NCBI GenBank assembly: GCA_030647415.1
Contig: JAUSKB010000026.1
Location: 74,894 to 138,893 of the forward strand
Direction of reading: 5' to 3'
DNA from: a bacterium
GTDB taxonomy: Bacteria; Patescibacteriota; Minisyncoccia; UBA6257; GWB1-50-10
DNA: 64,000 nucleotides
Part shown: positions 1 to 64,000 of the stretch, piece by piece
Numbering within the stretch: the stretch's first letter is position 1
How the letters are laid out: the number at the start of each line of letters is the position of its first letter
The notes under the pieces: model-generated
Told to the model about the DNA's origin: nothing
Database searches by the model: none
Seen by the model: the letters and a program-made list of their open reading frames with translations, nothing else
Program-made: the position numbers and the translations under genes

Positions 1-810
1 CGCGTCAGCGAGAATGAAGTCAAGGAGGGCCTCCTCGTACTCGAGGCCGCCGGACTTCACCGACACATCATAGTCCGCGAGACGGACCACCGCGTCCCCA
101 CGCACCTGGTAGGCGAGCGAGTTGAAGATTTTGCCGGGTTCGGCGCCGGCGGCGAATAATTGTTCGAGTAGCGCAAGTTTGCTACCGGCAGAACCTGCGC
201 CCGCGAGCATCCGCGCCACGCGAAACACCTCGTCGGTGGCGCCCCACGGGATGAGTTTTTGAAGGTCCGGCAGTGAAACGGGAATTGGAAGTCCGGCAAG
301 CGAAATCCTTTCAAGCTCGTTCACCGCCCGACACGACCGGTCCGGATGGGCGGTGAGATACTCAAGAAAAAACCGTTTCGCATCTGGAGCGAACGCGACG
401 GCGCGTGGCTTCGCCTCCTTCAAAACGAATGTGTCCAAAAACTTCCCCGCAAGTTCCAGAAATTCCTGCACCTTTGCGGGCGGCTCGGCAAGGAACGCAA
501 ACGGCTTCGGTAGCTTCCCCTGCTCCGACACGAGCAGAAAAAAATGTTTGTCGTCCCGGTGCTCTTTCAAAACCACCCGCCATACCTTCTCATTGATTGC
601 GGTCGCCGCTCGAACCACGAGCATCTTCGCCGAAGAAAAGAGTGATGGCTGGAGTATAAACTCGCAGGCGCGGACCCAGGCGTCCGGCTCCTCCTCAAAA
701 TCCACGTCCATGAGGTCCGCATGCGCATGCTTCGCCTGGAAGGTCGCGACGAGCTCGCGGAGCTTTCGGTTCCGGCGATACGAGTCGGGCCCCTGGAGGA
801 GAAGCACCAT
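1..810 (-). CDS. holA: DNA polymerase III subunit delta (HolA), partial; C-terminus continues beyond the window start
   Basis: Hand translation of the minus strand from ATG (complement of 808-810) gives MVLLLQGPDSYRRNRKLRELVATFQAKH..., a typical short HolA N-terminus. The ORF is open to position 1, so it is absent from the ORF track. Confidence 0.65.
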   Translation of the reverse strand, partial: MVLLLQGPDSYRRNRKLRELVATFQAKHAHADLMDVDFEEEPDAWVRACEFILQPSLFSSAKMLVVRAATAINEKVWRVVLKEHRDDKHFFLLVSEQGKLPKPFAFLAEPPAKVQEFLELAGKFLDTFVLKEAKPRAVAFAPDAKRFFLEYLTAHPDRSCRAVNELERISLAGLPIPVSLPDLQKLIPWGATDEVFRVARMLAGAGSAGSKLALLEQLFAAGAEPGKIFNSLAYQVRGDAVVRLADYDVSVKSGGLEYEEALLDFILADA

Positions 811-821
811 GGTGGTAGTTT

Positions 822-925
822 ACCCTGTTAGAAGTTTACATGCACACTACGCACCACTTCACGCGTCAGTGCTAAAAAATACTCCGCCGTCGCTGTAGTG
901 TATGTCTGTAAACTTCTAACAGGGT
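822..925. repeat. Family A palindromic element, copy A1 (ACCCTGTTAGAAGTTTACA ... TGTAAACTTCTAACAGGGT with a unique ~66-bp centre)
   Basis: 19-bp inverted ends read directly; the left end lies 11 nt from the holA start codon. Confidence 0.85.
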
Positions 926-954
926 GAACCCTGAAGATTTGCATACAATTTCAT

Positions 955-1050
955 CCTGTTAGAGTTTTACAGACATACAAATCCTATGAAAACGTGCTTA
1001 CCCGACAACAAACTTTTATATGCAATGGATTGTGTGTAAAACTCTAACAG
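955..1050. repeat. Family A palindromic element, copy A2 (CCTGTTAGAGTTTTACA ... TGTAAAACTCTAACAGG)
   Basis: Tandem with A1 in the divergent holA/yraN intergenic region; the right end lies 16 nt from the yraN ATG. Confidence 0.85.
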
Positions 1051-1066
1051 GATAAACTCATACGGT

Positions 1067-1435
1067 ATGAACGCGCGAGGGACGCTCGGACGGGAGGGGG
1101 AGGATATCGCCGCCGCATACCTGGTACAAAAAGGGTTCCACATCGTCACACGGAACGACCGGCGCCGCTGGGGCGAGCTCGACATTGTTGCCGTCGCACC
1201 GGACCGGACACTGGTGTTTGTCGAGGTGAAAACAATGCGCCCGGGGCGACTGAAACCGGAAGACCAGCTGTCAAAAGGCAAGCTCCGGCGGTTTGCGACG
1301 GCGGCGGGGCTCTACGCCGGAATCCACCAGGAGCTTGCGCGACCGGACCGCGGCTGGCGCATGGACGCGATTGCCGTCATCATCCCGCACGATGGCGCCG
1401 CTCCCAAACTCACCCATTACCTAAATGTCAGGTAA
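1067..1435 (+). CDS. yraN: YraN-family (UPF0102) predicted endonuclease
   Basis: 122 aa; GELDIVA...LVFVEVK motif is typical of the UPF0102/YraN PD-(D/E)XK fold. Confidence 0.7.
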   Translation: MNARGTLGREGEDIAAAYLVQKGFHIVTRNDRRRWGELDIVAVAPDRTLVFVEVKTMRPGRLKPEDQLSKGKLRRFATAAGLYAGIHQELARPDRGWRMDAIAVIIPHDGAAPKLTHYLNVR

Positions 1436-1513
1436 CCCCGCCGCCCCGCCTCTCGAAGCACCGTTGTATCCATCACACCCCCTCTGGTACCATGAGGGAG
1501 TATTACACAACCT

Positions 1514-3367
1514 ATGACACCAAATCTTCGACAACTCTGGCGAAACATCGTCATCGTCATCCTCGCCCTTTCGTTCGTTTCACTCATCTTCTCGTTCCTC
1601 CTTGAGGATGGTGGTGCGCGCGCGGAAGAGCTCACGATGAACCAGGTGGTGGATCGGGTGAACGGCGGCGCGGTGCAGAAGATCACCGTCCAGGGGAATA
1701 GCTTGTCAATAGATCTGGTGGGTGGCGGCAAGGCAACCGCCCAGAAGGAGCGTGAGGTTGGACTCACGGAAACCCTGGTGAACTACGGCGTGAAGCCCGA
1801 CGCGCTCGCGAAGGTCGCGCTCTCCGTTGAGGATGAGGGTGGGTGGAACTACTGGCTCGGTATCCTTGTACCAACCATTCTCCCCATCATCCTCATCGTC
1901 ATCCTCTTTTCATGGATGCTTCGCTCCGCGCGCGCCGGCGCAAGCCAGGCGTTCTCGTTCGGCAAGGCGACCATTCGTCTCGTTGCACCAAGTAAGGACC
2001 GAATCACTTTTAAGGACGTGGCGGGGCTCAAGGAGGCAAAGGAAGAGATGGAGGAGGTGGTGGACTTCCTAAAGAATCCCAAGAAGTTCCTCTCGATGGG
2101 CGCGCGCATCCCCCGCGGCGTGCTCCTCATGGGGCACCCCGGCACCGGAAAGACGCTCCTTGCCCGCGCAGTCGCCGGCGAATCGAATGTCCCCTTCTTC
2201 CACCTCTCGGCATCCGAGTTCGTGGAGATGTTCGTGGGTGTGGGGGCGAGCCGAGTCCGCGACCTCTTCCAGAACGCCAAGAAGGCCGCGCCATCCATCG
2301 TCTTCATTGATGAAATCGACGCGGTGGGTCGCGAGCGGGGCACGGGCATGGGCGGCGGCCACGACGAGCGCGAGCAGACCTTGAACCAGATTCTTGTGGA
2401 GATGGACGGCTTCGAGCGGGAGACGAACGTTATCGTGATGGCCGCGACAAATCGCGCGGACATATTGGATTCCGCCCTCCTCCGACCCGGTCGGTTCGAC
2501 CGCCGTGTCGTGCTTGACATGCCAGACATCCAGGACCGCGAAGCGATTTTGAAGATCCACGCGAAGGAGAAGCCGCTCGCGAAGGACGTGAACCTGAACC
2601 AGATTGCCGTGCGTACCCCCGGGTTCTCGGGCGCTGACCTCGCGAACCTCATGAATGAGGCGGCTATTCTCGCGGCACGAAACGGCAAGAAGGAGATCGT
2701 TCAGCTTGACGTCCTGAACTCCATCGAGAAGGTGCTTCTGGGACCCGCACGCCGCTCCCGCGTCATTACCCCGCACGAGAAGCGGGTGACGGCGTACCAC
2801 GAGGCGGGGCACGCCTTGGTCGCCGCATCGCTCGCGGACGCCGACCCGGTCCATAAGGTCTCCATCGTCTCACGCGGCATGGCGGGCGGGTACACCATCA
2901 AGCTCCCGCTCGAGGAGCGCCGGCTCCGCACGAAGAAACAGTTTCTCACGGACCTCGCGGTCTCGTTCGGCGGGTACGTCGCGGAACTCTTGACGTTCGG
3001 CGACATTACCACCGGCTCATCGAACGACATCAGCCAGGCAACGGAGCTGGCACACCGGCTCGTCACCCAGTACGGCATGAACGAGACCCTGGGACCGCGC
3101 TCATTCGGCAAACAGAACGACCTCATCTTCCTCGGGCGGGAAATCACCTCTGGAAAAGATTATTCAGAGGAGGTTGGTGCGAAAATAGACGCAGAGGTGA
3201 ACCGGCTTATCGTGAACGCCGTCGCCCTCGCGAAGAAAATACTGACGAGGCAGAAGCGAACGCTTAAATCCATCGCCGAGCACCTCATTGAAAAAGAGAC
3301 TATTGAGTACGAGGAATTCAATGCACTCATGAAGACCGCGAAGCTGAAGCCGATGACGATAAGCTAG
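1514..3367 (+). CDS. ftsH: ATP-dependent zinc metalloprotease FtsH
   Basis: 617 aa; N-terminal TM segments, Walker [12 protein letters not shown]+ SRH, zinc site HEAGHAL. Confidence 0.95.
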
Positions 3368-3383
3368 AAGGTATTTATATAGG

Positions 3384-3410
3384 GAAAGCCCCGCCATTGG
3401 CGGGGCTTTC
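3384..3410. terminator. Rho-independent terminator hairpin (GAAAGCCCCGCCATTGGCGGGGCTTTC)
   Basis: Perfect GC-rich stem downstream of ftsH, between convergent genes. Confidence 0.6.
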
Positions 3411-3417
3411 CCTATCC

Positions 3418-3491
3418 TGGTCGGCCCGGCAGGAATCGGACCTACGTTCAATGTGTATAAGACATTTGCTCTACCATTGAGCTACGGGCCG
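3418..3491 (-). tRNA. tRNA-Ile (anticodon UAU), hand-folded
   Basis: Revcomp CGGCCCG TA GCTC AATGGTA GAGC A AATGT CTTATAC ACATT ... CGGGCCG A CCA: 7-bp acceptor, canonical D arm, 5-bp anticodon stem, loop CU-UAU-AC, CCA encoded. T-arm slightly atypical. Confidence 0.55.
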
Positions 3492-4144
3492 AATTTTTCC
3501 CGAACAGCTTTTAATCCCTGAAGTATCTTCTCAGCAACTCTAGCATTGCTTATTTTAATAGTACAGGTTCCATGGCCAAACGTGCCACGATTTATTGATT
3601 GTGAAGAATTTTTTTTGATATAGGGCTTCGTGAACTGCTCTCTCGGCAATTTAAGCGCGTGAGACCAATATGCTATCTCTGATTCTATATTCATATCACT
3701 GTAAAGATGCAGGTGTACGCGTATTTTTTCTTTCTCCAAATTAAGACAATGTGTTGTCCAATAGATAAAAAACTTCGGCACTGCAGGGTCGGTATTTGCA
3801 ACTTCCAGTTCCGAAACCCTCGTTTTTGAACCTTCTCCCCAGTAAAGGAAGAGTCCGGCTATGTACAAGTCTCTTTTCGAAAACGGGAAGATTTCATCTT
3901 TTTGAGACTCGTAAACTACTTGTAGCCGTAGTTCTTTTTTTCTAAACATCGTCTCACGGTATCGCTCAATACGAACTTCATTCCAATCGCGAAGAGCCCT
4001 GACCCGCTCCTTTGAGAGCGGGAGGCCACAAAGCCAGTAACTTAAGGTGCTTTTACTTACCCCTAGTTCTTTCTTGATCTGGCTATAGCTTTTTCCCTCT
4101 TTTCGCAAAGCTAATGCTCTCTGTTTGTCTTTTACTCGAGTCAT
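3482..4144 (-). CDS. HTH-domain protein with a degenerate LAGLIDADG-like motif (possible free-standing homing-endonuclease-like gene) in an AT-rich islet between two tRNAs
   Basis: 220 aa; N-terminal HTH (RKEGKSYSQIKKELGVSKSTLSYWL); motif DLYIAGLFLYWGEGSK resembles LAGLIDADG; local GC is clearly lower than surrounding genes. Confidence 0.35.
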   Translation of the reverse strand: MTRVKDKQRALALRKEGKSYSQIKKELGVSKSTLSYWLCGLPLSKERVRALRDWNEVRIERYRETMFRKKELRLQVVYESQKDEIFPFSKRDLYIAGLFLYWGEGSKTRVSELEVANTDPAVPKFFIYWTTHCLNLEKEKIRVHLHLYSDMNIESEIAYWSHALKLPREQFTKPYIKKNSSQSINRGTFGHGTCTIKISNARVAEKILQGLKAVREKFGP

Positions 4145-4228
4145 GAACAGTGTTTATATCATACGTTATTCACAGGTTCATTTTATCACATTTGCATAAT
4201 AAAAAGCTGTGTATAGAGTAATGCAATA

Positions 4229-4302
4229 GGGCGCTTAGCTCAGCTGGTTAGAGCGACTCGTTTACACCGAGTAGGTCGGGGGTTCGAATCCCTCAGCGCC
4301 CA
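4229..4302 (+). tRNA. tRNA-Val (anticodon UAC)
   Basis: GGGCGCT TA GCTC AGCTGGTTA GAGC G ACTCG TTTACAC CGAGT ... GGTTCGAATCC ... AGCGCCC A; a terminator-like hairpin follows at 4306-4329. Confidence 0.85.
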
Positions 4303-4469
4303 CAAGAAGCCCCGCCGTAGTGGGGCTTCGCGGTTGGGTGCTGGAGCGAGGCGATTGCTCGCCTCGCGTTCGGGATTCGAACGCCGGAGCTTGTCCCGAG
4401 GAGCACCAAGGGACGCGAGGCGGTGGCCAGCCCGAGGAGCGCGACGGCGCGACGAGAGGAGAGGCAGAA

Positions 4470-4489
4470 TCCCTCAGCGCCCACAAAAA
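4470..4489 (+). repeat. Direct duplicate of the last 20 nt of tRNA-Val (GAATCCCTCAGCGCCCACAA), 165 bp downstream of the intact gene
   Basis: Exact 20-nt match to 4285-4304; a T-arm-like fragment (GTTCGGGATTCGAAC) lies between the copies. Confidence 0.7.
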
Positions 4490-4515
4490 ACCCCACACTC
4501 GGTGCGGGGTTTCGA

Positions 4516-5499
4516 TTACAATCCGTATTCGCTCAAATCTTTCCCATCCCGTATATCATCTCGCATCTTCGTGATGCGCGCCTTTTCCCCTGGATGGCTA
4601 GCGAAGTACCGCTTGTGCTTTGGTAGGGCGCTACTCAATATGAACGGATTCAGGCGGCCGACCGCACTCCAGCGTTTTCCAGCTCGGAAATCCTCCTTCG
4701 CCATGTCGACCGCGTTTTCAATCTCCGTCGCGACCTCCCCTTCCCACTTTTTTCCTGAACCGGAGGATTCGATCCTTGCCTCCAGCGACTTTCGGGCGGC
4801 ACCGAAGACTGCAAGCACCTCCTCGCCTGCACCATCTTGCTCCGCATCCCTGCCGGCGTACCCCAACGCTTCAATCACCGTATCGAGACGGCTTCGGTCA
4901 GCATACCCCGCCTCAATCCAGAGCGTGACCGATTTCACGATGTTCTCCGCCTTTTCCACCGAGTCGATGCCATGCATTCGCTGCCCCTCCCGACCCAGAT
5001 CGGCATCGGCTGGAATGCCTTCCTGCGACCGCCAGAAACCGACGATCTCAAGGGCGCGCATTACCAAGGGATTACTCACGTCCCGAGGATTTTTCACCCC
5101 CGCGTCATGCAGAGATTTTGCCGCCGCGAGAATCTGGTCGTAGAAAACGGGCTCGCGTTCAGGATTTAACGGGGGGTTTTCGAGGTCACCCGCCTCCTGT
5201 TCGAGAAAATCCTCTGTTACGTCTCCCGCATACTCTGAATCGGTGAACCCCGCGTCGAGAAATATTTTCGTCCGCTCAATTCCGAATCGTCGAGCGGCGG
5301 CGGGGTCGTTCGCGGTGCGTTCCTCTTCCTGCGCCACCCACTTTTCGAGCAACGCGTTCGCCTCCTGCACCTCCGGGTCGGTCCTGTCGAGATTCGCCGG
5401 GTCCGTGATGCCGCGCCCGGCGAACTTCCGGAACGCGGCGACAACCTCATCACGGGTCACCGGCGTTTCAGGGGGTACGATGTTCTCGTTTCTGTTCAT
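4516..5499 (-). CDS. hypothetical acidic protein
   Basis: 327-aa ORF with plausible composition and no recognisable motif. Confidence 0.5.
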   Translation of the reverse strand: MNRNENIVPPETPVTRDEVVAAFRKFAGRGITDPANLDRTDPEVQEANALLEKWVAQEEERTANDPAAARRFGIERTKIFLDAGFTDSEYAGDVTEDFLEQEAGDLENPPLNPEREPVFYDQILAAAKSLHDAGVKNPRDVSNPLVMRALEIVGFWRSQEGIPADADLGREGQRMHGIDSVEKAENIVKSVTLWIEAGYADRSRLDTVIEALGYAGRDAEQDGAGEEVLAVFGAARKSLEARIESSGSGKKWEGEVATEIENAVDMAKEDFRAGKRWSAVGRLNPFILSSALPKHKRYFASHPGEKARITKMRDDIRDGKDLSEYGL

Positions 5500-5601
5500 A
5501 GCACCTACTCCTTTGTTTGTTCTTCTGGTACCCTACATCAGAAACTGCCTCGTCGCAATGAGCCCCAACTTTCCCCCAGGCCGAACCAATTCCCCCACCG
5601 C

Positions 5602-6357
5602 ATGAGGATCGCAACATGGAATACGGGCGGCGAGCGGTGGTATTCGCGGACCCGTGGCACACGCTACTACCGCGCGCTTTTCGGTGCCAGTCCCGACATC
5701 ATCTGCCTCCAGGAGGTACCCAACCCAGCCGCGATTCGGGGGTACGCCGCCGACTACACGCTGGTCGCCGCACCTGCGCCCGGCTACACGAACAGCTCCT
5801 TCAACCATAACCTCATCCTCACAAGGTCGCCAGCCAGAGAAACCGGCGAGATTTCATTCCCACACATGGACGACGCGGGAGGGTACGAGCGCGTTCTCTG
5901 GGTAGATGTTGCGTTCGGTCGAGCGACGCTCCGCGTGTACAACTGCCACCTCCGCATCGTTCGTGCTGGCCCCGCGGAACGGCTCCAGCAGCTCCGCGTC
6001 ATCCTTGACCACGCCGCGAAGCACCACGGCCCAGCAATCATCTGCGGTGACATGAACACTGCCGGCGAGGTCGCGGGCATCGCCCAGTGGTTTATCCCCC
6101 GATATTACCACTGGCCGGCACGAGCGAATGAATCGGAGCGAAGCGTTTTTTCCGCGACTGCAAATACCGAAGGATTTCAAGAAGCGCTCCCTCTCGATAC
6201 GCCAACGTGGATTGTGCCGTACCTCCGCCAGCCGTTCATGAATCTCAAGCTCGACTGGTGCCTCTTCAAGGGACTCCGCCCCACACACGCGCGCGCGGTA
6301 ACTTTGGGGTCGGACCACCGCGCAATCATCGTTGACGCCGCACCGAGCGGCGAGTAG
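5602..6357 (+). CDS. endonuclease/exonuclease/phosphatase (EEP) family protein
   Basis: 251 aa; ICLQEV...CGDMN...SDH motifs of the EEP fold. Confidence 0.7.
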   Translation: MRIATWNTGGERWYSRTRGTRYYRALFGASPDIICLQEVPNPAAIRGYAADYTLVAAPAPGYTNSSFNHNLILTRSPARETGEISFPHMDDAGGYERVLWVDVAFGRATLRVYNCHLRIVRAGPAERLQQLRVILDHAAKHHGPAIICGDMNTAGEVAGIAQWFIPRYYHWPARANESERSVFSATANTEGFQEALPLDTPTWIVPYLRQPFMNLKLDWCLFKGLRPTHARAVTLGSDHRAIIVDAAPSGE

Positions 6358-6369
6358 GGTGAGAGTACT

Positions 6370-6852
6370 ATGCTGCCGAAATTCAAAAGTTCGCTCGGCC
6401 TCGACCTCGGCATCCCCGAAGTGGTCCGAGAGATTCTGACCTTCATGCGCGCCGACGCGCGCCGACGGTACACCGTCATCATCGGAAGCGATTCTCTCCT
6501 CCTCCCCTCGAAAAACGCTGACTTCGTGACTGCCATCGTGGTCCACCGCGTGGGGAACGGCGGCCGGTACTTCTGGCGCCGCACAGACCACGGGAAGTTT
6601 CACACGCTCCGCGACCGCATCATCCGCGAGGTGCTCCTGTCGCTCGAGGCGGCAGACCTCCTCCTGAAAGAGTTGCGCGATCAGGCGGGAGACATCGAGT
6701 GGAGCTTCGAAATCCACGCGGACGTGGGCGAGAATGGTCCTACAAAGGCGCTCATCCAGGAGGTGGTGGGCATGATCCGCGCCTCTAACTTCGAAGCAAG
6801 GACAAAGCCGCAGAGCTACGCGGCGTCAAAGGTGGCGGACCGGCACGTATAG
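6370..6852 (+). CDS. DUF458/YkuK-like predicted RNase H-like protein
   Basis: 160 aa; RRYTVIIGSDS...FVTAIVVHRVGNGGRYF resembles the YkuK family; 12-bp gap after the EEP gene suggests an operon. Confidence 0.45.
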   Translation: MLPKFKSSLGLDLGIPEVVREILTFMRADARRRYTVIIGSDSLLLPSKNADFVTAIVVHRVGNGGRYFWRRTDHGKFHTLRDRIIREVLLSLEAADLLLKELRDQAGDIEWSFEIHADVGENGPTKALIQEVVGMIRASNFEARTKPQSYAASKVADRHV

Positions 6853-6894
6853 TAATCGCGAATAATGCGAATCGGGGGAGGTAATAATGCGAAT
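6851..6894. repeat. Family B terminal repeat, left arm (AGTAATCGCGAATAATGCGAAT + GGTAATAATGCGAAT)
   Basis: Inverted partner at 7320-7362; contains GGAGG and the ATG of the GxxExxY gene. Confidence 0.85.
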
Positions 6895-7303
6895 GGGGAA
6901 CGAACCCGATACGAGTAGCGGAAACAAAGAGCTGATACTCCCGGAATTGAGCTACGCTATCATCGGCGCAGCGTTCACCGTATTCAACCATCTCGGTTGG
7001 GGATTTTCCGAGAAAGACTACGGAAATGCGCTTGCAATAGAGCTTCAAAAACAAACTATTAACTTCAAGCGAGAGGTGTATGTCCCGTTACGGTATGGAC
7101 CGGAAAATGTCGGCAGGTATTTTGCCGATTTCATCATCGAGGGAAAAATATTGGTTGAGTTGAAAGTTGTCCACAAATTAGGGTACACTCATGCGAAGCA
7201 GGTGCTAGGGTACCTCCGATCTGGGGGGTTCCGGCTCGGTCTGCTCATCTATTTTACGAACGGCGGGGTGAAATATCGCCGCATTCTGAACAGCGGCGTA
7301 TAA
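6887..7303 (+). CDS. GxxExxY protein (PD-(D/E)XK nuclease superfamily; 23S rRNA intervening-sequence-type protein)
   Basis: 138 aa; ELSYAIIGAAFTVFNHLGWGFSEKDYGNALAIEL is the family signature (GxxExxY); the alternative start at 6893 lies inside the repeat. Confidence 0.8.
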   Translation: MRMGNEPDTSSGNKELILPELSYAIIGAAFTVFNHLGWGFSEKDYGNALAIELQKQTINFKREVYVPLRYGPENVGRYFADFIIEGKILVELKVVHKLGYTHAKQVLGYLRSGGFRLGLLIYFTNGGVKYRRILNSGV

Positions 7304-7319
7304 TGTTCGCTTCGTAACT

Positions 7320-7362
7320 ATTCGCATTATTACGCATCAATTCGCATTATTCGCGATTACTC
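7320..7362. repeat. Family B terminal repeat, right arm (ATTCGCATTATTAC + ATTCGCATTATTCGCGATTACT), inverted relative to 6851-6894
   Basis: Reverse complement of the left arm units; the next gene's ATG at 7364 follows immediately. Confidence 0.85.
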
Positions 7363-7363
7363 C

Positions 7364-7939
7364 ATGGCACACGACAAAATCGTATTCGACATAGAAACCA
7401 AGAACACCTTCGAGGATGTGGGTGGGCAGGCGAACATCACGAAGCTCGAGGCCTCCGTCATTGGCGTCTACTCCTACAACCGGGACCAGTACCGCGCCTT
7501 CGAGGAGCGAGAGTTTCCAGAGCTCGGCGAGTGGCTCCAGCAGGCGCACCTGCTCGTCGGCTTCTACAGCAAGAAGTTCGATGTGCCGGTCATGGAGAAG
7601 TATTTCTCCTTCAAGCTCGCCGCCATCCGGCACTTCGATATGCTGGAGGAAATCGAGAAGCGGCTCGGGCGCCGCATCGGCCTCGGCGTCCTCGCGGAGG
7701 CGAACCTCGGGGAGGGGAAGAGTGGCCACGGCCTCGAGGCAATCGACCTCTGGCGAAACGGCGAACTTGAGAAGCTCAAATCTTACTGCCTCCAGGATGT
7801 GAAAATCACAAGGGACCTCTACGAACGCATCCTCACGCAGAAATACCTCTGGATACCCGAGCGGAACGTGCCGCAGATGACGAAACTCGACTTCTCGGAC
7901 TATACTGAATCGAAGGCGCCACAGGCCGCCCTGCTATGA
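7364..7939 (+). CDS. DEDDy-type 3'-5' exonuclease (DnaQ-like fold)
   Basis: 191 aa; Exo I FDIET, Exo III YCLQDVKITRDLY; flanked on both sides by family B repeats. Confidence 0.65.
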   Translation: MAHDKIVFDIETKNTFEDVGGQANITKLEASVIGVYSYNRDQYRAFEEREFPELGEWLQQAHLLVGFYSKKFDVPVMEKYFSFKLAAIRHFDMLEEIEKRLGRRIGLGVLAEANLGEGKSGHGLEAIDLWRNGELEKLKSYCLQDVKITRDLYERILTQKYLWIPERNVPQMTKLDFSDYTESKAPQAALL

Positions 7940-8092
7940 GTAATCGCCAATAATGCGAATAGCACTCGGTAATAATGCGAATGAAAGGAGTAATCGCGAA
8001 TAATGCGAATGGCAGAGGTAATAATGCGAATGAAATGCGCATGTATTCGCATTATTACTGAATTTTAATTAGCATTATTAGCGACTACTCCA
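7939..8092. repeat. Family B repeat cluster without cargo (two forward 22+14 units, then reversed units), an 'empty' TIR pair
   Basis: AGTAATCGCCAATAATGCGAAT, GGTAATAATGCGAAT, AGTAATCGCGAATAATGCGAAT, GGTAATAATGCGAAT, then ATTCGCATTATTAC and ATTAGCATTATTAGCGACTACTCC abutting the ATG at 8092. Confidence 0.8.
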
Positions 8093-8346
8093 TGATGAAG
8101 ATTTTGAAAAATGAAAAATTGGCCCGCTGGGTCATCGGCATCGTGGTCGTGGGCCTCGTCATGGCCTACGTGCCGCTTCTTTTTGTTCCGCAACCGGCAC
8201 AGGCACCGGAACCAACGCCGCAACCCGCTCCGGACCAGTATCTACCCCAACAGCCGATCGAATTGCCTGCAGTGACGCCGCCCGAAATCGTAACCTCGAC
8301 CGTCGGCGTCTCGGTCACCAGCACCGCGACCGGAACGACGCAGTAG
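8092..8346 (+). CDS. small membrane-anchored Pro-rich hypothetical protein
   Basis: 84 aa; one TM helix, then a PEPTPQPAP-type low-complexity region. Confidence 0.35.
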   Translation: MMKILKNEKLARWVIGIVVVGLVMAYVPLLFVPQPAQAPEPTPQPAPDQYLPQQPIELPAVTPPEIVTSTVGVSVTSTATGTTQ

Positions 8347-8477
8347 GGTGTGGGTGCGGTACTACCGCTCACTATCGAAGTCGGACTTCGATAATTGCGC
8401 TTTGAATTGCGCGAGGCAAGAGGCAACTATGGAGGTTCAACCTCGATAGTCTGGCATGGATGCTAGTCCTTTTCGTG

Positions 8478-8508
8478 ATTGACATTTATGCATAATTAGT
8501 GTTATCAT
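8478..8508 (+). promoter_or_regulatory. conserved promoter-like sequence ATTGACATTTATGCATAATTAGTGTTATCAT (TTGACA ... TGCATAAT / TATCAT)
   Basis: Near-identical copy (30 of 33 positions) at 20614-20644; both head low-GC islets. Confidence 0.5.
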
Positions 8509-8590
8509 TTCATCAGCAACGTCCACTAAGGGCGTGCTTCACAAAAAATCTTCGTGGCCCGAACGAAAGGGCTAACGAAAGGAGATTTAT

Positions 8591-9205
8591 GTGTCAAAAT
8601 TCCAAATTCTGCGACCCGTGATCGTGGTAGTGGTCGCAATATGCTCATACCAAATCCTGGATTCGGTATGGGGCAACGACGACGCTTCTCTGTTTGGCGC
8701 AATGTTTTTCTGTGTTCTCGCGGTCGCCTTCTTATTCCCCTTCGGGGGAAATGTGGCACTGTATGACCTCCTCATGAAAAAGCAGCGGGCGATCAAAAGG
8801 ATCGCTACGCTCATTGTAAATGAGTGCGCGTACGGTCCGGGCGGCGTCAAAATAGATCCTGAATTATTCGAAATGTCCTTGAGGGAAAAGTCGAAACGCG
8901 AGGAGATGCAGGCGCTTCTCGATTCTCTCGTCGCCGAAAAAGCGCGGGAGGCGGCGGATGCGTTCATTGAGCAGAAGGGCGCCCAAACCGCACTGCAAAA
9001 TATGCGCCGCGACCTGAAAAACAGAATCGGATGGGGCTCGAAGACTCGGAATCAAATCGACACAGAGCTCGAAGTTGTCCAGAGAGCAGATGAAAAAGCG
9101 ACGGTAGCGAAAGTATGGTTTAATCGACGCCGAGATGTCGTTCGCGACGCGGGATTCGAGGTGTGGGACGATTTTGAGTGTTATCTAGCACTTAAAATCA
9201 ACTGA
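8591..9205 (+). CDS. hypothetical membrane protein (low-GC islet); GTG start
   Basis: 204 aa; SD AAAGGAG 6 nt upstream; N-terminal hydrophobic segments. Confidence 0.5.
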   Translation: MSKFQILRPVIVVVVAICSYQILDSVWGNDDASLFGAMFFCVLAVAFLFPFGGNVALYDLLMKKQRAIKRIATLIVNECAYGPGGVKIDPELFEMSLREKSKREEMQALLDSLVAEKAREAADAFIEQKGAQTALQNMRRDLKNRIGWGSKTRNQIDTELEVVQRADEKATVAKVWFNRRRDVVRDAGFEVWDDFECYLALKIN

Positions 9206-9249
9206 CAGAGTTAATCCGAGCCCCTGCGTGAACCGCGGGGGCTTCGACT

Positions 9250-9633
9250 TTATTCTTTATCTTTTTCCTGTCTACCAGTATCTTTATCAAATTTCATTGT
9301 CTCTTCTCTGCTTGATATCCCAGTGACCCTTCGTAAGACATCCAAAAGGTTGAGAATTTCGATATATGTTTCTTGGAGTTTTTCATCAGTTCTTTTAAAT
9401 TGTTCATCGTATTGCGCCCTCTTATCTACCCACTGGTCGAGTGCGGGGAGCTCTCGCATATCCACCTTTCCTTCTCCAGCAAGATTGTTGTACCCTGCTG
9501 GCACTCTCTGCAAGCGTCCAATTTGGTCAACCACGCTGGTCAAGCTGTCGATACTCTCGCGCATTTTTTGAATACCAGCTTCAAGTCCGCCCTCTTTTGC
9601 CGATTTCGGTTGTTCGGTGTTTGGGATTTCCAT
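9250..9633 (-). CDS. hypothetical protein (low-GC islet)
   Basis: 127-aa charged ORF convergent with the 8591 gene. Confidence 0.45.
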   Translation of the reverse strand: MEIPNTEQPKSAKEGGLEAGIQKMRESIDSLTSVVDQIGRLQRVPAGYNNLAGEGKVDMRELPALDQWVDKRAQYDEQFKRTDEKLQETYIEILNLLDVLRRVTGISSREETMKFDKDTGRQEKDKE

Positions 9634-9756
9634 ATTTTTTATTTTACACTATAAGCAGAAAAACACCAACAGAGAGAAGGTTTATTATCCGAGCCACTGC
9701 ACACAGCGCAGGAGCTTAGACTTTAATACGTGGTAATATGTAATCGGTAATAGGAA

Positions 9757-10926
9757 ATGAAAGACCAGGAAATCAAAAAACTCATCGCGCGTGAGGAAGA
9801 GCGCCAGAGGAAGGTGGTCAATTTGATTGCATCGGAAAACTACGTTTCGGACGACGTGCTCGCCGCACTCGGCTCCGTCCTCACCAACAAGTATGCCGAG
9901 GGGTACCCCGGCCGCCGCTACTACGGCGGGAACGAAATCATGGACGAGGTCGAGGAGGTCGCGAGAAAGCGGGCACTAAAGCTCTTCAAGCTCTCGCCGA
10001 AGCGGTGGGCAGTGAACGTCCAGCCGCTCTCCGGCTCCCCCGCAAACCTCGCGGTTTATCTCGCGCTTGTCCCCCCCGGTGGGAAGATCATGGGACTCTC
10101 GCTCGCAATGGGTGGCCACCTCACGCACGGTTCACCTGTTTCTGCGACCGGAAAGCTTTGGACGTGGGTACACTACGGCGTGGACCAGAAAACGGAGCGG
10201 TTGAATTACAACGCCATACTGAAACTGGCGAAAAAGGAAAGGCCAAATCTCGTCGTCTGCGGCTTCACCGCCTACTCCCGAACCATTGATTTCAAGAAAT
10301 TCCGGAAAATCGCCGACGCGGCAGGCGCGTATCTCATGGTGGATATGTCACATATCGCGGGGCTCGTCGCGGCAGGCGCGTATCCTTCTCCATTTCCACA
10401 CGCCGACGTCGTGACCACCACGACGCACAAAACACTGCGTGGTCCGCGGGCGGCAATCGTATTCTCAAACAAACAAATACCAATCACTGAGGTGATTGAT
10501 AAGGCTGTCTTCCCCGGCCTCCAAGGCGGGCCACACATGAATACGATTGCGGCCGTGGCCGTCGCGCTCGCGGAGGCGGCGACGCCAGCATTCAAACGGT
10601 ACGCGAGGCAGGTCGTGCGGAACGCGGCGGCGCTCGCTGGCGCACTTGCCCGCCTTGGTTGGCGGGTCGTCTCCGGCGGCACCGACACGCACCTCTTCCT
10701 CGTAGACACGATGGCGGGCGGCATCTCAGGCAAGCTCGCGAGCGAGAAACTCGAGCGGGCGGGCATTATCGTGAACAAAAACACGATCCCCTTCGACACA
10801 CGAAAGCCGACCGACCCTTCCGGCATTCGTCTCGGTACCGCCGCGGTCACGACGCGCGGTATGAAGGAGGCGGATATGCGCCGCCTCGCCCGTCGCATCA
10901 ACCGAGCGCTCTGCGACAAGCGGTAA
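9757..10926 (+). CDS. glyA: serine hydroxymethyltransferase
   Basis: 389 aa; LIASENY, PLP-lysine region TTTTHKTLRGPR. Confidence 0.92.
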   Translation: MKDQEIKKLIAREEERQRKVVNLIASENYVSDDVLAALGSVLTNKYAEGYPGRRYYGGNEIMDEVEEVARKRALKLFKLSPKRWAVNVQPLSGSPANLAVYLALVPPGGKIMGLSLAMGGHLTHGSPVSATGKLWTWVHYGVDQKTERLNYNAILKLAKKERPNLVVCGFTAYSRTIDFKKFRKIADAAGAYLMVDMSHIAGLVAAGAYPSPFPHADVVTTTTHKTLRGPRAAIVFSNKQIPITEVIDKAVFPGLQGGPHMNTIAAVAVALAEAATPAFKRYARQVVRNAAALAGALARLGWRVVSGGTDTHLFLVDTMAGGISGKLASEKLERAGIIVNKNTIPFDTRKPTDPSGIRLGTAAVTTRGMKEADMRRLARRINRALCDKR

Positions 10927-10940
10927 AAAAACCCAAAAAA

Positions 10941-10980
10941 TTCTCATTCTAACCCCGCCATGGCGGGGTTAGAATGAGAA
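10941..10980. terminator. perfect 19-bp-stem hairpin TTCTCATTCTAACCCCGCC-AT-GGCGGGGTTAGAATGAGAA
   Basis: Perfect palindrome directly after the glyA stop codon. Confidence 0.6.
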
Positions 10981-11027
10981 TTTTCCGCGCCTGTACACAG
11001 CGCGCCGGTCCGAATACCATTACCATC

Positions 11028-11912
11028 ATGGTCATCAACGGAAAGCGAATGGCCCAGGACGTCATAGGGCATCTGAAGGCGCTCCCGCGGCCAGACCGGT
11101 TCCTCGTCGCCATCGTCGCGCGAACGGACGAAGCGACCCAGAGCTTCATTCGCCAGAAGGAGCGCACGGCACACGAGCTCGGCATTAATTTCCGCGTCTA
11201 TCAATGCTCCGGGAGCGTCACCACCGACGAGGTCGCAGGTACCGTCCTCGCGTATGTGGCGGACCCGGCCTGCGGCGGCATCGTAATCCAGCTCCCGCTC
11301 CCGCCACAGGTGAGCCTGGCCGCCGTGCTCGCCGAACTCCCCGTCGAAAAGGATGTGGATGCTATCGGCGAGCAAGCCATACGAGCTCTGGCGGCCGGGA
11401 CGGCGCAAGTGCTCCCGCCTGCCGTCGGAACGGTCCGGCACATTATCCTCTCCATCCTCGGCATACCCCAGGAAGCCATGCCTGGCGAGGAGGATGGTGC
11501 GGTGACCGCATGGCTCTCGTCGCGCCGCGTCGCCATCCTCGGCCGCGGTATCCTCGTCGGCCAGCCCGTCGCCCGCTGGCTCGAGGGGAAGGTGCCGAAT
11601 CTGACGACAATCGACGTCGGCGACGACCACTCCCCCGTACGCGATGCGGACCTGGTGGTCTCCGGCATGGGCCAGGCGGGCGGGCTGAAACCGAATGACT
11701 TGCGGCCAGGCACGACAGTCATCGACTTCGGATACTCGAAGGTAACAGGTAATGAGCAAGAGGTGATAGGAAAGAAAATTTCAGGGGACCTGGATACATC
11801 CGAACTTCAAACTTCAAACTTACAGCGTATAAACTTCACACCGACCCCCGGCGGAACTGGCCCCATCCTCGTCGCGCAACTTTTCGAGAATTTCTACGAG
11901 CTGAACCAGTAG
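11028..11912 (+). CDS. folD: bifunctional methylenetetrahydrofolate dehydrogenase/cyclohydrolase FolD
   Basis: Starts MVINGKRMAQDV...; Rossmann GRGILVG; the ORF-track start at 10974 lies inside the terminator, so ATG 11028 was chosen. Adjacent to glyA (one-carbon pair). Confidence 0.8.
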   Translation: MVINGKRMAQDVIGHLKALPRPDRFLVAIVARTDEATQSFIRQKERTAHELGINFRVYQCSGSVTTDEVAGTVLAYVADPACGGIVIQLPLPPQVSLAAVLAELPVEKDVDAIGEQAIRALAAGTAQVLPPAVGTVRHIILSILGIPQEAMPGEEDGAVTAWLSSRRVAILGRGILVGQPVARWLEGKVPNLTTIDVGDDHSPVRDADLVVSGMGQAGGLKPNDLRPGTTVIDFGYSKVTGNEQEVIGKKISGDLDTSELQTSNLQRINFTPTPGGTGPILVAQLFENFYELNQ

Positions 11913-11985
11913 GCTCAAATGAATCACGACAAATATACGATTACTGACGGCCGTGGCTAATCGTATATTCGCCACGCAGAAGCAG

Positions 11986-12028
11986 TGAATGTTACCCTAG
12001 ATTATAACCTAGGGTAACTTATGCATTC
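11986..12028. promoter_or_regulatory. palindromic operator-like site TGAATG-GTTACCCTAG-ATTATAA-CCTAGGGTAAC-TTATGCATTCA
   Basis: 10-bp perfect inverted repeat with extended outer arms, about 25 bp upstream of a consensus -35. Confidence 0.45.
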
Positions 12029-12038
12029 AGAATCTATC

Positions 12039-12067
12039 TTGACATATCTGTTGTAATAGTGTATGAT
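12039..12067 (+). promoter_or_regulatory. consensus sigma70-type promoter TTGACA-N17-TATGAT
   Basis: TTGACA 12039-12044, TATGAT 12062-12067; about 240-nt leader before the ATG at 12308. Confidence 0.55.
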
Positions 12068-12307
12068 GTAGACACAGTTCATTCCTAAATTCTGACCTCA
12101 AATGCAACTGGAGGTGGACACCTGGATATTGAGAGCTGGATATGCGTTTGAAGGGCGGTCAGTAGGGAGGAATGAGAAAAGGATAGGAACACTCTCATCT
12201 TTTTCCCGTTTCTTCACAATTCAATAACGAAGGAACTGGTGAGATGCCGTTTGGATTCACTAAGAATCGAATTGCATTTCAAAGTCGAATTTTCGAGAGA
12301 GGTTGTC

Positions 12308-12595
12308 ATGAGTACAAAAAAGTTTTTTGCGGTGATTTCCCCATTTTTATTTTTTGTCGCTGCCGGGATGTCAGCGATGATTCTCTCCGCCGGCGAAAAT
12401 GCGAGGTTGATCGGCGGACCCCACTGGGAAATGGGTGGAGTCGCCCTCTTCGGAATTGTGCTGGGCGCATACGGCATGAGGAGGATGTCCGAAAAGGGTG
12501 GTGATGACGGAATCCCGATGGCCGCGCTCGTGGTCATGATCATGCTGTGCCTGATCGTCGGGATGGTCTCCACGGCCGCCCCGCTCTTCGTGTAG
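12308..12595 (+). CDS. small hypothetical membrane protein
   Basis: 95 aa from the internal ATG with GAGAGG upstream; three hydrophobic segments. Confidence 0.45.
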   Translation: MSTKKFFAVISPFLFFVAAGMSAMILSAGENARLIGGPHWEMGGVALFGIVLGAYGMRRMSEKGGDDGIPMAALVVMIMLCLIVGMVSTAAPLFV

Positions 12596-12611
12596 GGTGG
12601 CAAAAGACAGT

Positions 12612-12640
12612 AAAGCCCCAACAAACATCGTCGGGGCTTT
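12612..12640. terminator. terminator hairpin AAAGCCCCAACAAACATCGTCGGGGCTTT
   Basis: GC stem plus T-run after the 12308 gene; a related CCCCGGCACATCGCCGGG hairpin follows at 12662-12680. Confidence 0.55.
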
Positions 12641-12823
12641 GCACTTGCAGTGGCAACCAAAAGCCCCGGCACATCGCCGGGAATTTTCATATTTACTCCG
12701 TTATATATCTCAATCTTACTATTTTTCCCCCTTCTTATGAGCCATTGACATTATAAATATTCGGTGATATAATCACTTCAGTTTTTCACCACTTAACAAT
12801 TCACCAACAAAAAGAGGTTTTGT

Positions 12824-14173
12824 ATGAAGATTATCGATCGGTTCCTCGAAAACATGGATCGCTCTATCATGGAGCGAGACCCCGTTGAAGAGGCTCGTGC
12901 GGAGCAGGTGGGGCCAACACTAATATTCCTACTCGTCACCGCGGGACTACTCACCTCGATGGAGCTTCGATGGTTCGTTGTTTCATGGCTCGCGCTTGGC
13001 TTCATCGCACTTGCGGCGCGGGTGTGGTTTCTTGCCGACCAGAGGAAGGGGTCCAATTTCTTCCTGCGATTTCTCGCGGGGGAATTAGCGGTACTGCTCC
13101 GATCGGGTGACTTCGTGTGGTACCTGTCGTTCTGGCCAGTGAGCTTAATTGCCTCAACGATTTTCTTCCTAGCTGGGTGGAGGATCACAAGCTTTGCGGA
13201 ACGGCTGGAACGAGAGCTCTCCTCACTCTACCTCCAGGGCGGGAAGTACCACGGCATACACGGCGACACCGCCTGGCAGTTCGCCAACAGCGACATTGCG
13301 GCGCTCCAAGCAACAGGAGCGAGCGCGGTGAGAGCTATCGAGGAAATGCCGGCAACCGTCGAGCGGAAATCGAAATTTGCGCTCGCCTGCGGCTCGATAC
13401 TCGCATTCCTCGCAAGTCCATTCGGCGTAGTCCAGAGTCGGGCTCAGGAAAAACCGAGGGACTTTATCTTCGGCTCAACCGTGCTCGGCATCGAACCGGA
13501 CTTCACGCTCTCCCTCGCGCGTCTGGGAGCCCGCGGACAACGGGGATCGTTCCAGTACCTCGCTGAAGTGGAGTTCGCCGGAACACCGAAGCTCCGAATA
13601 GCATCGATGCGACGCGCGCTCAATCCAGTGGTAGGCGTGAAAGCCGGACAGTTCTCGACACCACAGCTCCAGATCGCGCCGCCGCCAGCAAAATCCCCCT
13701 TCGCGCACGACTTCGCTCACGCGAATGAAATTTCACCGCTTGCACGAGGGCTGGGCATCGACATCGCGATCGGCAGCATCAAAAGCGAGGTGATGATGAG
13801 TAGAGAGCGACTTCGAACGCGGGTCATGGCAAACATGTCCGCATCGCTCGGAAAATTCGGAGCACTCGTCGTGGGAGACGCATTCCGCGGATTCACGAAG
13901 GCGGGTGTAGAAATAACCTGGTCCGATAGTTCATTTGAGAGCCATGCGGGCATCATGGGAACTAACGAGCGGGCTCCGTCCATCTGGGTGACTGGTGCCT
14001 ACACCATAACCGACGGGCTCCGCGCTCTCGCGCGCTACGAACGGTCGCCTTGGTTGAAACGTAAGGAGCAGTGGACCTTCGGTTTCAGTTATCTCATTGA
14101 GACCATCCTCCTGCGCGGCAGTTGGGCGAGCGACGAGAAGGATGTACGCATTCAACTTGCGTACACGTTCTGA
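12824..14173 (+). CDS. hypothetical membrane protein (N-terminal TM segments; C-terminus ends ...IQLAYTF)
   Basis: 449-aa ORF with an N-terminal TM region and a C-terminal aromatic residue. Confidence 0.5.
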   Translation: MKIIDRFLENMDRSIMERDPVEEARAEQVGPTLIFLLVTAGLLTSMELRWFVVSWLALGFIALAARVWFLADQRKGSNFFLRFLAGELAVLLRSGDFVWYLSFWPVSLIASTIFFLAGWRITSFAERLERELSSLYLQGGKYHGIHGDTAWQFANSDIAALQATGASAVRAIEEMPATVERKSKFALACGSILAFLASPFGVVQSRAQEKPRDFIFGSTVLGIEPDFTLSLARLGARGQRGSFQYLAEVEFAGTPKLRIASMRRALNPVVGVKAGQFSTPQLQIAPPPAKSPFAHDFAHANEISPLARGLGIDIAIGSIKSEVMMSRERLRTRVMANMSASLGKFGALVVGDAFRGFTKAGVEITWSDSSFESHAGIMGTNERAPSIWVTGAYTITDGLRALARYERSPWLKRKEQWTFGFSYLIETILLRGSWASDEKDVRIQLAYTF

Positions 14174-14188
14174 ATCCCATAAAACATG

Positions 14189-14209
14189 GCCCCGGCACAT
14201 CGCCGGGGC
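14189..14209. terminator. bidirectional terminator hairpin GCCCCGGCACATCGCCGGGGC
   Basis: Between convergent 12824 gene and recA; same loop sequence as 12662-12680. Confidence 0.55.
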
Positions 14210-14254
14210 TTTCACTTTCATCTTGTGATATTTAAATATTTAAACTTTCTATTT

Positions 14255-15325
14255 CTATTCCTCCTCCTTTCCCACACCGGATTTCGGAGGGATGACGCCT
14301 GAGGCGACAAGCTTCATACGCGCCTCGGAGGCGACGAGCGTCGCCTTCTTAATCGCGCCTAAGAGCTTCCCGTCCTCCTTCAGCCGGTTCCGCACCGTGT
14401 CGAACCCGACGCCGAGTTTCTCGCCTTCATAACTGTAGCTCGCACCTGCCTTCTTCACCACATCCAAGGCGATTGCGGTATTCAGCACATCCCCCTCATA
14501 CGAGATACCTTGTCCGAAAAGGATGTCGAACTCGGCGATCTTAAAGGGCGGCGCCACCTTGTTCTTCGCGACCTTCACCTTCACGCGGTTTCCGACACTG
14601 TCCTCCCCCTTCTTAATCTGCGCGGTGCGGCGAATGTCGAGGCGGACCGAGGCGTAGAATTTCAGCGCCAGGCCGCCCGGTGTCGTTTCGGGGTTTCCGA
14701 ATACGATGCCGATCTTCATGCGAATCTGATTGATAAAAATGACGATGGTGCCGGACTTCGCCGCAATCGCGGTGAGCTTCCGGAGCGCCTGCGACAAGAG
14801 ACGCGCCTGGAGCCCCATGTGCGACGCACCCATCTCGCCCTCGATTTCCGCGCGCGGCGTCAAGGCCGCGACCGAGTCCACCACCACGATATCAATGATG
14901 TTCGAGCGGACGAGACTCTCCACGATGTTCAGCGCCTCCTCCCCGTTGTCCGGCTGTGAGACGATGAGGTCCTTCACCTTCACTCCGATGCGCCCCGCGT
15001 ACTCGGGGTCCAGGGCGTGCTCCGCATCGATGAAGGCGGCCTTCCCGCCCTTCTTCTGCACCTCGGCGACAGCATGGAGCGCGAGTGTGGTCTTGCCCGA
15101 CGACTCGGGACCATAGATTTCGATGACGCGCCCCTTTGGCAGGCCGCCGCCAAGCGCGAGGTCGAGCGAAAAGGAGCCGGAGGAGACGGTCTCCACCTTC
15201 TGCCGCATCCCTGTTCCCATCTGCATGACCGCGCCCTCGCCGAACCGCGACTGGAGCGATTCCATAAGCGTCTCGAGGTCCTTTGTATCCGCTTCCTTAG
15301 GAGCCGGTTTTGGTTTCGGTGCCAT
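14255..15325 (-). CDS. recA: recombinase RecA
   Basis: 356 aa; [13 protein letters not shown] Walker A, canonical RecA core. Confidence 0.95.
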
Positions 15326-16004
15326 TGGTGTGTGGTTCTTGCAACACGGCGGCCGGCGACGATTCCGGTTGGTAGAAGACCTGTTCGGTCCTGGTCACTT
15401 CGCGACCCAGGAATCGCTTCGCCTGGAACACAAACGTATTAAACCCCGGCTCGAGCCGCACCTGCTTTGTAAAACTCCCATCCGGCCCGAGACGCAACAG
15501 CTCGCGGTTCACCGAAACCTCGTCGGCCGGGTCTGCGGTACCCGCGAGGATGAACGACGGCGCTGTCACCACCACCCTACCCACGGGGCTCGTCACCGAG
15601 AGCGCTGGCGTCCCGGTGATCGCTGGCAGGCGAACGATGAGGTACGTGATGATGAGTGCTGCAACGACAATCGCGATAATAAGCCGCTTTGAGAGCCACC
15701 GTGACGTCGTGAACCGGTTCTCGGGGAGGGTGTCGCGCTTACCCGAACGTCGAATATCGGTATGCTCGCGAACGTATGCCTGCCACAGCGAGCTTCCGTC
15801 GAGACTGAGGGTTTCCGCAACCTTCAAAACATACCCACGAGTGTACGGAACTGCCGGCAAAAGCTCGAAGGTCTCGTTCACGAGACTGGTCAGGTAGCGC
15901 TCGGAGATGCCGGTCGAAAGCGACAGCTTCTCGATGGAAAGGTTTCGTCCCCGGAGCGCATCTAGAATCATCGCGGAAACGGTTTGTGTGGGCTCGTGGT
16001 CCAT
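15297..16004 (-). CDS. rodZ: RodZ-like HTH (XRE-type) membrane protein
   Basis: N-terminal HTH ([23 protein letters not shown]), one TM helix, periplasmic C-domain; upstream of recA. Confidence 0.5.
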
Positions 16005-16028
16005 GGTTAGTCGGTGACGGCTTCTATA

Positions 16029-18146
16029 TTACTCCTCTCCCCCGACTTCGTACACTTCCCGCGGCTTCGCCCCCTCGCCGGGACCGATGACACCGCGCTC
16101 CTCCATCATGTCGAGGAGGCGCGCCGCGCGGGCGTACCCGACCTTCAACCGGCGCTGGAGGAGGGAGGCGGAGGCCTTCTGTGCAACCTTCACCAACTCG
16201 ACCGCCTGCACGTACAGTGCGTCATCATCGCCATCTTCCGCGAATCCCTCAAAGAGTCCCTTACTATCACCGATGCCGAGCCCTGTCGCCTCATTCCCCC
16301 CGTTTACCGCCTCGATCATAATAGAGCTCTCACGAGGCTCGTTATTGTCCCGGATGAACGAAGTGACCGCTTTAATCTCTTCTTCGGGTACGAAAGCGCC
16401 CTGGATGCGCCGCGGTTTCGAGAGCTCGGCAGAGACGAGGAGCAGGTCGCCACGGCCCAATAGTTTCTCCGCGCCCCCAGTGTCCAAGATGGTTCTCGAG
16501 TCGATTTGGCTCGCCACCTGAAGTGCGATGCGCGTCGTGATGTTCGCCTTGATGAGACCGGTGACGACCTCGACCGAGGGGCGCTGGGTCGAAACGATGA
16601 GGTGGATACCAGTCGCACGCGCCATCTGGGCGAGCCGGATGATGGACCCCTCGACCTCACGGCCATAGGTCTGCATGAGATCCGCGAGTTCGTCAATGAC
16701 GATGACGATGTAGGAGAGCTTCTCGCCCGCCGATTTATTGTAGCTGCCAACATCCCGTGCCCCCGCAGTAAGGAGCGTCTCGTAGCGGCGGTCCATCTCC
16801 TGGATGACCCACCGGAGTGCCCCGATGGCGTGTTTGTTATCGGTCACGACTGGCGCAATGAGGTGCGGCAGGCCGTCATAGATCGAGAGCTCCACCCGCT
16901 TTGGGTCAATAAGAATGAGGTTCAGCATCTCCGGGGAATTTTTATAGAGCAGTGAGAGTAGGATGCTGTGAATGGTGATGGATTTACCTGACCCAGTTGC
17001 ACCAGCGACCATAAGGTGCGGCATCTTCTCGATGTTTAGGAAGATGGGCTCGCCCTGCACGTTCCTGCCTAATGCGAATGTGAGCGGGTCCGCCTTCTGG
17101 AACTCGGGGTAGAGGAGGAGGCTCCCCAGTCGGACCATTGCCGCCGCCTTGTTCGGCACTTCGATGCCGACGAGCGACTTGCCCGGAATTGGCGCCTCGA
17201 TGCGGATAGGATGCGCCGCGAGCGAGAGTGCGAGGTCCGGCGAGAGCGCGGTGATGCGGGAAATCTTCACCCCTTCCGCCGGCTTCAGGGTGTACCGGGT
17301 GATGGTGGGGCCCACGCTAATTTCACCCATCTCCACCGGAATGCCGAAGCTGTCGAGGGTTCGCTTAATGATGTTTGCGTTCGCCTGGAGGTCACCCGCG
17401 GTCGGCTTCTCCACGGATGAGACGAGGAGCGAGAGTGGGGGGGCAATATAATTCCGAATTGGTTTCTGCTTTGCCGCCCGCGGTGCATCCAGTTCCGGTC
17501 CTGGTGCCGCCTCCAACTCTTTCGTGTGGCGGCTCGCCCTCCGGTCAGATTCGCCGTCAGTGCTCGCCATAAGCGCATCTGGAGCAGACGCCGTTTCCTG
17601 GATTGGCACGAGTTTATTATCTGCCACATCCCGTGCACGGCCGAAGAGGCGGGATAGTAGTGAGAGTTTGAATGGCCGATTCACCATCGTGAGGAACGAG
17701 ATGGTGAGGAGCGCGACCATAATAATGACTGATGCGGGCACGCCAAACGGCACTTGTAGTTTCCCCACAACAGTCCCAATCCATCCGCCGCTACCCGGGA
17801 AGATGATGTCAATGAACCCAAGACCGGAGAGGACGAATATGCAGGCGCCGATAAGCGTTACCCCAACCAGTCTGGTACGTTCCGGCGCAAAAAATGAGGC
17901 GGCGATTAAAAAGCAGGTGAGGGGAATGAGCACGTACCCCCACCCGAAGAGCGTCTCCATGATCCCATAGAACCACCCGCCGGCCGGACCGGCCTGACCC
18001 GCGGCAGCAAGTATCGCGAGTAAGCCCGCGCCAAAAAACACGACGATCCAAATTACCTTCCGAATGTCCGGATGAAGGTTTACGAATGGAGATTCGGGAC
18101 GGCGCGATTCGCGATCCCGCTGTTCTCTAGTGCGACGAGCGGTCAT
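16029..18146 (-). CDS. ftsK: DNA translocase FtsK/SpoIIIE
   Basis: 705 aa; N-terminal TM domain, Walker A GATGSGKS, C-terminal gamma winged helix. Confidence 0.9.
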   Translation of the reverse strand: MTARRTREQRDRESRRPESPFVNLHPDIRKVIWIVVFFGAGLLAILAAAGQAGPAGGWFYGIMETLFGWGYVLIPLTCFLIAASFFAPERTRLVGVTLIGACIFVLSGLGFIDIIFPGSGGWIGTVVGKLQVPFGVPASVIIMVALLTISFLTMVNRPFKLSLLSRLFGRARDVADNKLVPIQETASAPDALMASTDGESDRRASRHTKELEAAPGPELDAPRAAKQKPIRNYIAPPLSLLVSSVEKPTAGDLQANANIIKRTLDSFGIPVEMGEISVGPTITRYTLKPAEGVKISRITALSPDLALSLAAHPIRIEAPIPGKSLVGIEVPNKAAAMVRLGSLLLYPEFQKADPLTFALGRNVQGEPIFLNIEKMPHLMVAGATGSGKSITIHSILLSLLYKNSPEMLNLILIDPKRVELSIYDGLPHLIAPVVTDNKHAIGALRWVIQEMDRRYETLLTAGARDVGSYNKSAGEKLSYIVIVIDELADLMQTYGREVEGSIIRLAQMARATGIHLIVSTQRPSVEVVTGLIKANITTRIALQVASQIDSRTILDTGGAEKLLGRGDLLLVSAELSKPRRIQGAFVPEEEIKAVTSFIRDNNEPRESSIMIEAVNGGNEATGLGIGDSKGLFEGFAEDGDDDALYVQAVELVKVAQKASASLLQRRLKVGYARAARLLDMMEERGVIGPGEGAKPREVYEVGGEE

Positions 18147-18215
18147 GGAGTACGTGTGTGCCGAGATGGAGAAACAGTTCTATTAAAGCTGAAAATGAGG
18201 TACCATGCAATTAAT

Positions 18216-18316
18216 CCTGTTAGAAGTTTACATACACATAGGACTGGTTGTAGGCGTGTCGGTGCCAGCACTTCCCTGTGGATATCACAAGTGTGTGTGG
18301 GTAAACTTCTAACAGG
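18216..18316. repeat. Family A palindromic element, copy A3
   Basis: CCTGTTAGAAGTTTACATACACAT ... GTGTGTGGGTAAACTTCTAACAGG. Confidence 0.8.
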
Positions 18317-18376
18317 TCGTTCGACTCTGAGAGTCTCGGACTCGAAGAGATAAACCCGCCACATAAAACCTAACCA

Positions 18377-19706
18377 ATGTCCCACTTGCAACGACTTTCA
18401 CCAAGTATATTCCGCGCCTATGACATCCGCGGGGAGTACCCCCGTGAGGTAAACGCCTATGTGGTAGAGACCGTCGCGGCGGCAATTGGCAGCTTGTTCC
18501 CGCCGGGACCCATGATTGTCGCGCACGACGGCCGCACCAGCTCGCCGGCGCTCGCATTCGCGGTGCTTCGCGGGCTTGCCTCGGTCCGCTCGCGGGCAAG
18601 GCTCATTGACCTCGGCACTACCACGACGCCGATGTTCTATTTTTTTGTCGAGCGCCTAAAGGCCGCGGGCGGCATTATGGTGACCGCATCGCACAACCCG
18701 AAGACTATGAATGGCCTGAAGGTGGTCGGGGCGCACGCCGTTATGATTCCCGGTACTGAACTTGCGGCGTTGGTCCATAAAAAATCCCATGCTCAAAACG
18801 CGTAACTATGCAGGCGAGTATGCCTTGTTCCTCCGCACCTTTCTCGCTCCCGCCCGCCCGCTCCGGGTCGTCTTCGATTTCTCGAACGGTCCTGCGGGCA
18901 TAATCGTCCCCGACGTGGTCCGGAGCGAACCGAACCTCACCGCGTTTTTCGTTGACCGGGCGCTCTCGGGAAACTTCCCGGGACACGGACCAAACCCACT
19001 CGCCGGCGCCGGTCTCCTACACCTCCATACGGAGGTTCTTGCCCGGCACGCGAACCTGGGGCTCATCTTCGACGCGGACGGCGACCGGGTCTTCGTTGTG
19101 GACGAGCGTGGCCGGTGGGTGCCACCCCACCTCGTGGCACACCTCCTTGCGCGGAGGGCGGCAACGCCCTTCGTATTCGATACCCGGACGGCGCTCGCAC
19201 TCCGGTACGCGGGTCTTTTCGAACCCGCGGCGGCAATTCTCTCCCCAGTCGGCTCCGTCTACATAAAGGAACGGATGCGGGCGAGTGGGGCGGGGTTCGG
19301 CGCCGAGTATTCCGGCCACTACTACTTCAAGGAGTTTCTCTCCGTGGATTCGGGCATCCTCGCCGCCGTGAACGTCCTGAATGCCGTCTCCCGTCTTCCC
19401 TACTCGCTCGCGGAGTTCGTCGACCTTGCCCCCCGCGACGTCCGGTTCGAGGAGCGGAATATGCCCACGAAGAAGCCACGCGTCACCGTCGCTGCGCTCA
19501 CGAGCGCGCTCCGGCCGGGCGCGCGACGCGTCACGCCCGCCGCCCGGATGATAGGCGTCCAAGACGGCATGGTCATCGAGGCGGATGCATGGTTCGCCAC
19601 GGTCCGCCCCTCGAACACCGAGCCATTGGTCCGCGTCTGCGTCGGTAGCATCGAACCGCGCATCACCAAGGAAAAGCGCGTGGTGCTCGCTGCGTTTTCG
19701 GTATAG
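18377..19706 (+). CDS. phosphomannomutase/phosphoglucomutase, interrupted by a +1 frameshift at an A6 run (ORFs 18377-18805 and 18762-19706); possible pseudogene or sequencing error
   Basis: N-terminal part carries the active-site loop TASHNP; C-terminal part matches PGM/PMM domains III-IV; 142+314 aa equals a normal PMM length; the frames meet at CATAAAAAATCC (18776-18787). Confidence 0.65.
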
Positions 19707-19711
19707 TAACC

Positions 19712-20407
19712 ATGCACCACGGGACCCACACGGACATTCTCATCGTCTCCGACATCCACCTCGGCTCCCCGGTGTGCCGCTCCAAGGCGCTCTTACGGTT
19801 CCTGAAAACGGTGAAGTTCCGGACGCTCATCCTGAACGGCGACATCTTCGACGATTTGAACTTCAACCGGCTCTCGCACGACGACTGGGAGCTTCTCGCC
19901 CACCTCCGCGAGCTCTCGAAACTGAACCACCACACCGCGGTCATTTGGATTGCGGGGAACCACGACGGTGCGGCGGCGACCCTCTCGCGCCTCATCGGCG
20001 TGCCGGTCGTAAATGAGTACGTCTTCTACTGGAACGGCACAAAGTGCCTTGCCATCCACGGCCACCAGTTCGACCGCTTCCTCTCCAAAAATATTGTCAT
20101 CTCGACTATCGCGGGCGCTATCTACCTCGCGATCCAGCGCATCGACGGCCAGGAACAGCATGTCGCGCGTCTCGTGAAACGCTTCTCGAAGTCTTGGCTC
20201 CGCGTCTCCGCGAAGGTGATGAAGGGCGCCGTTCGGTACAACCTCGTTTTCAAGCGTGCCGCCTACGTCTTCTGTGGCCACACGCACAAGGAGCATGAGG
20301 AGGTTGTGCACGGCGTCGAGTACCTAAACAGCGGCTGCTGGACGGACATCCCCTCCGCCTACATCACGCTCGACGAGCAGGGTGCGAGGGTGCATACGAT
20401 TGGGTAA
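19712..20407 (+). CDS. metallophosphoesterase (calcineurin-like; LpxH-like family)
   Basis: 231 aa; SDIHLG, GDIFD, GNHD, GHTH motifs. Confidence 0.8.
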   Translation: MHHGTHTDILIVSDIHLGSPVCRSKALLRFLKTVKFRTLILNGDIFDDLNFNRLSHDDWELLAHLRELSKLNHHTAVIWIAGNHDGAAATLSRLIGVPVVNEYVFYWNGTKCLAIHGHQFDRFLSKNIVISTIAGAIYLAIQRIDGQEQHVARLVKRFSKSWLRVSAKVMKGAVRYNLVFKRAAYVFCGHTHKEHEEVVHGVEYLNSGCWTDIPSAYITLDEQGARVHTIG

Positions 20408-20420
20408 GAAAAAGATTCAC

Positions 20421-20523
20421 CCTGTTAGAAGTTTACAGACACTCATTGAGTGTGTAGTGTAGCGTGTTATCTAAAACAACATGTGTAACATGAACACAGC
20501 GTGCGCGTAAACTTCTAACAGGG
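20421..20523. repeat. Family A palindromic element, copy A4, with conserved outer flanks TAAGAAAAAGATTCACCCTG... and ...CAGGGTGAAAGAAAAAGGAGGG
   Basis: The same outer flanks occur at copy A6. Confidence 0.85.
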
Positions 20524-20613
20524 TGAAAGAAAAAGGAGGGGAGGAGGGTTTAAAAAATGAGATATAAATGATGGAGATACTAGAAACCAGCATATATGCT
20601 GGTGTTTTTTACT

Positions 20614-20644
20614 ATTGACATTTATGTATAATTGGTGTTAACAT
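20614..20644 (+). promoter_or_regulatory. conserved promoter-like sequence ATTGACATTTATGTATAATTGGTGTTAACAT (second copy)
   Basis: Preceded by hairpin ACCAGCATATATGCTGGT plus T-run; heads the second low-GC islet. Confidence 0.5.
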
Positions 20645-20693
20645 ATAACCAGCGTTTTAGAATAAATCGTTCAAAAAACTAAAGGAGGCTGTA

Positions 20694-21008
20694 ATGAATT
20701 CATTCGGGATAGTCGAGAGGGTTGAGTACCTCACGCGTCTAGCTGACACTGACGATGGTGAACAACGGGTACTCACGGTTATTGAAGGTAAACACCTCGG
20801 CGGCAAACAAATCATCGTGTGGGCAGAGTGGGCCCACGGACCATTCCCTAGCTTTGGAAATTTCACGGTCCATAGCAAATCCCTCGACCCTGCAATCTAT
20901 GCAAAGGTCCAGGTGACGGACGCCGCAGAGGGAAAGTTTGAGGGGAAGTCTCTCTTTGGATCACCAGAGGCATATAAGAGATTTAGAGAAACCATTTGGT
21001 CCGAGTAG
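20694..21008 (+). CDS. hypothetical protein (low-GC islet)
   Basis: 104 aa; SD AAAGGAGG upstream. Confidence 0.45.
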   Translation: MNSFGIVERVEYLTRLADTDDGEQRVLTVIEGKHLGGKQIIVWAEWAHGPFPSFGNFTVHSKSLDPAIYAKVQVTDAAEGKFEGKSLFGSPEAYKRFRETIWSE

Positions 21009-21183
21009 TTCAGGCCAAAAGTACTCCCCCACACAATTTTGTGTCCGGGGGATTTTTCTTTCTCACGTCAGCTATCACCATGCCGCGCCGATTCTTTTTA
21101 CGAAGCGGAAAACTATGGAGGTCGAACCCTAATACCCAGATGGGAGGTTTTAGGGGTTAGGGGAAGCTCACAAAACAGGGAAT

Positions 21184-21427
21184 TATCGATTTATCGGGTT
21201 TATCGGGTTAACCGGGAAAACCTGATAAATCAAATAAACACGATAAACCCGATAATGCGATGAAACCTACATAGTCATTTTTTGACCGTTCCGGACCCCC
21301 GAAATCTGTTTCAAAGTGTTTTGTGTAAAACATTTTTGGTGGGAGTATACTGGTGTAAAACATTTCTAAAACAAGCCGATAGGTAGACCGTTATTGATAT
21401 ATTTAGGTGTAAAACACTGTAAAACAT
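21184..21427. other. origin-like noncoding region: TTATC/GATAA (DnaA-box-like) cluster with 15-bp inverted repeat TTATCGGGTTTATCG / CGATAAACCCGATAA, plus four GTGTAAAACA direct repeats (iterons)
   Basis: Repeats read directly at 21193-21207, 21241-21255, 21333-21342, 21353-21362, 21408-21417 and 21419-21427; AT-rich; lies between convergent genes. Confidence 0.4.
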
Positions 21428-21498
21428 CAATTTGTTTACCGTTAAACACTTTGACCCAAATTTTAAGGGCGACCACGTGGTCGCCCTCGAACTACTGC

Positions 21499-22503
21499 CT
21501 ATGCTGCCCTCGCTCCGGCAACAAGCTGGAGCTTCCCGTACCCCTGCTTTCGTCCATGCCGATTTCCAGAACCTCCTCCATTACTGGAGAGTTTCTTGAT
21601 TATAAGGTTCCAAATTTCGTCAGGGACGCTACCCCGTCGATACTTGTTTCCCACAAAATGCGAGAATGACCCCGTGACCTCCTCAACCGAGAACACTTTC
21701 TCCGAGAAGGCAATGCGGATGAAGTTCGACTCAAACGCGTTTCTCCCGGCGAAGAACGATATCGTTCCCGGCTTGTTCTCCTTCACCATCCGGAAGGTCA
21801 ATGTTGACTCCCTGACCTTTCGGGTCCGAAGCCCGTCGACCTTCCCGAGCAACGCCTTGTATCCTCTGTGGGCATCAAGAAAGAGGGTTACTAGATCCTT
21901 GATACTCTCCTTCTCTGGAAACAACGGTTCGTACGACACGTTCCGCGTTCCGGGGACGACCACTCCAAAAATCTTATTCGACGGTTTAAGATTTTCCCGG
22001 ATGGTCGCTTCCTCCAATGCGACCTCGTACATTCTTCGGATATTCGCGAGCTCGAGTTCGATTGCCTGCGGGGGTAGCCGCAGGGCACTTGAACATCGTT
22101 CATTAATCGACTTCAAGAACTTTCGAAGCCCGCCGAACGCGCCGATCCCAAGCAGTTCATTGCGCTCGAACTGTACATCGCCGACCACCTCTCCCGTGAG
22201 CGTGAACTCTTGGAAGGTGTCGGAGACATAGCTAGCTAGTTCCCAAATCCGTCGATTTATTCGATCCCGGACCTGATAGATTTTGTCTTCGCACTCGCAA
22301 CGCGTGAGAGATGCGTCGCTCTTCAGTGCGAGAATCTGGCAATTTAGTTCCTGCGCGGATGCAAAGAACCCTCGCATCATACGTAGGTACTTCTTGAATG
22401 CCGCCACAGCCGCGACATTCTCGGGATTCAGGAGATACTCCTGAATGATTTCGGCGTCCTCGTGCGCGAGGCGCTCGATCATTTCTTTTTTTGTTTTTTG
22501 CAC
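21499..22503 (-). CDS. hypothetical protein (low-GC islet)
   Basis: 334-aa ORF with no recognisable motif. Confidence 0.45.
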   Translation of the reverse strand: MQKTKKEMIERLAHEDAEIIQEYLLNPENVAAVAAFKKYLRMMRGFFASAQELNCQILALKSDASLTRCECEDKIYQVRDRINRRIWELASYVSDTFQEFTLTGEVVGDVQFERNELLGIGAFGGLRKFLKSINERCSSALRLPPQAIELELANIRRMYEVALEEATIRENLKPSNKIFGVVVPGTRNVSYEPLFPEKESIKDLVTLFLDAHRGYKALLGKVDGLRTRKVRESTLTFRMVKENKPGTISFFAGRNAFESNFIRIAFSEKVFSVEEVTGSFSHFVGNKYRRGSVPDEIWNLIIKKLSSNGGGSGNRHGRKQGYGKLQLVAGARAA

Positions 22504-22697
22504 TGCTTCCTCCCCGGGCCTGGTGGGGCCCTTTATTGGTGGTGATTTTGTGAATTAGATACTAAAAACAGAATATCACTTAGTGGCTAATATGTCAAAT
22601 GTAGTTCAATATTTGGAAGTCAGACTACCTCCGCATACAACGAGCATGAATCCGGTAGAGCGAATCGCGGATTCGTATTCGCACCTCTCTATACAAA

Positions 22698-22733
22698 AAA
22701 ATGTTCGATTTACGAAATCGAACATTTTTCACT
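22698..22733. terminator. terminator hairpin AATGTTCGATTT-ACG-AAATCGAACATT flanked by A/T runs
   Basis: Perfect 12-bp stem downstream of rpsA. Confidence 0.6.
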
Positions 22734-22758
22734 ATCCTCTTTCTCTTTTCCTTTTTTT

Positions 22759-23874
22759 CTATTTCTTCAGCTTCAGGACGATACGCCGCTCCTCGGGTTT
22801 CACGCTCTCGACGGTGAAGTCATAGGACGTGCCAGCCGCGAGGGACTTCTTCATCTCCTCCACGCCGCCGAAGTCCGTGACGTGCACCTGACCCTGGATA
22901 TCTCCGCCGAGGTTCACCGTCGCGCCGAACGGGTTGAAGCTGTAAACCGTGCCTGACACCATTTGCCCCTCGGCATAGCGACCAATGCCCGCGAGCCACG
23001 GGTCGTCTTTGAGCGCCTTCAGGGAGAGTGAGACCTTGCCGTCCTTGATGTCCATAATCTTTGCCGTTACCACCTCATCCACCTTCACTACCTCCTTCGG
23101 GTTCTCCACGACCCGCCACTCGAGTTCCGATACATGGATGAGCCCCTCGATCGCCGGGTTGTCGGTAAACTTCACGAACGCCCCGAAGTCCGCCACGCCG
23201 GAGATAATGCCCTCAATCACCTGCCCCACCGCATACCCCGTGAGAAGCTCCTTCGTGTTCTCTTCGACCGCCTCCCGTTCCGAGACGATGAGCTTTGCCG
23301 TCCGCGGGTTCGCCTCGATGATCTTCACCGAGATTTCCTGCCCGATGAGGCCCTGGAGGGCCTGGGTAAGCGCCGTCTTATCCTCTCCAATCGTCTTGGG
23401 ATAGTGGTCGCCCACGAGCTGTGAGAGTGGGAGAAATGCGGCAAGCTGCCCGACATTCGCGGTGAGCCCGCCTCGATTTGCGCCGTTGATTTTCACCATG
23501 AATGGCTGGTCAGCACCCTGTAGCTCAGCTATTTCCGCCCACGCCTTCTGGCGGCTCGCCTCGGAAACCGAGAGTTCCACGAACCCGTCCTCGTTGTCTG
23601 CGGAAATGACTTTCGCGTGTATCGAATCGCCGGGCTTCAAATTCCGGACGACGTCGCGGGCATTCTGAAGCTCGCCGCGGTACACCACGCCCGTCCCATG
23701 GCGGCCGAGGTCGACGAGGAGCCGATTCGCGCCTGAGCCGAGCACCACGCCCTCCACAAGGTCGCCCGCTTTCAGAAGGACGAGCGCGCCGGGAGAGGTC
23801 TTCAAAAATTGCGCGAGCGCATTGTTTATGTTTTTCGTTGGTCGCACGAGGTCCACACTACCACACGACTCCAT
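22759..23874 (-). CDS. rpsA: 30S ribosomal protein S1 (four S1 domains)
   Basis: Repeated S1-domain motifs; start chosen at the internal Met (MESCGS...NALAQFLK), because the ORF-track start 23922 adds an implausible Cys-rich 16-aa extension and overlaps the divergent gene. Confidence 0.75.
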   Translation of the reverse strand: MESCGSVDLVRPTKNINNALAQFLKTSPGALVLLKAGDLVEGVVLGSGANRLLVDLGRHGTGVVYRGELQNARDVVRNLKPGDSIHAKVISADNEDGFVELSVSEASRQKAWAEIAELQGADQPFMVKINGANRGGLTANVGQLAAFLPLSQLVGDHYPKTIGEDKTALTQALQGLIGQEISVKIIEANPRTAKLIVSEREAVEENTKELLTGYAVGQVIEGIISGVADFGAFVKFTDNPAIEGLIHVSELEWRVVENPKEVVKVDEVVTAKIMDIKDGKVSLSLKALKDDPWLAGIGRYAEGQMVSGTVYSFNPFGATVNLGGDIQGQVHVTDFGGVEEMKKSLAAGTSYDFTVESVKPEERRIVLKLKK

Positions 23875-23911
23875 TGCAGCGCAAGCGAACGTGCGGTAGC
23901 ATGACGTATGC

Positions 23912-24484
23912 ATGGTCATCACCTACCACGGGGAGGGTTCGTTTCGCCTGCAGGCGGGTGCGGCGGTAGTGCTCGTGGACCCCGAGCACCAGCGCTCCTT
24001 CAAGGGCGCGCACTGCATCATCGCGACCACGCGGCCGGCGCACGTCGACCCGCCCGCCGCGGGAGATGACGCGCCGTTCTGGATCGACCATCAGGGCGAG
24101 TATGACCTTGGGTCGGTCATGGTCCACGGCGTCACGGCCGAGTGGGACCGTGACGACGAGCACACCGCGTACCGCGTGACTATGGACGACATCTCAATCG
24201 GTCTCCTCGGCTTCCTCACGGCGGATCCGGAACCGGCGGTCCGCGAACTACTCGCAGGTGTTGACATCCTCATTGTGCCCGCGGGTGGCAAACCGTTCCT
24301 CACAACCGCGGCCGCGGCGAAGCTCGCCCGCCAGCTTGAGCCGTCCATCGTCATCCCCTCGCTCACGGACCCAAAGCCACTCGTAAAGGAGTTGGGAAAC
24401 GGCGGAGCACCGGAGGAGCGACTCACGATCAAGAAAAAGGACCTCGTCTCAAAGGCGGTCCGCGTCGTCGTTCTGACATCATGA
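23912..24484 (+). CDS. MBL-fold metal-dependent hydrolase (UPF0173-like)
   Basis: 190 aa; N-terminal MVITYHGEGSFRL typical of this family. Confidence 0.5.
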   Translation: MVITYHGEGSFRLQAGAAVVLVDPEHQRSFKGAHCIIATTRPAHVDPPAAGDDAPFWIDHQGEYDLGSVMVHGVTAEWDRDDEHTAYRVTMDDISIGLLGFLTADPEPAVRELLAGVDILIVPAGGKPFLTTAAAAKLARQLEPSIVIPSLTDPKPLVKELGNGGAPEERLTIKKKDLVSKAVRVVVLTS

Positions 24485-24490
24485 CGCCCC

Positions 24491-24934
24491 ATGCTATTCC
24501 GCACCACATGGAGAGCCTACCTGCGACGCATTCGAGCATCGAGCGACGCCACAAAGCGGCGATGGATTGCCGTCGTGGGATTGGGCTCGGGAGGACTCGT
24601 CATCGCCCTCTGGGTCATCTACCTCTCCTCCACGCTGCCCGCCCGACTGGACAGTCGTTCGGGCGGGCCCACCCGGACGAATACGCCTCCGCTCGCGACC
24701 ACAACGGCGTCTGAATCGCCCCAGGAGCGAAGGGGGGATGTGTTTACGAACGGCGTCCGAGGCATCCGGGATATGATGGCAAAACAATGGCAGGGCGCAC
24801 GAAACACTATCGACAGTTCCTGGCAATCGCTGGGGGCGCTTATCACCGAGGGAAACGAATTCTCGGTGACGGGAACCACCACGCCCGCTTTGCCGGAATC
24901 GAGTGAGTCGAGCGAGCCACCGCACACACCATGA
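24491..24934 (+). CDS. hypothetical membrane protein
   Basis: 147 aa with one TM helix; overlaps the gyrA start by 4 nt. Confidence 0.4.
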
Positions 24935-27876
24935 CCACTGCAGAACCAAAGAAAACGCCCGGCGGCTCCATCGAGCCCCGCGAGATTGTGGACGAGCTCC
25001 GGCAGTCCTACCTATCGTACGCCATGTCGGTTATCGTCTCGCGCGCCATCCCGGACGTCCGTGACGGCTTGAAACCGGTGCAACGGCGCATCCTCTGGGC
25101 GATGTGGGACACCGGACTCACCCACAGCGCGAAGTTCAAAAAGTCCGCGAATGTGGTCGGCGAGGTGCTCGGCAAGTACCACCCGCACGGCGACGTTGCG
25201 GTCTACGACACCATGGCGCGTATGGCGCAGGACTTCTCGCTCCGCGCACCGCTCGTCGACGGCCAGGGAAATTGGGGGTGTTTTACTAAAGATACAAAAG
25301 TAAAACTCGCCGACGGTCGAAACGCGAGCTTTAGTGAACTCGTAGAAGAACACCGCCAGGGCAAGAAAAACTATACCTTTGCCGTTAATTCGGCTGGGCT
25401 CATTTCCATCGCGGAAATAAAAAATCCGCGCCTCACAAAAAAGAATGCAGAGCTCGTCAGGGTGATTTTGGACAATGGCGAGAAGATTCGTTGCACGCCG
25501 AATCACCGCTTTATGTTAAAAGACGGCTCCTACAAAGAGGCACACTACCTCACAAACGGGAATAGTCTTATGCCCCTATACGAGAAGTTGTCCACAAAAG
25601 AGGGCCGATTAAACAGCGACCCACGCCCGGTTTTATATGAACTAAATAAAAACCATAAAGTTGTTAGGGTTGAAAAGTTAGCGGAGCAGGAGGATGTTTA
25701 TGATTTAACGATTGATAAATATCATAATTTTGCGCTCGCGGCTGGTGTCTTTGTGCACAATTCGATCGACGGCGACAGCCCGGCGGCAATGCGTTATACT
25801 GAGGCTAGGCTTACAAAAGTCGCCGAGGAGCTCTTGACGGACATCGAGAAGGAGACGGTCGACTGGGGACCAAACTACGACAACTCCCGCGTGGAGCCGC
25901 TCGTCCTGCCGGGGAAGCTCCCGAACCTCATTGTGAACGGCGCGGTCGGCATCGCGGTCGGTATGGCAACCTCCATCCCGCCGCACAACCTCGGCGAGGT
26001 TATAGACGCCATCGCGTACCTTGCCGAGCACGGGGATGCCACGATTGAGGAGCTTATGCAGTTCATCCCGGGTCCCGACTTCCCGACGGGCGGCGTAATC
26101 TACGACACGCGGGCGATCGCCGAAGCCTACCGGACCGGCCGCGGCGCCATCGTCATGCGCGCCGTCGCCGTCATCGAGGAGCGGACGGCGCGAGGGCACC
26201 AGATCGTCGTCACCGAAATTCCCTACCAGGTGAACAAGTCGGACCTCGTCACCTCCATCGCCGAGCTCGTCACGGAGAAGCGAGTGGAGGGCATCCGGGA
26301 CCTCCGCGACGAATCCGATCGCGATGGCCTGCGAATCGTCATCGAGCTGAAAAGCGACGCGGCGCCGCAAAAGATTTTAAATCAGCTCTACAAGTACACC
26401 GAGCTCCAGAAGAGTTTCCACTCAAACCTCCTCGCATTGACCGGCGGACTCCAGCCGGAGGTGCTCTCCCTGAAGGATATCCTCGCCGCATACCTCGACC
26501 ACCGGAAGCTGGTCGTGAAGCGGCGAACAGAGTTTGACCTCCGAAAGGCGACGGAGCGGGCACATATCCTCGAGGGGCTCGTGAAAGCCTTGGACCACAT
26601 CGACCGGATCATCGAGACCATCAAGAAGTCCAAGGACCGCGAGGATGCCCAGCGGAACCTCATCGCGAAGTTCAAGTTCTCGGAGCTCCAGGCGAACGCC
26701 ATCCTCGAAATGAAGCTCGCCGCGCTCGCGGCGCTCGAACGCAAAAAGCTCGAAGATGAACTTACGGAAAAGCGGAATATCATCGAGGAGCTCACTGCGC
26801 TCCTCAAGAACCCGAAGAAGATGCTGGGGCTCATCGTCACGGAGCTCGGCAATCTCAAGGCCGCCTTCCCGAGCGAGCGGCGCACGAAGGTGGTTCCGCA
26901 CGGGCTCACGGAGTTCCGCGAGGAGGACCTGGTGCCGCAGGAGGAGGCAATCGTCACGCTCTCGGTGGACGGCTACATCAAACGGATGCCGCCCGATACC
27001 TTCCGGGCGCAACGGCGCGGCGGGAAGGGGCTCATCGGGTTCGATTTGAAGGACGAGGACCATATCCGACAGCTCATGGCGGCACGAACCCACGATAACT
27101 GCCTCTTTTTCACGGACCGGGGGAAGGTTTTCCAGACCAAGGTGTTCGAGATACCCGCCGCGGAGCGGGCGGCTAAAGGCAAACTCGTGCACAACTTCCT
27201 CGAAGTCCCACCGAACGAGCATATCACGGCGATGGTCGCCTACGGCGGATCGTCGAGCGGGTACCTCACCATGGTGACGCAGGGCGGAACCATCAAGAAA
27301 ACGCCGCTCAAGGACTTTGTGAGCGTCCGGCGGACGGGCATTATCGCCCTCAGGCTCCAGCCGAACGACATTCTTGAGTGGGCCCAGCTCTCCTCCGGCG
27401 GCGACGAGATGCTCCTCGTGACCTCCGCCGGTCAGGCGATCCGGTTCCGTGAAAAGGATGTCCGTCCAATGAGCCGCACCGCGGGCGGCACGCGCGCAAT
27501 CCGCCTGAAGCGAAAGGACCAGGTCGCCGGCGTCGGCATCATACCCAAGGAGGCCGGCGCCGCCGACCGGAAGGGGCTCCGCGTGGTCGCCGTCATGGCC
27601 CGCGGGTTCGCGAAGCAGACGCCGCTCTCGGATTACAAGGTACAGCACCGCGGCGGCGGCGGCATCAAGACCGCGAAGGTGACGGAGAAAACAGGGCCGG
27701 TGATCGCCGCGGCGATCGTCGGACCGGAGACGGAGGTTGTGCTCGCCTTCTCGAAAAAAGGCCAGGCATTGAAAACACCGCTCTCGAACGTCCGCATCGC
27801 GGGTCGCGCGACACAGGGCGTCCGCATTATGAACGTCGAGGCGGATGATGCGCTGATTGGGGTACTCTGTCTGTAG
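24931..27876 (+). CDS. gyrA: DNA gyrase subunit A, containing a mini-intein
   Basis: 981 aa; conserved GyrA blocks ([15 protein letters not shown]-terminal beta-pinwheel repeats); 161-aa insertion between GNWG and SIDGD. Confidence 0.95.
25279..25761 (+). mobile_element. mini-intein (161 aa, no homing-endonuclease domain) within gyrA
   Basis: Begins Cys ([13 protein letters not shown], block A), TPNH block B, ends VFVHN followed by Ser+1; DNA is markedly AT-rich relative to the flanking gyrA sequence. Confidence 0.8.
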
Positions 27877-27918
27877 GTAACAAACAACCTACGACACACA
27901 ACTAACAACCTATTTATC

Positions 27919-28019
27919 CTGTTAGAAGTTTACAAATAATCATTTTCCTATGAATTTGATGGTTATATTCAAAACCAAAACTATGCAGGAATACAAATTT
28001 TGCGTAAACTTCTAACAGG
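27919..28019. repeat. Family A palindromic element, copy A5; the right end CTAACAGG is immediately followed by the ATG at 28020
   Basis: CCTGTTAGAAGTTTACAAATAAT ... TTGCGTAAACTTCTAACAGG-ATGAACCTC. Confidence 0.85.
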
Positions 28020-29324
28020 ATGAACCTCACAAAGAAACAGCTCATCATCCTCGGCGGTATCGTCCTTGTAGTCATCATTCTGGTGCTCATGGGGCTCGGT
28101 ATCATCCCGGGACTGAAGACTGGCCCGGTCACCATGAAACCGGTTTCGCTCACCGTATGGGGCGTAGAGGACGCCGTACAGGAGCTGCAACCCGCGGTGC
28201 AATCGTTCGCCAGGAACCACCCCGGTGCCACCGTCACCTACTGGCAGTTTACCGACACCGAGACGTACCACACCACCCTCCTCGAGGCGCTCGCCGCGGG
28301 CACGGGACCGGATATCTTCGCCATACGGAACACCGAGGTGATGCGCCATGCCTCGAAGCTCGTCGCAATGCCGAAAGAGCGGCTCTCGCTCCTCACTCTC
28401 CGAAACACGTTCGCCCCCGTGGTGGAGCGTGATTTTGTGGTAAACGGCGGGGTCGTTGCGCTGCCGCTTTCCATAGACACGCTCTCACTCATCTATAATC
28501 GGGACCACTTCAACGAGGCGGGCATCGTTTCTGCTCCCGCCACCTGGGACGACCTCGTCGCCATTGCGCCGCGGCTTTCGGTCGTTGACGACTCGCGCCG
28601 GGTCACTCGCGCTTCCATAGCGCTTGGCGGTTCGGGTAGTACCATACCGCGCGTCAGCGACATTATTTCGGCATTGATGCTTCAGGGTGGCATCGTACCC
28701 GTCGGGCCCGACTGGGGCGGCGCCGGTTTCGCAACCCGCGCAGGATATGACGCGGTGAACTTCTACCTGCAGTTTTCGAACACCGGAAGCCCGCTCTACA
28801 CCTGGAATGAGGGGATGCCGAATGCTGTGGATGCGTTCGCACAAGGACGGGTCGCTATGATTATCGACTACGCCCGCGCACTGCCGGACATCCGGGAGCG
28901 AAACCCGCTCATGAACTTCGCCGTCGCACCACTCCCCCAGCAGAAGGGGGCGGAGCGGTCAAAGACCATGGCCTCCTACTGGGGCTATACGGTTTCCCGC
29001 CAATCGAAGCAGGCCCGGCTCGCGTGGGACTTCATCGTGGAAACAGCAACGAACCCGCAGGTGGTCAGTGCATACTTGAATGCTTCAAAACGCCCGCCGG
29101 CGATACCGAAATTCATCGAAGCGTACCGCGACAATCCCAACCTCGCCGTATTCGCCCAGCAAACGCTCACCGCCGATTCCTGGCCGATGCCGAACCGGGA
29201 CCTGGTAGGGGGCATATTCTCCGACATGGTGACGACGGTGCTTGAGAATCGGGCGAGCGTCGAAACGGCCGTAGGCCGCGCGCAGAGCGATATTTCGCGA
29301 CTCATCGGGTCGCGGCCGCGGTAA
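28020..29324 (+). CDS. extracellular solute-binding protein (ABC transporter, family 1), membrane-anchored
   Basis: 434 aa; N-terminal TM anchor, SBP_bac_1-like fold; starts MNL, identical first 9 nt to the gene at 54068. Confidence 0.65.
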   Translation: MNLTKKQLIILGGIVLVVIILVLMGLGIIPGLKTGPVTMKPVSLTVWGVEDAVQELQPAVQSFARNHPGATVTYWQFTDTETYHTTLLEALAAGTGPDIFAIRNTEVMRHASKLVAMPKERLSLLTLRNTFAPVVERDFVVNGGVVALPLSIDTLSLIYNRDHFNEAGIVSAPATWDDLVAIAPRLSVVDDSRRVTRASIALGGSGSTIPRVSDIISALMLQGGIVPVGPDWGGAGFATRAGYDAVNFYLQFSNTGSPLYTWNEGMPNAVDAFAQGRVAMIIDYARALPDIRERNPLMNFAVAPLPQQKGAERSKTMASYWGYTVSRQSKQARLAWDFIVETATNPQVVSAYLNASKRPPAIPKFIEAYRDNPNLAVFAQQTLTADSWPMPNRDLVGGIFSDMVTTVLENRASVETAVGRAQSDISRLIGSRPR

Positions 29325-29333
29325 GCCATTGGG

Positions 29334-29861
29334 ATGTTATACTTACCATTGATGAAATCCTATTTTGCGGTCTCTCTGCTTTTAGTTGGACTGGCTATTG
29401 CCATACCCGTATTCGCCGGCGTCCAAACTGCTAACGCACAAGGGAGCTGCGGCGGCGTGGGGCAACGTTGCTGCCAACCTGCCGAAGCACCCCACCAGTG
29501 CATTACCGCTCTCGTTTGCAGTAACTTCACAAGCCCCATCTGCGAGACCGGAATATGCGCGTGCAGGGGAGTCGCGCCGCCCCCACCAAACCCGAGCACC
29601 ATCACACTCATAAACCCCCTAAGCGGCACGTCCGACGTGCGCGGTCTCATCGAGCGGTTTGTCACCATCCTCCGCGATTTTGCGACGCCCATTGCGGTCC
29701 TCATGATTCTCTTTGGGGCGTTCCGAATCCTCACTGCCGCTGGGGACCCCGCGAAGTTCGAGACGGGGAAAAAGATACTCCTGTACACCGCCATAGGGTA
29801 TGCTATAATCTTTGTCGGGTGGGGAATCACCTCGATTATCGAGAGTCTGCTCTCTTCGTGA
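29334..29861 (+). CDS. VirB2/TrbC-like pilin-type protein with an N-terminal 8-Cys domain
   Basis: Signal peptide, Cys-rich domain, then two hydrophobic helices separated by AAGDPAKFETGKK. Confidence 0.45.
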   Translation: MLYLPLMKSYFAVSLLLVGLAIAIPVFAGVQTANAQGSCGGVGQRCCQPAEAPHQCITALVCSNFTSPICETGICACRGVAPPPPNPSTITLINPLSGTSDVRGLIERFVTILRDFATPIAVLMILFGAFRILTAAGDPAKFETGKKILLYTAIGYAIIFVGWGITSIIESLLSS

Positions 29862-29916
29862 TGATTCCTTATCACACTGTAAAGGTCGGTTTTCCTTCAC
29901 GGTTCAATCCTATCAC

Positions 29917-30279
29917 ATGAAACTATCAACATTCGGAAAGTTTGCTGCCGGTATTGTCTTGGCATCCGCTATCGCGACTCCGTTTGCGGTGCTCGCGCAG
30001 CCGGATCCGACACTCACCGACTTCTCGCTCTCTGGTATTTCAGGCATTTCGAAGCTCGGTGGCAAGATTGGGGGCTGGATGCTCGGCATCCTCCTGGTCC
30101 TCGCGGTCATCTTCATCCTCGCCGCGGCGTTCCTCTACCTGACCTCCGGCGGCGACGAGGCAAAGGTGGGAAAGGCGAAGAGCTACATTATCTACGCCAT
30201 CGTCGCGGTCGTCGTGGGCATCCTCGCGAAAACCATCATCACACTCGTCCAGAGTCTTGTTAACACCGCCGGAACCTAA
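29917..30279 (+). CDS. VirB2/TrbC-like pilin-type protein (paralog 2)
   Basis: Signal peptide; helix-SGGDEAKVGKAK-helix architecture. Confidence 0.45.
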   Translation: MKLSTFGKFAAGIVLASAIATPFAVLAQPDPTLTDFSLSGISGISKLGGKIGGWMLGILLVLAVIFILAAAFLYLTSGGDEAKVGKAKSYIIYAIVAVVVGILAKTIITLVQSLVNTAGT

Positions 30280-30281
30280 TT

Positions 30282-30644
30282 TTGTTAAACCTGTTTAAGG
30301 CACTCGGACCTACCATGAGACATGCAGTTCTTCGTGCTTTCGTTGCCGCTGCGGGTTTTCTTCCCGCGGCGGTTGCGTATGCGCGGGACTACCCCACGAT
30401 AACCAATTACAGCGACCTCATCCGCGTTATAAACACCGCGGCGGATTGGCTCTTCGGAATACTGCTTTCACTCGCGGTCATCTTCGTCATCTTCGCCGCC
30501 TACCGATTCCTGAACGCCGCCGGCGATCCGAAGTCGCTTGAGACCGCAAAGATGACGATTCTGTACGCCATCGTCGCCGTGGTGGTCGCCGTTCTCGCAA
30601 AGACACTCATCGGACTGGTCGACTCATTCTTCTCGTCCGTATAA
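30282..30644 (+). CDS. VirB2/TrbC-like pilin-type protein (paralog 3)
   Basis: Helix-NAAGDPKSLETAKM-helix architecture. Confidence 0.45.
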   Translation: MLNLFKALGPTMRHAVLRAFVAAAGFLPAAVAYARDYPTITNYSDLIRVINTAADWLFGILLSLAVIFVIFAAYRFLNAAGDPKSLETAKMTILYAIVAVVVAVLAKTLIGLVDSFFSSV

Positions 30645-30761
30645 AAGGAGGGGGACGCAGAGGAAAAAGGGGGGTGAACCCTCCTTTTTCTTTTATCATC
30701 CCGTCAGAACGTTCCCGCGCCGCTTCCCCAAACGCCCTAAGTATGGCTGAATAGAGGCTGG

Positions 30762-32141
30762 ATGCATACTGATAACCGTAAACCGCTAACCCTGCTTGTC
30801 GCCCTCGTTGCGGCAACGACGGCGCTCCGACTCGTGAACCTTTCATACCCCGCGAGTCCCGTGTTCGACGAGGCACACTTCGCGACCTACGCGTCCAACT
30901 ACGCGGTCGGGCGGCCATTTTTCGACATCCACCCGCCACTCGGGAAGCTCCTCTATGCACTGCCACTCCTCGGCGCATCCCCAGAAGCGCGCGACATTGA
31001 ATTTATCCGTTTCGGCGTTCAACCCGGCGAACGGTTCACCACGCTTTCCACGAACCGGACCCAGTACGACGCGTTCCCGTACGTCTCGCTCCGGCTCCTT
31101 TCGGTACTCTTCGGCGCACTCCTCATCGTAGCCGTCTACGCCTTCCTCACCGCTCTCTCCGGCAGCCAGGTCGTCGGCCTCCTCGGCGCGCTCTTCGTCG
31201 CGCTCGACAGCGCCTTCGCGGTCGAGGCGCGCGGCATATTCTTGAACTCGCTCTTCCTCGCGCTCGGCTTCTTCGCGCTCGCGGCGGTCGCTCAGAACCG
31301 ACCGCGGCATCTCGCGGGCGGCGCGCTCCTGGGGCTCGCGCTTGCCGTGAAGCTCATCGCCATCGTCTTCGTGCCCGCCTTTATACTGCTCCTCTACGAC
31401 CCGCGGCGCGAGGCGGAGGACCGGGCGCAGGCGCGCCGCCGGGCCGAACGGGGGCTCGCCGCCACGTTCGTGGTACTTACCTGCTTCCTCGTGCTCCCGA
31501 ACAGCTTTATATTCTCCGCACGCGAGCGCCTGGACATCTACCGCGGCATCCCGGTGGCGACGACCACCCCGAGCCGCGCGATACTACTCGGCCGGGAAGC
31601 TATGGAGCGGGTTCCCGCCCTAAAGCACGTCGCGCTCTCCGCATTCGAGTTCGAGCTCTCGATCGCCGGGTACACCGTGGGGGCGCCACCACACACCTAC
31701 CAAAGCGCCTGGTACCGCTGGCCGTTTGCCGCAGGCCCCATGCCGTACTATCTCCAACGGGACCGTGAAGGCGAGGGGGTCATCGCGCTCGCAGGGAACC
31801 CCGCGGTCTGGGGGCTCGCGCTAGGCCTCATGCTCGCGTCGGTTGCGCTCATGCGCCGCTTCCGGGACGATATTGAAAAGGGGTGGCCGCTTTTCGTGCT
31901 CATCGTGGGGTACCTTTCCTCGCTCCTGCCCTTTGCCCTCATCGCCCGTTCAACTTTCATGTACCACTACTTCCCCGCCCTCCTTTTTTCCATCGGTATT
32001 GCCGCGCTCTTCCTCAAGGACTTCTTCGACCGGGTGGACCCCCGAACCGCGCGCGCGGTCGGGCTCATCCTCGTCATCGCCCTCCTCGCGGGCTTCTGGC
32101 TCATATTGCCCTACACGCTGGGGCTGGCGTCGTTTGCATAA
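30762..32141 (+). CDS. dolichyl-phosphate-mannose-protein mannosyltransferase (PMT, GT39)
   Basis: 459 aa; FDEAHFATYA and HPPLGKLL motifs; multiple TM segments. Confidence 0.8.
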   Translation: MHTDNRKPLTLLVALVAATTALRLVNLSYPASPVFDEAHFATYASNYAVGRPFFDIHPPLGKLLYALPLLGASPEARDIEFIRFGVQPGERFTTLSTNRTQYDAFPYVSLRLLSVLFGALLIVAVYAFLTALSGSQVVGLLGALFVALDSAFAVEARGIFLNSLFLALGFFALAAVAQNRPRHLAGGALLGLALAVKLIAIVFVPAFILLLYDPRREAEDRAQARRRAERGLAATFVVLTCFLVLPNSFIFSARERLDIYRGIPVATTTPSRAILLGREAMERVPALKHVALSAFEFELSIAGYTVGAPPHTYQSAWYRWPFAAGPMPYYLQRDREGEGVIALAGNPAVWGLALGLMLASVALMRRFRDDIEKGWPLFVLIVGYLSSLLPFALIARSTFMYHYFPALLFSIGIAALFLKDFFDRVDPRTARAVGLILVIALLAGFWLILPYTLGLASFA

Positions 32142-32154
32142 GAAAAAGGATTTA

Positions 32155-32255
32155 CCCTGTTAGAGTTTTACAAACACTTTAGTTATATGCATTTGGTTGG
32201 TACCGCATACCACCGGTATCAAGCATAGTAGTGTGCGTGTAAAACTCTAACAGGG
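32155..32255. repeat. Family A palindromic element, copy A6
   Basis: TAAGAAAAAGGATTTACCCTGTTAGAGTTTTACAAACAC ... GTGTGCGTGTAAAACTCTAACAGGGTAAAAGAAAAAGGAGGG. Confidence 0.85.
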
Positions 32256-32277
32256 TAAAAGAAAAAGGAGGGATTTA

Positions 32278-32379
32278 CCCTGTTAGAAATTTACATACAC
32301 CCATACCACATGATGTCGTCTGTCTCCTGAAACTGCACCGTATTCATGAATACGGTGTGCGTGTAAATTTCTAATAGGG
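32278..32379. repeat. Family A palindromic element, copy A7 (tandem with A6)
   Basis: CCCTGTTAGAAATTTACATACAC ... GTGTGCGTGTAAATTTCTAATAGGG. Confidence 0.85.
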
Positions 32380-32446
32380 AAGCAAAAGCCCCGCTCTGGT
32401 TTTCCAGAAACGGGGCTACAACTTTGCCTGCTTCAGCACAAGATAC

Positions 32447-33442
32447 TTATTTCTTGTGCACCCATACGCTTACGCGCACGGGATTTGTATCGCCGGTCAG
32501 CCGCTTGAGCCGAAGCGGCTGGGTTTGCTCAGCCTGCTTCAGCATCGCCAAGCTGTAAAACCCGCGCGCGCCGGTCACACGGTCGCGATAGTCATCCCCA
32601 CTCTTGGTTTTGACTACCACCTCGAACGAGACTGGGCTCTCCACCTCGAGGTAATGGAGAGTGTCGAGTCCTATCGTCGTTGTTACCACGCTGTCGCTCG
32701 TGAGAACGACGGTGGTTTCCCGCGCCGCAGGCAAATACATCCCAGGCCGCGCGCCGTCGACCCTCGCGAGGTCGCCGACATGCTCTTCCGGCACACCGGC
32801 ACTGGAACCGATGCCCGCAGCTGACACTGGCTGCTCGGTTTTTCCCCACCGTAGCAATCTGGCCATCCAGTCGCCGAGCGATGAGAATCCATCGCCCGCC
32901 GCCTCCCTCACCTGCGGGAAGAGAAGTAGGAACAGACTAAATCCAATCACCCACTTCATTTTCCCATATAATGCTTTCGCATTTTTTATGAGGTCTTCTT
33001 TCAAGAAAAAGACTCGCGACAGGAGAAACATAACGATTATTGCCAAAACAATGGCCGTAAGAAGCACCTGATCCGTTACCGGCTGGTGATCGCGCATTGC
33101 GATAACCATACCGATGAACGAAATGCCAACCGCGAGGGCCATATTAGCCCCCAAGAGGAAAAAGAAATTCCGCCAGAACTTCCCTCCATCGGTCATCTCG
33201 ATGAGGATGTAGAGCGCTGGGTACCGGAACTTCCAAATGAGGATATACGCGATAAGACACAGGACCACGATTGCGATCGTCCCCATTCCAACGGTGACCC
33301 CGTTGAGAAGCAGTACCAGCTGAACCAGAGGGAATCCAACAATCAGAATGAGCGCGACGCGCACCCACCAGTTGCCAGTATCCCACACATCTATAACCCA
33401 CTGCCACACCCCGCCGAAAAACCCCGAAAGTGCTGGATTCAT
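32447..33442 (-). CDS. hypothetical polytopic membrane protein
   Basis: 331 aa with multiple hydrophobic helices. Confidence 0.5.
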   Translation of the reverse strand: MNPALSGFFGGVWQWVIDVWDTGNWWVRVALILIVGFPLVQLVLLLNGVTVGMGTIAIVVLCLIAYILIWKFRYPALYILIEMTDGGKFWRNFFFLLGANMALAVGISFIGMVIAMRDHQPVTDQVLLTAIVLAIIVMFLLSRVFFLKEDLIKNAKALYGKMKWVIGFSLFLLLFPQVREAAGDGFSSLGDWMARLLRWGKTEQPVSAAGIGSSAGVPEEHVGDLARVDGARPGMYLPAARETTVVLTSDSVVTTTIGLDTLHYLEVESPVSFEVVVKTKSGDDYRDRVTGARGFYSLAMLKQAEQTQPLRLKRLTGDTNPVRVSVWVHKK

Positions 33443-34404
33443 GGTAAATCTCCTTCCCCAAATTTTTTCATGAGCTCGTCCCGGTATCTCCGGGCGCGCT
33501 CCTCTTCCGTTTCGAAGAGTCGTCCAATGGTTCTTCTGATAAAGCCGCCGCGAGCCGCTTTCACAGCATCCCGCTCGGCACGCTCGCTTTCTCTCCGGGT
33601 GCGCATTTCTTTTCGGATTTCTGCCGCGCGCGCCTGAAACTCCGCCCTCTTCTCGAGACGCTGGAGTTTCTTTTCCTCCCGCTCCTCTTCGGCCCTCCCC
33701 ATGTACTTCTTCCTACCCCATGGGTCCCGGACCCACTCTTGCCGTTCGCGAGCCGCTTTCATGCTCGTGGTCCGATTGTTCCACTTTTTCTCCTCCTCGG
33801 GAGTAATGGTGGTCCAATCCTTCCAGACCTCTCCGAGTTTTTGTCGGAGCTCGGTAAACCATTCGCCGAATGATTGAAACTTTTCGGTCTTTTCCCCCTC
33901 ACTGGGGGAGGTTTCCCTTTCGTCCTTCCCGACAACTTTTTCCTTGAAGAGTGCGGCGAGCACGTCCGCGAACTCCACCTCGAGCATCACCTGCTTGATG
34001 ATCTCGGCGGTATCATCCGCATTCTTTGCTTTCGAAAACCGGCCGATGAGTTCCTTTTTGTACTCATTCGACCAGACATCAAAAAGCTTCTGTGTTTGAT
34101 CCTTGGGAAGCTCCGCGCTCGTGTGCGGATTGTCGTGCCCGAGCTTGCCGCTCAGGAAGTCCCCAAAATCGGTCATCTTTTCGACGACCGGACCGAGGTA
34201 TGGTCCCATGAACTTCGCAAACGACTCGACAACTCCCTTCGTCACTGCAAAGATCGTACGGAACTCTTTGGTCCGAAGAAAGCTGTCTGGGCGAATTCTT
34301 TTCTCGACCACATCAGCAAGGTTGTCGAGAGTCTCATCGGTGAGACCAAGACCACCGCTTACAAGGGCGTCTTTGATTACCGCTTTTGCATCTATGGTGG
34401 CCAT
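33439..34404 (-). CDS. hypothetical charged (coiled-coil-like) protein
   Basis: 321 aa; K/E/R-rich C-terminal half. Confidence 0.45.
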   Translation of the reverse strand: MATIDAKAVIKDALVSGGLGLTDETLDNLADVVEKRIRPDSFLRTKEFRTIFAVTKGVVESFAKFMGPYLGPVVEKMTDFGDFLSGKLGHDNPHTSAELPKDQTQKLFDVWSNEYKKELIGRFSKAKNADDTAEIIKQVMLEVEFADVLAALFKEKVVGKDERETSPSEGEKTEKFQSFGEWFTELRQKLGEVWKDWTTITPEEEKKWNNRTTSMKAARERQEWVRDPWGRKKYMGRAEEEREEKKLQRLEKRAEFQARAAEIRKEMRTRRESERAERDAVKAARGGFIRRTIGRLFETEEERARRYRDELMKKFGEGDLP

Positions 34405-34715
34405 AGTGGCCTCCTTTCATTTTTGTGATTATTGAGTTGTGTATATTCTGGCGCAATTATAGCAGTTTTGTATAAAATTGTCAAATGCGCCGGTTTGTGG
34501 TGCAATCACTGGAGCAAGGCCCCCTTCGTACCTGCATTTCTAGCCTCTGGGCGGTAGGGGGCGCCGGATACCCCTGGCGTACTCCGTTTCACACCCGTAC
34601 CCCGTTCGCCGCCAATCAACCCGGCGACCCCACCCTAGTTCGTTTCCCACCTCCGCCGTCCGCCGCACCCGCCCCCGCCATGCAGTCAGCCTATTCCCGC
34701 GGCGTGCGTTTCAGT

Positions 34716-34758
34716 TGCTAAAATAACTCGACGGCCGTTCTGTTATTTTAGCAGTACT
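34716..34758. repeat. hairpin repeat GTTGCTAAAATAAC-TCGACGGCCGTTC-TGTTATTTTAGCAG (copy 1)
   Basis: 11-bp stem; an inverted-orientation copy lies at 35468-35515; the pair flanks the Cas2-like gene. Confidence 0.75.
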
Positions 34759-34836
34759 CCAAACACGATATCATACACATATACGCAAAAAACGCGGCGG
34801 CGGGTTGTCGGCGATGATGCGGATGCCGCAATTGGG

Positions 34837-35463
34837 CTAGACAAGACTCCGGAGTGTGCCGCGTTCGGTCACTGAAAAAATCTGGATGTGTGGAATAAGC
34901 CCAAGTTCGGCCACGTTATCAAGGAGCACCTGCGGGATGACCACTTTCCCGACAAAAACACTCTGCTGCACCTTATGAAAACCGAGCTGTATGAGCACCG
35001 CCCGAAGCCAGTCACGCTTCCGGCGCTCCCGTTCCGGAACATCGAATGCGACGATAACAACCTTCTTCGATGGCTCCCCACGGTACCGGTCCGGGGCATA
35101 GGAAACGGCGAGATTACTACGAAACTCAACCAAACGCTCGAGGCCAAATTTGGTGAGTATGAGCTTCGCCGCGCCGCCGGAAACACGGGTTTCGGCGACA
35201 AGCCCCGTCTTTTTGAGGTGGGTGAGCATACTCCAGTACCGTTGCCACTCGCGGCTCGATTCTTTCGCGAGTTCGCGGTCTCTGACAAGCTCTCCGCGAA
35301 CCCGCTCGAACGATCCGCGCGATGCGCCGCAGGGGAGCACGAGCATCGCGATGCCGAGGTCCATGACACTTAATGCCGCGCCTTCGAGCGCTTCAAGGAT
35401 CGCCTTTGTCTTTGCACCACGCACCACCCGCTGTTCCGGCACTCTTTTCTTCTTTGGCGCCAT
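34837..35463 (-). CDS. winged-HTH + Cas2-like (VapD/Cas2-fold) domain protein
   Basis: 208 aa; the C-terminal VVIVAFDVPERERRKRDWLRAVLIQLGFHKVQQSVFVGKV matches the Cas2 core pattern (YDV..RRLRKV....G.RVQ.SVF); there is no cas1 and no array. Confidence 0.45.
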   Translation of the reverse strand: MAPKKKRVPEQRVVRGAKTKAILEALEGAALSVMDLGIAMLVLPCGASRGSFERVRGELVRDRELAKESSREWQRYWSMLTHLKKTGLVAETRVSGGAAKLILTKFGLERLVEFRSNLAVSYAPDRYRGEPSKKVVIVAFDVPERERRKRDWLRAVLIQLGFHKVQQSVFVGKVVIPQVLLDNVAELGLIPHIQIFSVTERGTLRSLV

Positions 35464-35467
35464 CTTC

Positions 35468-35515
35468 TTAGTATACTCCGCTGCTAAAATTATCCAACGG
35501 CCGTTCGGTTATTTT
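35468..35515. repeat. hairpin repeat GCTGCTAAAATTATCCAACGGCCGTTCGGTTATTTTAGCAAC (copy 2, inverted relative to copy 1)
   Basis: Near-exact reverse complement of the repeat at 34716-34758. Confidence 0.75.
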
Positions 35516-35707
35516 AGCAACTGTCATACTCACCCCTCCGTGTGGTTTCGCGGAGTGTGTATGTAGTGTGCGGCCTCGTGCACCCGGCGCGGTGGTTTCC
35601 GCTTTGACCACAGGGTATGCTGAACTTCAGGCGATACAATGCCCGAGTGGTGAAACTAGCATTCACCCCGCGTCATTTCTACGCTAGACTAATTGTGTAT
35701 AAAGGGG

Positions 35708-35792
35708 GGGCGAGTGGCGGAACTGGCAGACGCGCACGGTTTAGGGCCGTGTTCCGAAAGGAGTGTGGGTTCGACCCCCACCTCGCCCACCA
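35708..35792 (+). tRNA. tRNA-Leu (anticodon UAG), class II with long variable arm, CCA encoded
   Basis: GGGCGAG TG GCG GAACTGGCAGA CGC G CACGG TTTAGGG CCGTG (variable arm) GTGGG TTCGACC CCCAC CTCGCCC A CCA. Confidence 0.85.
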
Positions 35793-35830
35793 ATACATTA
35801 CATTCCCCCTGTTAGCACTCGGTTGAGTAT

Positions 35831-37018
35831 ATGAAAAATGTTTTTATCAAAAAGACATGCGGTGCTCTCCTCGCGCTCATCGCACTGGGGGCCGCACTTC
35901 TTCTTATTAAAAATAGTTTGAATAATCCATGGGAGCAGTTCTCGCTCCAAACACGGAGCTTCCTTGAGGGGCACCTTTACATCCCGCCGCAATCGTTTGA
36001 TACTGCCGTTCATGATGGCAGACACTACTGGCCACAGGGACCATTTCCCTCAATCACGCTCATCCCCGGCCAACTTATTTTCGGACCAGAATTCACTCAA
36101 GGAGCGATGCAGGGTGTACTTGTTGTCATCCTCGCAACGCTCCTCTACAAACTCACACGTCTCAAACACTACAGCCGTGAGAGTGCGGTCTATCTCGCCG
36201 CCGCTTTTCTCCTTAGCTCGCCCGCAGTGGGCGTCATCGTTCACCCAGGGAGCTGGTACTTTTCCCAGGTGGTGACACTCACCCTTCTTGTTGCCCTCCT
36301 CTTTGAGTGGGAAATGAAACGCCGCCCGCTCCTTATGGGATTGCTCGTCGCCGCACTCATTGCAACCCGCCCGACAGCTGCCTTCTTCGGTCTTATTATT
36401 GTCTTCGCGCTCATCTCAAAAAAACATGCGGAGCGCGTGCTGACAGTACGCACGTTCGCTTCGTTTCTCATTCCGATTTTAATCACTGCCGCCACCCTGC
36501 TGTGGCTGAACTATGCCCGTTTCGGAAATCCGTTTGATAACGGATATGCAACAAATCACCTTGGCTCACCGCTCCTTGAGAACATGCGGACGGATGGCGT
36601 CTTTAATATACTATACATACCACGCAATATATTCTTTTACTTTTTCATGCCGTTTTTCAATACAGGTGAAGCCGGTTCGCCGCTCACGTTTCCATTCGTC
36701 ACATACAGTTCGTGGGGATTGAGTTTTTTTATTGTTGCCCCATTCTTCCTCTATGCGGCGAAATCGCTCCGATTACAGGAGCCGTTTATAAAACAACTCT
36801 GGCTCACCGTCGCGCTTACCCTTCTCGTTCTTTTGAGTTTCGCATTCCCCGGTGCCGCGCAATTCGGCCCACGGTACATACTTGATCTCGTTCCGCTTCT
36901 GTATCTTCTCATACTCTATGGGCTCACTCCGCCCGACCTCACGCGCACGCATCAGTTTATTATCCTCACAAGCGGTCTTTTTAATGTCTATTTATTAGCT
37001 ACGTCGCCGTTTGCGTAA
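35831..37018 (+). CDS. polytopic membrane glycosyltransferase (ArnT/PMT_2-like, GT-C fold)
   Basis: 395 aa; at least 9 TM helices; architecture of undecaprenyl/dolichyl-phosphate sugar transferases. Confidence 0.55.
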   Translation: MKNVFIKKTCGALLALIALGAALLLIKNSLNNPWEQFSLQTRSFLEGHLYIPPQSFDTAVHDGRHYWPQGPFPSITLIPGQLIFGPEFTQGAMQGVLVVILATLLYKLTRLKHYSRESAVYLAAAFLLSSPAVGVIVHPGSWYFSQVVTLTLLVALLFEWEMKRRPLLMGLLVAALIATRPTAAFFGLIIVFALISKKHAERVLTVRTFASFLIPILITAATLLWLNYARFGNPFDNGYATNHLGSPLLENMRTDGVFNILYIPRNIFFYFFMPFFNTGEAGSPLTFPFVTYSSWGLSFFIVAPFFLYAAKSLRLQEPFIKQLWLTVALTLLVLLSFAFPGAAQFGPRYILDLVPLLYLLILYGLTPPDLTRTHQFIILTSGLFNVYLLATSPFA

Positions 37019-37735
37019 GTTTGCGCGCCACACGAACTTTTGAAATCGCAGTTTCCACGGCACGATAAGTCCCTCATAAATAATGCGGTTTGAGAGCTTA
37101 GACACACCGTGTGTCCGCCCGGCAAATGTGATGGGAATTTCTGTAATGCGTGCGCCAAGAATATGTGCGCCAATTTTCATTTCCATAAGAAATGCGAATC
37201 CGGTGGATGAGATGGCGTCAAAATCGTACCGCCGCAATAGTTCACCGCGGAAACAGTGGAAGCCGGTGGTCATGTCTCGTACCGGAACCCTAATCACGGT
37301 ACGCGCATACCTGTTTCCCCAACGGCTGAGCATCCGGCGCCAAAAATTCCATGCCACGACACTGCCCCCCACCACATACCGCGAACCAATCACAATATCG
37401 TGTGATTCAAGCGCACGGAGCATGACTGCTATCGTCTTCGGGTCATGCGAAAAATCAGCATCCATCGTGACCACTGCCCACACATCGTTTGTGCGTAAGA
37501 CATCGCGCATTGCTTCAATGTAGGCGCTCCCCAAACCAAACTTTCCGGAGCGCACACGGAGCGCAAGGCGTGGATAGGAGCGCATGAGTTCACGCACGGC
37601 AGATGCCGTACCATCAGGCGAGTTATCATCAATAACGAGTATATAAATTGATGGGTAGAGATTGAAGAGAATAGGTACGAGGCGCACAATGTTTTCTCGT
37701 TCGTTGTAGGTCGGAATAATAATAACGTCTCTCAT
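36995..37735 (-). CDS. polyprenol/dolichol-phosphate mannosyltransferase (GT2, Dpm1-like)
   Basis: 246 aa; IIIPTYNERENI and VIDDNSPDGT motifs. Confidence 0.85.
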   Translation of the reverse strand: MRDVIIIPTYNERENIVRLVPILFNLYPSIYILVIDDNSPDGTASAVRELMRSYPRLALRVRSGKFGLGSAYIEAMRDVLRTNDVWAVVTMDADFSHDPKTIAVMLRALESHDIVIGSRYVVGGSVVAWNFWRRMLSRWGNRYARTVIRVPVRDMTTGFHCFRGELLRRYDFDAISSTGFAFLMEMKIGAHILGARITEIPITFAGRTHGVSKLSNRIIYEGLIVPWKLRFQKFVWRANLRKRRRS

Positions 37736-37820
37736 AAAAATAATTGTCGGTGTTTCAATCTTTCTTTTTTTCTGATGTACGTGTGTGTCCTACGTCATTT
37801 AATCTCAAGTCCTACTGCTG

Positions 37821-37994
37821 CTACCGCGCATGGAACATCTCATGCACCTCGCGGAGCTCCTTGTTCGTCAGGTGTGTATACACCTGTATGGTCGTGAGGA
37901 ATCGTCCGCAGTTCTCCCGCGTCATCGCCGAGCGGTTTTTCTCGATCTCTAGGTAGTCGAGGTGTTCCCTTACGAGCCGTTCCGTCTCGGTCAT
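37821..37994 (-). pseudogene. tyrosine recombinase (XerC/XerD-type integrase) remnant, 57 aa, internally deleted
   Basis: Hand translation gives MTETERLVREHLDYLEIEKNRSAMTRENCGRFLTTIQVYTHLTNKELREVHEMFHAR: N-terminal core-binding-like start fused to the C-terminal catalytic-Tyr motif TTIQVYTHL; shorter than 60 aa, so absent from the ORF track. Confidence 0.4.
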
Positions 37995-38006
37995 ACCACT
38001 ACTTTA

Positions 38007-38107
38007 CCCTGTAAGAGTTTTACATACACGCTTTCATTTTGAACATCTATTGCCCTGTAATACGAATGGAACACAGTGAATGGCGTGCTGGTAAAACCCT
38101 AACAAGG
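38007..38107. repeat. Family A palindromic element, degenerate copy A8
   Basis: CCCTGTAAGAGTTTTACATACAC ... GGTAAAACCCTAACAAGG; the left end lies 12 nt from the integrase-remnant start. Confidence 0.7.
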
Positions 38108-38197
38108 TGAGCTACAGTATTGCGCAACACGTCGTTTTCCAGTTTCTGAGCTATTTTTGACATTTTTGGGGTTCCTTGGTACCATGAAAACAATCGT

Positions 38198-38464
38198 ATG
38201 CTCTCAAAACGAAAGAAGCAGAATACTATCAAGGAATATGCTCGCCACGCGACCGACACCGGCTCCGCGGAGGTTCAGATCGCGCTCCTCACAAAGCAGA
38301 TTGCGGCGCTCGCAAACCACCTGAAAACACACCCGAAGGACCACCACTCCCGCCGCGGACTCCTCATGATGGTGGGGAACCGTCGGAAGTTCCTTCGGTA
38401 CCTCCAGACCGAGAACGAGACCCGGTATAAAAAACTGGTGAAGAAATTTGAGATTGAGGCCTAA
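38198..38464 (+). CDS. rpsO: 30S ribosomal protein S15
   Basis: 88 aa with the canonical S15 sequence; followed by pnp. Confidence 0.92.
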   Translation: MLSKRKKQNTIKEYARHATDTGSAEVQIALLTKQIAALANHLKTHPKDHHSRRGLLMMVGNRRKFLRYLQTENETRYKKLVKKFEIEA

Positions 38465-38486
38465 ACGAGCCGGGAGCTGGACACCC

Positions 38487-39194
38487 ATGAATACTTCGCA
38501 GCGGGTCGGTATCTTCATTGACGCGCAAAACCTGTATCACTCCGCAAAGCACCTGCACAACGCGCGGGTGAATTTCGCGGAGTTGGTGTCGGTCGCCGCG
38601 AACGGCCGGACGGTGTTCCGTGCGCTCGCCTATGTGGTGAAAAGTGAGGGGATTGCCACAACCGACGCGGGTTCGACCAACTCACCGCAGGTCGAGCCGG
38701 TGGGGGAGCGATTGTTCTTCGATGCCCTCCGGAACGCCGGTATCGAGCTCCGGTTGAAGGACCTACAGGTCTTTGCGGGCGGCGCGAAGAAGGCGGACTG
38801 GGACGTGGGGCTCGCCGTTGATGCCATCCGTACCGCAGGCGCCTACGACGTGGCAGTACTCGCAACCGGCGACGGCGATTTCGTCCCGCTCATCGAGTAC
38901 CTCCGGTGGGGGCTCGGAAAACAGGTGGAGGTCATCTCATTCGGCAAGGCGACCTCGGGAAAGTTGAAGGAGGCCGCGGACCGCTTCACAGATCTTGATG
39001 ACGTCCGACGGGTCCTTATGCAGCCCGGCTCGCGCGGCGCGCCCCGGCGGCGAGTGCCGCCGGTCGCGCGGAACGCCGTTCGACCTCGAAGAGAACACCG
39101 AGGCGCCCCGCTTCGCCAAAGCTCCAGCCCAGCCTCGACTCGACGTCTCGGCGAGGCGGGCGAGGCGAGACCCGGCGGCAGCCGGCAGCGGTAG
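38487..39194 (+). CDS. NYN-domain (LabA/YacP-like) predicted RNase
   Basis: VGIFIDAQNLY...GDGDF motifs; inserted between rpsO and pnp; Arg-rich low-complexity C-tail. Confidence 0.6.
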   Translation: MNTSQRVGIFIDAQNLYHSAKHLHNARVNFAELVSVAANGRTVFRALAYVVKSEGIATTDAGSTNSPQVEPVGERLFFDALRNAGIELRLKDLQVFAGGAKKADWDVGLAVDAIRTAGAYDVAVLATGDGDFVPLIEYLRWGLGKQVEVISFGKATSGKLKEAADRFTDLDDVRRVLMQPGSRGAPRRRVPPVARNAVRPRREHRGAPLRQSSSPASTRRLGEAGEARPGGSRQR

Positions 39195-39206
39195 CAATCG
39201 AAAAAC

Positions 39207-41282
39207 ATGGAACAACATATTCAGACACTGCATCGAAAAAAGTTTGCGACCACTCTCTCGGGCGACGAGCTCACACTCGAGGTGTCCGAGCTCGCGAAAC
39301 AGGCGAACGGGGCGGTCATCGCGACGCACGGCGAAACCGTCGTACTCGCGACGGCGACACTGGGCCCCTCGAACCGCGTGACGGACTACTTCCCGCTCAC
39401 CGTGGACTACGAGGAGCGCTTCTACGCGACCGGGAAGATACTCGGTAGCCGGTTCGTCCGGCGCGAGGGGCGCCCCTCGGAGGAGGGAACGCTCTCGGCA
39501 CGCCTCATCGACCGGACCATCCGCCCGCTCTTCGACCAACGGCTGCGGTCCGAGGTGCATGTAGTTGCAACCATCCTCGCGTACGACGGGACGCACGATC
39601 CAGACCCGGTCGCGCTTATCGCCGCCTCAGCGGCGCTCGCCATCTCGGATATCCCGTGGGGCGGTCCGGTCGCAGGCATCAGGACCGAGCGTCGCGGCGC
39701 AAACGGGGAGGTTGAATTCATCTCGTTCTTCGCCGGCACCTCGGACCGCGTCAATATGATTGAGTTCGAAGGAAACGAACGACTCGAGGCCGAGGCGCTC
39801 GAGCTATTTCAAGCCGCGCAGACGGAAATTAGGCGGCTCACCTCGTTCCAGCGCGAGATGGTGGCGGCGGTCGGGAAGCCGAAAACAAGCCCCACGCGTG
39901 CCGAGCCAAACCCCGAATTCGCGGCGAAGGTCCGCACGCTCATCACCACGCGATTGAATGAGGCTTATACAAAGCAGTCGAATGAGGCGTTGCATGATGC
40001 TTCCGGGCAAATCCGGATGAAACTCGTCGAGGAGGGCGAGTCTGCGGAAAACCTTGCCGAGCTTCCCGAGATCATCGAAGCGGAGACCGATGCCTACGTG
40101 CATCGCCGCGCAGTCACCGATGGCGTTCGGATGGACGGCCGCGCATTCGACGAAATCCGACCGCTCGGGGCGGAAGTGGGGCTCCTCGCCCGCACGCACG
40201 GCAGCGGCCTCTTCATGCGGGGCGATACACAGGTCCTCGCAGTCGTGACGCTCGCCTCACCGGAAGGCGAGCAGCTCGTGGAGTCTATGGAGGGGAAGAC
40301 GAAACGGCGCTTTATGCTCCACTACAACTTCCCGAGCTTTGCGACCGGCGAACCCGGCCGTTCCCGGAGCCCGGGCAGGCGGGAAATCGGACATGGCGCC
40401 TTGGCGCATAAGGCCCTGAAGTGGGTACTGCCTCCGAAGGAGACGTTCCCCTACACCATCCGCATCGTCTGCGAGACGCTCTCATCGAACGGCTCCTCAT
40501 CGATGGCATCAACCTGCGCGGGCTGCCTCGCGCTCATGGATGCCGGGGTTCCCATTCGGAAACCGGTCGCCGGCATCGCGATGGGTCTCATGACCCACGG
40601 CGACGACTACCGCGTCTTGACCGACATCCAGGGCCTCGAAGACCATTTCGGCGGTATGGACTTTAAGGTCGCCGGCACCATGGACGGTGTAACCGCCATC
40701 CAACTCGACATGAAAGTGGACGGACTCACGGAGCCGATGTTTGAGGAGGCGCTCGCAAAGGCTCATGACGCGCGACTCAAGATTCTCGAGGTCATGCGCG
40801 CCACGCTTCCCGCGCCGCGAGCGGCACTCTCGCCCTACGCGCCCACCATCCTCACGATGCCCATCGACCCCAGCCGCATCGGCGAGGTCATCGGTCCCGG
40901 CGGTAAGGTCATCAACGGCATCATCGCGGCCGCGGGTGGAAACATCACCATCGACATCGAGGATGAGGGGAAGGTGTACGTGGGCGGCACCGACCGCGCG
41001 ATGGTCGAGTGGGCATTTCAGGAAATCAAAAATATCCTTCGCGAATTCACGATCGGGGAGGTGGTGGAGGGCGACGTGGTGAAGATGCTCGACTTCGGCG
41101 CGATTATCGACCTCGGAGCCGGTCGAGACGGGATGCTCCATGTATCCGAGCTGCGCGAGGGATTCGTGAAACAGGTAACCGATGTCGTGAATATGGGCGA
41201 CCACGTGCGTGTGAAAATCATCCGCGCGGACCCGGACGGCCGCATCGGGCTCTCGTTGAAGCAGATGGGGAAGGGGGAGTAG
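39207..41282 (+). CDS. pnp: polynucleotide phosphorylase
   Basis: 691 aa; two RNase PH domains, KH and S1 domains. Confidence 0.95.
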   Translation: MEQHIQTLHRKKFATTLSGDELTLEVSELAKQANGAVIATHGETVVLATATLGPSNRVTDYFPLTVDYEERFYATGKILGSRFVRREGRPSEEGTLSARLIDRTIRPLFDQRLRSEVHVVATILAYDGTHDPDPVALIAASAALAISDIPWGGPVAGIRTERRGANGEVEFISFFAGTSDRVNMIEFEGNERLEAEALELFQAAQTEIRRLTSFQREMVAAVGKPKTSPTRAEPNPEFAAKVRTLITTRLNEAYTKQSNEALHDASGQIRMKLVEEGESAENLAELPEIIEAETDAYVHRRAVTDGVRMDGRAFDEIRPLGAEVGLLARTHGSGLFMRGDTQVLAVVTLASPEGEQLVESMEGKTKRRFMLHYNFPSFATGEPGRSRSPGRREIGHGALAHKALKWVLPPKETFPYTIRIVCETLSSNGSSSMASTCAGCLALMDAGVPIRKPVAGIAMGLMTHGDDYRVLTDIQGLEDHFGGMDFKVAGTMDGVTAIQLDMKVDGLTEPMFEEALAKAHDARLKILEVMRATLPAPRAALSPYAPTILTMPIDPSRIGEVIGPGGKVINGIIAAAGGNITIDIEDEGKVYVGGTDRAMVEWAFQEIKNILREFTIGEVVEGDVVKMLDFGAIIDLGAGRDGMLHVSELREGFVKQVTDVVNMGDHVRVKIIRADPDGRIGLSLKQMGKGE

Positions 41283-41295
41283 GCAATGGTGTATA

Positions 41296-41506
41296 CCCTG
41301 TTAGAGTTTTACAAATACACCTGTACAAGCTGAATTATTTGTCACCTCATACCAAGCTGTGCACAACCCAACGGCGTGCCCCGTGAGAGATTTACGCGCA
41401 AACTACTTGCTGGGAAATGGTTTTGTTATAATCAGTAAGTGAAATTCGATACTAGGAAATGGTCTGTAAATCTCTAACGGGGCGTGCAAGTAAAACTCTA
41501 ACAGGG
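41296..41506. repeat. Family A palindromic element, copy A9 (outer, 211 bp), carrying a nested copy
   Basis: Left CCCTGTTAGAGTTTTACAAATACAC at 41296; right GCAAGTAAAACTCTAACAGGGT at 41487-41506. Confidence 0.75.
41389..41482. repeat. Family A variant copy A10, nested inside A9
   Basis: CCCCGTGAGAGATTTACG ... TGTAAATCTCTAACGGGG. Confidence 0.7.
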
Positions 41507-41519
41507 TAAACTTAAGTAT

Positions 41520-42797
41520 ATGAATGAACCGTCGAATCCCCAACCGACATCCTGGTCGCCACAGCCACCGCGTCCGTCCGTAGCCGTAGGCGGGGGGGGG
41601 CCTCGTCCGCCCCAACCGACCTTCGGCGGGACAAACTCCACCCTCGGCACGGGGGAGGGGGAGGTGCCGCTCGCGAAACCGCCCGCCTCGTCGGTGAGTG
41701 TCCGAACTATGGCGTCGGACCTCGCCTCGTTGCAGTCAACCGGCGGGACACAGCCGCGACCCTACGCGCCCTCGCCGGCTGGTGGAGCCGGAGCGACTCC
41801 ACGGCCCATGTCCCCGCCGAACGTGCCGCCCGCGTCGCCCATGCCTCCAAGCGCGCCCCGTCCATTCAATGCGCCTTCCACAGCGCCGCAACCGCCGGTA
41901 CCACCGCCCACTGGACGGCCGGGCGTCCCGAATATGCCCCAGACCCCACAACGCGGACCGGCGCCTGCAAAGAGCTCTAAGGGATTCCTCGTCGGTACCA
42001 TTATTGTTGTCGCCGTCATCGGGCTCGGCGCGCTCGGCTACTTCGTCGTCTACCCCCTCATCGCGGAACCTGCTGTTTCCGAGCCGCCACCACCCGCGCC
42101 CCCGGAACCGGCCCCCGTGCCAGAGCCGCCGGCACTGATTATCACCGAACCAACATCAACGCCGGCCACACCAACATCAACGCCCTCCGATGCACTCCCT
42201 ACCCCGTTGCACACATCACTCTTCAGAGCGCCGGCTGACCTAACCGAGGAGCTCATACTCGTATCTTCGGACCTAACGAGCTTCCGCTCCCAGATTCCGT
42301 TTGATACCGCAGAGGTTTCCATTCTTCGAGAAATCAATGTCGCCCTGCCAAGCGCGCCTTCACAGCCGCTGCTCGGAACCGGTGGGGTGAACACAGATCC
42401 AATCACCCTCGAGCAACTTCTGCCGTTCGTCGCGCCTGGACTCTTCGACCGCGACACAATGCGCGCCTTCGGGAACGACGTAACGGTGTTCACCTATACC
42501 GACTCGAAGGGGACCTGGCCCGGATTCGCCGTCCGCGCAACAAATAATGTCCCGCTTGCCGCGGTGCAGATGAAGGTAAACCAGACCCTTGAACAGGCAG
42601 TTGCCTTGAAACAGTTCTTCCTTACCAACCCAGGAACGGCGGGGGCATGGAAGTCGGGTTCCACCGGGAACGTCCAGAACCGGTACCAGACCTTTTCACT
42701 TCCTGGTGCGGCGTTGAACTACGCCTGGACCGACCGGACGCTCGTCGTCGCCACCTCGTACGACACTTTCCAGACTGCGCTCGGACGGATAAAATAG
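41520..42797 (+). CDS. Pro-rich single-pass membrane protein, hypothetical
   Basis: 425 aa; N-terminal P/S/A-rich region (contains a G9 run), one TM helix, C-terminal globular domain. Confidence 0.55.
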   Translation: MNEPSNPQPTSWSPQPPRPSVAVGGGGPRPPQPTFGGTNSTLGTGEGEVPLAKPPASSVSVRTMASDLASLQSTGGTQPRPYAPSPAGGAGATPRPMSPPNVPPASPMPPSAPRPFNAPSTAPQPPVPPPTGRPGVPNMPQTPQRGPAPAKSSKGFLVGTIIVVAVIGLGALGYFVVYPLIAEPAVSEPPPPAPPEPAPVPEPPALIITEPTSTPATPTSTPSDALPTPLHTSLFRAPADLTEELILVSSDLTSFRSQIPFDTAEVSILREINVALPSAPSQPLLGTGGVNTDPITLEQLLPFVAPGLFDRDTMRAFGNDVTVFTYTDSKGTWPGFAVRATNNVPLAAVQMKVNQTLEQAVALKQFFLTNPGTAGAWKSGSTGNVQNRYQTFSLPGAALNYAWTDRTLVVATSYDTFQTALGRIK

Positions 42798-42900
42798 TGT
42801 TTGGAGAGGTGAAACCTTACATGAATCTCAAGGTCTCGCCTCGGGCGATTGACACACTCGACGCGAGTGATACAGTTTGTGCATGGTAATACCATCATCC

Positions 42901-43251
42901 ATGCTCTCTGCCGACCAACTTGAGGGATTCCGCGCGAAGCTCACCGCGGCACGCGCAACCATCGCAGACCAACTTACTCATGTCGTTGACGACGTGAGCT
43001 TCGGGCGAGACACCGAAGACACGGAGGAGGAAACTGATGAGGTGGAGGAAATCTCCAACCGGTTGGGGATGAAAGTAGCGCTCCAGGACCAACTCTCACG
43101 AGTTTCCGCGGCACTCGATAAAATCGGTGCCGGAACCTACGGTGCCTGCGAGCGTTGCGTGAGCCCTATCGATATCGAGGTCCTCGACGTCGACCCTGAA
43201 TCAACGCTCTGCCGGAACTGCAAACGCGGCACCCGAGACGCATCAAAGTAG
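42901..43251 (+). CDS. DksA/TraR-family C4 zinc-finger protein
   Basis: CERC...CRNC C4 motif preceded by an acidic coiled-coil region. Confidence 0.7.
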   Translation: MLSADQLEGFRAKLTAARATIADQLTHVVDDVSFGRDTEDTEEETDEVEEISNRLGMKVALQDQLSRVSAALDKIGAGTYGACERCVSPIDIEVLDVDPESTLCRNCKRGTRDASK

Positions 43252-43318
43252 ACAGTAGCTGAATGCATCCCAGCTCCCGACAGCGTGGGTACGGCACCGG
43301 GGTCGGGCACACTCACAT

Positions 43319-44860
43319 ATGCGACCCGTGGCACAGCTCTTCTCCGCAGACCTGGAGGGCATCACCGCCCACCTCGTCACCGTTGAAGCCGACCTAAACG
43401 TCGGCCTACATTCGTTCACTATCGTCGGACTCGCCGATAAGGCGGTGTCTGAGGCAAAAGAACGCGTGAACTCCGCCTTGAAAAACAGCGGTATCAGGCC
43501 GCCGACCCGCGAGAACCGACGGATTACCGTGAATCTCGCGCCCGCAGATGTCCGAAAGAGCGGCTCGCGGTTCGATCTCGCCATCGCGCTCGCCTACCTC
43601 CTCGCAAGCGAACAGCTTAAACCGTTCGACACCGCGGCGTACCTCTTTGCGGGGGAGCTCGCGCTCGACGGCTCGCTTCGTCCTGTTCCGGGGGTACTTG
43701 CGCTCGCGCTCCTCGCCGAGGCACGCGGCATACCGAATGTCGTGGTCCCCGGCGACAATGCCGCCGAGGCGGCAGTGGTTCGAGCGGTCCGGGTAATACC
43801 AGTGTCCACACTCGAGGCGCTCATACGGCACCTTGAGGGGTCACGACCGATCGAGCCGGCTCCGCCGACCGAGGTCGCCGCATCGTTTCCCCGATCGTGC
43901 GCGACGCTCGACCAGATCCACGGGCTCCATGCCGCGAAACGGGCGCTCATTGTGGCGGCGGCGGGCGCGCATAACGTCCTTCTCTCGGGACCGCCGGGCA
44001 CGGGAAAGACCATGCTCGCGCAGGCATTTGCCTCGCTTTTGCCACCACCAACCCTTCCCGAAACGCTCGAGATCACGCAAATCTGGAGCGCAGCCGGACT
44101 CACCAATCGGGAACCGCTCATTGCCGCGCGGCCATTCCGGTCGCCCCACCACTCGACGTCATCCGTCGCCGTTCTGGGCGGCGGTACCATTCCCCGACCA
44201 GGAGAGATCTCACTCGCGCACCGCGGCGTGCTGTTCCTGGACGAGCTCCCCGAATTCCATCGGGACGTACTGGAGGGCCTGCGACAACCGCTTGAAGACG
44301 GTTTAATAACCGTCGCGCGCGCAAAACAATCACTCGTGTTTCCCGCCCGGTTCACGCTCATCGCCGCGATGAACCCGTGTCCCTGCGGATACTTCGAGGA
44401 CCCCGACCGGGAGTGCCGCTGCACCGCGCATGAGGTGCTCCGGTACCAGCGCAAGATCTCGGGACCCCTCCTGGACCGTATTGATATGCACCTCGACGTT
44501 CCACGGACGCCGATCGAGGAGCTTCGTGCCCATGAGCACACGGGCAGCACGGAGACCGACCGCGCTCGCGCGGTGATCGCGACCGCGCGGAACCGACAGC
44601 TGGAACGGTTCCGTGGGCTTCCCGAACCGGTGTTCGCAAACAGCGAGCTCCGCTCGCACCTCGTCGACACACTCATCGAGCTCACCCCTGCCGCCGAAAC
44701 GCTCGTGAAACAGACCCTCGAGCACGCGTTCCTGTCGCCGCGCGGCTACTACCGGACCCTGAAGGTCGCCCAGACGATTGCGGACCTCGACGGGGCCCCG
44801 AACGTGGACGCGCCCCACCTCGCCGAGGCGTTCCAGTACCGGGTCCGTATCGGGTCATAG
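43319..44860 (+). CDS. comM: Mg-chelatase-like AAA+ ATPase YifB/ComM
   Basis: 513 aa; N-terminal Lon-protease-like domain, Walker A GPPGTGKT, Cys cluster. Confidence 0.9.
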   Translation: MRPVAQLFSADLEGITAHLVTVEADLNVGLHSFTIVGLADKAVSEAKERVNSALKNSGIRPPTRENRRITVNLAPADVRKSGSRFDLAIALAYLLASEQLKPFDTAAYLFAGELALDGSLRPVPGVLALALLAEARGIPNVVVPGDNAAEAAVVRAVRVIPVSTLEALIRHLEGSRPIEPAPPTEVAASFPRSCATLDQIHGLHAAKRALIVAAAGAHNVLLSGPPGTGKTMLAQAFASLLPPPTLPETLEITQIWSAAGLTNREPLIAARPFRSPHHSTSSVAVLGGGTIPRPGEISLAHRGVLFLDELPEFHRDVLEGLRQPLEDGLITVARAKQSLVFPARFTLIAAMNPCPCGYFEDPDRECRCTAHEVLRYQRKISGPLLDRIDMHLDVPRTPIEELRAHEHTGSTETDRARAVIATARNRQLERFRGLPEPVFANSELRSHLVDTLIELTPAAETLVKQTLEHAFLSPRGYYRTLKVAQTIADLDGAPNVDAPHLAEAFQYRVRIGS

Positions 44861-44906
44861 GCATGCTGATAATTGGTAAAAAGTATTACCTATCTCTTGT
44901 CACCTC

Positions 44907-45623
44907 TTACTTTTTACCTTTTACTACCGCAATCGGCTTCGCGCCGGGGAGCATCAACAACCCGGAACCTTCCATGAGAATCTCCTGGTAGCGCGGATTG
45001 AATTGCCGAATCGTCTCGGGGTCGATGCCGTACCGCGCGGCGATAGTTGTGAGTGAATCGCCAGCTATGACCGCGTAGCGCACGCCGGAAACCGGCAGTA
45101 TGGTAAGTTCAGCGCCGGGACGGATCGTGCGCCCCACGGACAGGTTCGCCCACCGGATCGTCTCCGGCGTTATGCCGAACCGGGCGGCGAGCGCGGCGAG
45201 CGTGTCACCTCGCTGTACACGGTACCGGATGGTCCCGTCCGCTACGGGAATGGTTACGGTAAACGGCATCGCGGCTGCAGTAAGGTCGCTCTCCGTCACC
45301 GTCCCCAGGTCGGGGACAGCGCCTGCCTGTCCGGCCCGCCCAGATGACTCGGTCGGACGGGTAGGCAGCGCTGACAATCCCACCGCACCCGCCCGGATGA
45401 CTCGGTCGGACGGGTCATCGAACGGATTTATCTCGCCTGTCTGCGCAGGCGGGTTTGGAAGTGTTGTTATATCTGAAAATACACCCTCCCCGTCCGACCG
45501 AGTCATCCGGGCGGGCACGCCGTCGTTTTTGGACTCATCCACATAGCTGCTCACAATCTTGTCTGCGGAGACCCCAGAAGCGCCAATAAGGCCTGTAATT
45601 CCCAGGAGAATGAGCGACCACAT
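44907..45623 (-). CDS. LysM-domain protein (two LysM repeats); linker region carries three copies of the 28-bp dispersed repeat
   Basis: YRVQRGDTLAALAARFGI and YAVIAGDSLTTIAARYGI; N-terminal TM anchor. Confidence 0.8.
   Translation of the reverse strand: MWSLILLGITGLIGASGVSADKIVSSYVDESKNDGVPARMTRSDGEGVFSDITTLPNPPAQTGEINPFDDPSDRVIRAGAVGLSALPTRPTESSGRAGQAGAVPDLGTVTESDLTAAAMPFTVTIPVADGTIRYRVQRGDTLAALAARFGITPETIRWANLSVGRTIRPGAELTILPVSGVRYAVIAGDSLTTIAARYGIDPETIRQFNPRYQEILMEGSGLLMLPGAKPIAVVKGKK
45336..45363. repeat. 28-bp dispersed repeat GCCCGCCC(A/G)GATGACTCGGTCGGACGGG, copy 1 (inside the LysM gene)
   Basis: Further copies at 45389-45416 (same orientation), 45490-45518 (inverted), 47774-47801 and 54641-54672 (variant). 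Confidence 0.85.
45389..45416. repeat. 28-bp dispersed repeat, copy 2 (inside the LysM gene)
   Basis: Exact core match. Confidence 0.85.
45490..45518. repeat. 28-bp dispersed repeat, copy 3, inverted (inside the LysM gene)
   Basis: CCCCGTCCGACCGAGTCATCCGGGCGGGC. Confidence 0.85.
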
Positions 45624-45770
45624 GACCGCCGATCGGAGAAAACCATTCCCGAATGGCTTAAGGTTACGTAGAATCGTACTGATAAACTAATGGTATCATG
45701 AAAAAGGATAGAAGAGAAGAAAAGAGCAAGGAGAGAAGAAAAATGACAAAGGCGCAATTTGAATAGTGTG

Positions 45771-45895
45771 TACACAAATGTCTAACAGGGTACACCCTGT
45801 TAGAGTTTTGCACATACTCCGTTATATTCCATATGGATGTTTCAGAAAGACCAATTTCTTCTAGTAAAAAGATGATCTGCAAAACTCTAACAGGG
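45771..45895. repeat. Family A palindromic element, copy A11, plus an extra solo right-half immediately upstream
   Basis: CACAAATGTCTAACAGGGT-ACACCCTGTTAGAGTTTTGCACA ... TGCAAAACTCTAACAGGGTAA-ATG (ksgA start). Confidence 0.8.
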
Positions 45896-45898
45896 TAA

Positions 45899-46708
45899 AT
45901 GCGAGCACGAATCGGACAGCATTTTCTGAAAGACGCGAGTGTTGCTCGGCGTATTGTCTGCGCGCTCCCCATCGCCGAGCACGCGACAGTTATTGAGGTC
46001 GGGCCGGGGAAGGGCGCGCTTACCGCATTCCTCGCGGAGCGCGTGGGGGAGGTTCCCGAGGCGGAGCTCGTCTGTATTGAACGAGACCCTGCCCTTGCGG
46101 CGGCGCTTGCCGCTCAATCCCAATCGTGGCGAGGTGTGCTGCCCACCGTACACACCGGCGACGTGCGCACACTCCTCCGCGAGGTCGTCCGGAGCGTTCC
46201 CCGGACGCGGCGGTACGCCATCATCGGGAATCTGCCGTACTACCTCACGGGGCACCTCTTCCGAATCCTCGGCGAGCTGCCGCGCCTGCCTGAGGCGGCG
46301 GTCTTCATGGTGCAGCGGGAGGTCGCGGAGCGGCTTGCCGCCGTGCCGCCGTGCATGAACATGCTTGCGGCGAGCGTGCAGGCGTGGGCGAAACCCTCCA
46401 TCCTATTCCGTGTGCCACCATCCGCATTCTCGCCGAAACCGAGCGTGGAAAGCGCGGTGGTGTCGCTTGTCGCGGTAAGAACCACCCCGCCACCTGCAGA
46501 ATACTATCGGGCCGCCCGGACACTCTTTCGGCAACCACGGAAAACAATTTTGAATAACCTTGCGGCTGAAATCGGGCGCACGGACGCCGTGCGCATCCTC
46601 ACCGAAGCGGGGCTCAACCCATCGGACCGTCCGCAGACACTTTCACCGGACAAGATTCTTTTGCTATCAAAACACCCGCCGTTCACCGAAGCGGCGGGTG
46701 ATGTTTGA
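45899..46708 (+). CDS. rsmA: 16S rRNA (adenine1518/1519-N6)-dimethyltransferase RsmA/KsgA
   Basis: GQHFL and VIEVGPGKGALT motifs. Confidence 0.85.
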   Translation: MRARIGQHFLKDASVARRIVCALPIAEHATVIEVGPGKGALTAFLAERVGEVPEAELVCIERDPALAAALAAQSQSWRGVLPTVHTGDVRTLLREVVRSVPRTRRYAIIGNLPYYLTGHLFRILGELPRLPEAAVFMVQREVAERLAAVPPCMNMLAASVQAWAKPSILFRVPPSAFSPKPSVESAVVSLVAVRTTPPPAEYYRAARTLFRQPRKTILNNLAAEIGRTDAVRILTEAGLNPSDRPQTLSPDKILLLSKHPPFTEAAGDV

Positions 46709-46718
46709 GTAGGTTCCG

Positions 46719-47630
46719 TTATCGTCCGATCTCTCGCCCAACCTCAATAGTTCCCATTCCAGCCTCTATGGCCTGTCGAGCACGAAGGTTTTTAATCTGA
46801 ATATCTATACTTTCAATCTGTGTATTGCGCTCATTTTGCAAACGCACGACCTCCGCGGTACTCACTCCCGCTTGGCCACCCTGCCGCACGCCGGTCGCAC
46901 CGTGGCGGCCGGTTATGCGCAACCTATCGGCCTTAATTCGATCGAGCCGCGCTTGGTATCGAAGCGTGTCGGACTTCGTTGGATTGGTTTTTTCTGCAAA
47001 CGCGGCCTCTTCATCTTTTCGTCGTGCTTCGAGATCGAGGAGTGCGGATTCAGTACCCGACTGGTTCTCTATCGTACCGGCGCCGAGTTCGGTTCCGGTC
47101 CAGATGCCCAACCGCACCATAGCTGCCTCATAATCGCCATTTATGCGAACTTTTTGCGCCTCAAGTTGATTGATTTGCGCCTCAAAATTTCTGTTCTGTT
47201 CCGCCCGTTGCCTTACAACTTCGCCAGTTCGGCGCGCTGTCTCCCAAAAACTTCCCTGGGCGTGCGCCTGGCTTACCGCCGCATCAAGCGCAAATGCCGC
47301 AGAAACGGATGCGATGAGTGTTGCCACCCGCCGCAGAGCGGTGTTGCCATGCTTGGTCGGCGCAAGCTCCGTCGCAAGGGAGTAGGCGGCGGCTTCGTTT
47401 CGGGCTTCAGCCGGAGCTGTTTCATCCTTCGCAATGGCATCAACCACGATACCGTCTGTGACGGCTTCGGTGAGTGCCGGCATTTCGAGAGTCGCGGCCT
47501 CCTGCTCTAACGCCGCGGCCTCTTCCTCCACTCGGCGAATCTCAAGTTGTAGAGCCTCCGGGTCAATGTTGGGAACCTCCCGCTCCATCTCCATGGGTAT
47601 GCCTCCCGTGTCCTCGATTATATTTTTCAT
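46719..47630 (-). CDS. hypothetical coiled-coil protein
   Basis: About 304 aa from the internal Met; A/E/Q-rich heptad-like segments. Confidence 0.4.
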   Translation of the reverse strand: MKNIIEDTGGIPMEMEREVPNIDPEALQLEIRRVEEEAAALEQEAATLEMPALTEAVTDGIVVDAIAKDETAPAEARNEAAAYSLATELAPTKHGNTALRRVATLIASVSAAFALDAAVSQAHAQGSFWETARRTGEVVRQRAEQNRNFEAQINQLEAQKVRINGDYEAAMVRLGIWTGTELGAGTIENQSGTESALLDLEARRKDEEAAFAEKTNPTKSDTLRYQARLDRIKADRLRITGRHGATGVRQGGQAGVSTAEVVRLQNERNTQIESIDIQIKNLRARQAIEAGMGTIEVGREIGR

Positions 47631-47646
47631 GGTTTGTATTCGTTCA

Positions 47647-47973
47647 ATTTCCACAGAGCGACCTGACCCGTTCCCGCTCGCGGGCGAGGACCTTCCGGAG
47701 GCCATCGAGGTCGTTCTGTACCGCACGCTTTGCCTTCAAGCTTTCGACGAGCGTGTTCATACCTGCCCGATCGGCCCGCCCGGATGACTCGGTCGGACGG
47801 GCAGGCGGGCCCGAGGCGTCATGTTGATATACCTTAATGAAGCGGCCGAGCGTCTCTTCACTCGCGTCCGCGAGCCGGTCCTTCAGTACGCCCTGGTCCG
47901 CCGGCGAAAGCCCGGCGCCGCCCACGATGCGGAAGGCGACCGCAAGCGCATTCGCATTCGGTTGTGGATTCAT
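47647..47973 (-). CDS. hypothetical protein containing an in-frame copy of the 28-bp repeat
   Basis: 109 aa; ...PPARPTESSGRADRAG... is encoded by the repeat at 47774-47801. Confidence 0.35.
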
Positions 47974-48128
47974 GCGACAACGGTACCACGAATACCGGTA
48001 AAAATCAATGGGACATTCTAGGCCATAAATACTGTTACCAAGAGAGGAGTGTATAGCTCATAAATGGGTTACCGTGGTCGTCTATGACTATAGGAATAAA
48101 AAACATCAGATTATGATGGTTCCATGTT

Positions 48129-48170
48129 AAGACTTGTCATTCTGGACGGCCGTCCAGAATGACAAGTCTT
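48129..48170. repeat. perfect 42-bp palindrome without spacer (AAGACTTGTCATTCTGGACGG|CCGTCCAGAATGACAAGTCTT)
   Basis: 21-bp arms, exact reverse complements; within an AT-rich noncoding stretch (about 47990-48350). Confidence 0.85.
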
Positions 48171-48579
48171 TTCGCCGTGAACTTACAAAGAGTCTGGAAA
48201 CAAAAGGCGCCGTGCCCGAAGGCCGTGCGCTCGTGATTCTGTTCACGCAAGACGTTCTATGTCCTGCATAATCTCCGACCTCTCCCGCTTAAGAAGTTGT
48301 TTTGCCTCGCCGCGGAGGGGTTCGATTCACGCCGGGTTTCCTGATTAAAAACGGATTTGTCCGGCCGCCCCCCCGAGCGCCGTGGCAGCAATGGTCACCA
48401 CAAGCGCAACCACAAAATGGATGATGACCGCGGGAACGAATGACCTCGTCCGGTAGGCGATGAAAAGTATATCGAAGTCGAACTTCGATGATGGAGGAAA
48501 AAACTGCTGAACATAGTTCTTTCCTTTATCTCTTTTCTCTTGTCTTTTTTCTTCTATCCTTGTGGTACACTGAAGGCAT

Positions 48580-48951
48580 ATGCGAACGGCTACGCTCATT
48601 GCTACGGTTTCGTTTGTTCTCATTGGTGGCGTTTTTTTACTGCCGAGACCGACACAGGCAATTCCTCTCCCATTCGGGGGGATGGTTATATGGAATATAT
48701 TCCCTCTTGTTGAGTGCTTCGGAAGCGACCCAAACCCGTTTCTCATCGCGCCCGCGGGCTTTGCGCCGCCTGGCCCCTACGGCCTCATCCCTGCCACCGT
48801 ACGGTACCTCATGAGCGTGCCGCTCCACCCTGGGTCGTTCATTCTCGGGTGGTATGACTCGCCGCCGCAGGGAATTTGTATAGCCGGCGTCCCGCCGTTC
48901 GGCTTCCCATTCTTCGCGATGCCAGTGCTCACCATCGGCTCTTCATTGTAG
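48580..48951 (+). CDS. small secreted P/G/F-rich hypothetical protein
   Basis: 123 aa with a signal peptide. Confidence 0.4.
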   Translation: MRTATLIATVSFVLIGGVFLLPRPTQAIPLPFGGMVIWNIFPLVECFGSDPNPFLIAPAGFAPPGPYGLIPATVRYLMSVPLHPGSFILGWYDSPPQGICIAGVPPFGFPFFAMPVLTIGSSL

Positions 48952-49051
48952 GGGCGTCTCGCGAAGAGATATTTCTGTCCGCACGGCAACGGAACGCCTG
49001 AGGAAAAATGTGTATAATGACAGGGACGCTGGCGTTTCCGGCTTTCCCCCC

Positions 49052-49858
49052 ATGCATCCGTATCTCAAACCAGGAATCATACTCGCGGCGGGCTTCTCTC
49101 TTATGCTCGTGCTGTCGTTTCAAGGTTCACTAACCGTACGCACGGGGGGGGGGGCCGTGGACGCGCAACCGAAATCATGGGAACGTTCCCTGACAACCGC
49201 ACCGGCGACTCCCACCACAGCGGCGGGGGGGGCGGCCGACTCTCGGAGTCGGGGTGACACGAGGGGAGGGGAGAACTACACAACAAACCTCACGGACCAG
49301 CTCACCGCTTCGTACGTGAATCAGGTCACCGCGCTCGGCGAACGCGGTATCGCGAATGGAAAACTGGCGGCGCCGAACCAGCAGCAAATCGAGTTGGTGC
49401 TCGCGCAGAATATTTCCACCTCGCTCACGGCGCCGAAAATCGCCGAGCGCGATCTCTCCCAGAGCGCGGGGGGGGCGGCCGACGAGGTGCGATACTTCAA
49501 CGAACTCGGCGCGGTAACGAGCCGGATATTCGGCGAATCTCCGGTCACTGTGTTCGACGCGCTCCGCGAGTACCAGGAGGGGGGGGACGCGGGTTCGTTT
49601 CAGAAACTCGCCAGCATCGCCGAGTTGGCGTCCCAGGAACTGCGAGTGGTAGCCGTTCCTCCGCGGTACCTCGCGCTCCACATGGAGCTCGCGAACCTCT
49701 GGGAGAAGAAGCGTGTCGCCTACACCGCTATTGTGGAAACGGCGAGCGATCCACTCAAGGCATATCTCGCAGTCCAGACGCTCCCCGAGCTCACCACGAA
49801 AACTGACGAGCTCCAGGCCCGCTATGTCGCCGTAGCGGATGGTCCTGCACTACCGTAG
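49052..49858 (+). CDS. hypothetical membrane-anchored protein containing several poly-G tracts
   Basis: TM anchor; four G8-G11 runs inside the ORF (49144-49154, 49225-49232, 49468-49475, 49579-49586) plus another G8 run at 50838-50845 in the adjacent gene; each encodes Gly-Gly-Gly. Confidence 0.5.
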   Translation: MHPYLKPGIILAAGFSLMLVLSFQGSLTVRTGGGAVDAQPKSWERSLTTAPATPTTAAGGAADSRSRGDTRGGENYTTNLTDQLTASYVNQVTALGERGIANGKLAAPNQQQIELVLAQNISTSLTAPKIAERDLSQSAGGAADEVRYFNELGAVTSRIFGESPVTVFDALREYQEGGDAGSFQKLASIAELASQELRVVAVPPRYLALHMELANLWEKKRVAYTAIVETASDPLKAYLAVQTLPELTTKTDELQARYVAVADGPALP

Positions 49859-49863
49859 TTTCC

Positions 49864-51564
49864 ATGCGACACTTCATCATCAGTTTCCTCATCGCCGGTA
49901 TTGTGACCGCCGGGCTCTTCGTGCCGCGCGCTCCCGCGAGCGCGCTCGCGGTTCCCGTGTTCGACCCCGCACATACCGGAACCACCGCTGGCGGATGGGT
50001 TGCACAAGCGGTGCGCTTCACGCTCGAGCAAACGCTGAAGGCGTTGCTCGAAACACTGAAAAAACGCCTCCTCGACACCATGACCGACCAGGTCATCACC
50101 TGGATTCAGGGCGGAGGGGAGCCGCGGTTCGTCCAAAACTTCGGCGACGTCCTGGGCGATGCGGGGAGCATCGCGGTGGACGCGACCGTCCGGGAGCTCC
50201 GGCAGGTGGAGTTCTTCGACCCCGCGCTCCTCTCCATGCTCGAGGGAGGGGTTGCCGCGGGCGCCACGCGTTCGTTCGTGGAACGCCTCACCCCCACCCT
50301 CCCCGACGTCGTGCCGAGCGTGCAGCAGTTTCGGGGGAACTTCGACGCGGGCGGCTTCCTCGCCTACCGCGAGCTCTTCAACCCGCAGAACAATCCGTGG
50401 GGACTCCAGATGCTCGTCGAAGACGAGGTGATCCGGAAGGCGGCGGCGGAAACAGAGAAGGCAAAAATTGAACAGGTCGCCGAGCAGGGGTTCGAGGGAC
50501 AGAAACGGTGTCTCCTCTGGACGCGGAGCGTCCTCATGCAGAGCGGACCTGATGTGGAGCAGACCTTTCAGCCGGGAGACACGGGGTGGCTCGAACAGTT
50601 CTACAACCTAAAGACACCGCCGACTGGCCGGCCCCTCCCCCCCAATCCGGTACCGGGAATCTACCCCTGGCTCTGCGAACCGGGGAACCAGGAGCGCACG
50701 ACGCCGGGGAGTGCAATCGCCGAGGGGGTGCGCCGGTCGCTTTTCACCGACGTTGATTATGTCGCGAACTCGGATAGTCTCGGGAAGTACCTCGCCGCCA
50801 TCATGGACGCGGCCTTCAACCGCATGATCCGCGACGCGGGGGGGGCGGCGGAACGTCTCGTCCGAGGTTTTGCGGGGCTTGAGAAGTCACAAACCGGACG
50901 ACCGCAAAGCCAACAATTTATCCCTCCCCTGCCGGAAACACCATCGGGCCTCCTCGAGGGGTCACAAGGGGGGTACACCTCGGGGACTATTAGCATCCAA
51001 CAGCAGGAAATTGCGGCGCTGAACGATATGAAGCAGCTACTCCTCTCGACGATAGACCGTTTGAAACAGAACCTGACGACGATCCGCCAGACACTCATTG
51101 ATACGCTCGCGGCAGACCAGGCGGGGCTCCGCGCGCTCACCTATGGTTTAACACCGCGGGGGCTCTTCCAGTGCTTCACGCAGGACCCCCTCGACCCCAC
51201 CAGAACGCCGCCGCCCAGCTTCGTGCCGCCAAACTTGAGTATCACCACTATTTCCTCGCACGTTTCCCAAATGTCGCTCGCGGCGACCACGAGGAGGAAT
51301 GATATCAACACGAATAAAATCCCATCCTTGAACGCGACCACCACGCACGCAAACATTCTCCGTGGTCAGATCGCCGCAACCGTGCTCCCGAGAGATCGCG
51401 ACCTCCTCATGAACTCGTTCAGGGTGTCGGTACAGAACCTGGAGAATGATATCGGCTCGTTCGAGGGGTCCGTACAAACCGTCGCTCTGGCATCACAAAC
51501 ATTCAAAAATAACACGCTGCAGAACCTCGCCGAGTGCGAGCGGACCCGCCTCACCCCCCTGTAA
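49864..51564 (+). CDS. secreted hypothetical protein (first gene of the T4SS-like cluster)
   Basis: 566 aa; signal peptide; no catalytic motif. Confidence 0.5.
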   Translation: MRHFIISFLIAGIVTAGLFVPRAPASALAVPVFDPAHTGTTAGGWVAQAVRFTLEQTLKALLETLKKRLLDTMTDQVITWIQGGGEPRFVQNFGDVLGDAGSIAVDATVRELRQVEFFDPALLSMLEGGVAAGATRSFVERLTPTLPDVVPSVQQFRGNFDAGGFLAYRELFNPQNNPWGLQMLVEDEVIRKAAAETEKAKIEQVAEQGFEGQKRCLLWTRSVLMQSGPDVEQTFQPGDTGWLEQFYNLKTPPTGRPLPPNPVPGIYPWLCEPGNQERTTPGSAIAEGVRRSLFTDVDYVANSDSLGKYLAAIMDAAFNRMIRDAGGAAERLVRGFAGLEKSQTGRPQSQQFIPPLPETPSGLLEGSQGGYTSGTISIQQQEIAALNDMKQLLLSTIDRLKQNLTTIRQTLIDTLAADQAGLRALTYGLTPRGLFQCFTQDPLDPTRTPPPSFVPPNLSITTISSHVSQMSLAATTRRNDINTNKIPSLNATTTHANILRGQIAATVLPRDRDLLMNSFRVSVQNLENDIGSFEGSVQTVALASQTFKNNTLQNLAECERTRLTPL

Positions 51565-51570
51565 ACGCCA

Positions 51571-53883
51571 ATGCGCACGAAACGAACGGTAAGCATCTTC
51601 CTCGCCGCCGCGCTCCTCACCGCGGGCGGGTTCTTTGCTGTAACTAATACTGCACACGCGCTGATGTACGGCAATAATTCTAATCCTATTAAGCAGTGGC
51701 TAGTAGGTACAGGCCTCGACATCCTCCAGGCGTTCGCTACCGGCATTTCGTACATCCTGAACTTCCTTGGGGGTCTCGCCTTCGCCTTCGGGAACATGCT
51801 GACCCAGACGATGTTGGCACTCAACTACCAGGTGCTCGACAGTTCGAACACCATCGTAACCGTCGGGTGGGGCATCACGCGGGATGTGGCGAACCTCGGC
51901 TTCGTCCTCCTCATTATCTTGGTCGCGCTCGCGACCATCGTCCGCTACCCCTCGGAGTACCAGGCGCAAAAGCTCCTGCCCCGCCTCATCGCCGCCGCCC
52001 TCCTTGTGAACTTCTCGATCGCCATCGTAACGCCGCTCATTGATTTTTCGGACACCTTGACGCAGAGCTTCGCATCGCGTATCGGTGGCGATGATTTGCC
52101 CGGCATTCCTGGGTCCGGATTCGTCGGGCGAATCTCAAATGCCTTCGGCCCCCATCGGCTTCTTATCCCCCCTGCGGGAGGTTTACCTGAACCGGTAGGT
52201 TTCAATACTTTTAGCAAGGCGTTCCTCACGACCGTCGGCGGGCTCTTTTTCAGCTTCATATTCACCTGGCTCGCCGCCCTCGTCATGCTCGCCATCGCCT
52301 TCATGCTCTTCCTCCGGTATGTGCACCTGACCTTCCTCCTCGCCATCGCGCCTATTGTCTGGCTCTTCTGGGTCTTCCCGGGGCTCGAGAAGCACTGGAG
52401 CACCTGGTGGAGCGATTTCCTCAAGTGGGTTTTCTTCGCGCCCGCGGTCATGTTCTTCATCTACCTCGCGGTTACGGCGATGGATGCTATGGGATCGATG
52501 CCTGTCGAGGGGCTCACGGGGTCGGACTTCTTTGAAACCTTTATTCTTTCGATCATCTCGCAGGGAACCCAGATGGCCGTCCTCGGCGCCTTCCTTGTCG
52601 GCTCGCTCATCGTCGGCCAGAAGTTCGGCATCGCCGGGGCGGGGGCGGCATTGAACATCGCAAAGGCGGCAAAAACGCAGGGGCTGAAGCTCGCGGGCCA
52701 GCGGGTGAAGCTCGCGGGGCGGGCGGCGGCGGGGAAGGCTAGTACGGTACTCAAGGGCGGTCTCGAAGAAAAGGGTTTGATGAAGTACCCGAAGAAGGGG
52801 TTGAATCTCATGGGCCGTGGCACCTCGTTCGTGCTCGGCGGTGGTAAAAAGTTAGATGAGGCATTAAAGGTAAAGGACACTGATTCGGGTTTCAAGAAGC
52901 TTGGCAAGCGTTTTGCGGGTGGTGTTCTTGGCGTCACTGGCGGACGCGCCCTCTTGAAGGGTGCGGGTGGGCTTGAGAAAACACTCACTACCGCCTCCGG
53001 CCGCGACGTGAAGGTGGACTCGGTCGGCGGCGCGATGTTCAAGACCGTGAAGGGGGAGTTCCTGAAAGAGATGGGCTTTGAACAGGAAAAGCCTGAGAAG
53101 ACGACGGACGATCATGTGAAGGATCTGAAGGATGTTGTGAAACAGAAAAAAGCATTGAAAGACAAGGGCGCGCTCACGCCAGAATCAGAGAAGGAGTGGG
53201 ATAAGAAGATCGAGCGGGCGAAGGGGATGGTCCGCAACTCGCTCGAGCGGCCAGGGACCCCAGAGGGGTTGGACAGGCAAATCGAGCAGCTGAAGAGCAA
53301 GCAGGCGGAATTCTACGACCCGAAGAATGGCCTCGATGGCAGCGTATTCGACGACCTCATTAAGGAAAGGGTGATTGAGCGGGATCGGATCATAGAACGC
53401 GAGGGCAGGAAATCCGACGCGACACGCGAGGTTGAGGCGAAAATAGGCGAGCTGAACGGAGGGCGAATCGCCGCGCTGAAGGCGGGGGACCCGGAGGTCA
53501 CCGTCAAAACAAAACAGACGCAACCGGACGGCACCGAAGTGGAGGTTGAGCGGCAGCAGAAGTTGAGTTCGCTGTTTGATGAACAGATCGTGGCCGCGGA
53601 AAAAATCCGAACCGCCCTATTCGACGTCGACGAGCGACTGCGAAAGAACGAGCCGTGGAAGGACCAACAGCTCCAAATGGGGCTTGAAAAACTTCGAGAC
53701 AACATTACGGGCTTGAACAAGGGAATCACCGGTCTCTCCAGGGTCGTTGACAACACGAAAAACGCCGCGTTAGTGAAGCCGGGGTTGATCCAATGGGAAC
53801 CGTTTAAACAAACAGAAGAGAAGGCTAGCGGCGGTGCGAATAAGAAAGGAGATGGTGGCACCGTAGACACCGACACCTCGTAA
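51571..53883 (+). CDS. VirB6/TrbL-like polytopic membrane protein with a long K/E/G-rich C-terminal tail
   Basis: 770 aa; signal peptide, at least 6 TM helices over the first 400 aa, then a hydrophilic repetitive tail. Confidence 0.5.
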   Translation: MRTKRTVSIFLAAALLTAGGFFAVTNTAHALMYGNNSNPIKQWLVGTGLDILQAFATGISYILNFLGGLAFAFGNMLTQTMLALNYQVLDSSNTIVTVGWGITRDVANLGFVLLIILVALATIVRYPSEYQAQKLLPRLIAAALLVNFSIAIVTPLIDFSDTLTQSFASRIGGDDLPGIPGSGFVGRISNAFGPHRLLIPPAGGLPEPVGFNTFSKAFLTTVGGLFFSFIFTWLAALVMLAIAFMLFLRYVHLTFLLAIAPIVWLFWVFPGLEKHWSTWWSDFLKWVFFAPAVMFFIYLAVTAMDAMGSMPVEGLTGSDFFETFILSIISQGTQMAVLGAFLVGSLIVGQKFGIAGAGAALNIAKAAKTQGLKLAGQRVKLAGRAAAGKASTVLKGGLEEKGLMKYPKKGLNLMGRGTSFVLGGGKKLDEALKVKDTDSGFKKLGKRFAGGVLGVTGGRALLKGAGGLEKTLTTASGRDVKVDSVGGAMFKTVKGEFLKEMGFEQEKPEKTTDDHVKDLKDVVKQKKALKDKGALTPESEKEWDKKIERAKGMVRNSLERPGTPEGLDRQIEQLKSKQAEFYDPKNGLDGSVFDDLIKERVIERDRIIEREGRKSDATREVEAKIGELNGGRIAALKAGDPEVTVKTKQTQPDGTEVEVERQQKLSSLFDEQIVAAEKIRTALFDVDERLRKNEPWKDQQLQMGLEKLRDNITGLNKGITGLSRVVDNTKNAALVKPGLIQWEPFKQTEEKASGGANKKGDGGTVDTDTS

Positions 53884-53967
53884 TCTAATCTCAACAAGCA
53901 GAGGCAAGCTGAGGCCGAGCGGCAGCGGAAAGCCGGTGGAGCAACACCAAATCCATAACCCATTTAT

Positions 53968-54067
53968 CCTGTTAGAAGTTTACAGATAGTTATTTATATG
54001 GAAAATATTATTGTTATGCAAAATAAAATTGTGAAGTGGCGGTGTTTGCGCGTAAACTTCTAACAGG
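53968..54067. repeat. Family A palindromic element, copy A12; the right end is followed directly by the ATG at 54068
   Basis: CCTGTTAGAAGTTTACAGATAG ... TTGCGCGTAAACTTCTAACAGG-ATGAACCTC. Confidence 0.85.
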
Positions 54068-55072
54068 ATGAACCTCTCGAATATAACTTTTGAGCTGCTC
54101 TCCGAACGGTACGAGGAGATACCGGAACGGTTTCGGGAGCTCCTCGAGTCACCCGGCACAAAAACAACACTCGTGCGCATCGGGGCGCAACACGCGCTTG
54201 ACCACGAACGGCAAACACTCCTTGAGGCGCTGGTCGGTCTTGTCTTCACCGGTTTCCTCTCCCCGGATGACCTCGCGGGGGAGTTTGTCGACCGCCTCTT
54301 CCTGAACTTCGTCCACGCCCGCGCGCTCGCCCGCGAGGTGGACGAGACCTTCTTCGCGCCGCACCGCCGCGACCTCGTTCGCGTCTACAACCCCGTGGGC
54401 GGGGTACCGCAGGGCCCAACCGTCCGGAGTGCGGAACGACCTATGATTGGATTGCCTTCACAAGTAGGAAAGACGATTTCACTTGAATCCATCGGCGCTT
54501 CAGGCGGTAGGGAACAAAAGCTTCCCATTAACGAGGTTGCGGCGCCGCTCGTGATTCTCGGCTCCAGCTCCCCCACCCTCCGCAAACCGATTATTCCGAA
54601 CCGCCCGCCGGAACGCCTGTTTGCCAGCCAGGCAGGCCTGCCTACCCATCCGACCGAGTTATCCGGGCGAGCCGGACAAACGGTTTCGGAGAAGCCGGTG
54701 TACCACTCACCCTTTTCCTTCCGGTTCCCGTTCCGCTCACCGCAGGCGGCGCGTACCCCGCTGGGCGACTCCACGGGACCGACCGCGACCGTCCGATTGC
54801 CCGGCAGTGCGGCACCAGCGCAGAAGAAGGATGGGCTTCATATTGTCCACTATGCGGAAACACGCGGGAGACTCGGCCCGCCGCTATCAACCGGAAAGGG
54901 GGGGGTAGTGAACCTGGACCAGCTGGGGGCGCAGCAAAGAAAAGAGACAAGAGAAAAAGGACAAGAGACGCCCATCGCACCGACAACCGACAACCGACAA
55001 CCGACAACCATCCCGAAACCACAGCCGAAGATCGATGGGAACACCATAGACCTCCGGGCAAATAAACTCTAA
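54068..55072 (+). CDS. hypothetical Pro-rich protein containing an in-frame variant of the 28-bp repeat
   Basis: 334 aa; starts MNL, identical 5' end to the 28020 gene; PTHPTELSGRAGQT is encoded by the repeat at 54641-54672. Confidence 0.5.
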   Translation: MNLSNITFELLSERYEEIPERFRELLESPGTKTTLVRIGAQHALDHERQTLLEALVGLVFTGFLSPDDLAGEFVDRLFLNFVHARALAREVDETFFAPHRRDLVRVYNPVGGVPQGPTVRSAERPMIGLPSQVGKTISLESIGASGGREQKLPINEVAAPLVILGSSSPTLRKPIIPNRPPERLFASQAGLPTHPTELSGRAGQTVSEKPVYHSPFSFRFPFRSPQAARTPLGDSTGPTATVRLPGSAAPAQKKDGLHIVHYAETRGRLGPPLSTGKGGVVNLDQLGAQQRKETREKGQETPIAPTTDNRQPTTIPKPQPKIDGNTIDLRANKL

Positions 55073-55125
55073 ATCCGAAACTCTAAATCCTAAACAAGCA
55101 CGAAATTCTAAACTCTAAACCACTG
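55066..55125. repeat. Family C repeat (CTCTAAATCCGAAAC(C/T)CTAAATCCTAAACAA...), forward arm C1
   Basis: Inverted partner at 55516-55580; together they bracket the four-helix-bundle gene. Confidence 0.8.
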
Positions 55126-55129
55126 CATT

Positions 55130-55495
55130 ATGGAACCGAGCGTGGGCTTGAAACGGTATGATTTGGAGGCGCGAACGCTTCAATTTACAAGGGATGTCAT
55201 TTCGTTCGTTTCCGCCCTTCCCCGGAGTATTGCCAATATTGAAATCATCAAACAGCTCATCCGGGCGACTGGTTCGGTGGGAGCGAATTATATAGAAGCG
55301 AATGAGTCCGTAAGCAGAAAGGACTTTCTCTTACGAGTTAAGATTTCCAAAAAAGAGTCGCGAGAGGCAATATACTGGTTGGAGCTCGTACAATGCTCAA
55401 ATGAGCAATGTGAAGTTAGGAGGCGTGAATTGATCCGAGAAGCGACCGAGCTCATGAAAATTCTCGGTTCAATCGTCGAAAAATCATCTCGGTGA
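55130..55495 (+). CDS. four-helix-bundle protein (TIGR02436 / 23S rRNA intervening-sequence protein; Avd-like)
   Basis: 121 aa; RATGSVGANYIEANESVSRKDFLLRVKISKKESREAIYWLEL matches the family core; lower GC than neighbours. Confidence 0.7.
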   Translation: MEPSVGLKRYDLEARTLQFTRDVISFVSALPRSIANIEIIKQLIRATGSVGANYIEANESVSRKDFLLRVKISKKESREAIYWLELVQCSNEQCEVRRRELIREATELMKILGSIVEKSSR

Positions 55496-55515
55496 TATTG
55501 CATTCATGATTTTTC

Positions 55516-55580
55516 CCTGTTTCGGATTTGAGATTTGGAATTTGTTTAGGGTTTAGGGTTTCGAATTTAGAATTTATCTG
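55516..55580. repeat. Family C repeat, reverse arm C2 (GTTTAGGGTTTAGGGTTTCGAATTTAGAATTT)
   Basis: Reverse complement of the C1 motifs. Confidence 0.8.
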
Positions 55581-55581
55581 T

Positions 55582-56079
55582 ATGAATTTTCAGGTCCCCC
55601 AATTCATCTCGGAAAAGGCCCACATCATCGGGCCGCTCACCTTCGCCCAGCTCGGCTACCTCATGGGCGCGGGCTTTATCGCGTTCCTTTTCTTCTCATT
55701 TTTCACGCCGTTCGTCGCGGGCTCGTTTTCTGCGGTGTTTGTCGGGGTCGCGCTCGCGCTCGCGCTCGGAAAGTTCAATGGGGTGAGTATTGCATCCATC
55801 CTTGTCGGCGCGGTCGGGTACCTCTGGAAGCCACGGGTGTACACCTGGCAACGGACATTTGCCACACAGACCTTTGACGCCTCAAGCGTAGATAAAATAG
55901 AGGCGATGCGGCGGAAGATGGGCGTCGAGGAAAAACTCAAGGCGATTGCGCTTTCGGTCACCACCGGAAAGATCTTCGCGCCAAAGGCGCCGGAGGTCGC
56001 CGCTGATGCCCAGCGATTCCAAATGGTGAGCTACCTGACCGGTGAAAAGAAGCTCGCGAAGAGAATCGACTACAGGTAG
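55582..56079 (+). CDS. small membrane protein, possibly VirB3-like (by position upstream of virB4)
   Basis: 166 aa from the internal ATG; 2-3 TM helices; matches the VirB3-VirB4 gene order. Confidence 0.3.
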   Translation: MNFQVPQFISEKAHIIGPLTFAQLGYLMGAGFIAFLFFSFFTPFVAGSFSAVFVGVALALALGKFNGVSIASILVGAVGYLWKPRVYTWQRTFATQTFDASSVDKIEAMRRKMGVEEKLKAIALSVTTGKIFAPKAPEVAADAQRFQMVSYLTGEKKLAKRIDYR

Positions 56080-56089
56080 AATAAGGTAA

Positions 56090-56228
56090 GCTCTAAATCC
56101 GAAACCCTAAATCCTAAACAAATTCGAAATTCCAAACACACTCATAAATGATGATGAAACATGATGCCATTTCGAATTTCGTGCTTGGAATTTGTTTAGA
56201 GTTTCGATATTAGGATTTAGAATTTCTA
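56090..56228. repeat. Family C palindromic element C3 (forward and reverse arms, no cargo)
   Basis: GCTCTAAATCCGAAACCCTAAATCCTAAACAAATTCGAAATTCCAA ... TTGGAATTTGTTTAGAGTTTCGATATTAGGATTTAGAATTTC. Confidence 0.8.
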
Positions 56229-56893
56229 TGGAAAAGGGTCTCCCCACACAATCATTTGTCGCCGTCAAAGAGGTTCGAAACGGCATCGTCCACCTGAAAG
56301 ACGGCGGCCTGCGCCAGCTCCTCATCGTCTCCGGCGTGAACTTCGACCTGAAGGCGGAGGAGGAGCAGGCACTTATTCTGAACACCTTCCAAAATTTCCT
56401 GAACACGCTCGACTTCACGATGCAGTGCTTCATCCATTCCCGGAAGGTGAATGTGGACACCTACCTGGACCGCATGCGCTCGCGGCAGCTCGAGGAACCG
56501 AATGAGCTCTTGAAGATCCAGATTGCCGAGTATATCGACTTCATCGCCGCGTTCGTGGACCAGAACGCCATCATATCAAAAACCTTCTTTGTGGTGGTCC
56601 CGTACGATCCGCCAGTGACGTCCGGAGCGGCGACCAAGGGCGTGCTTGGCTTCTTCAAGAAACGCGAGGCGGCGACGGTCATCGCGGACGAGGCGGCAAC
56701 GCTCCAGGAGCACTTGAAGCAGCTCGAACAGCGGGTGACACAGGCGACCGAGGGCCTCCTCCAGATCGGGCTACGGGCAGTCCGGCTCCGCGACGACGAG
56801 ACCATCGAGTTGTTCTACAACCTCTACAATCCGGAACTGGTCGAGAAGAAGGGGCTCGACATAGCAAAGCCAGACAAAGCCGGAAAATCCTAA
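56228..56893 (+). CDS. virB4: VirB4/ConE-family ATPase, N-terminal fragment (split gene)
   Basis: 222 aa; IVHLKDGGLRQLLIVSGVNFDLKAEEEQALILNTFQNFLNTLDFTMQ fits the CagE/TrbE/VirB4 N-terminal domain pattern; 222+587 aa equals a normal VirB4 length. Confidence 0.5.
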   Translation: MEKGLPTQSFVAVKEVRNGIVHLKDGGLRQLLIVSGVNFDLKAEEEQALILNTFQNFLNTLDFTMQCFIHSRKVNVDTYLDRMRSRQLEEPNELLKIQIAEYIDFIAAFVDQNAIISKTFFVVVPYDPPVTSGAATKGVLGFFKKREAATVIADEAATLQEHLKQLEQRVTQATEGLLQIGLRAVRLRDDETIELFYNLYNPELVEKKGLDIAKPDKAGKS

Positions 56894-57012
56894 GCACGAA
56901 ACCCTAAATCCTAAACAAACCCGAATGTTCCAAATCCGAAACGGTGCGCATGCGTTTGTGGTTTCGTGCTTCGATATTGTTTCGGATTTCGATATTAGAA
57001 TTTAGGATTTCT
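56893..57012. repeat. Family C palindromic element C4, lying between the two virB4 fragments
   Basis: AGCACGAAACCCTAAATCCTAAACAAACCCGAATGTTCCAAATCCGAAAC ... GTTTCGTGCTTCGATATTGTTTCGGATTTCGATATTAGAATTTAGGATTTCT. Confidence 0.8.
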
Positions 57013-57038
57013 AACACAGAACTTATACCACTACGACC

Positions 57039-58802
57039 ATGAAGTTCTCCATCCCTAAAGCCTACACCCCCTCTCCCGACGACCTGCCGAGCGTCATCGC
57101 GCCTGCGGGTGTCGAGGTGAATCCGTCGCACCTGAAGCTTGGCGACTACCTCGTGAAGACCTTCTTCATCTTCACCTACCCGCGGTACCTCACCTCGAGC
57201 TGGTTCTCGCCCATCATCAATCTGACGGAGATGATGGAGATCTCGATCTTCTTCCACCCGATGGACACCGCGACGGCGCTCCGGGACCTTCGGAAGAAGG
57301 TGACGCAAATCGAGGCGGAGCTTTCCGAAAAGGAGGAGAAGGGGCTGGTGCGGGACCCGCAGCTCGAGACGGCGTACCAGGACGTGGAATCACTCCGCGA
57401 CTCGCTCCTCCAGGCGCGCGAGAAGCTGTTCTCGGTCGCTGTCTACATCACTCTTTACGGGAGGAACGCGGACGACCTCGAGAAGGTCGCGCAGGCGACG
57501 CAATCCCTCCTTGAGTCAAAGCTGGTGTATATGAAACCGGCGCTCTTCCGCCAAATCGAGGGATTTACCTCCATGCTTCCCATTGGACGCGACGTGCTGG
57601 AAATTCGGACCCCCTTGAACTCCGGCCCCGCCTCCTCGCTCTTCCCCTTCGTCTCGCCGGACCTCTCGTCGGACAAGGGAATCCTGTACGGCGTGAACCT
57701 CCACAACAACTCGCTTGTCATCTTCGACCGCTTCTCGCTCGAGAACGCGAACTCGGTCATCTTCGCAAAATCCGGTGCTGGAAAATCGTTCACCGCGAAG
57801 CTCCAAATCCTCCGGTCGCTCATGGTCGGCACGAACGTCATTGTCATCGACCCGGAGAACGAGTACCAGAACCTTGCGAACGCCATCGGCGGCAGCTACT
57901 TCAAGATCTCTCTCACCTCCCCGAACCATGTGAACCCGTTCGACATCCCCCTTATGCCCGCGGGGGAGGAGCCGGCAGACGTCTTCAAGTCGCACGTCCT
58001 GAATCTCACTGGCCTCGTGAAGCTCATGCTGGGCGCCATCACGCCGGAGGAGGACTCACTCCTCGACCGTGTTATTACCGAGACCTATGCCTCCCGCGAC
58101 ATCACCGCGGCGACCTTCGGCGAAGCCAAGGAAGAGCTGAATCCACCCCTCCTCGAGGACCTGCAAATTATTCTCCAGAACACCGAGGGCGGACAGGGAA
58201 TGTCCCAGCGCCTTGAGAAGTTCGTGCACGGCTCGTACGCCGGGTTCACGAACGCGCCGACGAACGTCGACATCAAGAACCGGCTCATCGTCTTTTCGAT
58301 GCGCGACCTCGAGGAGGAGCTCCGGCCGGTCGCGATGTACATCATCACGAACTTCATCTGGAACCTCATCCGCTCGGAGTTGAAACCCCGGCTCCTCATG
58401 ATCGACGAGGCGTGGATCATGATGAAGTATAAGGATTCGGCGCAGTTTCTCTTCGGCCTCGTGAAGCGCGCCCGAAAGTACTACCTCGGCATCACCACCA
58501 TCTCCCAGGAGGTTGAGGATTTCCTGAAATCTGACTATGGCCGCCCCATCATCACGAACTCCTCCATTCAGCTCCTGATGAAGCAGTCGCCGACCTCCAT
58601 CGAGGCGGTCGCGAAGGCGTTCGACCTGACCGAGGGGGAGCGGGAGCTCCTCCTTGAGGCGGGGATCGGCGAGGGGCTCTTCTTCGCGGGATTGAAACAC
58701 GTCGCCATTAAGGTGGTCGCCTCATACACCGAGGACCAGATTATTACTACCAACCCGGAACAGCTGCTGGAGGCGAAGGGGCTCGGGGGACAGAAGACAT
58801 AA
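57039..58802 (+). CDS. virB4: VirB4/TrbE/ConE-family type IV secretion ATPase, C-terminal portion
   Basis: 587 aa; Walker A FAKSGAGKSFT at about residue 247, Walker B LLMIDEAW; placing Walker A at residue 247 of a full-length protein would be unusually far N-terminal, consistent with a missing N-terminus. Confidence 0.85.
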   Translation: MKFSIPKAYTPSPDDLPSVIAPAGVEVNPSHLKLGDYLVKTFFIFTYPRYLTSSWFSPIINLTEMMEISIFFHPMDTATALRDLRKKVTQIEAELSEKEEKGLVRDPQLETAYQDVESLRDSLLQAREKLFSVAVYITLYGRNADDLEKVAQATQSLLESKLVYMKPALFRQIEGFTSMLPIGRDVLEIRTPLNSGPASSLFPFVSPDLSSDKGILYGVNLHNNSLVIFDRFSLENANSVIFAKSGAGKSFTAKLQILRSLMVGTNVIVIDPENEYQNLANAIGGSYFKISLTSPNHVNPFDIPLMPAGEEPADVFKSHVLNLTGLVKLMLGAITPEEDSLLDRVITETYASRDITAATFGEAKEELNPPLLEDLQIILQNTEGGQGMSQRLEKFVHGSYAGFTNAPTNVDIKNRLIVFSMRDLEEELRPVAMYIITNFIWNLIRSELKPRLLMIDEAWIMMKYKDSAQFLFGLVKRARKYYLGITTISQEVEDFLKSDYGRPIITNSSIQLLMKQSPTSIEAVAKAFDLTEGERELLLEAGIGEGLFFAGLKHVAIKVVASYTEDQIITTNPEQLLEAKGLGGQKT

Positions 58803-58868
58803 GATAAAAACAATTTCCAAGTCCCAATTTCTAATTTCTAAAAATACTAAGAAAAAGGATAGATATAT

Positions 58869-59432
58869 ATGGACGAGCACAAAAAATTCACCGAGGCGGA
58901 GATGCTCGTGGGGGTGCTCCTCCTCACCCTCCCCGTTGACGCGCTCTCCTTCCTCATCGACTGGACCGGGATTGGTCTCGCGATCGCACCGATCATCCAG
59001 AGCGCAGCGATGTTCGGCATCTGGTTGTGGCTCCGCTCGAAGGGGGACACGGCGTCCGTGAAACTCGGGAAACAGCTTCTGCGCTACCTCTCAAACCTCC
59101 TACCGCTTTTGCCGACCGTCACCATCGTCTTCTTGATCGAGGTGTACCTCCACAATCATCCGGAAACCAGCATCGCGAAAGTAGCGCAGGGGGTGAATGC
59201 GGCGAAGGCGGGAATGGGTGCGACCGGAGGCGCCGCCGCGCGCCTCAAGGCCGCCCGAACGGCGTACCGCGAGGCGCCGGTGGATATGAAACAGATCGAG
59301 GCAATGGAGCGAGCACGGGCTGGAGCCCGCCCGGCAGTGCGCCACAACGTACCGTCGCCAGCCGGAAATCCCGCTCCGGTTCAAACTACCTCGTCGGAGG
59401 AGGCTGATGATAAAATTCGAATGGCCGCATAA
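58869..59432 (+). CDS. hypothetical membrane protein (T4SS-like cluster)
   Basis: 187 aa; 2-3 TM helices; A/R-rich tail. Confidence 0.45.
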   Translation: MDEHKKFTEAEMLVGVLLLTLPVDALSFLIDWTGIGLAIAPIIQSAAMFGIWLWLRSKGDTASVKLGKQLLRYLSNLLPLLPTVTIVFLIEVYLHNHPETSIAKVAQGVNAAKAGMGATGGAAARLKAARTAYREAPVDMKQIEAMERARAGARPAVRHNVPSPAGNPAPVQTTSSEEADDKIRMAA

Positions 59433-59461
59433 GGGTCTGCTTCGTGATACAATAGGGGTGT

Positions 59462-60151
59462 ATGGATTTCGCGCGCCACGTCGTATCGCTCGCTATTCTC
59501 GCGGGGATCCTCGGAACACTTACGTTCATTCCCGCACGAGCCCAAGAGCCACCACAAGCGTCCGGGTTGAATCTCATCCTCACCTGGGAGGCGGAGGTTT
59601 TCTCGCCGCCCAGCTACCGCGGCAGGAGTATCCCCCCGCCCGGCGGAGCGGCGGTGGTGATGCTTGCGGCGACGGACGGCCGGGGGGCGCTCACTGACCT
59701 CTCACCGTACCGGATCACCTGGTCGCGCGGCGGAAAGTTCGTGGAGGGCGGGACGGGCCTCACCACCCGCTCCCTCACCCTCGGCGCGAGCCCAAACCGG
59801 GAACTGGTGCGCGCGTCGGTCTACGGCTCGACCGGAGACCTCGTCGCGGAGGTGTCAATGATTATCCCCACGGCAAAGCCACGCATCGTGCTCTCCCCAG
59901 AACCGGCGGCTGAAAATCCAGGGTTCATTCTCCTCCGCGCCCTCCTCCTCTCATTCAGCGTCCCTGATATCGAGGACATCACCGTGTCTTGGGACGTTCC
60001 CGGGGGGGCGCCGGGCGACTCGTTCGACACCTTTTTCGTTCCCGCGGTTCCCAACCTATCCGTTGTGGGATCTGTCACCGCGCGGAACCCTCAACGGGTG
60101 CTCGAGTATGCGAAGCAGTTCATTAAATTGCCCTATGCGACATTCGAGTAA
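59462..60151 (+). CDS. secreted hypothetical protein (T4SS-like cluster)
   Basis: 229 aa with a signal peptide. Confidence 0.45.
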   Translation: MDFARHVVSLAILAGILGTLTFIPARAQEPPQASGLNLILTWEAEVFSPPSYRGRSIPPPGGAAVVMLAATDGRGALTDLSPYRITWSRGGKFVEGGTGLTTRSLTLGASPNRELVRASVYGSTGDLVAEVSMIIPTAKPRIVLSPEPAAENPGFILLRALLLSFSVPDIEDITVSWDVPGGAPGDSFDTFFVPAVPNLSVVGSVTARNPQRVLEYAKQFIKLPYATFE

Positions 60152-60596
60152 AATTTTCTGGCTCGCGCTCCCCGCGCTCCTTCTAGTCGCATCGCAGGTC
60201 GAGGCGCGCGCGGGCTTCCTCGGCGCCTCATCCACCGAGGATTTCATCTCAAAGCTCTACACCTACAGCATCGGGTTGGGCGGCCTCCTCGCAGTCGGCG
60301 CGATCGTCACGGGCGGCATCCTCATCGCGACCTCCGGGGTCGTGAACAAGCAGCAGCTCGGCCGCGACCTCATCGCCGGGGCGCTCTGGGGGCTCGCCCT
60401 CCTCTTAGGCGCCTATTTCCTTCTAAAGACCGTAAACCCGCAACTCGTTAAATTGAAAGTGCCCGGCATCACACTCTGCACTGGCACCCAAACACCGGAG
60501 CGCGACGGGTGTCTCAAGGCCTGCGTTCCGCGCGAGAACAAGATCCCCGGCGTCGAGTGCTACCCGACGGCGGCAACCACGACTCCTCCCATCTAA
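60135..60596 (+). CDS. VirB2-like pilin-type protein with a C-terminal 4-Cys tail
   Basis: Signal peptide; helix-VVNKQQLGRD-helix architecture; start chosen at the internal ATG overlapping the previous gene. Confidence 0.4.
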   Translation: MRHSSKIFWLALPALLLVASQVEARAGFLGASSTEDFISKLYTYSIGLGGLLAVGAIVTGGILIATSGVVNKQQLGRDLIAGALWGLALLLGAYFLLKTVNPQLVKLKVPGITLCTGTQTPERDGCLKACVPRENKIPGVECYPTAATTTPPI

Positions 60597-60611
60597 CATC
60601 TCCACTATGAT

Positions 60612-60716
60612 GCGTCCCGTTAGAAATCTAACGCTTATGAAACATCACGCGAATCACCACAGAAACTGCACATCAGCCGTGTCGGCGGCTGGAACCAATC
60701 CAAATTTCTAACGGGA
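60612..60716. repeat. Family A palindromic element, degenerate copy A13; the right end is followed directly by the ATG at 60716
   Basis: GCGTCCCGTTAGAAATCTAACG ... CAAATTTCTAACGGGATGCG. Confidence 0.7.
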
Positions 60717-61927
60717 TGCGCCTCTGGATAAAAATCGCTCTCTTCTCGATCCTGCTCGTTGTAGTCGGCGTTGGTGTCTACTTCGCGCTCTCAAATCGCG
60801 GACCGGCTATCGTCGAACTGCCTCCGGGCGGGAGGGGTCCCGGCGGCTTTCCCATCCCGTATGCGAGCGGCACTCCGGGAGCTGGCGGATCTGGTGGAGG
60901 CAGCACTACATCAACCGTGCCAGAGAGACCGGAAACGCCCGCTCCAGCCGAAGTCAGCGTTACGCCGATCTCCGACCACCCGGTCTTCGACTTCTGGATG
61001 AACCCGGCGACCAGTGAGGTGTTCTACCTCGCGGCGGACGGTAGGGTCTTCCGGGAACGCGACGGTTTAGATGAGGCGCTCTCAAGCGAGGAGTTATATA
61101 ATCTCATCTCGGTCGAGGTATCCACCGACCGGCAGCGTGTGCTCGTATCGCTCGGTGCCACACATGCTCCAGAGTGGCGTATATTCGACATACTCGACCG
61201 CGCCTGGCGCCCCCTGCCGCCGGGAATTGTCGCCGCCACCTGGGGGTCCAGACCGGACCGCATCATTGCCCAGGTGAGCCGCCCCGCCGAGTCGCGGAAG
61301 CTCGTCGAGGTGGACCTCTCCCGCCCCTCGTTTCCCGAGACGGCGCTCGTGGCGAACTTCGAGCTATTGAACGTCTCGCTCCACGCCGTGCGGCAAAACA
61401 CCCTCCTCATAACCGAACAACCGTCAGAGAAAACGAACGGTCGGGTCTGGAACTTCGATCTCACGAGGAAGACGCTTTCCCTGCTCTTCACTCCCTCGCC
61501 GGGGCTTATGGTATCCATTCCGAGGAACGGCTCGGTGGGGTTTCTCTCTATGTCGCCTCGGGAGTTCCAGATCTTTTCGTTCGGCGCAGGCATCCAGCCG
61601 CTCGCCGCGGTTCCCTTCAGGACCTTCCCGCAAAAGTGCGCCCTCGCCGCGAGCACCACCCTCTGCTTCGCCCCCGTCCGTTTCACCGGGCTTCTCTCGT
61701 CGCTCTCCCTCCCCGACGACTGGCTCTCCGGCGCGGCAATCGCGACGGACCAGCTTTTCCGCACGAACCTCACGGACGGCGAGACGGACCTCATGTTCTC
61801 GAGTGGCGAGACGGACCTCCCGGCACTCGACGCGGTCCGCGTCGAGGCGGCTGCGAATGACCTCTATGTTTTAAACCGGCGCGACCGGACGCTCTACCGC
61901 GTCACCATGCCCGCACAAACCCCATGA
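60716..61927 (+). CDS. hypothetical membrane-anchored protein (G-rich linker, possible beta-propeller domain)
   Basis: 403 aa; TM anchor; GGSGGGSTTS linker. Confidence 0.45.
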   Translation: MRLWIKIALFSILLVVVGVGVYFALSNRGPAIVELPPGGRGPGGFPIPYASGTPGAGGSGGGSTTSTVPERPETPAPAEVSVTPISDHPVFDFWMNPATSEVFYLAADGRVFRERDGLDEALSSEELYNLISVEVSTDRQRVLVSLGATHAPEWRIFDILDRAWRPLPPGIVAATWGSRPDRIIAQVSRPAESRKLVEVDLSRPSFPETALVANFELLNVSLHAVRQNTLLITEQPSEKTNGRVWNFDLTRKTLSLLFTPSPGLMVSIPRNGSVGFLSMSPREFQIFSFGAGIQPLAAVPFRTFPQKCALAASTTLCFAPVRFTGLLSSLSLPDDWLSGAAIATDQLFRTNLTDGETDLMFSSGETDLPALDAVRVEAAANDLYVLNRRDRTLYRVTMPAQTP

Positions 61928-62961
61928 AGCGCATCGGTATTATATTTGTGCTTTCTGCCGCGCTTGGTGTCTCACTTGCGCCCGCCGTCGCCATCGCGCG
62001 CTCGCTCACGAACCCCATCTGGGATGGGCGGTACCCGGTCTCCTGCAATGTGGGGGGATCACCGTGTACCTTCTGCGACCTCCTGAAGGTGGGCGCGAAC
62101 ATTATTGACACCCTGACCCTGCTCGTCATTCCCATCGGCGCCGCAGTCATCGTCTACGGCGGCTTCCGCATCATGACGGCCGGGAGCTCGCCAACCGGTC
62201 TTTCAACTGGAAAAGAGGCGATGAAGATGGCGGGTATCGGCATCGCCATCTCCCTCTCCGGGTGGCTCATTGTGAACACCGTCTTCTCCCTCCTCTCGGG
62301 CGGCGGGTCCCTGACCGCCATCCAGTGCCCCGCGGGCGATATATTCACCAGGGTTCCCTACATACCGGTGGGCGCGGACTGCAGCAGAATCAAGCTCTCA
62401 ATGTCAGGCGATACCCCTCTCGGCACCGTCTGGACGGTGCAGGATGCCACCGCGCGCGGCTACTCACCGACTACCTGGTGCAAACCTGAAAAAGTGGGTT
62501 CAAACCTGATTACAATTCAGAGTGAAATCTCCTGGCTTCAAGAAACAACAAGCCGCAGTATTACACCAAACTCAGCCTTTCGCCCAAAGTCATACCAGAA
62601 ACACCTCCGAGAGGTATGGGATGCGAAGCAACTCCTCACCGAGATTCCCACGCTCACCGCAAACTGTGCCGCCGACGCAGCAATCGTAAACTCGGAGTTC
62701 TCACGCCACGGACTCAATTCGAGAGTGTCTGATGAGGGTAGCAGCCCCCACGAGCGCGGCTACGGCGTGGACCTTTCGATCGGCGGATGCGGAAACGCAA
62801 ATTTTACAGGACAGTGCTCAGAGCTCTACGACAGAATTGATACAATCCTAAAGAGCACGCAGGACAACCATATACCAAAACTCAAGTGGAACAAGATTCG
62901 GGGAGACGAGGTACACTTCGACCTTCTCCCGACCCAGCGGCAGGAAAACAGGGGGTGCTAG
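61924..62961 (+). CDS. fusion protein: VirB2-like pilin domain + peptidase M15 (VanY/LAS-type) cell-wall hydrolase domain
   Basis: N-terminus: signal peptide, helix-TAGSSPTGLSTGKEAMKM-helix; C-terminus: SPHERGYGVDL matches the LAS metallopeptidase SxHxxGxAxD motif. Confidence 0.5.
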   Translation: MKRIGIIFVLSAALGVSLAPAVAIARSLTNPIWDGRYPVSCNVGGSPCTFCDLLKVGANIIDTLTLLVIPIGAAVIVYGGFRIMTAGSSPTGLSTGKEAMKMAGIGIAISLSGWLIVNTVFSLLSGGGSLTAIQCPAGDIFTRVPYIPVGADCSRIKLSMSGDTPLGTVWTVQDATARGYSPTTWCKPEKVGSNLITIQSEISWLQETTSRSITPNSAFRPKSYQKHLREVWDAKQLLTEIPTLTANCAADAAIVNSEFSRHGLNSRVSDEGSSPHERGYGVDLSIGGCGNANFTGQCSELYDRIDTILKSTQDNHIPKLKWNKIRGDEVHFDLLPTQRQENRGC

Positions 62962-63114
62962 CGGCATAACTCACAATAAACAACCTACAACAAACAACGG
63001 AATACACTGAACCGCCCTCATGGGGGCGATCCGTGTTGTCGGCCACTACGTTTTCGGTTGAGGCTCCGACTCTGTGTGTGGCAGATATCAGAGTTGTTGG
63101 TTGTAGGTTGTCGA

Positions 63115-63546
63115 TCACTCCGGAATCTGCTTCACAACCACCCGGCGCTCCTTGCCCTCGCCAGCGCTTTCGGTCTTCAGCGTCGGGTGCGCGGCGATCT
63201 CCACATGCACCAGCCGGCGCTCGTAGGCATTCATCGGCGGGAGCTCCACATCCTCTTTCGTCATAGTCGCCCGCTTCGCGGCGGCGCGCGCGAGCTCGGC
63301 GATCAACCGTTCGCGTTCCTTCCGGTAGTAGTTCAGGTCAATAACAAATGACTGCTTCCCTTCCCGGCGCAAGATGAGGTTGAAGATGTAGTCGAGCGAG
63401 GTGACGAGCGTCGAGAGGTTCGCGCGCACCACATCGTCATCGAGCACGATGGAAACCCGCCGGTGCTCTTCGTCCACGGTGACCTTCGCTTCGCGGCACT
63501 GGAGGTGTCCGACGATTATATTGAATTTTTCGATGATTTGCTTCAT
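63115..63546 (-). CDS. jag: Jag/KhpB (KH + R3H RNA-binding protein)
   Basis: R3H signature NAYERRLVHVEIAAHP; downstream of yidC as in the conserved yidC-jag operon. Confidence 0.8.
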   Translation of the reverse strand: MKQIIEKFNIIVGHLQCREAKVTVDEEHRRVSIVLDDDVVRANLSTLVTSLDYIFNLILRREGKQSFVIDLNYYRKERERLIAELARAAAKRATMTKEDVELPPMNAYERRLVHVEIAAHPTLKTESAGEGKERRVVVKQIPE

Positions 63547-64000
63547 ATGTCTTTTATCCTTTTTCTTTTATCTTTTGGGTCTGCTGTCTGCCTGTCCATC
63601 GCGCGGTTAATATACACCTGTTGCACCACCGAGAAAAGTGTGGAAATGAGCCAGTAGAGCCCCAAGGCCGCGGGGAGGTTCATGAGTACGACGACGGTAA
63701 GTATCGGTCCCACAATAATCATGACCTTCCCTACTGCAGCGGCGCTGGACTTCGCGGGTGTGGTCTTTGGTGGTATTGAAAGCTTTCCTTGGAGGTATTG
63801 GAGCGCGGCGGCAATTAGTATGATTGGAATGCTCTTCGCGCTTAGGTCAACAAACCCAAGTAGAGTGTGGGTAGCGAACACCGTTCCAGCAAGCTCGCGA
63901 CTGAAAATTTGGAAGAGCGCAAAAAAAATCGGCAACTGGAGGATGAGGAGAAAGATGCTCGAGAATGGGTTTAGTTTGTGCTCTTTATAGAGCGCCATGA
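63543..64000 (-). CDS. yidC: membrane protein insertase YidC, C-terminal part (N-terminus beyond the window end)
   Basis: LYKEHKLNPFSS and the following hydrophobic helices match the YidC/Oxa1 core; the true ORF is probably open through position 64000. Confidence 0.75.
   Translation of the reverse strand, partial: MALYKEHKLNPFSSIFLLILQLPIFFALFQIFSRELAGTVFATHTLLGFVDLSAKSIPIILIAAALQYLQGKLSIPPKTTPAKSSAAAVGKVMIIVGPILTVVVLMNLPAALGLYWLISTLFSVVQQVYINRAMDRQTADPKDKRKRIKDI

Follow-up and report, generated by a model that had tools for sequence, protein, structure and literature searches.

Introduction

In-frame palindromic inserts have until now been an oddity, known from Rickettsia and from a few genomes rich in REPs. 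RPE-1, a Rickettsia palindromic element (RPE) of about 100-150 bp, was reportedly described by Ogata et al. in 2000, and to our knowledge RPEs are confined to Rickettsia. The small dispersed repeats (SDRs) of heterocyst-forming cyanobacteria, which Elhai et al. reportedly described in 2008 (Genome Res 18:1484), are said to be mobile according to their precise presence and absence; we know of no mechanism or enzyme that moves them, and of no report of SDRs from outside the Nostocaceae. The mobile GC clusters and the 'byp' inserts of yeast mitochondria are organellar and eukaryotic, and the byps are skipped by the ribosome.

The REPs are divided into the GTAG and CGTC super-families, and some of them are located inside ORFs, including tRNA synthetase and DNA repair genes (PMC3733652, Di Nocera et al. 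2013). RPE-4 and RPE-6 are themselves classed as CGTC-type REPs (PMC3733652). Some REPs lie inside small palindromes, and those inserted within RAYT genes leave the reading frame intact; REPs are suspected of being mobilised in trans, and the CGTC REPs have no known transposase (PMC3733652, PMC3116915, PMC6006769). Their basal stem of 7-20 bp is fully paired, with a loop of 2-5 nt, and they are described as species-specific (PMC3733652, PMC6006769). RAYTs of subclass 2.6, from Bacteroidetes, and of class 3, from Planctomycetes, go with repeats that are atypical, weakly structured and without GTAG (PMC6006769). Among the SDRs, SDR5 targets a palindrome, HIP1, which it enters precisely between bases 3 and 4 (PMC4390886); the SDR features considered below were also drawn from PMC5861425 and PMC4390886.

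Here we analyse a dispersed repeat in a 64,000-nt window, i.e. the whole stretch of DNA under study. All named relatives of RsmA, which is encoded nearby, belong to the Patescibacteria/Parcubacteria, so the window's assignment to the CPR bacteria holds. We regard it as probable that the repeat is non-autonomous, ultra-short mobile DNA, comprising a 27-nt quasi-palindrome (the 27-mer) and a related palindromic element of ~21 nt.

Copies in the window and their absence from orthologues

The initial annotation had noticed a 28-bp repeat, CCCGCCCGGATGACTCGGTCGGACGGG, three times in a LysM gene (two direct copies, one inverted) and once in each of two other ORFs. With up to 3 mismatches allowed, we found five copies of this 28-mer in the window where chance predicts 0; the baseline of 100 dinucleotide shuffles of the window gave no match at all, so the repeat is real. 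All five copies are intragenic, they are distributed over 3 ORFs, and they are confined to 9.4 kb of the 64 kb. The conserved unit is 27 nt (CCCG...CGGG), or 9 codons, and not 28 nt. The count that sets this boundary rests on the four bases left free by the search pattern: in 125 copies from many genomes these are CCCG in 87-98%, and conservation ends at the preceding base, which is G in only 70%.

The LysM gene (44907-45623, -) codes for a membrane-anchored protein with two LysM domains (Pfam LysM, 5.6e-17), and its ORF encodes PTRPTESSGRAGQAG, DDPSDRVIRAGAVG and GVPARMTRSDGEGV. Copy 1 (CCCGCCCAGATGACTCGGTCGGACGGG, 1 mismatch) is found at 45335-45361 (+), where the 28-mer matches 45334-45361 with 1 mismatch; its antisense reading in the LysM linker is RPTESSGRA. 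Copy 2, which is exact, occupies 45388-45414 (+) and reads PSDRVIRAG in antisense; the single mismatch of the 28-mer here (45387-45414) is the extra 5' base. Copy 3 is exact and inverted (45489-45515, -; 28-mer match 45489-45516, 0 mismatches), and its sense-frame reading is PARMTRSDG. Copies 2 and 3 together form a perfect 27-bp inverted repeat with 74 nt between them, and the mRNA region that contains them folds at -138 kcal/mol (z -8). The inserts sit in a linker with the membrane anchor on one side and the LysM domains on the other, the stretch in which the orthologue alignment is variable and gapped. The closest orthologues, P0002/L056 and P0003/L057, are syntenic and have 75-76% amino acid identity over the alignment, and all three 9-aa segments are missing from both. 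The junction of copy 3 is the cleanest: both orthologues have a gap of exactly 27 nt there (GGTGTG^GAAAGG), and the target site is not duplicated.

The TAGGCAG that often follows the repeat, as had been remarked before, does not belong to it. It forms the right-hand arm of another palindromic element, CCTGCCTGTCCGG|TAGGCAG(G), which has ~21 nt and in which the 27-mer is nested. Around copy 1 the composite extends over 45322-45368 (+), with the left arm at 45322-45334 and TAGGCAG at 45362-45368. At this site L056 has CTGCCTACCGGTCAGGC without the 27-mer, and L057 has neither the 21-nt element nor the 27-mer. The outer 21-mer around copy 1 folds well as DNA (z -3.8).

The same arrangement is seen in the second host gene, a 109-aa ORF (47644-47973, -) that encodes ARPTESSGRADRAG and for which no Pfam match was obtained. 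Copy 4 is exact (47775-47801, +; 28-mer match 47774-47801, 0 mismatches) and is nested in a 48-nt composite insert (47761-47808, +) with a 21-nt outer element (ACCTGCCCGATCGG ... CAGGCGG). The orthologues in L057 (98 aa) and L059 have a clean 48-nt (16-codon) gap at the insert position, equal to 21 + 27 nt. The third host gene is a 334-aa ORF (54068-55072, +) that encodes PTHPTELSGRAGQT and carries its inserts in a variable middle region. Copy 5 is degenerate (CTCGCCCGGATAACTCGGTCGGATGGG, 3 mismatches); it is located at 54645-54671 (-), with the 28-mer match at 54645-54672 (3 mismatches), and reads HPTELSGRA. It is common to the relative L123/P0072 (84% amino acid identity over the alignment), the GCGAG change included, and is missing from the more distant P0074-76. 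Copy 5 is, as far as these relatives indicate, an older insertion than the other copies in the window. A window-specific 21-nt palindromic element (GCCTGTTTGCCAGCCAGGCAG, 7 codons, LFASQAG) at 54615-54635 (+) adjoins the copy-5 composite; an exact 7-aa/21-nt gap stands opposite it in L123, and the element boundaries are uncertain by a few bases.

The translations given in the initial annotation proved correct in all three ORFs, and its view of a mobile nucleotide repeat that enters genes in frame is borne out by the orthologues without the LysM segments and without the 48-nt block of the 109-aa ORF. It had named in advance what should refute this view, namely orthologues with the same peptides encoded by unrelated DNA; the comparison was run and the view survived. 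Both micro-elements moved after this particular CPR lineage left its nearest sampled relatives, and therefore the system is, or was recently, active. Mobility is inferred here from presence and absence between relatives, and precise excision may account for the difference at any single site.

Fold and sequence family

Although the ends CCCG...CGGG are self-complementary, as had been pointed out, the pairing is weak. The 27-mer alone gives DNA folds of -4.8 and -6.5 kcal/mol (z +0.1 and -1.0), no better than shuffles, and its 8-bp stem, which encloses a loop of 11 nt, contains a C·A mismatch that becomes a G·T wobble in the opposite strand. Compensatory changes in a symmetric 27-mer hairpin were looked for across the family and none was seen. 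A simple symmetric hairpin model, supported by neither folding energy nor covariation, was rejected.

Relatives of the 27-mer have the same arms and different centres. In this family, column 7 covaries with column 25 (C-G 10, U-A 8, A-U 2, G-U 1); this is one covarying pair among 22 related sequences, and its level was reached by 0 of 500 shuffles. The arms are laid out as T1 T2 ... T1' T2', with the tetramers CCCG-CCNG ... CGGR-CN'GG. The G+C content of the element is 74%, compared with 32-57% in its hosts. The 27-mer is free of stops in five of the six frames, and the remaining frame has a TGA.

Distribution outside the window

Bacteroidota, anammox Planctomycetota, Paceibacterota and Saccharibacteria together have about 110 non-redundant sites with the 27-mer. 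The underlying 55 + 63 loci come from Bacteroidota (three isolates among them: Indibacter alkaliphilus, Arthrospiribacter ruber and Poritiphilus flavus), Scalindua/Brocadiaceae, Paceibacterota and Saccharibacteria. The element is thus not specific to CPR bacteria, being sequence-identical in at least three other lineages. As this census was an exact-pattern search, the invariance across phyla is partly imposed by the search. The same orthologous insertion was recovered from 8-9 independent metagenomes.

Among the 55 genome matches there was no Rickettsia, alphaproteobacterial or cyanobacterial genome. A scan of IMG/VR with the 27-mer gave 0 matches, and BLAST against the PLSDB plasmids and the INPHARED phages gave none. 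The Rfam searches, at a permissive threshold for the region and at the gathering threshold for the window, returned only chance hairpin-shaped matches and two tRNAs. The initial annotation knew of no earlier report from CPR bacteria, and when the literature was searched in full text for the DNA, the RNA and four of the peptides that it encodes, no papers came up.

Reading frames and target sites

About one third of the non-redundant copies (36 of 110) are found in ORFs of 200 codons or more, at a depth of 40 codons or more, which shows that the 27-mer lands in coding sequence too. These intragenic copies are 18 sense and 18 antisense and use five frames, i.e. all the stop-free ones, so that the different frames and orientations noticed in the window recur elsewhere; many other copies are non-coding. 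The commonest intragenic frames outside the window give ARPDDSVGR (n = 13) and RPTESSGRA (n = 11). None of the 36 intragenic copies interrupts a long gene in the TGA frame, for which the probability under neutral frames is about (5/6)^36 = 0.0014; five candidates for an alternative frame (89+65 to 133+77 codons) all proved to lie within longer ORFs of another frame. The genes hosting the 27-mer, several of which are essential, include those for PheS, penicillin amidase, SBP_bac_5, methylmalonyl-CoA mutase, ArgRS, GatB, TsaD and asparaginase. In penicillin amidase and SBP_bac_5, the homologues have a gap opposite ARPDDSVGRG, and the reading of the gene resumes in frame on both flanks of each insert.

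The target sites are not random in structure. Of the sites, 14.7% lie between the arms of an inverted repeat of at least 7 bp, compared with 2.3% of control positions; for direct repeats of this minimum length the values are 11% and 3.5%. In anammox genomes, GTAG-type REPs occur either empty (GTAGGGTGGATTA^AGCGAAGCGAATCCACC) or filled with exactly the 27-mer at the position marked ^. The data show a preference of the 27-mer for the stem/loop junctions of other hairpin repeats and of its own relatives (nesting), and for short tandem arrays. Target-site duplication is absent from four independent comparisons of empty and filled sites, in which a one-base (G) ambiguity of the junction remains. 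These alignments show the 27-mer entering DNA, so far as sequence comparison can establish it, as an exact 27-nt unit, at cleanly readable junctions and with the target not duplicated.

Neighbouring genes and candidate enzyme

Neither the 64-kb window nor the 6 kb beyond it yielded a transposase. In an all-against-all clustering of the ORFs around about 118 loci, no gene was adjacent with any consistency; the clusters that recurred consisted of generic signalling or ABC proteins, of orthologous loci, and of Y1_Tnp (6 loci). Y1_Tnp/RAYT is the only family of mobile-element type that recurs near copies (6 of about 110 loci). Members of the 27-mer's own family are located at most 170 nt upstream of the RAYT gene in L001 and L117, and L005 is a canonical GTAG REPtron in which GTAG REPs flank the RAYT gene. 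The RAYT neighbours are mostly from anammox bacteria, where the GTAG REPs that serve the 27-mer as hosts can explain them. In 0.85 Mb of loci, no long autonomous element was found whose separated ends are the half-sites. A link to a four-helix-bundle (23S_rRNA_IVP) gene near the tandem arrays was also considered, and was given up as unsupported, with only 2 matches.

The 6 kb beyond the right end (L125) contain dnaA/dnaN and no further copies. The whole window is located on one replichore, with dnaA/dnaN just past its right end and a negative GC skew throughout. On this replichore the window copies are 3 forward and 2 reverse, a distribution that a lagging-strand-restricted, IS608-like mechanism would not predict, although n is only 5.

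The following mechanism may be proposed. A sequence-specific enzyme would recognise the conserved arms and carry out copying and insertion in trans, and this recognition, together with horizontal spread of the enzyme, would account for the near invariance of the 27 bases across phyla. As to the enzyme, our leading guess, and a tentative one, is a HUH tyrosine transposase that acts on single-strand DNA and is of the RAYT/IS200 kind. The survival of the 27-mer in genes is explained by its length of 9 codons and its five open frames: copies in tolerant loops and linkers persist as 9-aa peptide inserts, and copies in the TGA frame are purged.

Comparison with known systems

The 27-mer is classed with the micro-repeats of REP/RPE/SDR type. 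The behaviour of the Rickettsia palindromic elements, to which the initial annotation had likened it, is matched insofar as it is a dispersed palindrome-like repeat that inserts in frame and without disruption into working genes, in several frames, with orthologues that do not have it. It is not an RPE by sequence or size: it has 27 nt and no sequence similarity to RPEs, has one and the same sequence in different phyla, and usually lies nested within another repeat.

The 27-mer belongs to the 20-40 bp size class of the REPs. However, there is no unpaired GTAG or CGTC at the foot of its hairpin; the reverse strand has CGTC at bases 3-6, but inside the stem. The A/T-first stem of 8-9 bp, the 4-5 nt loop and the CCA tail of the CGTC families (PMC3733652) are absent. 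Its 8-bp stem and 11-nt loop do not make the stable stem-loop of a REP, and one sequence occurs in at least three phyla, whereas REPs are described as specific to a species or genus. That the 27-mer inserts into REPs suggests a separate layer. The SDRs, compared by description, are similar in their unit of 21-27 nt and in their precise insertion relative to matching sequence, often inside palindromes; the lack of a cyanobacterial genome among the 27-mer matches argues against membership. The yeast GC clusters and byps are likewise short, GC-rich, palindrome-like mobile inserts in the coding sequence of AT-richer genomes, but the frame statistics of the 27-mer argue for translation of the insert, unlike a byp.

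A MITE mobilised by a DDE transposase has 70-300 bp, terminal inverted repeats of 15-30 bp and a target-site duplication, whereas the 27-mer has 27 nt in total. Insertion without target duplication is shared with the IS200/IS605 elements. A counterpart to their hairpin with guide tetranucleotide is suggested by the T1 T2 ... T1' T2' layout, with the one covarying pair (bases 7/25) in 22 sequences; their strong bias in replication orientation is not seen in the small sample of 3 forward and 2 reverse copies. The DGR, CRISPR, attC and dif-like readings were dropped: the variation is not specific to adenines, arrays are absent, as are a reverse transcriptase and an integrase, and the copies occur singly, within genes. 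PARCELs (PMC2996958), which are tandem coding repeats of 25 residues, were set aside as another phenomenon.

Discussion

The evidence for mobility has to be weighed against other explanations. The repeat may be a cis element that serves the host, i.e. a site bound by a conserved dimeric protein, a site of recombination or inversion, or a signal formed by RNA structure, which spread by recombination or gene conversion. The inverted pair in the LysM gene could then flip the 74-nt segment between its members, and function would keep the sequence invariant. Such a role agrees with 27 bases that are almost invariant in hosts of 32-57% G+C, with the coordinated variation of the arms, with the very stable mRNA hairpin of copies 2 and 3 and with the clustering of the five copies in 9.4 kb. 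Nevertheless, we consider it improbable, since orientation relative to the host genes is random (18:18), the copies are located at non-homologous positions in unrelated enzymes and within other repeats, close relatives manage without them, and no Rfam family matches; moreover, old copies decay by point mutation, as selfish insertions do and functional sites do not. It is also quite improbable, in our view, that the 27-mer is not cut and pasted but written from an RNA or DNA template, at gaps or hairpins, by an enzyme of polymerase type such as a reverse transcriptase or primase-polymerase. Sharp unit boundaries without target-site duplication, the lack of a long autonomous version with these ends in 0.85 Mb of loci and the identical element in distant phyla would all follow. 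On the other hand, no reverse transcriptase or similar gene recurs beside the copies, the usual residue of such writing (5'-truncated or tailed copies) was not seen, and relatives with the same arms and different centres suggest that copies act as donors.

A conserved peptide module, with the similarity selected at the protein level, was suggested by the three of five window copies that yield RPTESSGRA or a variant of it and by the two frames that dominate the intragenic copies elsewhere. This explanation is scarcely credible, as it is refuted by the exact absence of the segments from orthologues; in addition, five frames are used, many copies are non-coding, and the nucleotides are fully identical even at positions where a synonymous change would cost nothing. 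An artefact of assembly or binning or a contamination (for instance an adapter or spike-in, or sequences joined chimerically where they share a k-mer) may come to mind because most carriers are metagenome-assembled genomes and the composition of the 27-mer is foreign to its hosts. The chance of this is very small given that the 27-mer is present in the three isolate genomes, the same orthologous insertion comes from 8-9 independent metagenomes, the same gene continues in frame on both flanks of each insert, and the copies bear lineage-specific mutations.

The 27-mer, unchanged in the distant phyla of CPR bacteria, Bacteroidota and anammox Planctomycetes, offers fresh, datable insertions and clean empty sites. 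If the reading as mobile DNA holds, this would imply conserved and transferable machinery that moves a DNA unit far below the size of any transposon end pair, and the movement of tiny repeats becomes testable since donor, target and product junctions are all defined. It would also provide a route for small peptide inserts into essential enzymes of streamlined genomes, and the 27-mer would be a marker of recent horizontal contact among the carrier lineages. A bolder claim is conceivable, although we are rather doubtful of it: that the 27-mer and the ~21-nt element, both a whole number of codons long, represent the smallest class of bacterial mobile DNA, kept almost invariant across Patescibacteria, Bacteroidota and anammox Planctomycetota by a horizontally shared trans-acting enzyme that reads T1 T2 ... 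T1' T2', colonising the hairpin loops of other repeats as parasites of parasites and writing 9-aa inserts into essential proteins (PheS, ArgRS, GatB and TsaD among them) by a mechanism distinct from those of REP/RAYT, MITE and IS. For annotation, the case calls for caution, because a 9-aa segment that recurs identically in unrelated proteins can be a DNA parasite and not a motif. The window also contains a possible 30-nt relative with the same arms (CCCGCCCGACTGGACAGTCGTTCGGGCGGG) at 24638-24667 (+), inside ORF 24491-24934.

Repeat copies in the window

When the 28-bp repeat of the initial annotation was searched with up to 3 mismatches, five sites were found in the window, at 45334-45361, 45387-45414 and 47774-47801 on the plus strand and at 45489-45516 and 54645-54672 (the latter with 3 mismatches) on the minus strand; 100 dinucleotide shuffles gave none. 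All five lie inside ORFs, as had been claimed, and the peptides quoted in that annotation were correct when the host ORFs were translated. The repeat was thus confirmed, but its length has to be revised: conservation spans 27 nt, CCCGCCCGGATGACTCGGTCGGACGGG, or nine codons. This 27-mer is stop-free in five of the six frames, with a TGA in forward frame 3. Copies 1-3 reside in a gene (44907-45623, minus strand) for a protein with two LysM domains (Pfam LysM, 5.6e-17), copy 4 in a 109-aa ORF (ORF109; 47644-47973, minus strand) and copy 5 in a 334-aa ORF (ORF334; 54068-55072, plus strand).

All five 27-mers, along with three or more of the roughly 21-nt elements, are confined to 9.4 kb (45322-54679) of the 64-kb window. 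Between this cluster and the dnaA/dnaN region, which is just past the right end of the window, lie about 10-20 kb. Because the probability of such 27-mer clustering under uniform placement is about 0.002, the clustering suggests that the element hops locally or that the region is permissive. A 30-nt palindrome with arms as in the 27-mer family, CCCGCCCGACTGGACAGTCGTTCGGGCGGG, occupies 24638-24667 (10 codons) of ORF 24491-24934, and it may be a further in-frame family member.

Comparison with orthologues

The LysM protein has its closest orthologues in P0002 (221 aa, locus L056) and P0003 (200 aa, locus L057), with 75-76% identity across the alignment. L057 is syntenic with the window, with RsmA, a 295-aa ORF and a 98-aa ORF adjacent. 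The named relatives of the RsmA adjoining the LysM gene are all Patescibacteria/Parcubacteria (Harrisonbacteria, Jorgensenbacteria, Paceibacterota), and the CPR assignment of the window is therefore supported.

PARMTRSDG, DPSDRVIRA and RPTESSGRA are exactly what the LysM orthologues are without. Had these peptides been encoded there by unrelated DNA, a conserved protein motif would have been the better explanation; clean gaps were found instead. In the DNA alignment, the orthologues are cleanly missing the 27 nt of copy 3 (GGTGTG^GAAAGG), and the target is not duplicated. Copy 1 is enclosed by a palindrome of about 21 nt, with CCTGCCTGTCCGG on one side and TAGGCAG on the other, so the TAGGCAG said to follow the repeat often is present, but at copy 1 it belongs to the enclosing palindrome. 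Since this palindrome is unoccupied in L056 (CTGCCTACCGGTCAGGC) and missing from L057, the alignments indicate two successive insertions at the site. Orthologues of ORF109 show a single clean 48-nt gap, which is the combined length of the 21-nt outer element and the 27-mer nested in it. The degenerate copy 5 is common to the window and its relative L123 (84% aa identity across the alignment), including a GCGAG change, and is missing from more distant homologues; the 21-nt element beside it (7 aa, LFASQAG) is found in the window only and not in L123. Judged by these alignments, the window segments are inserted DNA of differing ages rather than a conserved motif, because the orthologues show exact gaps or share the older copy 5, and the 27-mer and the 21-mer have evidently each moved after these lineages diverged.

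Distribution and reading frames

The exact pattern CCCRGATRACTCGGTCGGAYGGG was scanned in one representative genome per GTDB species, which gave 55 loci, all of them outside the source genome; JGI metagenomes added 63. The carriers in the GTDB scan are Chitinophagaceae, Saprospirales, Cyclobacteriaceae and other Bacteroidota (including the isolates Indibacter alkaliphilus LW1, Arthrospiribacter ruber and Poritiphilus flavus), anammox Scalindua and Brocadiaceae, one Paceibacterota MAG and one Saccharibacteria MAG. No match was found in viral contigs, plasmids or phages, and a literature search for the sequence or its encoded peptides returned no publication. Flanking sequences are unrelated from locus to locus. 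The four bases 5' of the pattern, left free by the search, are CCCG in 87-98% of 125 copies; further 5' conservation ends, except for a G at -1 in 70%. The element has a G+C content of 74% compared to 32-57% for the host contigs. Unseeded relatives in the fetched loci differ chiefly in the central three bases, and further relatives keep the arms with another centre (e.g. CCCGCCTGAAAGACCTTGTCGGGCAGG).

After removal of redundancy 110 copies remained, and 36 of them sit 40 or more codons inside ORFs that are 200 codons or longer. These 36 copies cover every one of the five open frames, reading ARPDDSVGR (13 copies), RPTESSGRA (11), PARMTRSDG (5), PVRPSHPGG (4) and PSDRVIRAG (3), and are divided equally between sense and antisense (18 each). 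No long gene interrupted in the TGA frame was found among the copies, for which the probability under neutral frames is about 0.0014.

The host genes are ordinary and frequently essential: ArgRS (Scalindua), TsaD (Saccharibacteria), GatB, methylmalonyl-CoA mutase, penicillin amidase, family-5 solute-binding protein, asparaginase and peptidase M28. PheS of the Paceibacterota MAG (L037) has two separate insert sites, an exact 27-mer (5801-5827) in a Cys-x-x-Cys ... Cys-x-x-Cys segment and a 54-nt head-to-head pair of 27-nt relatives (5425-5480) between the conserved DTFW and LLRTHTS. In two penicillin-amidase homologues ARPDDSVGRG occurs at differing positions, each opposite a gap in the other protein, and in the solute-binding protein it is likewise opposite a gap in a homologue.

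Insertion sites and structure

In anammox genomes the 27-mer sits in the loop of GTAG-type REPs, and both versions exist: the empty REP is GTAGGGTGGATTA^AGCGAAGCGAATCCACC, and the filled one has exactly the 27-mer at ^, without duplication. Another position of the same REP type is taken by a different 27-nt relative (L122, L005); in Brocadiaceae L005 (794-920) a GTAG REP beside a RAYT gene is so filled and its partner is empty. Relatives of the 27-mer can themselves carry it at their stem/loop junction, as CCCGCCTGAACGGCTTGG[27]TCGGGCAGG, whose outer parts together make 27 nt, and as CCCGCCTG[27]AACGAATCAGTCGGGCAGG. In Scalindua L001 the ArgRS gene contains a nested pair of 27-nt units (54 nt, 3310-3363) and has a RAYT gene next to it, on whose flanks a different hairpin, CGTTCCCA...TGGGAACG, occurs (4730-4815). 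Inverted repeats of at least 7 bp straddle 14.7% of element sites and 2.3% of control positions, and direct repeats of at least 7 bp 11% and 3.5%. Short tandem heptamer arrays are hosts as well; these occur in Bacteroidota and resemble the AT-rich short-period arrays of the window.

The ends of the repeat had been noted as self-complementary. Alone, the 27-mer has a weak fold (-4.8 kcal/mol, or -6.5 for the reverse strand, in which a C·A mismatch becomes G·T), no better than shuffles on either strand, whereas the 21-mer folds well (z -3.8). No compensatory change in a fully symmetric hairpin was found across 22 family variants. Pairing of bases 5-8 with 24-27 holds in 96.6% of cells in these variants, and covariation is seen between positions 7 and 25 (C-G 10, U-A 8, A-U 2, G-U 1), matched by none of 500 shuffles. 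The arms would thus comprise two tetramers in tandem and then the complement of each, with the order unchanged (T1 T2 ... T1' T2'), a suggestive layout that is based on one covarying pair among related sequences. In the LysM coding region, copies 2 and 3 (45388-45515), separated by 74 nt, are perfect 27-bp inverted repeats of each other, which accounts for the strong predicted fold of the mRNA linker (-138 kcal/mol, z -8). The pair could affect translation or mRNA stability, or let the 74-nt segment invert.

Proposed mobilization and relation to known elements

The copies show insertion that is precise, unit-length and without target duplication, into preferred hairpin loops, palindromes and tandem arrays, with nesting and in both orientations. 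The 27-mer has been recently active, old copies decay and the reading frame filters the copies. DDE-type MITE transposition is excluded by these features, which are compatible with enzymes working on single-stranded or extruded DNA. The leading though tentative candidate for mobilizing the 27-mer in trans is a HUH Y1 transposase from the RAYT/IS200 superfamily that would be sequence-specific. This is favoured by the recurrence of Y1_Tnp, alone among mobile-type families, near copies (6 loci, of which five are anammox or anammox-like), by family members just upstream of the RAYT gene in L001 and L117, and by the atypical, weakly structured repeats without GTAG published for RAYT subclass 2.6 (Bacteroidetes) and class 3 (Planctomycetes) (PMC6006769). 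On the other hand, RAYTs may be mere companions of GTAG REPs that the 27-mer has invaded, L005 being a canonical GTAG REPtron. No Y1/RAYT gene was found in the window or in the 6 kb beyond it, and copy orientation is 3:2 although the window is a single replichore adjoining dnaA/dnaN with negative GC skew throughout.

Frame-preserving intragenic palindromic repeats are already known as RPEs in Rickettsia, and REPs occur inside tRNA-synthetase, DNA-repair and other genes of several species and within small palindromes (PMC3733652). Tiny repeats (21-27 nt) that were considered mobile have been described in Nostocaceae; among them, SDR5 shows precise insertion within the HIP1 palindrome (PMC4390886, PMC5861425). 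The 27-mer behaves like RPEs, REPs and SDRs, and it is classed among such micro-repeats. The early proposal of a mobile, RPE-like repeat entering genes without disrupting them is supported and extended by the orthologue gaps and the in-frame copies in other genomes; the likeness to Rickettsia elements holds for behaviour and not for the defining features of that family, and those of GTAG or CGTC REPs and of MITEs are likewise missing. For CGTC REPs the transposase is not known (PMC3733652). REPs are described as species-specific (PMC6006769), whereas the 27-mer is found across phyla. It is distinguished by near-invariance across phyla, codon-length units and nested insertion into other repeats.

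Other repeats in the window

A motif pair in inverted orientation, TTTACCCTGTTAGAAGTTTACA ... TGTAAACTTCTAACAGGGTGAA, whose arms are separated by about 50-90 nt, recurs in at least 11 intergenic regions (812-846/899-941, 943-977/1027-1069, 18204/18292, 20409/20498, 27906/27995, 32144/32230, 32267/32353, 37996/38082, 41285/41481, 45764-45818/45869-45897 and 53956/54043). The downstream arm adjoins start codons (ATG 45899, ATG 54068), Rfam gave no match, and the pair may be a common promoter, operator or 5'-leader element. Cyclobacteriaceae repeat modules (L008) carry a CTGTTAG...CTAACAG hairpin after the 27-mer, whose likeness to this pair may be coincidence.

Short-period AT-rich arrays flank small genes (6851-6895, 7939-8033, 55063-55113, 55520-55580, 56087-56230 and 56884-57015). 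Arrays of AGTAATCGCGAATAATGCGAAT bracket genes for a PDDEXK_3 nuclease (6887-7300) and an RNase_H_2 exonuclease (7364-7936), and TTTAGGGTTTCGAATTTAGAATTT-type arrays lie on both sides of a 23S_rRNA_IVP four-helix-bundle gene (55130-55492) that sits as an insertion within a type-IV-secretion-like cluster (PrgI, TraG/VirB4-like). A direct link of the 27-mer to this four-helix-bundle gene was examined and is unsupported. Finally, a PaaX_M/Cas2-like ORF (34837-35460) between 43-nt inverted repeats (34712-34754 and 35481-35523; 84% complementary) may be a small mobile cassette, and tRNA-Leu (35708-35792) adjoins it.

What the first reader, a model, noticed from the sequence alone, without database searches (positions are those of the whole stretch)
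49864..62961. Type IV secretion-like gene cluster of unusual composition
In order, the cluster contains: a secreted 566-aa protein; a VirB6/TrbL-like polytopic membrane protein with a 330-aa K/E/G-rich tail; a Pro-rich hypothetical; a four-helix-bundle cassette; a VirB3-like small membrane protein; split VirB4; two further membrane or secreted hypotheticals; a VirB2-like pilin with a Cys-rich tail; a membrane-anchored 403-aa protein; and a pilin-M15 peptidase fusion. No VirD4 coupling protein, relaxase, VirB8, VirB9, VirB10 or VirB11 homolog is recognisable in the window. The system is either a minimal Gram-positive-like or CPR-type T4SS (conjugation, DNA uptake or host interaction) or a degenerate one. 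It is interleaved with mobile palindromic elements.
Basis: partly seen in the sequence, partly recalled or inferred. Interest (0 to 1): 0.7.

Follow-up and report, generated by a model that had tools for sequence, protein, structure and literature searches.

The report
Patescibacteria-type type IV secretion locus
This is the chromosomal type IV secretion gene cluster that ultrasmall Patescibacteria (here a Jorgensenbacteria relative) carry next to their replication origin; it is real and intact, but this kind of system was already described in 2023-2025.

Summary
Window 49010-62961 holds a co-directional operon. It encodes PrgI/VirB3, a TrsD-like VirB4 N-domain protein, a VirB4 ATPase (NCBIfam CD1110 family, 7e-108), an extended VirB6-like membrane protein and two VirB2-like pilin-domain proteins, one fused to a VanY/M15-like peptidase. 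Six further proteins are conserved but have no family match.

The whole order, ksgA-...-jag-yidC, recurs in more than 50 Patescibacteria species, so the cluster is vertically inherited, not degenerate and not on a mobile element. The "split VirB4" is the normal two-gene trsD+virB4 arrangement: 66 of 72 relatives are split and 6 are fused.

No coupling protein, relaxase or VirB8-11 is found in the window. This matches the Patescibacteria T4SS described by Quinonero-Coronel et al. 2025 (PMC12102498). According to reviews that cite Wang et al. 2023, the system is essential for epibiotic growth in a Saccharibacterium. The locus is therefore a new member of a known kind.

Additions from this work:
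- The six accessory genes are syntenic.
- One of them (229 aa) is predicted as a membrane-anchored tandem Ig/FN3 protein, not VirB8.
- The pilin-peptidase fusion is a recurrent architecture.
- Five palindromic elements sit in intergenic junctions, some supplying start codons and one enclosing a 23S-IVS-protein gene.

The parts
49010..49858 (+).
   Evidence: Syntenic directly after ksgA and before the 566-aa gene in 35 loci at 13-25% identity. One TM segment. No Pfam, NCBIfam or PDB-profile hit.
49864..51564 (+). 566-aa exported or anchored protein: an N-terminal domain conserved in relatives plus a C-terminal helical bundle
   Evidence: Orthologues in 53 loci. N-terminal hydrophobic segment. 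The AF2 model is poor (pLDDT 56) except for the helical region 375-562. Only coiled-coil matches in PDB. No VirB5/TrbJ hit in 43 orthologues.
51571..53883 (+). 770-aa extended VirB6-like polytopic membrane protein with a 390-aa K/G/E-rich tail
   Evidence: 6 TM segments; tail composition K 13.6%, G 12.3%, E 9.2%. Three of 44 orthologues hit TrbL/VirB6 PF04610, best 1.1e-6. Weak CD3337/EF1877 mobilome membrane protein hit at 0.0033. Orthologues in 60 loci.
53963..54072 (.). A-type palindromic element; its right arm ...CTAACAGGATG supplies the ATG of the next gene
   Evidence: Hairpin MFE -34.5, z -3.8. The junction is 184 nt here against a median of 7.5 nt in orthologous loci.
54068..55072 (+). 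334-aa Pro-rich protein without a TM segment (probably cytoplasmic)
   Evidence: Orthologues in 35 loci with conserved motifs VVHYSE..RTP and EGN.IDL. No family or PDB hit.
55063..55580 (.). B-type palindromic cassette (B1) enclosing the 121-aa 23S_rRNA_IVP four-helix-bundle gene (55130-55495, + strand)
   Evidence: PF05635 2e-13. Arms 55063-55113 and 55520-55580 pair at -53.8 kcal/mol when joined. An IVP gene is present in the cluster in only 3 of 80 related loci, so it is an insertion.
55582..56079 (+). PrgI / VirB3-like small membrane protein (165 aa from the ATG)
   Evidence: PF12666 PrgI 1.5e-5. 2 TM segments. Present in 71 of 80 loci directly upstream of the VirB4 genes.
56087..56230 (.). 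B-type palindrome (B2), without an internal gene
   Evidence: MFE -33.9, z -2.8. Junction 148 nt against a median of 29 nt.
56228..56893 (+). TrsD-like protein, a stand-alone VirB4 N-terminal domain (221 aa)
   Evidence: NCBIfam TrsD/TraD 1.1e-10; also matches VirB4 N-termini (VirB4_plasma, VirB4_CagE, CD1110 positions 8-100). It is a separate ORF in 66 of 72 related species and fused to VirB4 in 6.
56884..57015 (.). B-type palindrome (B3) in the trsD-virB4 junction; its left arm contains the TAA stop of the TrsD-like gene
   Evidence: Junction 145 nt against a median of 2 nt. Ten of 70 relatives also carry inserts at this junction.
57039..58802 (+). VirB4 ATPase (remainder of the N-terminal domain plus the P-loop domain)
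   Evidence: conju_CD1110 7.2e-108, above cut-off. TraG P-loop 6.5e-27. PDB 4AG5 5.5e-46 and TrwK 1.5e-4. Walker A AKSGAGKS and Walker B LLMIDE. 56-79% identity to 80 Patescibacteria species.
58869..59432 (+). 187-aa protein with 3 TM segments; conserved partner directly downstream of virB4
   Evidence: Orthologues in 46 loci. TM scan. No family or PDB hit.
59462..60151 (+). 229-aa membrane-anchored protein with two Ig/FN3-like beta-sandwich domains
60063..60596 (+). VirB2-like T4SS pilin-domain protein with a Cys-rich C-terminal tail (probable start at ATG 60108 or 60135)
   Evidence: PF18895 T4SS_pilin 5e-4. 2 TM segments and 6 Cys. Homologues in about 60 loci.
60616..60718 (.). A-type-variant palindrome (CCCGTTAGAAAT ... 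ATTTCTAACGGGATG) supplying the ATG of the 403-aa gene
60716..61927 (+). 403-aa protein: one TM segment, a Gly/Pro-rich linker, then a probable beta-propeller ectodomain
   Evidence: Orthologues in 53 loci. Weak scattered beta-propeller Pfam hits in orthologues (Aladin, Kelch, WDR5, PD40). No PDB sequence hit.
61924..62961 (+). VirB2-like pilin domain fused to a VanY/M15 (LAS) metallopeptidase-like domain
   Evidence: T4SS_pilin 4.4e-5, VanY 0.069. Motifs HERGYGVD (276-283) and DEVHF (328-332). Among the best 150 of 2767 hits in the 50%-identity representative library, roughly 15 or more have the same two-part layout. Eight of 10 scanned homologues hit both domains. Not found in the 80 related loci at E<1e-4.
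29334..30644 (+). Separate array of three T4SS_pilin genes, 20 kb upstream, followed by a PMT-family glycosyltransferase gene (30762-32141)
   Evidence: PF18895 5.4e-9, 6.5e-9 and 1.3e-12, all above cut-off. ORFs.

Best explanation
The region is the chromosomal, vertically inherited Patescibacteria-clade type IV secretion system of a Jorgensenbacteria-like (Paceibacteria) genome. It lies between ksgA and jag-yidC-dnaA, beside the replication origin.

Shown here:
- A membrane translocon core: PrgI/VirB3-like protein, TrsD-like VirB4 N-domain protein, VirB4 ATPase and an extended VirB6-like channel protein.
- VirB2-like pilins: two in the cluster and three in a separate array.
- Six lineage-specific proteins that stay syntenic in dozens of species. 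Four have N-terminal anchors and are probably extracytoplasmic, one has 3 TM segments, and one is Pro-rich and probably cytoplasmic.
- No relaxase and no coupling protein nearby.

Inferred:
- The two-piece VirB4 energises assembly of a pilus-bearing conduit across a monoderm envelope.
- The anchored Ig-like, propeller-like and helical proteins form or decorate its extracellular part.
- The pilin-tethered VanY-like peptidase cuts peptidoglycan stem peptides, either locally (a VirB1-like role) or on the host wall.
- The machine serves contact-dependent exchange with a host cell (effector export or uptake of host macromolecules) rather than conjugation.
- The palindromic elements are secondary insertions in intergenic junctions and leave all reading frames intact.
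For: - Family assignments.
- All 80 best VirB4 relatives are Patescibacteria.
- The order ksgA-282-566-770-334-PrgI-TrsD-VirB4-187-229-pilin-403-jag-yidC recurs in more than 50 species, with tightly packed junctions (median 1-8 nt).
- trsD and virB4 are separate ORFs in 66 of 72 relatives, often with an ATGA overlap.
- dnaA and dnaN lie just beyond yidC on a contig carrying the identical Jag protein.
- No T4CP, relaxase or VirB8-11 in the window.
- The best plasmid homologues are monoderm CD1110-type VirB4s at 28-34% identity.
- Literature: PMC12102498 describes exactly this repertoire (TrsD next to VirB4, PrgI, VirB6, PF18895 pilin arrays, no relaxase, ksgA/dnaA neighbourhood). PMC11665869 and PMC12857230 report that the Saccharibacterial homologue is essential for epibiotic growth and that its role is unknown. 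A 2026 preprint reports possible T4SS pili at a parasite-host interface.
Against: - Function is inferred by homology to a distant class (Saccharimonadia); nothing here shows direction or substrate of transport.
- The VirB6 call for the window protein rests on orthologues rather than a direct hit.
- The PrgI hit and the two cluster pilin hits are below Pfam gathering scores.
- The genome outside the window (contig of 145 kb) was not searched, so a distant T4CP or relaxase cannot be excluded.
- The four expanded junctions could impair translational coupling.
Confidence: 0.85

Rival explanations
1. It is a DNA or nucleic-acid uptake machine, analogous to the Helicobacter pylori ComB T4SS. On this view it imports host nucleic acids to feed an organism that cannot make nucleotides. 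This is a sub-hypothesis about direction of transport, and is compatible with the identity given above.
For: - No T4CP, relaxase or VirB11 in the window, as in ComB.
- PMC11665869 names the T4SS as a candidate nucleotide-acquisition route.
- A 2026 preprint links Minisyncoccota parasitism to host RNA and to VirB4.
- ComM, RecA, PNPase and nuclease-family genes are in the same window.
Against: - ComB needs VirB7-10 homologues, which are absent here.
- No DNA-binding or nuclease component is encoded inside the cluster.
- There is no experimental evidence in any Patescibacterium.
Confidence: 0.35
2. It is a conjugative or ICE-borne Gram-positive-type T4SS (MPF_FATA) caught in a chromosome, used for DNA transfer.
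For: VirB4 is CD1110-type and TrsD and PrgI are MPF_FATA components. The nearest plasmid homologues are from conjugative monoderm plasmids.
Against: - The same chromosomal neighbours (ksgA, jag, yidC) are found in more than 50 species.
- No relaxase, T4CP, integrase or replication gene in the 64-kb window or in about 6.5 kb beyond it.
- VirB2-like pilins are atypical for MPF_FATA (PMC12102498).
- Identity to plasmid VirB4s is only 28-34%.
Confidence: 0.04
3. It is a decaying remnant. VirB4 is broken in two and the operon is riddled with mobile palindromes, so the system is non-functional.
For: - Two VirB4 ORFs are separated by 145 nt that hold a palindrome.
- Four junctions are expanded relative to orthologues.
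- The 566-aa protein has lost cysteines that are conserved in relatives.
Against: - The split is ancestral: 66 of 72 relatives.
- All 12 genes retain full-length frames with orthologue-like lengths.
- The catalytic motifs are intact.
- The palindromes lie strictly between genes, and similar inserts occur at the same junctions in other genomes with intact genes.
Confidence: 0.05

Closest known systems
Patescibacteria-clade T4SS, as catalogued by Quinonero-Coronel et al. 2025 (PMC12102498) and studied genetically in Southlakia epibionticum ML1 (Wang et al. 2023, cited in PMC12857230)
   Same: - Chromosomal location.
- VirB4 with an adjacent TrsD-like gene.
- PrgI/VirB3, VirB6 and PF18895 VirB2-like pilins, including an array.
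- No relaxase.
- T4CP not adjacent.
- Location near ksgA and dnaA.
   Different: - This is a Paceibacteria/Jorgensenbacteria version.
- The pilin array is 20 kb away rather than in the cluster.
- The hydrolase is a VanY-like domain fused to a pilin domain, rather than the separate peptidase and lysozyme genes reported downstream of virB4 in ML1.
- Five palindromic inserts are present.
Staphylococcal pGO1/pSK41 Trs system (MPF_FATA subclass with TrsC-TrsD-TrsE)
   Same: The same three-gene core logic: a VirB3-like small membrane protein, a separate TrsD protein homologous to the VirB4 N-terminus, then the VirB4 ATPase (PMC12102498).
   Different: The pGO1 system is plasmid-borne and conjugative, has a relaxase and a coupling protein, and lacks VirB2-like pilins. 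PMC12102498 also reports no VirB6 homologue in that subclass.
Enterococcal pCF10 Prg/Pcf T4SS
   Same: PrgI-like and VirB4 (PrgJ)-like proteins and a VirB6-like polytopic protein (PrgH); monoderm envelope; no VirB7/9/10 core.
   Different: pCF10 has VirB8-like PrgL/PrgD, the PrgK hydrolase, the PrgB adhesin, the PcfC coupling protein and a relaxase. None of these is detectable here. Pilins are present here and absent there.
Helicobacter pylori ComB DNA-uptake T4SS
   Same: A T4SS without a coupling protein, relaxase or VirB11, used for something other than conjugation.
   Different: ComB is a diderm system with VirB7-10 homologues. No sequence-level relationship beyond VirB4 was examined here.

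Membership tests
Patescibacteria-clade T4SS (MPF_FATA-derived) | VirB4 ATPase with intact P-loop motifs, most similar to monoderm (CD1110-type) VirB4 | tested here: met
   conju_CD1110 7.2e-108, above cut-off. 4AG5 5.5e-46. Walker A and B present. Plasmid best hits are Streptomyces, Bacillus and Clostridium.
Patescibacteria-clade T4SS (MPF_FATA-derived) | VirB4 branches inside the monophyletic Patescibacteria clade | not tested
   No tree was built. Indirect only: all 80 best genome hits are Patescibacteria at 56-79% identity.
Patescibacteria-clade T4SS (MPF_FATA-derived) | TrsD-like gene adjacent to virB4 | tested here: met
   TrsD/TraD 1.1e-10. A separate ORF upstream of virB4 in 66 of 72 relatives.
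Patescibacteria-clade T4SS (MPF_FATA-derived) | VirB3/PrgI-like small membrane protein near virB4 | tested here: met
   PF12666 1.5e-5, 25.9 bits against a cut-off of 27, so slightly sub-threshold. 2 TM segments. Syntenic in 71 of 80 loci.
Patescibacteria-clade T4SS (MPF_FATA-derived) | VirB6-like polytopic membrane protein | tested here: inconclusive
   The window protein has no Pfam hit and a weak CD3337/EF1877 hit at 0.0033. Three of 44 orthologues hit TrbL/VirB6, best 1.1e-6. 6 TM segments. No PDB VirB6 hit with the family profile.
Patescibacteria-clade T4SS (MPF_FATA-derived) | VirB2-like pilins of family PF18895, often in arrays | tested here: met
   The array genes score above the cut-off (36.4, 36.2 and 48.0 bits). 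The two cluster genes score 20.5 and 23.9 bits, below the cut-off of 26.6. A homologue of the fusion also hits TrbC/VirB2.
Patescibacteria-clade T4SS (MPF_FATA-derived) | Chromosomal, near ksgA and dnaA, without an adjacent relaxase | tested here: met
   ksgA at 45899-46708. jag and yidC at the window end. dnaA and dnaN beyond it. No relaxase domain in the window.
Patescibacteria-clade T4SS (MPF_FATA-derived) | Required for host-dependent (epibiotic) growth | not testable with these tools
   Known only for S. epibionticum ML1.
Conjugative MPF_FATA T4SS (pCF10 / pGO1 / ICE type) | Relaxase and VirD4/TcpA-type coupling protein associated with the cluster | tested here: not met
   None in the 64-kb window. 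The only FtsK-like ATPase is a canonical FtsK with 4TM, alpha and gamma domains. The rest of the genome was not searched.
Conjugative MPF_FATA T4SS (pCF10 / pGO1 / ICE type) | VirB8-like (NTF2-fold) bitopic protein (PrgL, TraM, TcpC) | tested here: inconclusive
   The best-placed candidate, the 229-aa protein, is a tandem Ig/FN3 fold and not NTF2.
Conjugative MPF_FATA T4SS (pCF10 / pGO1 / ICE type) | Carried on a plasmid or ICE | tested here: not met
   Same housekeeping neighbours in more than 50 species. No integrase or replication genes flank the cluster.
Diderm VirB/VirD4 (MPF_T) T4SS | Outer-membrane core VirB7/VirB9/VirB10 and the VirB11 ATPase | tested here: not met
   No Pfam match in any window ORF scanned.
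Diderm VirB/VirD4 (MPF_T) T4SS | VirB5-type minor pilin | tested here: not met
   The 566-aa protein was considered because of its N-terminal VPVFDP motif. There was no VirB5/TrbJ hit in 43 orthologues or in the PDB profile search, and the model was too poor to compare.
VanY / peptidase M15 (LAS metallopeptidases), for the C-terminal domain of 61924-62961 | Zn ligands H-x6-D ... H, and a profile match | tested here: met
   H276-x6-D283 and H331. VanY 0.069 in the window protein. VanY hits from 1.3e-5 to 0.07 in 8 of 10 homologues, one above the cut-off. No PDB sequence hit. Activity untested.

The most novel reading that the evidence does not exclude
Three linked proposals:

1. The six syntenic, unannotated proteins (282, 566, 334, 187, 229 and 403 aa) are dedicated structural parts of a pilus-bearing monoderm T4SS that has no VirB7-10 or VirB8. 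They would form an extracellular scaffold built from Ig-like, propeller-like and helical-bundle proteins.

2. The VirB2-like pilin fold is reused as an export and display module for enzymes, such as the VanY-like peptidase that would attack host peptidoglycan at the contact site.

3. The start-codon-abutting palindromes (...TCTAACGGG-ATG) and the widely spread IVP-bearing hairpin cassettes are RNA-level processing or translation-control elements of this operon, rather than inert junk.
Probability: 0.3. Interest if true: 0.55.

Novelty: new member of a known kind. Interest (0 to 1): 0.3.

Why it matters
Patescibacteria make up a large share of bacterial diversity. Their T4SS is reported to be the first one essential for survival of the bacterium that carries it, and its substrate and direction of transport are unknown.

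This locus adds nothing categorically new. It does give a well-resolved Paceibacteria example:
- a complete syntenic parts list, including six conserved proteins of unknown role;
- evidence that the two-gene VirB4 (trsD + virB4) is ancestral in this lineage;
- a predicted Ig-like anchored component;
- a recurrent pilin-peptidase fusion.

These are concrete targets for structural and genetic work on how ultrasmall epibionts connect to their hosts.

Tried and rejected
1. VirB5/TrbJ identity for the 566-aa protein. This was prompted by its N-terminal VPVFDP motif, recalled from memory. There was no support from Pfam scans of 43 orthologues, the PDB profile search or the fold search. The model was of low confidence.

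3. Profile-versus-PDB searches for the 403-, 282-, 334- and 187-aa families found nothing significant.

4. All-against-all hhalign among ten cluster families, looking for hidden paralogy, gave no pair above 8% probability.

5. The first homologous-protein run with the single 229-aa sequence returned only 2 proteins. Searching with the alignment gave 18. The 566-aa family gave only 10, which was too shallow for a good model.

6. Rfam found no known RNA family in the palindromes; the only hits in the window were two tRNAs. The promoter and terminator scan of the cluster was not above shuffled expectation.

7. VirB4 disruption by the palindrome was rejected, because the split is conserved without the palindrome in most relatives.

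8. A literature search for IVP/GxxExxY cassettes returned nothing relevant.

Full report
**What is there**

The + strand from 49010 to 62961 carries thirteen co-directional ORFs. Profile searches identify the following:
- A PrgI/VirB3-like two-TM protein at 55582-56079 (PF12666, 1.5e-5).
- A 221-aa protein at 56228-56893 that matches TrsD/TraD (1.1e-10) and the N-termini of several VirB4 models.
- A 587-aa VirB4 ATPase at 57039-58802. It matches NCBIfam conju_CD1110 at 7.2e-108, above the curated cut-off, and TraG P-loop at 6.5e-27. Its closest solved structures are 4AG5 (5.5e-46) and TrwK. Walker A (AKSGAGKS) and Walker B (LLMIDE) are intact.
- Two proteins with the T4SS_pilin domain PF18895, at 60063-60596 and 61924-62961.
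- A 121-aa 23S_rRNA_IVP four-helix-bundle protein at 55130-55495 (2e-13).

The 770-aa protein has six hydrophobic segments and a 390-residue K/G/E-rich tail. It has no direct Pfam hit, but 3 of 44 orthologues hit TrbL/VirB6 (best 1.1e-6), and it gives a weak match to the CD3337/EF1877 mobilome membrane protein family. This fits the 'extended VirB6' type described in PMC12857230.

**Genomic setting**

The rest of the window is ordinary chromosome: FtsH, SHMT, RecA, FtsK, an intein-containing GyrA, PNPase, ComM and KsgA. Jag/KhpB and YidC lie immediately downstream on the other strand. A public contig that encodes the identical Jag protein continues into dnaA, dnaN and a PBP gene. The cluster thus sits beside the replication origin.

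None of the window ORFs scanned matches a coupling protein, relaxase, VirB8, VirB9, VirB10 or VirB11. The scan covered every ORF of 425 aa or more and the other plausible genes of at least 150 aa. The only FtsK-family ATPase is a canonical FtsK.

**Relatives**

A scan of one genome per GTDB species with the VirB4 protein returned 80 loci. All are Patescibacteria (Jorgensenbacteria, Paceibacterota, Brennerbacteria, Harrisonbacteria and others) at 56-79% identity.

tblastn and blastp of all cluster proteins against these loci show the same order in more than 50 species: ksgA - 282 - 566 - 770 - 334 - PrgI - TrsD-like - VirB4 - 187 - 229 - pilin - 403 - jag - yidC.

Junctions are tight, with median gaps of 1-8 nt.

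It is conserved by descent, so it is neither degenerate nor a recent mobile insertion. The nearest plasmid VirB4s are from Streptomyces, Bacillus and Clostridium, at only 28-34% identity.

**The 'split' VirB4**

In 66 of 72 relatives the N-terminal piece (about 215 aa) and the C-terminal piece (about 585 aa) are separate ORFs. They are often joined by an ATGA overlap or by a gap under 15 nt. In the six most distant relatives they form one ORF.

The split is therefore an ancestral, maintained two-gene state. It is the trsD + virB4 arrangement known from pGO1 and reported as the most abundant T4SS-associated hit in Patescibacteria (PMC12102498). The 145-nt spacer in this window is a later insertion into that junction.

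**The unannotated conserved genes**

*566-aa protein.* The model was poor (pLDDT 56) apart from a C-terminal helical bundle. My idea that it might be a VirB5/TrbJ-type minor pilin found no support.

*403-aa family.* It gives weak, scattered beta-propeller hits.

*282-, 334- and 187-aa families.* They match nothing.

No hidden paralogy links the families.

These six proteins are best described as lineage-specific accessory components of unknown role. Four have N-terminal anchors and are probably outside the membrane, one has three TM segments, and one is Pro-rich and probably cytoplasmic.

**The pilin-peptidase fusion**

The 345-aa protein has a signal peptide and two TM helices in the VirB2 pattern. 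Its 220-residue C-terminal domain carries H276-x6-D283 and H331, which is the LAS/M15 zinc-ligand pattern as I know it.

An exhaustive phmmer search of 1.84 billion representatives gave 2767 hits. Most are short pilins, but among the best 150, roughly 15 or more distinct 50%-identity clusters share the full two-domain layout. Eight of ten that were scanned hit both T4SS_pilin and VanY (best 1.3e-5), and one also hits TrbC/VirB2.

The fusion is therefore a recurrent architecture. It is not present in the 80 syntenic loci at E<1e-4, so it is a variable gene at the end of the cluster. Because VirB2-type pilins expose their C-terminus outside the membrane (established knowledge), the peptidase domain should be extracytoplasmic. 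This is consistent with a VirB1-like or host-wall-directed role, which is an inference.

Three more pilin genes form an array at 29334-30644, next to a PMT-family glycosyltransferase gene. This matches the 'VirB2 arrays' of PMC12102498.

**Palindromic elements**

Five elements lie in the cluster, and all are intergenic.

*A-type.* Two elements, at 53963-54072 and 60616-60718. The arms are CYGTTAGA...TCTAACRG around an AT-rich core. The arm motif occurs 18 times in the window against 0.09 expected by chance.

*B-type.* Three elements, with arms built of 7-nt-like units (CTAAATC / CGAAACC):
- B1 (55063-55580) encloses the IVP gene.
- B2 (56087-56230) and B3 (56884-57015) are empty hairpins.

They account for the four expanded junctions. 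B3's left arm provides the TAA stop of the TrsD-like gene. The right arms of the A-type elements provide the ATG of the 334-aa and 403-aa genes.

Cognate palindromes (ATCCCGTTAGAGAC...GTCTCTAACGGGATG) occupy the trsD-virB4 junction in five other genomes and supply the virB4 ATG. A PDDEXK_3 gene flanked by inverted repeats sits at that junction in L074.

Across the window plus the 80 loci, TCTAAC[AG]GG is followed directly by ATG in 14 of 57 cases, and 13 of those ATGs open ORFs of at least 60 aa.

The B-arm 21-mer occurs in at least 120 metagenome contigs with 32-63% GC. Of the 80 contigs fetched, 23 have an inverted partner within 250 nt, and five carry an IVP homologue at 53-57% identity, at least three of them between the arms.

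These elements do not break any gene. Their role (processing sites, translation control or selfish DNA) is open.

**Comparison with the literature**

The gene repertoire, the absence of a relaxase and the ksgA/dnaA neighbourhood match the Patescibacteria T4SS of Quinonero-Coronel et al. 2025 (PMC12102498). Reviews state that the Saccharibacterial homologue is essential for epibiotic growth, that it is unusual among monoderm systems in having VirB2-like pilins, and that its function is unknown. Effector delivery and nucleotide uptake have both been proposed (PMC11665869, PMC12857230). A 2026 preprint reports possible T4SS pili at a parasite-host interface.

**Verdict**

This is a new member of a known kind, so interest is modest (0.3).

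The most likely mechanism is a pilus-bearing monoderm T4SS used for host contact rather than conjugation. Its identity is well supported (0.85). Direction of transport and substrate remain inference.

Points that might repay further work:
- the six syntenic unknowns;
- the pilin-as-carrier architecture;
- the start-codon-abutting palindromes and IVP cassettes.

Noticed in passing
window ~820-925, 950-1055, 18210-18320, 20415-20525, 27913-28024, 32150-32258, 32275-32380, 41298-41505, 53963-54072, 60616-60718; also L012, L020, L026, L028, L031 at ~9870-10001: A family of ~110-nt intergenic palindromes. The arms are CYGTTAGARNNNNAC / inverted, with 18 arm matches in the window against 0.09 expected, and the core is AT-rich. 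The outer end of the arm reads ...TCTAAC(A/G)GG-ATG and supplies the start codon of the downstream gene: the SBP gene at 28020, the 334-aa gene at 54068 and the 403-aa gene at 60716, and virB4 in five other genomes. Across the window plus 80 loci, 14 of 57 arms are followed directly by ATG, and 13 of those open ORFs of at least 60 aa. No Rfam match. Function unknown.
   Followed up: partly
window 55063-55580, 56087-56230, 56884-57015; L082-L161: Hairpin elements whose arms are built of 7-nt-like units (CTAAATC/CGAAACC...). One encloses a 23S_rRNA_IVP four-helix-bundle gene. Of the 80 contigs fetched, 23 have an inverted partner within 250 nt, 5 have one at 330-502 nt, and five carry an IVP homologue (53-57% identity), at least three of them between the arms. 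This looks like a widely spread hairpin cassette with gene-bearing and empty forms.
   Followed up: partly
window 6851-7363 (gene 6887-7303); L074:1280-1749 (gene 1321-1731): PD-(D/E)XK nuclease-family (PF13366 PDDEXK_3) genes are enclosed by perfect inverted repeats made of short periodic units (AGTAATCGCGAATAATGCGAAT / inverse; ACGAACAACACGAAC / inverse). In L074 the cassette sits exactly in the trsD-virB4 junction. The cassette logic is the same as for the IVP gene.
   Followed up: partly
window 24931-27876: The GyrA gene contains an intein (Intein_splicing domain 5e-22 at residues 125-277, inserted in the topoisomerase domain).
   Followed up: no
window 34712-35523 (gene 34837-35463, - strand): A 208-aa protein with a Cas2-like/PaaX_M domain (1.3e-11; CRISPR_Cas2 1.7e-6) is flanked by 43-nt inverted repeats that are 84% complementary. 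No CRISPR array was noticed nearby.
   Followed up: no
window 46719-49000: A 2.3-kb stretch between ksgA and the first T4SS gene is absent from most related loci, where the 282-aa gene follows ksgA directly. It holds a 335-aa E-rich ORF on the - strand, GC-rich repeats (GCCCGCCCGGATGACTCGGTCGGACGGG; copies at 45322-45516 and 47762-47806) and a small secreted-looking 123-aa ORF (48580-48951).
   Followed up: no
window 49864-51564 versus alignment A5: The window's 566-aa protein and its two closest homologues have lost several cysteines that are nearly invariant in the rest of the family (for example SCTL becomes TPTL, and LC is lost). This suggests the loss of disulfides in this sub-lineage.
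   Followed up: no
window 30762-32141 and 35831-37018: PMT-family (protein O-mannosyltransferase-like) membrane glycosyltransferase genes lie directly downstream of the three-gene pilin array. This may indicate pilin glycosylation.
   Followed up: no

Follow-up and report, generated by a model that had tools for sequence, protein, structure and literature searches.

The window, the whole stretch of 64,000 nt analysed here, derives from a Jorgensenbacteria-like CPR bacterium. At 55130-55495 on the plus strand it holds an intact gene for a protein of 121 amino acids (pI 9.3), located in the spacer between a 334-aa gene and a PrgI-like gene of a T4SS-like operon. As a sequence-only reading had assigned it, the protein belongs to the four-helix-bundle (4HB) family known as S23p or 23S_rRNA_IVP: it scores 66.8 bits against TIGR02436 (cut-off 24) over profile positions 3-107 of 109, and 50.9 bits against PF05635 (cut-off 33.8). 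The family motif RxxxSxxxNxxE is represented by R45, S49, N53 and E56, all invariant in the family alignment; the likewise invariant Q42 holds the first position of the motif, which is G in the published form GxxRxxxSxxxNxxE (PMC3936711). The low GC content noted earlier is borne out (GC 0.46 and GC3 0.51, compared with a GC3 of 0.68-0.85 in the neighbouring genes), and the gene is a small foreign gene between two ordinary ones.

The 4HB gene is enclosed by two arms, which were delimited on the plus strand by the inverted repeat and the arm consensus. The left arm spans 55059-55125; the right arm (…TTGTTTAGGGTTTAGGGTTTCGAATTTAGAATTT), its inverted copy, spans 55516-55580, leaving 1 nt to the PrgI-like gene, whose ATG is at 55582. 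The opposite orientation of the arms seen previously is thus confirmed by a 62-nt inverted repeat (55059-55120/55519-55580), which is imperfect, with 76% complementarity. In the minimum-free-energy structure of 55050-55590 the two arms are paired with each other (z = -4.9 versus shuffles). Both arms are arrays of units of about 7 nt, with CTAAA recurring at 7-nt intervals and AAATCCTAAACAA…TTGTTTAG as their core; the approximately nine units of the left arm read CTCTAAA TCCGAAA CTCTAAA TCCTAAA CAAGCAC GAAATTC TAAACTC TAAACC. The upstream host gene runs into the left arm, which contributes its final four codons (ANKL) and its stop codon (55070-55072); the conserved end of that gene (...DLR) was set by comparison with its orthologues, including that of the closest relative with a contig (L334). 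A role of the heptamer arms as suppliers of stop codons in three frames was considered and dropped, as it is true for the left arm of the 55-kb cassette only. Promoter and terminator scans gave chance-level hits only, and the latter revealed no resemblance of the arms to intrinsic terminators. The 4HB protein is the sole ORF of the cassette; transposase, nuclease, reverse transcriptase (RT) and known recombinase are all absent from it.

The AlphaFold model of the monomer (pLDDT 92) displays four helices. Foldseek returned 2RLD (E 1.4e-5, TM 0.76/0.84) and 2GSC (TM ~0.78) as the best structural matches, and the sequence profile found the same entries in the PDB at 5.9e-22 and 8.9e-20, respectively. 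No nuclease motif is present in the fold, and its structural relatives are nucleic-acid-binding pentamers. The homology to Avd put forward earlier holds at the level of the fold, with TM scores of 0.70-0.76 (E 0.03) against 4DWL and 8UB7, but not at the level of sequence: Pfam bAvd (PF22296) gave no match at E <= 0.01, and Avd in the PDB was reached neither by single-sequence nor by profile search with the 4HB protein. Some 4HB relatives do match bAvd, below its threshold. The sequence-only reading was also right that the window lacks a reverse transcriptase. No RT domain was detected in the ORFs that were scanned with Pfam, the other large ORFs look like housekeeping genes, and a search of the 64 kb for further DGR parts yielded no direct repeat of the template/variable (TR/VR) type.

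The same T4SS-like operon is conserved in 80 related Patescibacteria with spacers of about 4-40 nt. In the window, four spacers are enlarged to 509 nt at the cassette (median in the relatives 10.5 nt), 148 nt between the PrgI-like gene and a 221-aa gene (38 nt), 145 nt between the 221-aa gene and VirB4 (4.5 nt) and 66 nt further downstream (5 nt); since these spacers are short in the 80 relatives, the enlarged ones are insertions. In the closest relative with a contig, the spacers measure 58 and 52 nt and hold no 4HB gene. Other inserts were detected in the relatives' operons, comprising 4HB genes in seven, PDDEXK_3 genes in two and a GIY-YIG gene in one. The inserted genes affect 10 of the 80 operons, occupy three different spacers, differ in subfamily and, with the 4HB gene of the window included, are oriented with the operon strand in 11 of 11 cases. 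From these comparisons the operon appears to have received repeated, independent insertions. Movement of the element was not observed, no pair of filled and empty sites at near-identical sequence was found, and neither the window's VirB4 nor the closest PrgI homologue (88% identity) led to a contig in exact-sequence look-ups. The 4HB protein itself is recorded on a single 1-kb contig. The junctions read, for which there is no near-identical empty site for comparison, exhibit no consistent direct repeat (target-site duplication) at the outer ends.

Two of the enlarged spacers are occupied by palindromes of the same arm family without a gene, in agreement with the cargo-less copies described previously. 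One extends over 56084-56230 (arms 56084-56136/56170-56230; fold -34 to -41 kcal/mol) in the 148-nt spacer, and the other over 56884-57015 (arms 56884-56934/56955-57015; -36 to -46 kcal/mol) in the 145-nt spacer, with the stop codon of the upstream gene (56891-56893) falling within its arm. Direct-repeat families also support both, and the two strands fold about equally well. Allowing up to two mismatches, the motif TAAATCCTAAAC has 25 matches in the window, of which 17 fall within 55070-57011; 2.45 are expected, and 100 shuffles gave at most 7. By analogy with MITEs and with short ORF-less rRNA intervening sequences (IVSs), we take the neighbouring palindromes of 130-150 nt to be gene-less versions of the 4HB element. 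The degenerate trace suspected near 58803-58865 is unconvincing: the 66-nt spacer at 58803-58868 possibly retains a single-arm remnant (TTTCCAA GTCCCAA TTTCTAA TTTCTAA), but 58803-58865 forms no hairpin (-6 kcal/mol), matches TAAATCCTAAAC nowhere and has no inverted partner, and the trace is weak because it holds merely a few TTTCTAA-like units. Every spacer of the T4SS-like operon in the window contains a palindrome, and other palindrome families are frequent in the window. A perfect inverted repeat of 22 nt (6851-6872/7340-7361) encloses a PDDEXK_3 gene (Pfam family of GxxExxY-type proteins; 6887-7303, 110.7 bits), and the same repeat family also includes a cargo-less palindrome at 7938-8091. 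Hence, of the proposal that both rRNA-IVS cargo families occur here as independent cassettes, the two families with repeats of their own stand, but 'IVS-type' applies only to protein family and architecture, outside rRNA. Elsewhere, the flanks of 4HB cassettes contain three gene-less palindromes of the 4HB arm family in 412 kb; such palindromes are not regularly found beside cassettes, so the dense cluster in the window is unusual. In viral contigs, the bare 15-mer CTAAATCCTAAACAA gave mostly chance-level matches; seven matches (on six contigs) are true gene-less palindromes, none with a 4HB gene; cultured phage genomes yielded no 4HB homologue.

The same arms accompany homologues of 52-69% identity in other hosts and at other sites (L062, L086, L087, L091 and L082). 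One of these loci (L087) belongs to an archaeal Methanophagales MAG, and the remaining arm-bearing homologues include Patescibacteria; CPR and archaeal 4HB copies are 60-69% identical, with the reservation that loci from MAGs may be assigned to the wrong taxon. When metagenomes were searched for the arm pair, at least 120 matches were obtained, compared with about 0.04 expected by our own estimate. Among the matches listed, which were chosen by arm sequence, 114 of 120 hold the 4HB gene, spread over 92 distinct flank contexts; in CPR and metagenomes, most of the neighbours are housekeeping genes. Protein and arms co-vary (Spearman rho 0.75): arm similarity scores are 34.5-53 at protein identities of at least 50%, whereas the median is 14 for pairs below 45%. 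The 4HB ORF and the upstream gene share a strand at 62 of 66 sites (p 2e-14). At the sites with a call for both neighbours, both lie on the 4HB strand in 40 cases, only the upstream one in 4, only the downstream one in 3 and neither in 0. The GC content of the element is below that of the host locus in every case. Gene and arms are shown to belong together and to move jointly from genome to genome. Frequent transfer is required by the 60-69% identity between CPR and archaeal copies and by the 92 unrelated contexts among the matches listed.

More distant 4HB proteins are associated with different heptamer arms. In cultured cyanobacteria, Chlorohelix and Chondrinema, 4HB genes lie between inverted heptamer arrays; in two cultured examples the arrays are same-sense and not inverted. 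The X. vesicatoria orthologue of XCC0516 is located between accB and accC and is flanked by inverted GGGAATC arrays with 26 of 30 positions matching, and a 4HB gene of Planktothrix is flanked by AATCCCC arrays, which are complementary to GGGGATT. Dispersed GGGAATC heptamers in Xanthomonas and GGGGATT heptamers in Nostoc and Anabaena have been described as G-quadruplex repeats with no association to mobile elements and no mention of a 4HB gene (PMC4692102). We propose, from a few loci only, that such repeats may be linked to the 4HB family. Among plasmid homologues, 7 of 9 reside inside CRISPR-Cas, DISARM or helicase/methylase loci, and earlier surveys had reported the family in cas loci (PMC3936711, PMC10910872).

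The window contains no rRNA; Rfam at gathering thresholds identified tRNAs only, and the cassette flanks are protein-coding. Rfam likewise returned nothing in 15 loci with arms of the 55-kb family, and crude probes found no rRNA context in the fetched loci. In the 23S IVS of Coxiella the stem contains tandem heptamers (GACAGAT), the first of which is cut by RNase III (PMC4990558); a mobility role for the IVS ORF was proposed in 1993, as cited in the same article. In the arm family studied here, mismatches are uncompensated and lack a sense-strand G·U bias (21 G·U versus 28 A·C), and they therefore give no specific support to an RNA stem. This mismatch pattern fits protein-binding arrays better than an RNA stem.

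Among homologues, nucleotide identities at the three codon positions are 0.69/0.79/0.43, and the arm cores are still conserved. A set of 19 orthologous insertions between leuC and leuD has a dN/dS of 0.083 with an intact ORF in 17 of 19, and the p-distance of the arms is about 0.21 compared with a dS of 1.8. Divergence of the leuC|leuD element parallels that of its flanks (Mantel r 0.67), and this insertion is vertically inherited. Arms and protein are thus both under purifying selection. Selection of this strength in a copy passed on vertically is as compatible with a gene that is useful or addictive to the host as with a selfish one.

On the basis of these results, we consider it quite probable that the cassette is a horizontally spread IVS-type palindromic element outside rRNA. 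The near-absolute co-orientation with the upstream gene suggests that the 4HB gene would be read through from the host operon, with no recognisable promoter of its own. As each 4HB subfamily has its own heptamer, the arms probably serve as sites to which the 4HB protein of the same element, itself probably a pentamer, binds specifically. In the transcript, the arms might pair into an extended stem; RNase III could cleave this stem in the manner of 23S rRNA IVSs, which would release the host cistrons from the insert. More tentatively, and as a possibility we do not hold to be the probable one, 4HB (S23p) genes could constitute an unrecognised class of mobile element, made up of a non-enzymatic, probably pentameric nucleic-acid-binding protein and its cognate arrays of ~7-nt units, which spreads with or without the gene. 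The 23S rRNA IVSs, the CPR palindromic spacers, the Xanthomonas GGGAATC repeats and possibly the cyanobacterial (STRR-like) arrays would be its products, and copying might use an Avd-like partnership with an RT or a host replication/repair enzyme in trans.

Several other explanations were weighed against this mobile-element model. The 4HB gene and its arms may instead form a domesticated or addictive module that is stably maintained by the host, acting for example as a regulator that binds RNA or DNA, in defence or anti-defence, or as a processing site that regulates itself, with the arms as cis-regulatory sites and no current mobility. The low dN/dS and the arms conserved over the 19 co-diverging leuC|leuD insertions agree with such a module, as do the plasmid homologues in defence loci and the cas-locus surveys; however, the sporadic occurrence in 10 of 80 operons, in three spacers and with different subfamilies, the frequent transfer needed, the mostly housekeeping contexts and the existence of gene-less copies speak against it, and we regard this account as possible but doubtful. 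That the palindromes are the host's own intergenic elements (REP-like sequences, terminators or RNase III sites), into one of which a 4HB gene landed, is highly improbable and already largely refuted. A palindrome in every operon spacer, further families in the window and adjacent cargo-less copies would be expected from it, but the relatives' spacers are short and palindrome-free at these positions, the arms are unlike intrinsic terminators, and unrelated hosts, among them an archaeal MAG, have this 4HB subfamily together with these arms.

The frequent occurrence of DGRs in CPR, the Avd-like fold and the sub-threshold bAvd matches of some relatives would suit a remnant or satellite of a DGR that has kept an orphan Avd accessory gene. 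Yet neither an RT among the scanned ORFs, nor a TR/VR-type repeat, nor a bAvd or Avd sequence match was found, and over 100 members of the family occur singly, inserted between unrelated genes, so that a local DGR is refuted and a DGR origin is exceedingly unlikely. Very unlikely, too, is a gene of the free-standing homing-endonuclease type, which would propagate by cleaving empty alleles like phage T4 seg and mob. The small, solitary, co-oriented ORF between conserved genes and the PDDEXK_3 and GIY-YIG genes in equivalent spacers are reminiscent of such genes, but the nuclease-free 4HB fold with its nucleic-acid-binding relatives and the recurrence of the same conserved arms at many unrelated sites are at odds with site-specific homing.

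The origin of 23S rRNA IVSs and the role of their conserved ORF have been open questions since about 1990, and the mobility role raised for this ORF in 1993 has, to our knowledge, never been put to the test. The gene-in-a-stem unit is common outside rRNA, and its arms co-evolve with the protein across bacteria and archaea; the presence of the same gene-plus-arms unit in archaea and in numerous bacteria may point to an unrecognised kind of mobile element. A concrete hypothesis is that the 4HB protein binds its own heptamer array, for which Xanthomonas (2GSC structure, GGGAATC repeats), Anabaena and Nostoc are tractable hosts. As a caution, 4HB genes in cas and other defence operons should not be assumed to be functional partners of these systems.

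Among known systems, the solitary 4HB gene shares with Avd the four-helix-bundle fold, the small, basic protein and pentameric relatives, but unlike Avd in DGRs it is found without RT, template repeat and variable repeat. With T4 seg and mob genes it has in common that small, solitary, same-strand ORFs occur sporadically between conserved, tightly packed genes; unlike these, the 4HB protein has no nuclease domain, and its gene has conserved inverted arms and many unrelated targets. The inverted arms common to the long (gene-bearing) and short forms resemble MITE/TIR systems, and the gene-less forms of 130-150 nt recall MITEs and intergenic palindromes (Correia, RUP, ERIC, REP/BIME) in that they lie in intergenic spacers and would be co-transcribed with flanking genes. 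In contrast to these systems, the long form encodes only the 4HB protein and neither transposase nor RAYT, and its arms are arrays of 7-nt units, not a single terminal inverted repeat. The dispersed heptamer repeats likewise consist of 7-nt units arrayed between genes, frequently as convergent pairs and near gene ends. Finally, the 23S rRNA IVSs with an S23p ORF of Leptospira, Coxiella and Brucella share with the cassette the protein family (PF05635/TIGR02436), the ORF in the loop of an inverted-repeat stem, short ORF-less versions and a sporadic distribution implying horizontal transfer. Whereas the classical IVS resides in helix 25 or 45 of the 23S rRNA gene, the 55-kb cassette occupies the spacer of a protein-coding operon, and the arm family defined here, unlike the 23S rRNA IVS, is conserved across phyla.

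The host genome of the region is that of a high-GC (~58%) member of the Patescibacteria (CPR), and the region is chromosomal. The cassette lies in a T4SS-like operon of seven co-directional genes, including a 770-aa gene (51571-53883), whose orthologue in L334, the closest relative with a contig, matches the TrbL/VirB6-type family TrbL_3; a 334-aa gene (54068-55072) directly upstream of the cassette; a PrgI-like gene (55582-56079) directly downstream of it; a 221-aa gene (56228-56893); and a VirB4/TraC-like ATPase (57039-58802), best matched by Candidatus Jorgensenbacteria and allied MAGs (79% identity). Two further genes complete the operon. Between the 334-aa and PrgI-like genes, the ORF at 55130-55495 scores 66.8 bits with TIGR02436 (cut-off 24) and 50.9 bits with PF05635 (cut-off 33.8), identifying a four-helix-bundle (4HB) protein; its GC content is 0.46 and its GC3 0.51, compared with a GC3 of 0.68-0.85 in its neighbours. 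The inverted 62-nt arms (55059-55120 and 55519-55580) are 76% complementary and base-pair in the predicted fold (z = -4.9 versus shuffles). Gene-less palindromes of the same family C fill the next two spacers, PrgI-like/221-aa (56084-56230) and 221-aa/VirB4 (56884-57015), and the window holds 25 family-C motifs against 2.45 expected, 17 of them in 55070-57011. The sequence-only reading had described a lower-GC four-helix-bundle gene with inverted flanking arms and cargo-less copies nearby, and as a whole its observation and interpretation hold; the degenerate trace that it placed near 58803-58865 neither folds nor matches the family-C motif and is weak.

The genes of the orthologous operon were mapped in 80 species-level genomes. 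Gene order is kept across these relatives, stop and start codons frequently overlap, and the median spacers are 10.5 nt for 334-aa/PrgI-like (509 nt in the window), 38 nt for PrgI-like/221-aa (148 nt), 4.5 nt for 221-aa/VirB4 (145 nt) and 5 nt for VirB4/next gene (66 nt). In L334, whose PrgI is 66% identical to that of the window, the 334-aa homologue ends ...DGNTVDLRRK* and is followed by a 58-nt spacer without a 4HB gene; the next spacer is 52 nt. The window protein ends ...DGNTIDLR followed by ANKL*, the final codons and stop being supplied by the left arm, and the right arm stops 1 nt short of the PrgI start codon; the inserted segment is therefore ~55058-55581. The cassette is an insertion, and so are the gene-less palindromes of the next two spacers.

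This operon has been struck repeatedly and independently. A small foreign ORF occupies one of three operon spacers in 10 of the 80 relatives: a 23S_rRNA_IVP gene in L011, L013, L017, L047, L053, L060 and L062, a PDDEXK_3 gene in L066 and L075, and a GIY-YIG gene in L021. Together with the window copy, all cargo ORFs (11/11) are on the operon strand, and most sit between inverted arrays of ~7-nt units that vary from one to another (TAGCCAC, GACTAAC, CACGAAC, ATGACGA and others). Gene-less palindromes of several families are found in many other operon spacers of the relatives. The GIY-YIG gene (L021 5744-6004, 86 aa) and the PDDEXK_3 genes (L066 4933-5286, L075 1321-1731) occupy the same type of spacer as the 4HB genes, and two or three further spacers of the L075 operon contain gene-less palindromes resembling family C. 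A lone heptamer-like array with no inverted partner (e.g. AAATCGGAAATTCTAAACCTTAAA) is seen in the 24-nt spacer between the 334-aa homologue and the PrgI-like gene of L063, and also in L051, L053 and L005; such unpaired arrays in short spacers of relatives may be what is left of lost elements.

The window 4HB protein has its closest homologues (60-69% identity) in Patescibacteria, Omnitrophica, Dehalococcoidia, Deltaproteobacteria, and MAGs of Methanophagales or other Euryarchaeota. Five homologues sampled by protein are each solitary amid unrelated host genes, namely between a histidine kinase and an Hpt protein, between DUF2207 and a pseudouridine synthase, among glutamate-synthase-like genes, between a sortase and a SpaA-type protein, and, in a Harrisonbacteria genome, between the PrgI-like and 221-aa genes. 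In each of the five, the arms belong to the same family as those of the window cassette (core AAATCCTAAACAA ... TTGTTTAGRRTTT). A metagenome scan for both arm cores spaced 380-410 nt apart returned at least 120 matches, versus ~0.04 by chance according to our own estimate; among the 120 matches listed, 114 enclose a 4HB ORF 49-68% identical to that of the window, and 92 different flank contexts are represented. For 12 cassettes, protein identity correlates with arm similarity (Spearman rho 0.75, the pairs being mutually non-independent), with arm scores of 34.5-53 for pairs of at least 50% protein identity versus a median of 14 below 45%. The cassette is a conserved gene-plus-arms unit that has been widely transferred, apparently also between domains, and gene-less forms of the family-C arms exist as well.

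Counting one locus per flank context, the upstream neighbour lies on the 4HB strand at 62 of 66 sites (p = 2e-14) and the downstream neighbour at 56 of 66. Where both neighbours were callable, both share the 4HB strand at 40 sites, only the upstream one at 4, only the downstream one at 3, and neither at 0. The cassette is co-oriented with host transcription; random insertion would give 50% co-orientation because the arms are symmetric. This strand bias suggests that the cassette relies on read-through transcription from the host; in agreement, a promoter scan detected nothing above chance.

Six family members share an amino-acid identity of 0.64, with nucleotide identities of 0.69, 0.79 and 0.43 at codon positions 1, 2 and 3, and the arm cores are still recognisable in all six. 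At nineteen metagenome loci (L216-L332, e.g. L240 8507-8937) the insertion site is the same: it separates the large subunit of an aconitase-family dehydratase (leuC|leuD type) from the small one, and a diverged lineage carries a family-C cassette there throughout. The median distance is 0.26 for the element and 0.25 for the flank (Mantel r 0.67, p = 2e-4); the two agree, and this insertion is old and vertically inherited. The ORF is intact in 17 of the 19 loci and truncated in 2, the arm p-distance is ~0.21, dN is 0.148, dS 1.82 and dN/dS 0.083. Both gene and arms are under purifying selection. Because selection persists in this vertically inherited copy, the strongest functional rival is that the cassette is a host-useful or addictive module, a reading compatible with a mobile origin.

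The consensus of 16 arms, aligned from outer to inner end, is tCTAAAt.CtAA..tCtAAAtcCTAAACAA, in which CTAAA returns at 7-nt intervals. Left and right arms agree at 71% of positions; their mismatches display neither compensation nor a sense-strand G·U bias (21 versus 28), and the left/right difference AAATCC versus AAACTC recurs across different hosts. Arrays of putative sequence-specific binding sites account for this pattern better than does a stem under selection for pairing alone, and predicted folds still allow a long stem. The inner arm of many family members contains the start codon and the first ~8 codons, and the residues encoded there correspond to the disordered N-terminus of the AlphaFold model. 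We propose that the 4HB protein would bind its own heptamer arrays and that, by analogy with rRNA IVSs, the arms would allow excision by RNase III (PMC4990558). The adjacent gene-less palindromes would derive from the window cassette or from a sibling.

The second rRNA-IVS cargo family likewise forms an independent cassette in the window (6851-8091), as the sequence-only reading had stated: a PDDEXK_3 (GxxExxY-type) gene (6887-7303) lies between perfect 22-nt inverted repeats of AATAATGCGAAT units (6851-6872 and 7340-7361), and a gene-less palindrome of this family (7938-8091) occupies the next spacer, after an RNase H-like 191-aa gene. The palindrome family TTTAYCCTGTTAGAAGTTTACA ... TGTAAACTTCTAACAGGRTRAA, which is abundant and absent from Rfam, occurs at no fewer than nine intergenic window sites (818-1056, 18192-18334, 20397-20540, 27894-28037, 32151-32306, 38082-38124, 41481-41523, 45852-45899 and 53944-54085), one copy forming the spacer that separates the 334-aa gene from the 770-aa VirB6/TrbL-type gene in the T4SS-like operon. 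A related family, CCCGTTAGAG...CTCTAACGGG, occupies spacers in the relatives L013, L024, L027, L029 and L032-L034, and one copy is nested within the family-C cassette of L082, a homologue locus. Elsewhere, a minus-strand ORF (3482-4144; 220 aa, GC 0.42) with an HTH_23 domain and a LAGLIDADG-like motif (LYIAGLFLYWGEGSK) sits between tRNA-Ile(TAT) and tRNA-Val(TAC), its 3' end overlapping tRNA-Ile by ~10 nt, and the GyrA gene (24931-27876, 981 aa) has an apparent intein-like insert, judged by eye only. A 43-nt inverted repeat (34712-34754 and 35481-35523; 84% complementary, each arm palindromic around CGGCCG) encloses a minus-strand PaaX/Cas2-like 208-aa gene, with tRNA-Leu(TAG) just downstream (35708-35792). 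The GC-rich repeat CCCGCCCGGATGACTCGGTCGGACGGG is present in direct and inverted copies at 45322-45516, inside an ORF called at 44907-45623 (minus strand), and at 47762-47806. Two 64-nt copies containing TTGACATTTATGNATAATT (8454-8517 and 20590-20653; 77% identical) may represent a shared promoter-like element.

The AlphaFold model of the window 4HB protein is a four-helix bundle (pLDDT 92) whose structure is matched best by 2RLD and 2GSC of the S23p family, both also reached by sequence. Avd (4DWL, 8UB7) is the next structural match (TM 0.70-0.76, E 0.03); sequence comparison did not reach it and gave no Pfam bAvd match, so that the proposed homology to Avd stands at the level of the fold and not of the sequence. 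As the sequence-only reading had noted, there is no reverse transcriptase among the window ORFs scanned, the remaining large ORFs being read by eye as FtsH, SHMT, FolD, RecA, FtsK, GyrA, PNPase and similar; nor did the search that it suggested, run on the window, find a TR/VR-like repeat. The locus is thereby ruled out as a DGR. It is likewise rejected as a 23S IVS, since the cassette sits in an mRNA operon: it is an IVS-type cassette in such an operon.

In cultured organisms, distant plasmid homologues are again solitary inserts, located between cas2 and cas1 (Anabaena cylindrica PCC 7122; Nostoc sp. TCL26-01), DISARM drmD and MmeI (Planktothrix), a helicase-related gene and an N6-methylase (Chlorohelix), or RND pump genes (Chondrinema). 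The plasmid loci of Anabaena, Nostoc, Planktothrix, Chlorohelix and Pseudanabaena are L335, L336, L337, L338 and L339. Defence loci (cas2|cas1, csx2|cas1, drmD|MmeI, helicase|methylase) harbour 7/9 plasmid homologues, and the 'associations' with cas genes published for 23S_rRNA_IVP (PMC3936711, PMC10910872) may reflect no more than this insertion habit, or else a genuine preference for defence loci. Of 7 distant homologues inspected, 5 have arrays of 6-7-nt units in inverted orientation and the other 2 have same-sense arrays on both sides. The Planktothrix arms are (AATCCCC)n, the complement of GGGGATT, a heptamer reported to be over-represented in Nostoc and Anabaena (PMC4692102). In the literature searched, of which coverage was incomplete, no link of 4HB genes to heptamer arrays was found beyond the Coxiella IVS. 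In X. vesicatoria, the gene for the orthologue of XCC0516 (the protein of structure 2GSC; 88% identity) separates accB from accC and shares their strand (L342 2490-2931); it is bracketed by GGGAATCGGGAGTGGAGAATCGGGAATCGG and an inverted copy (26/30 positions matching) with GGGAATC arrays. This arm heptamer is exactly the published Xanthomonas heptamer, described as highly enriched in intergenic regions with ~70 convergent pairs per genome and as a 'G-quadruplex' family not associated with mobile elements, the 4HB gene going unmentioned (PMC4692102).
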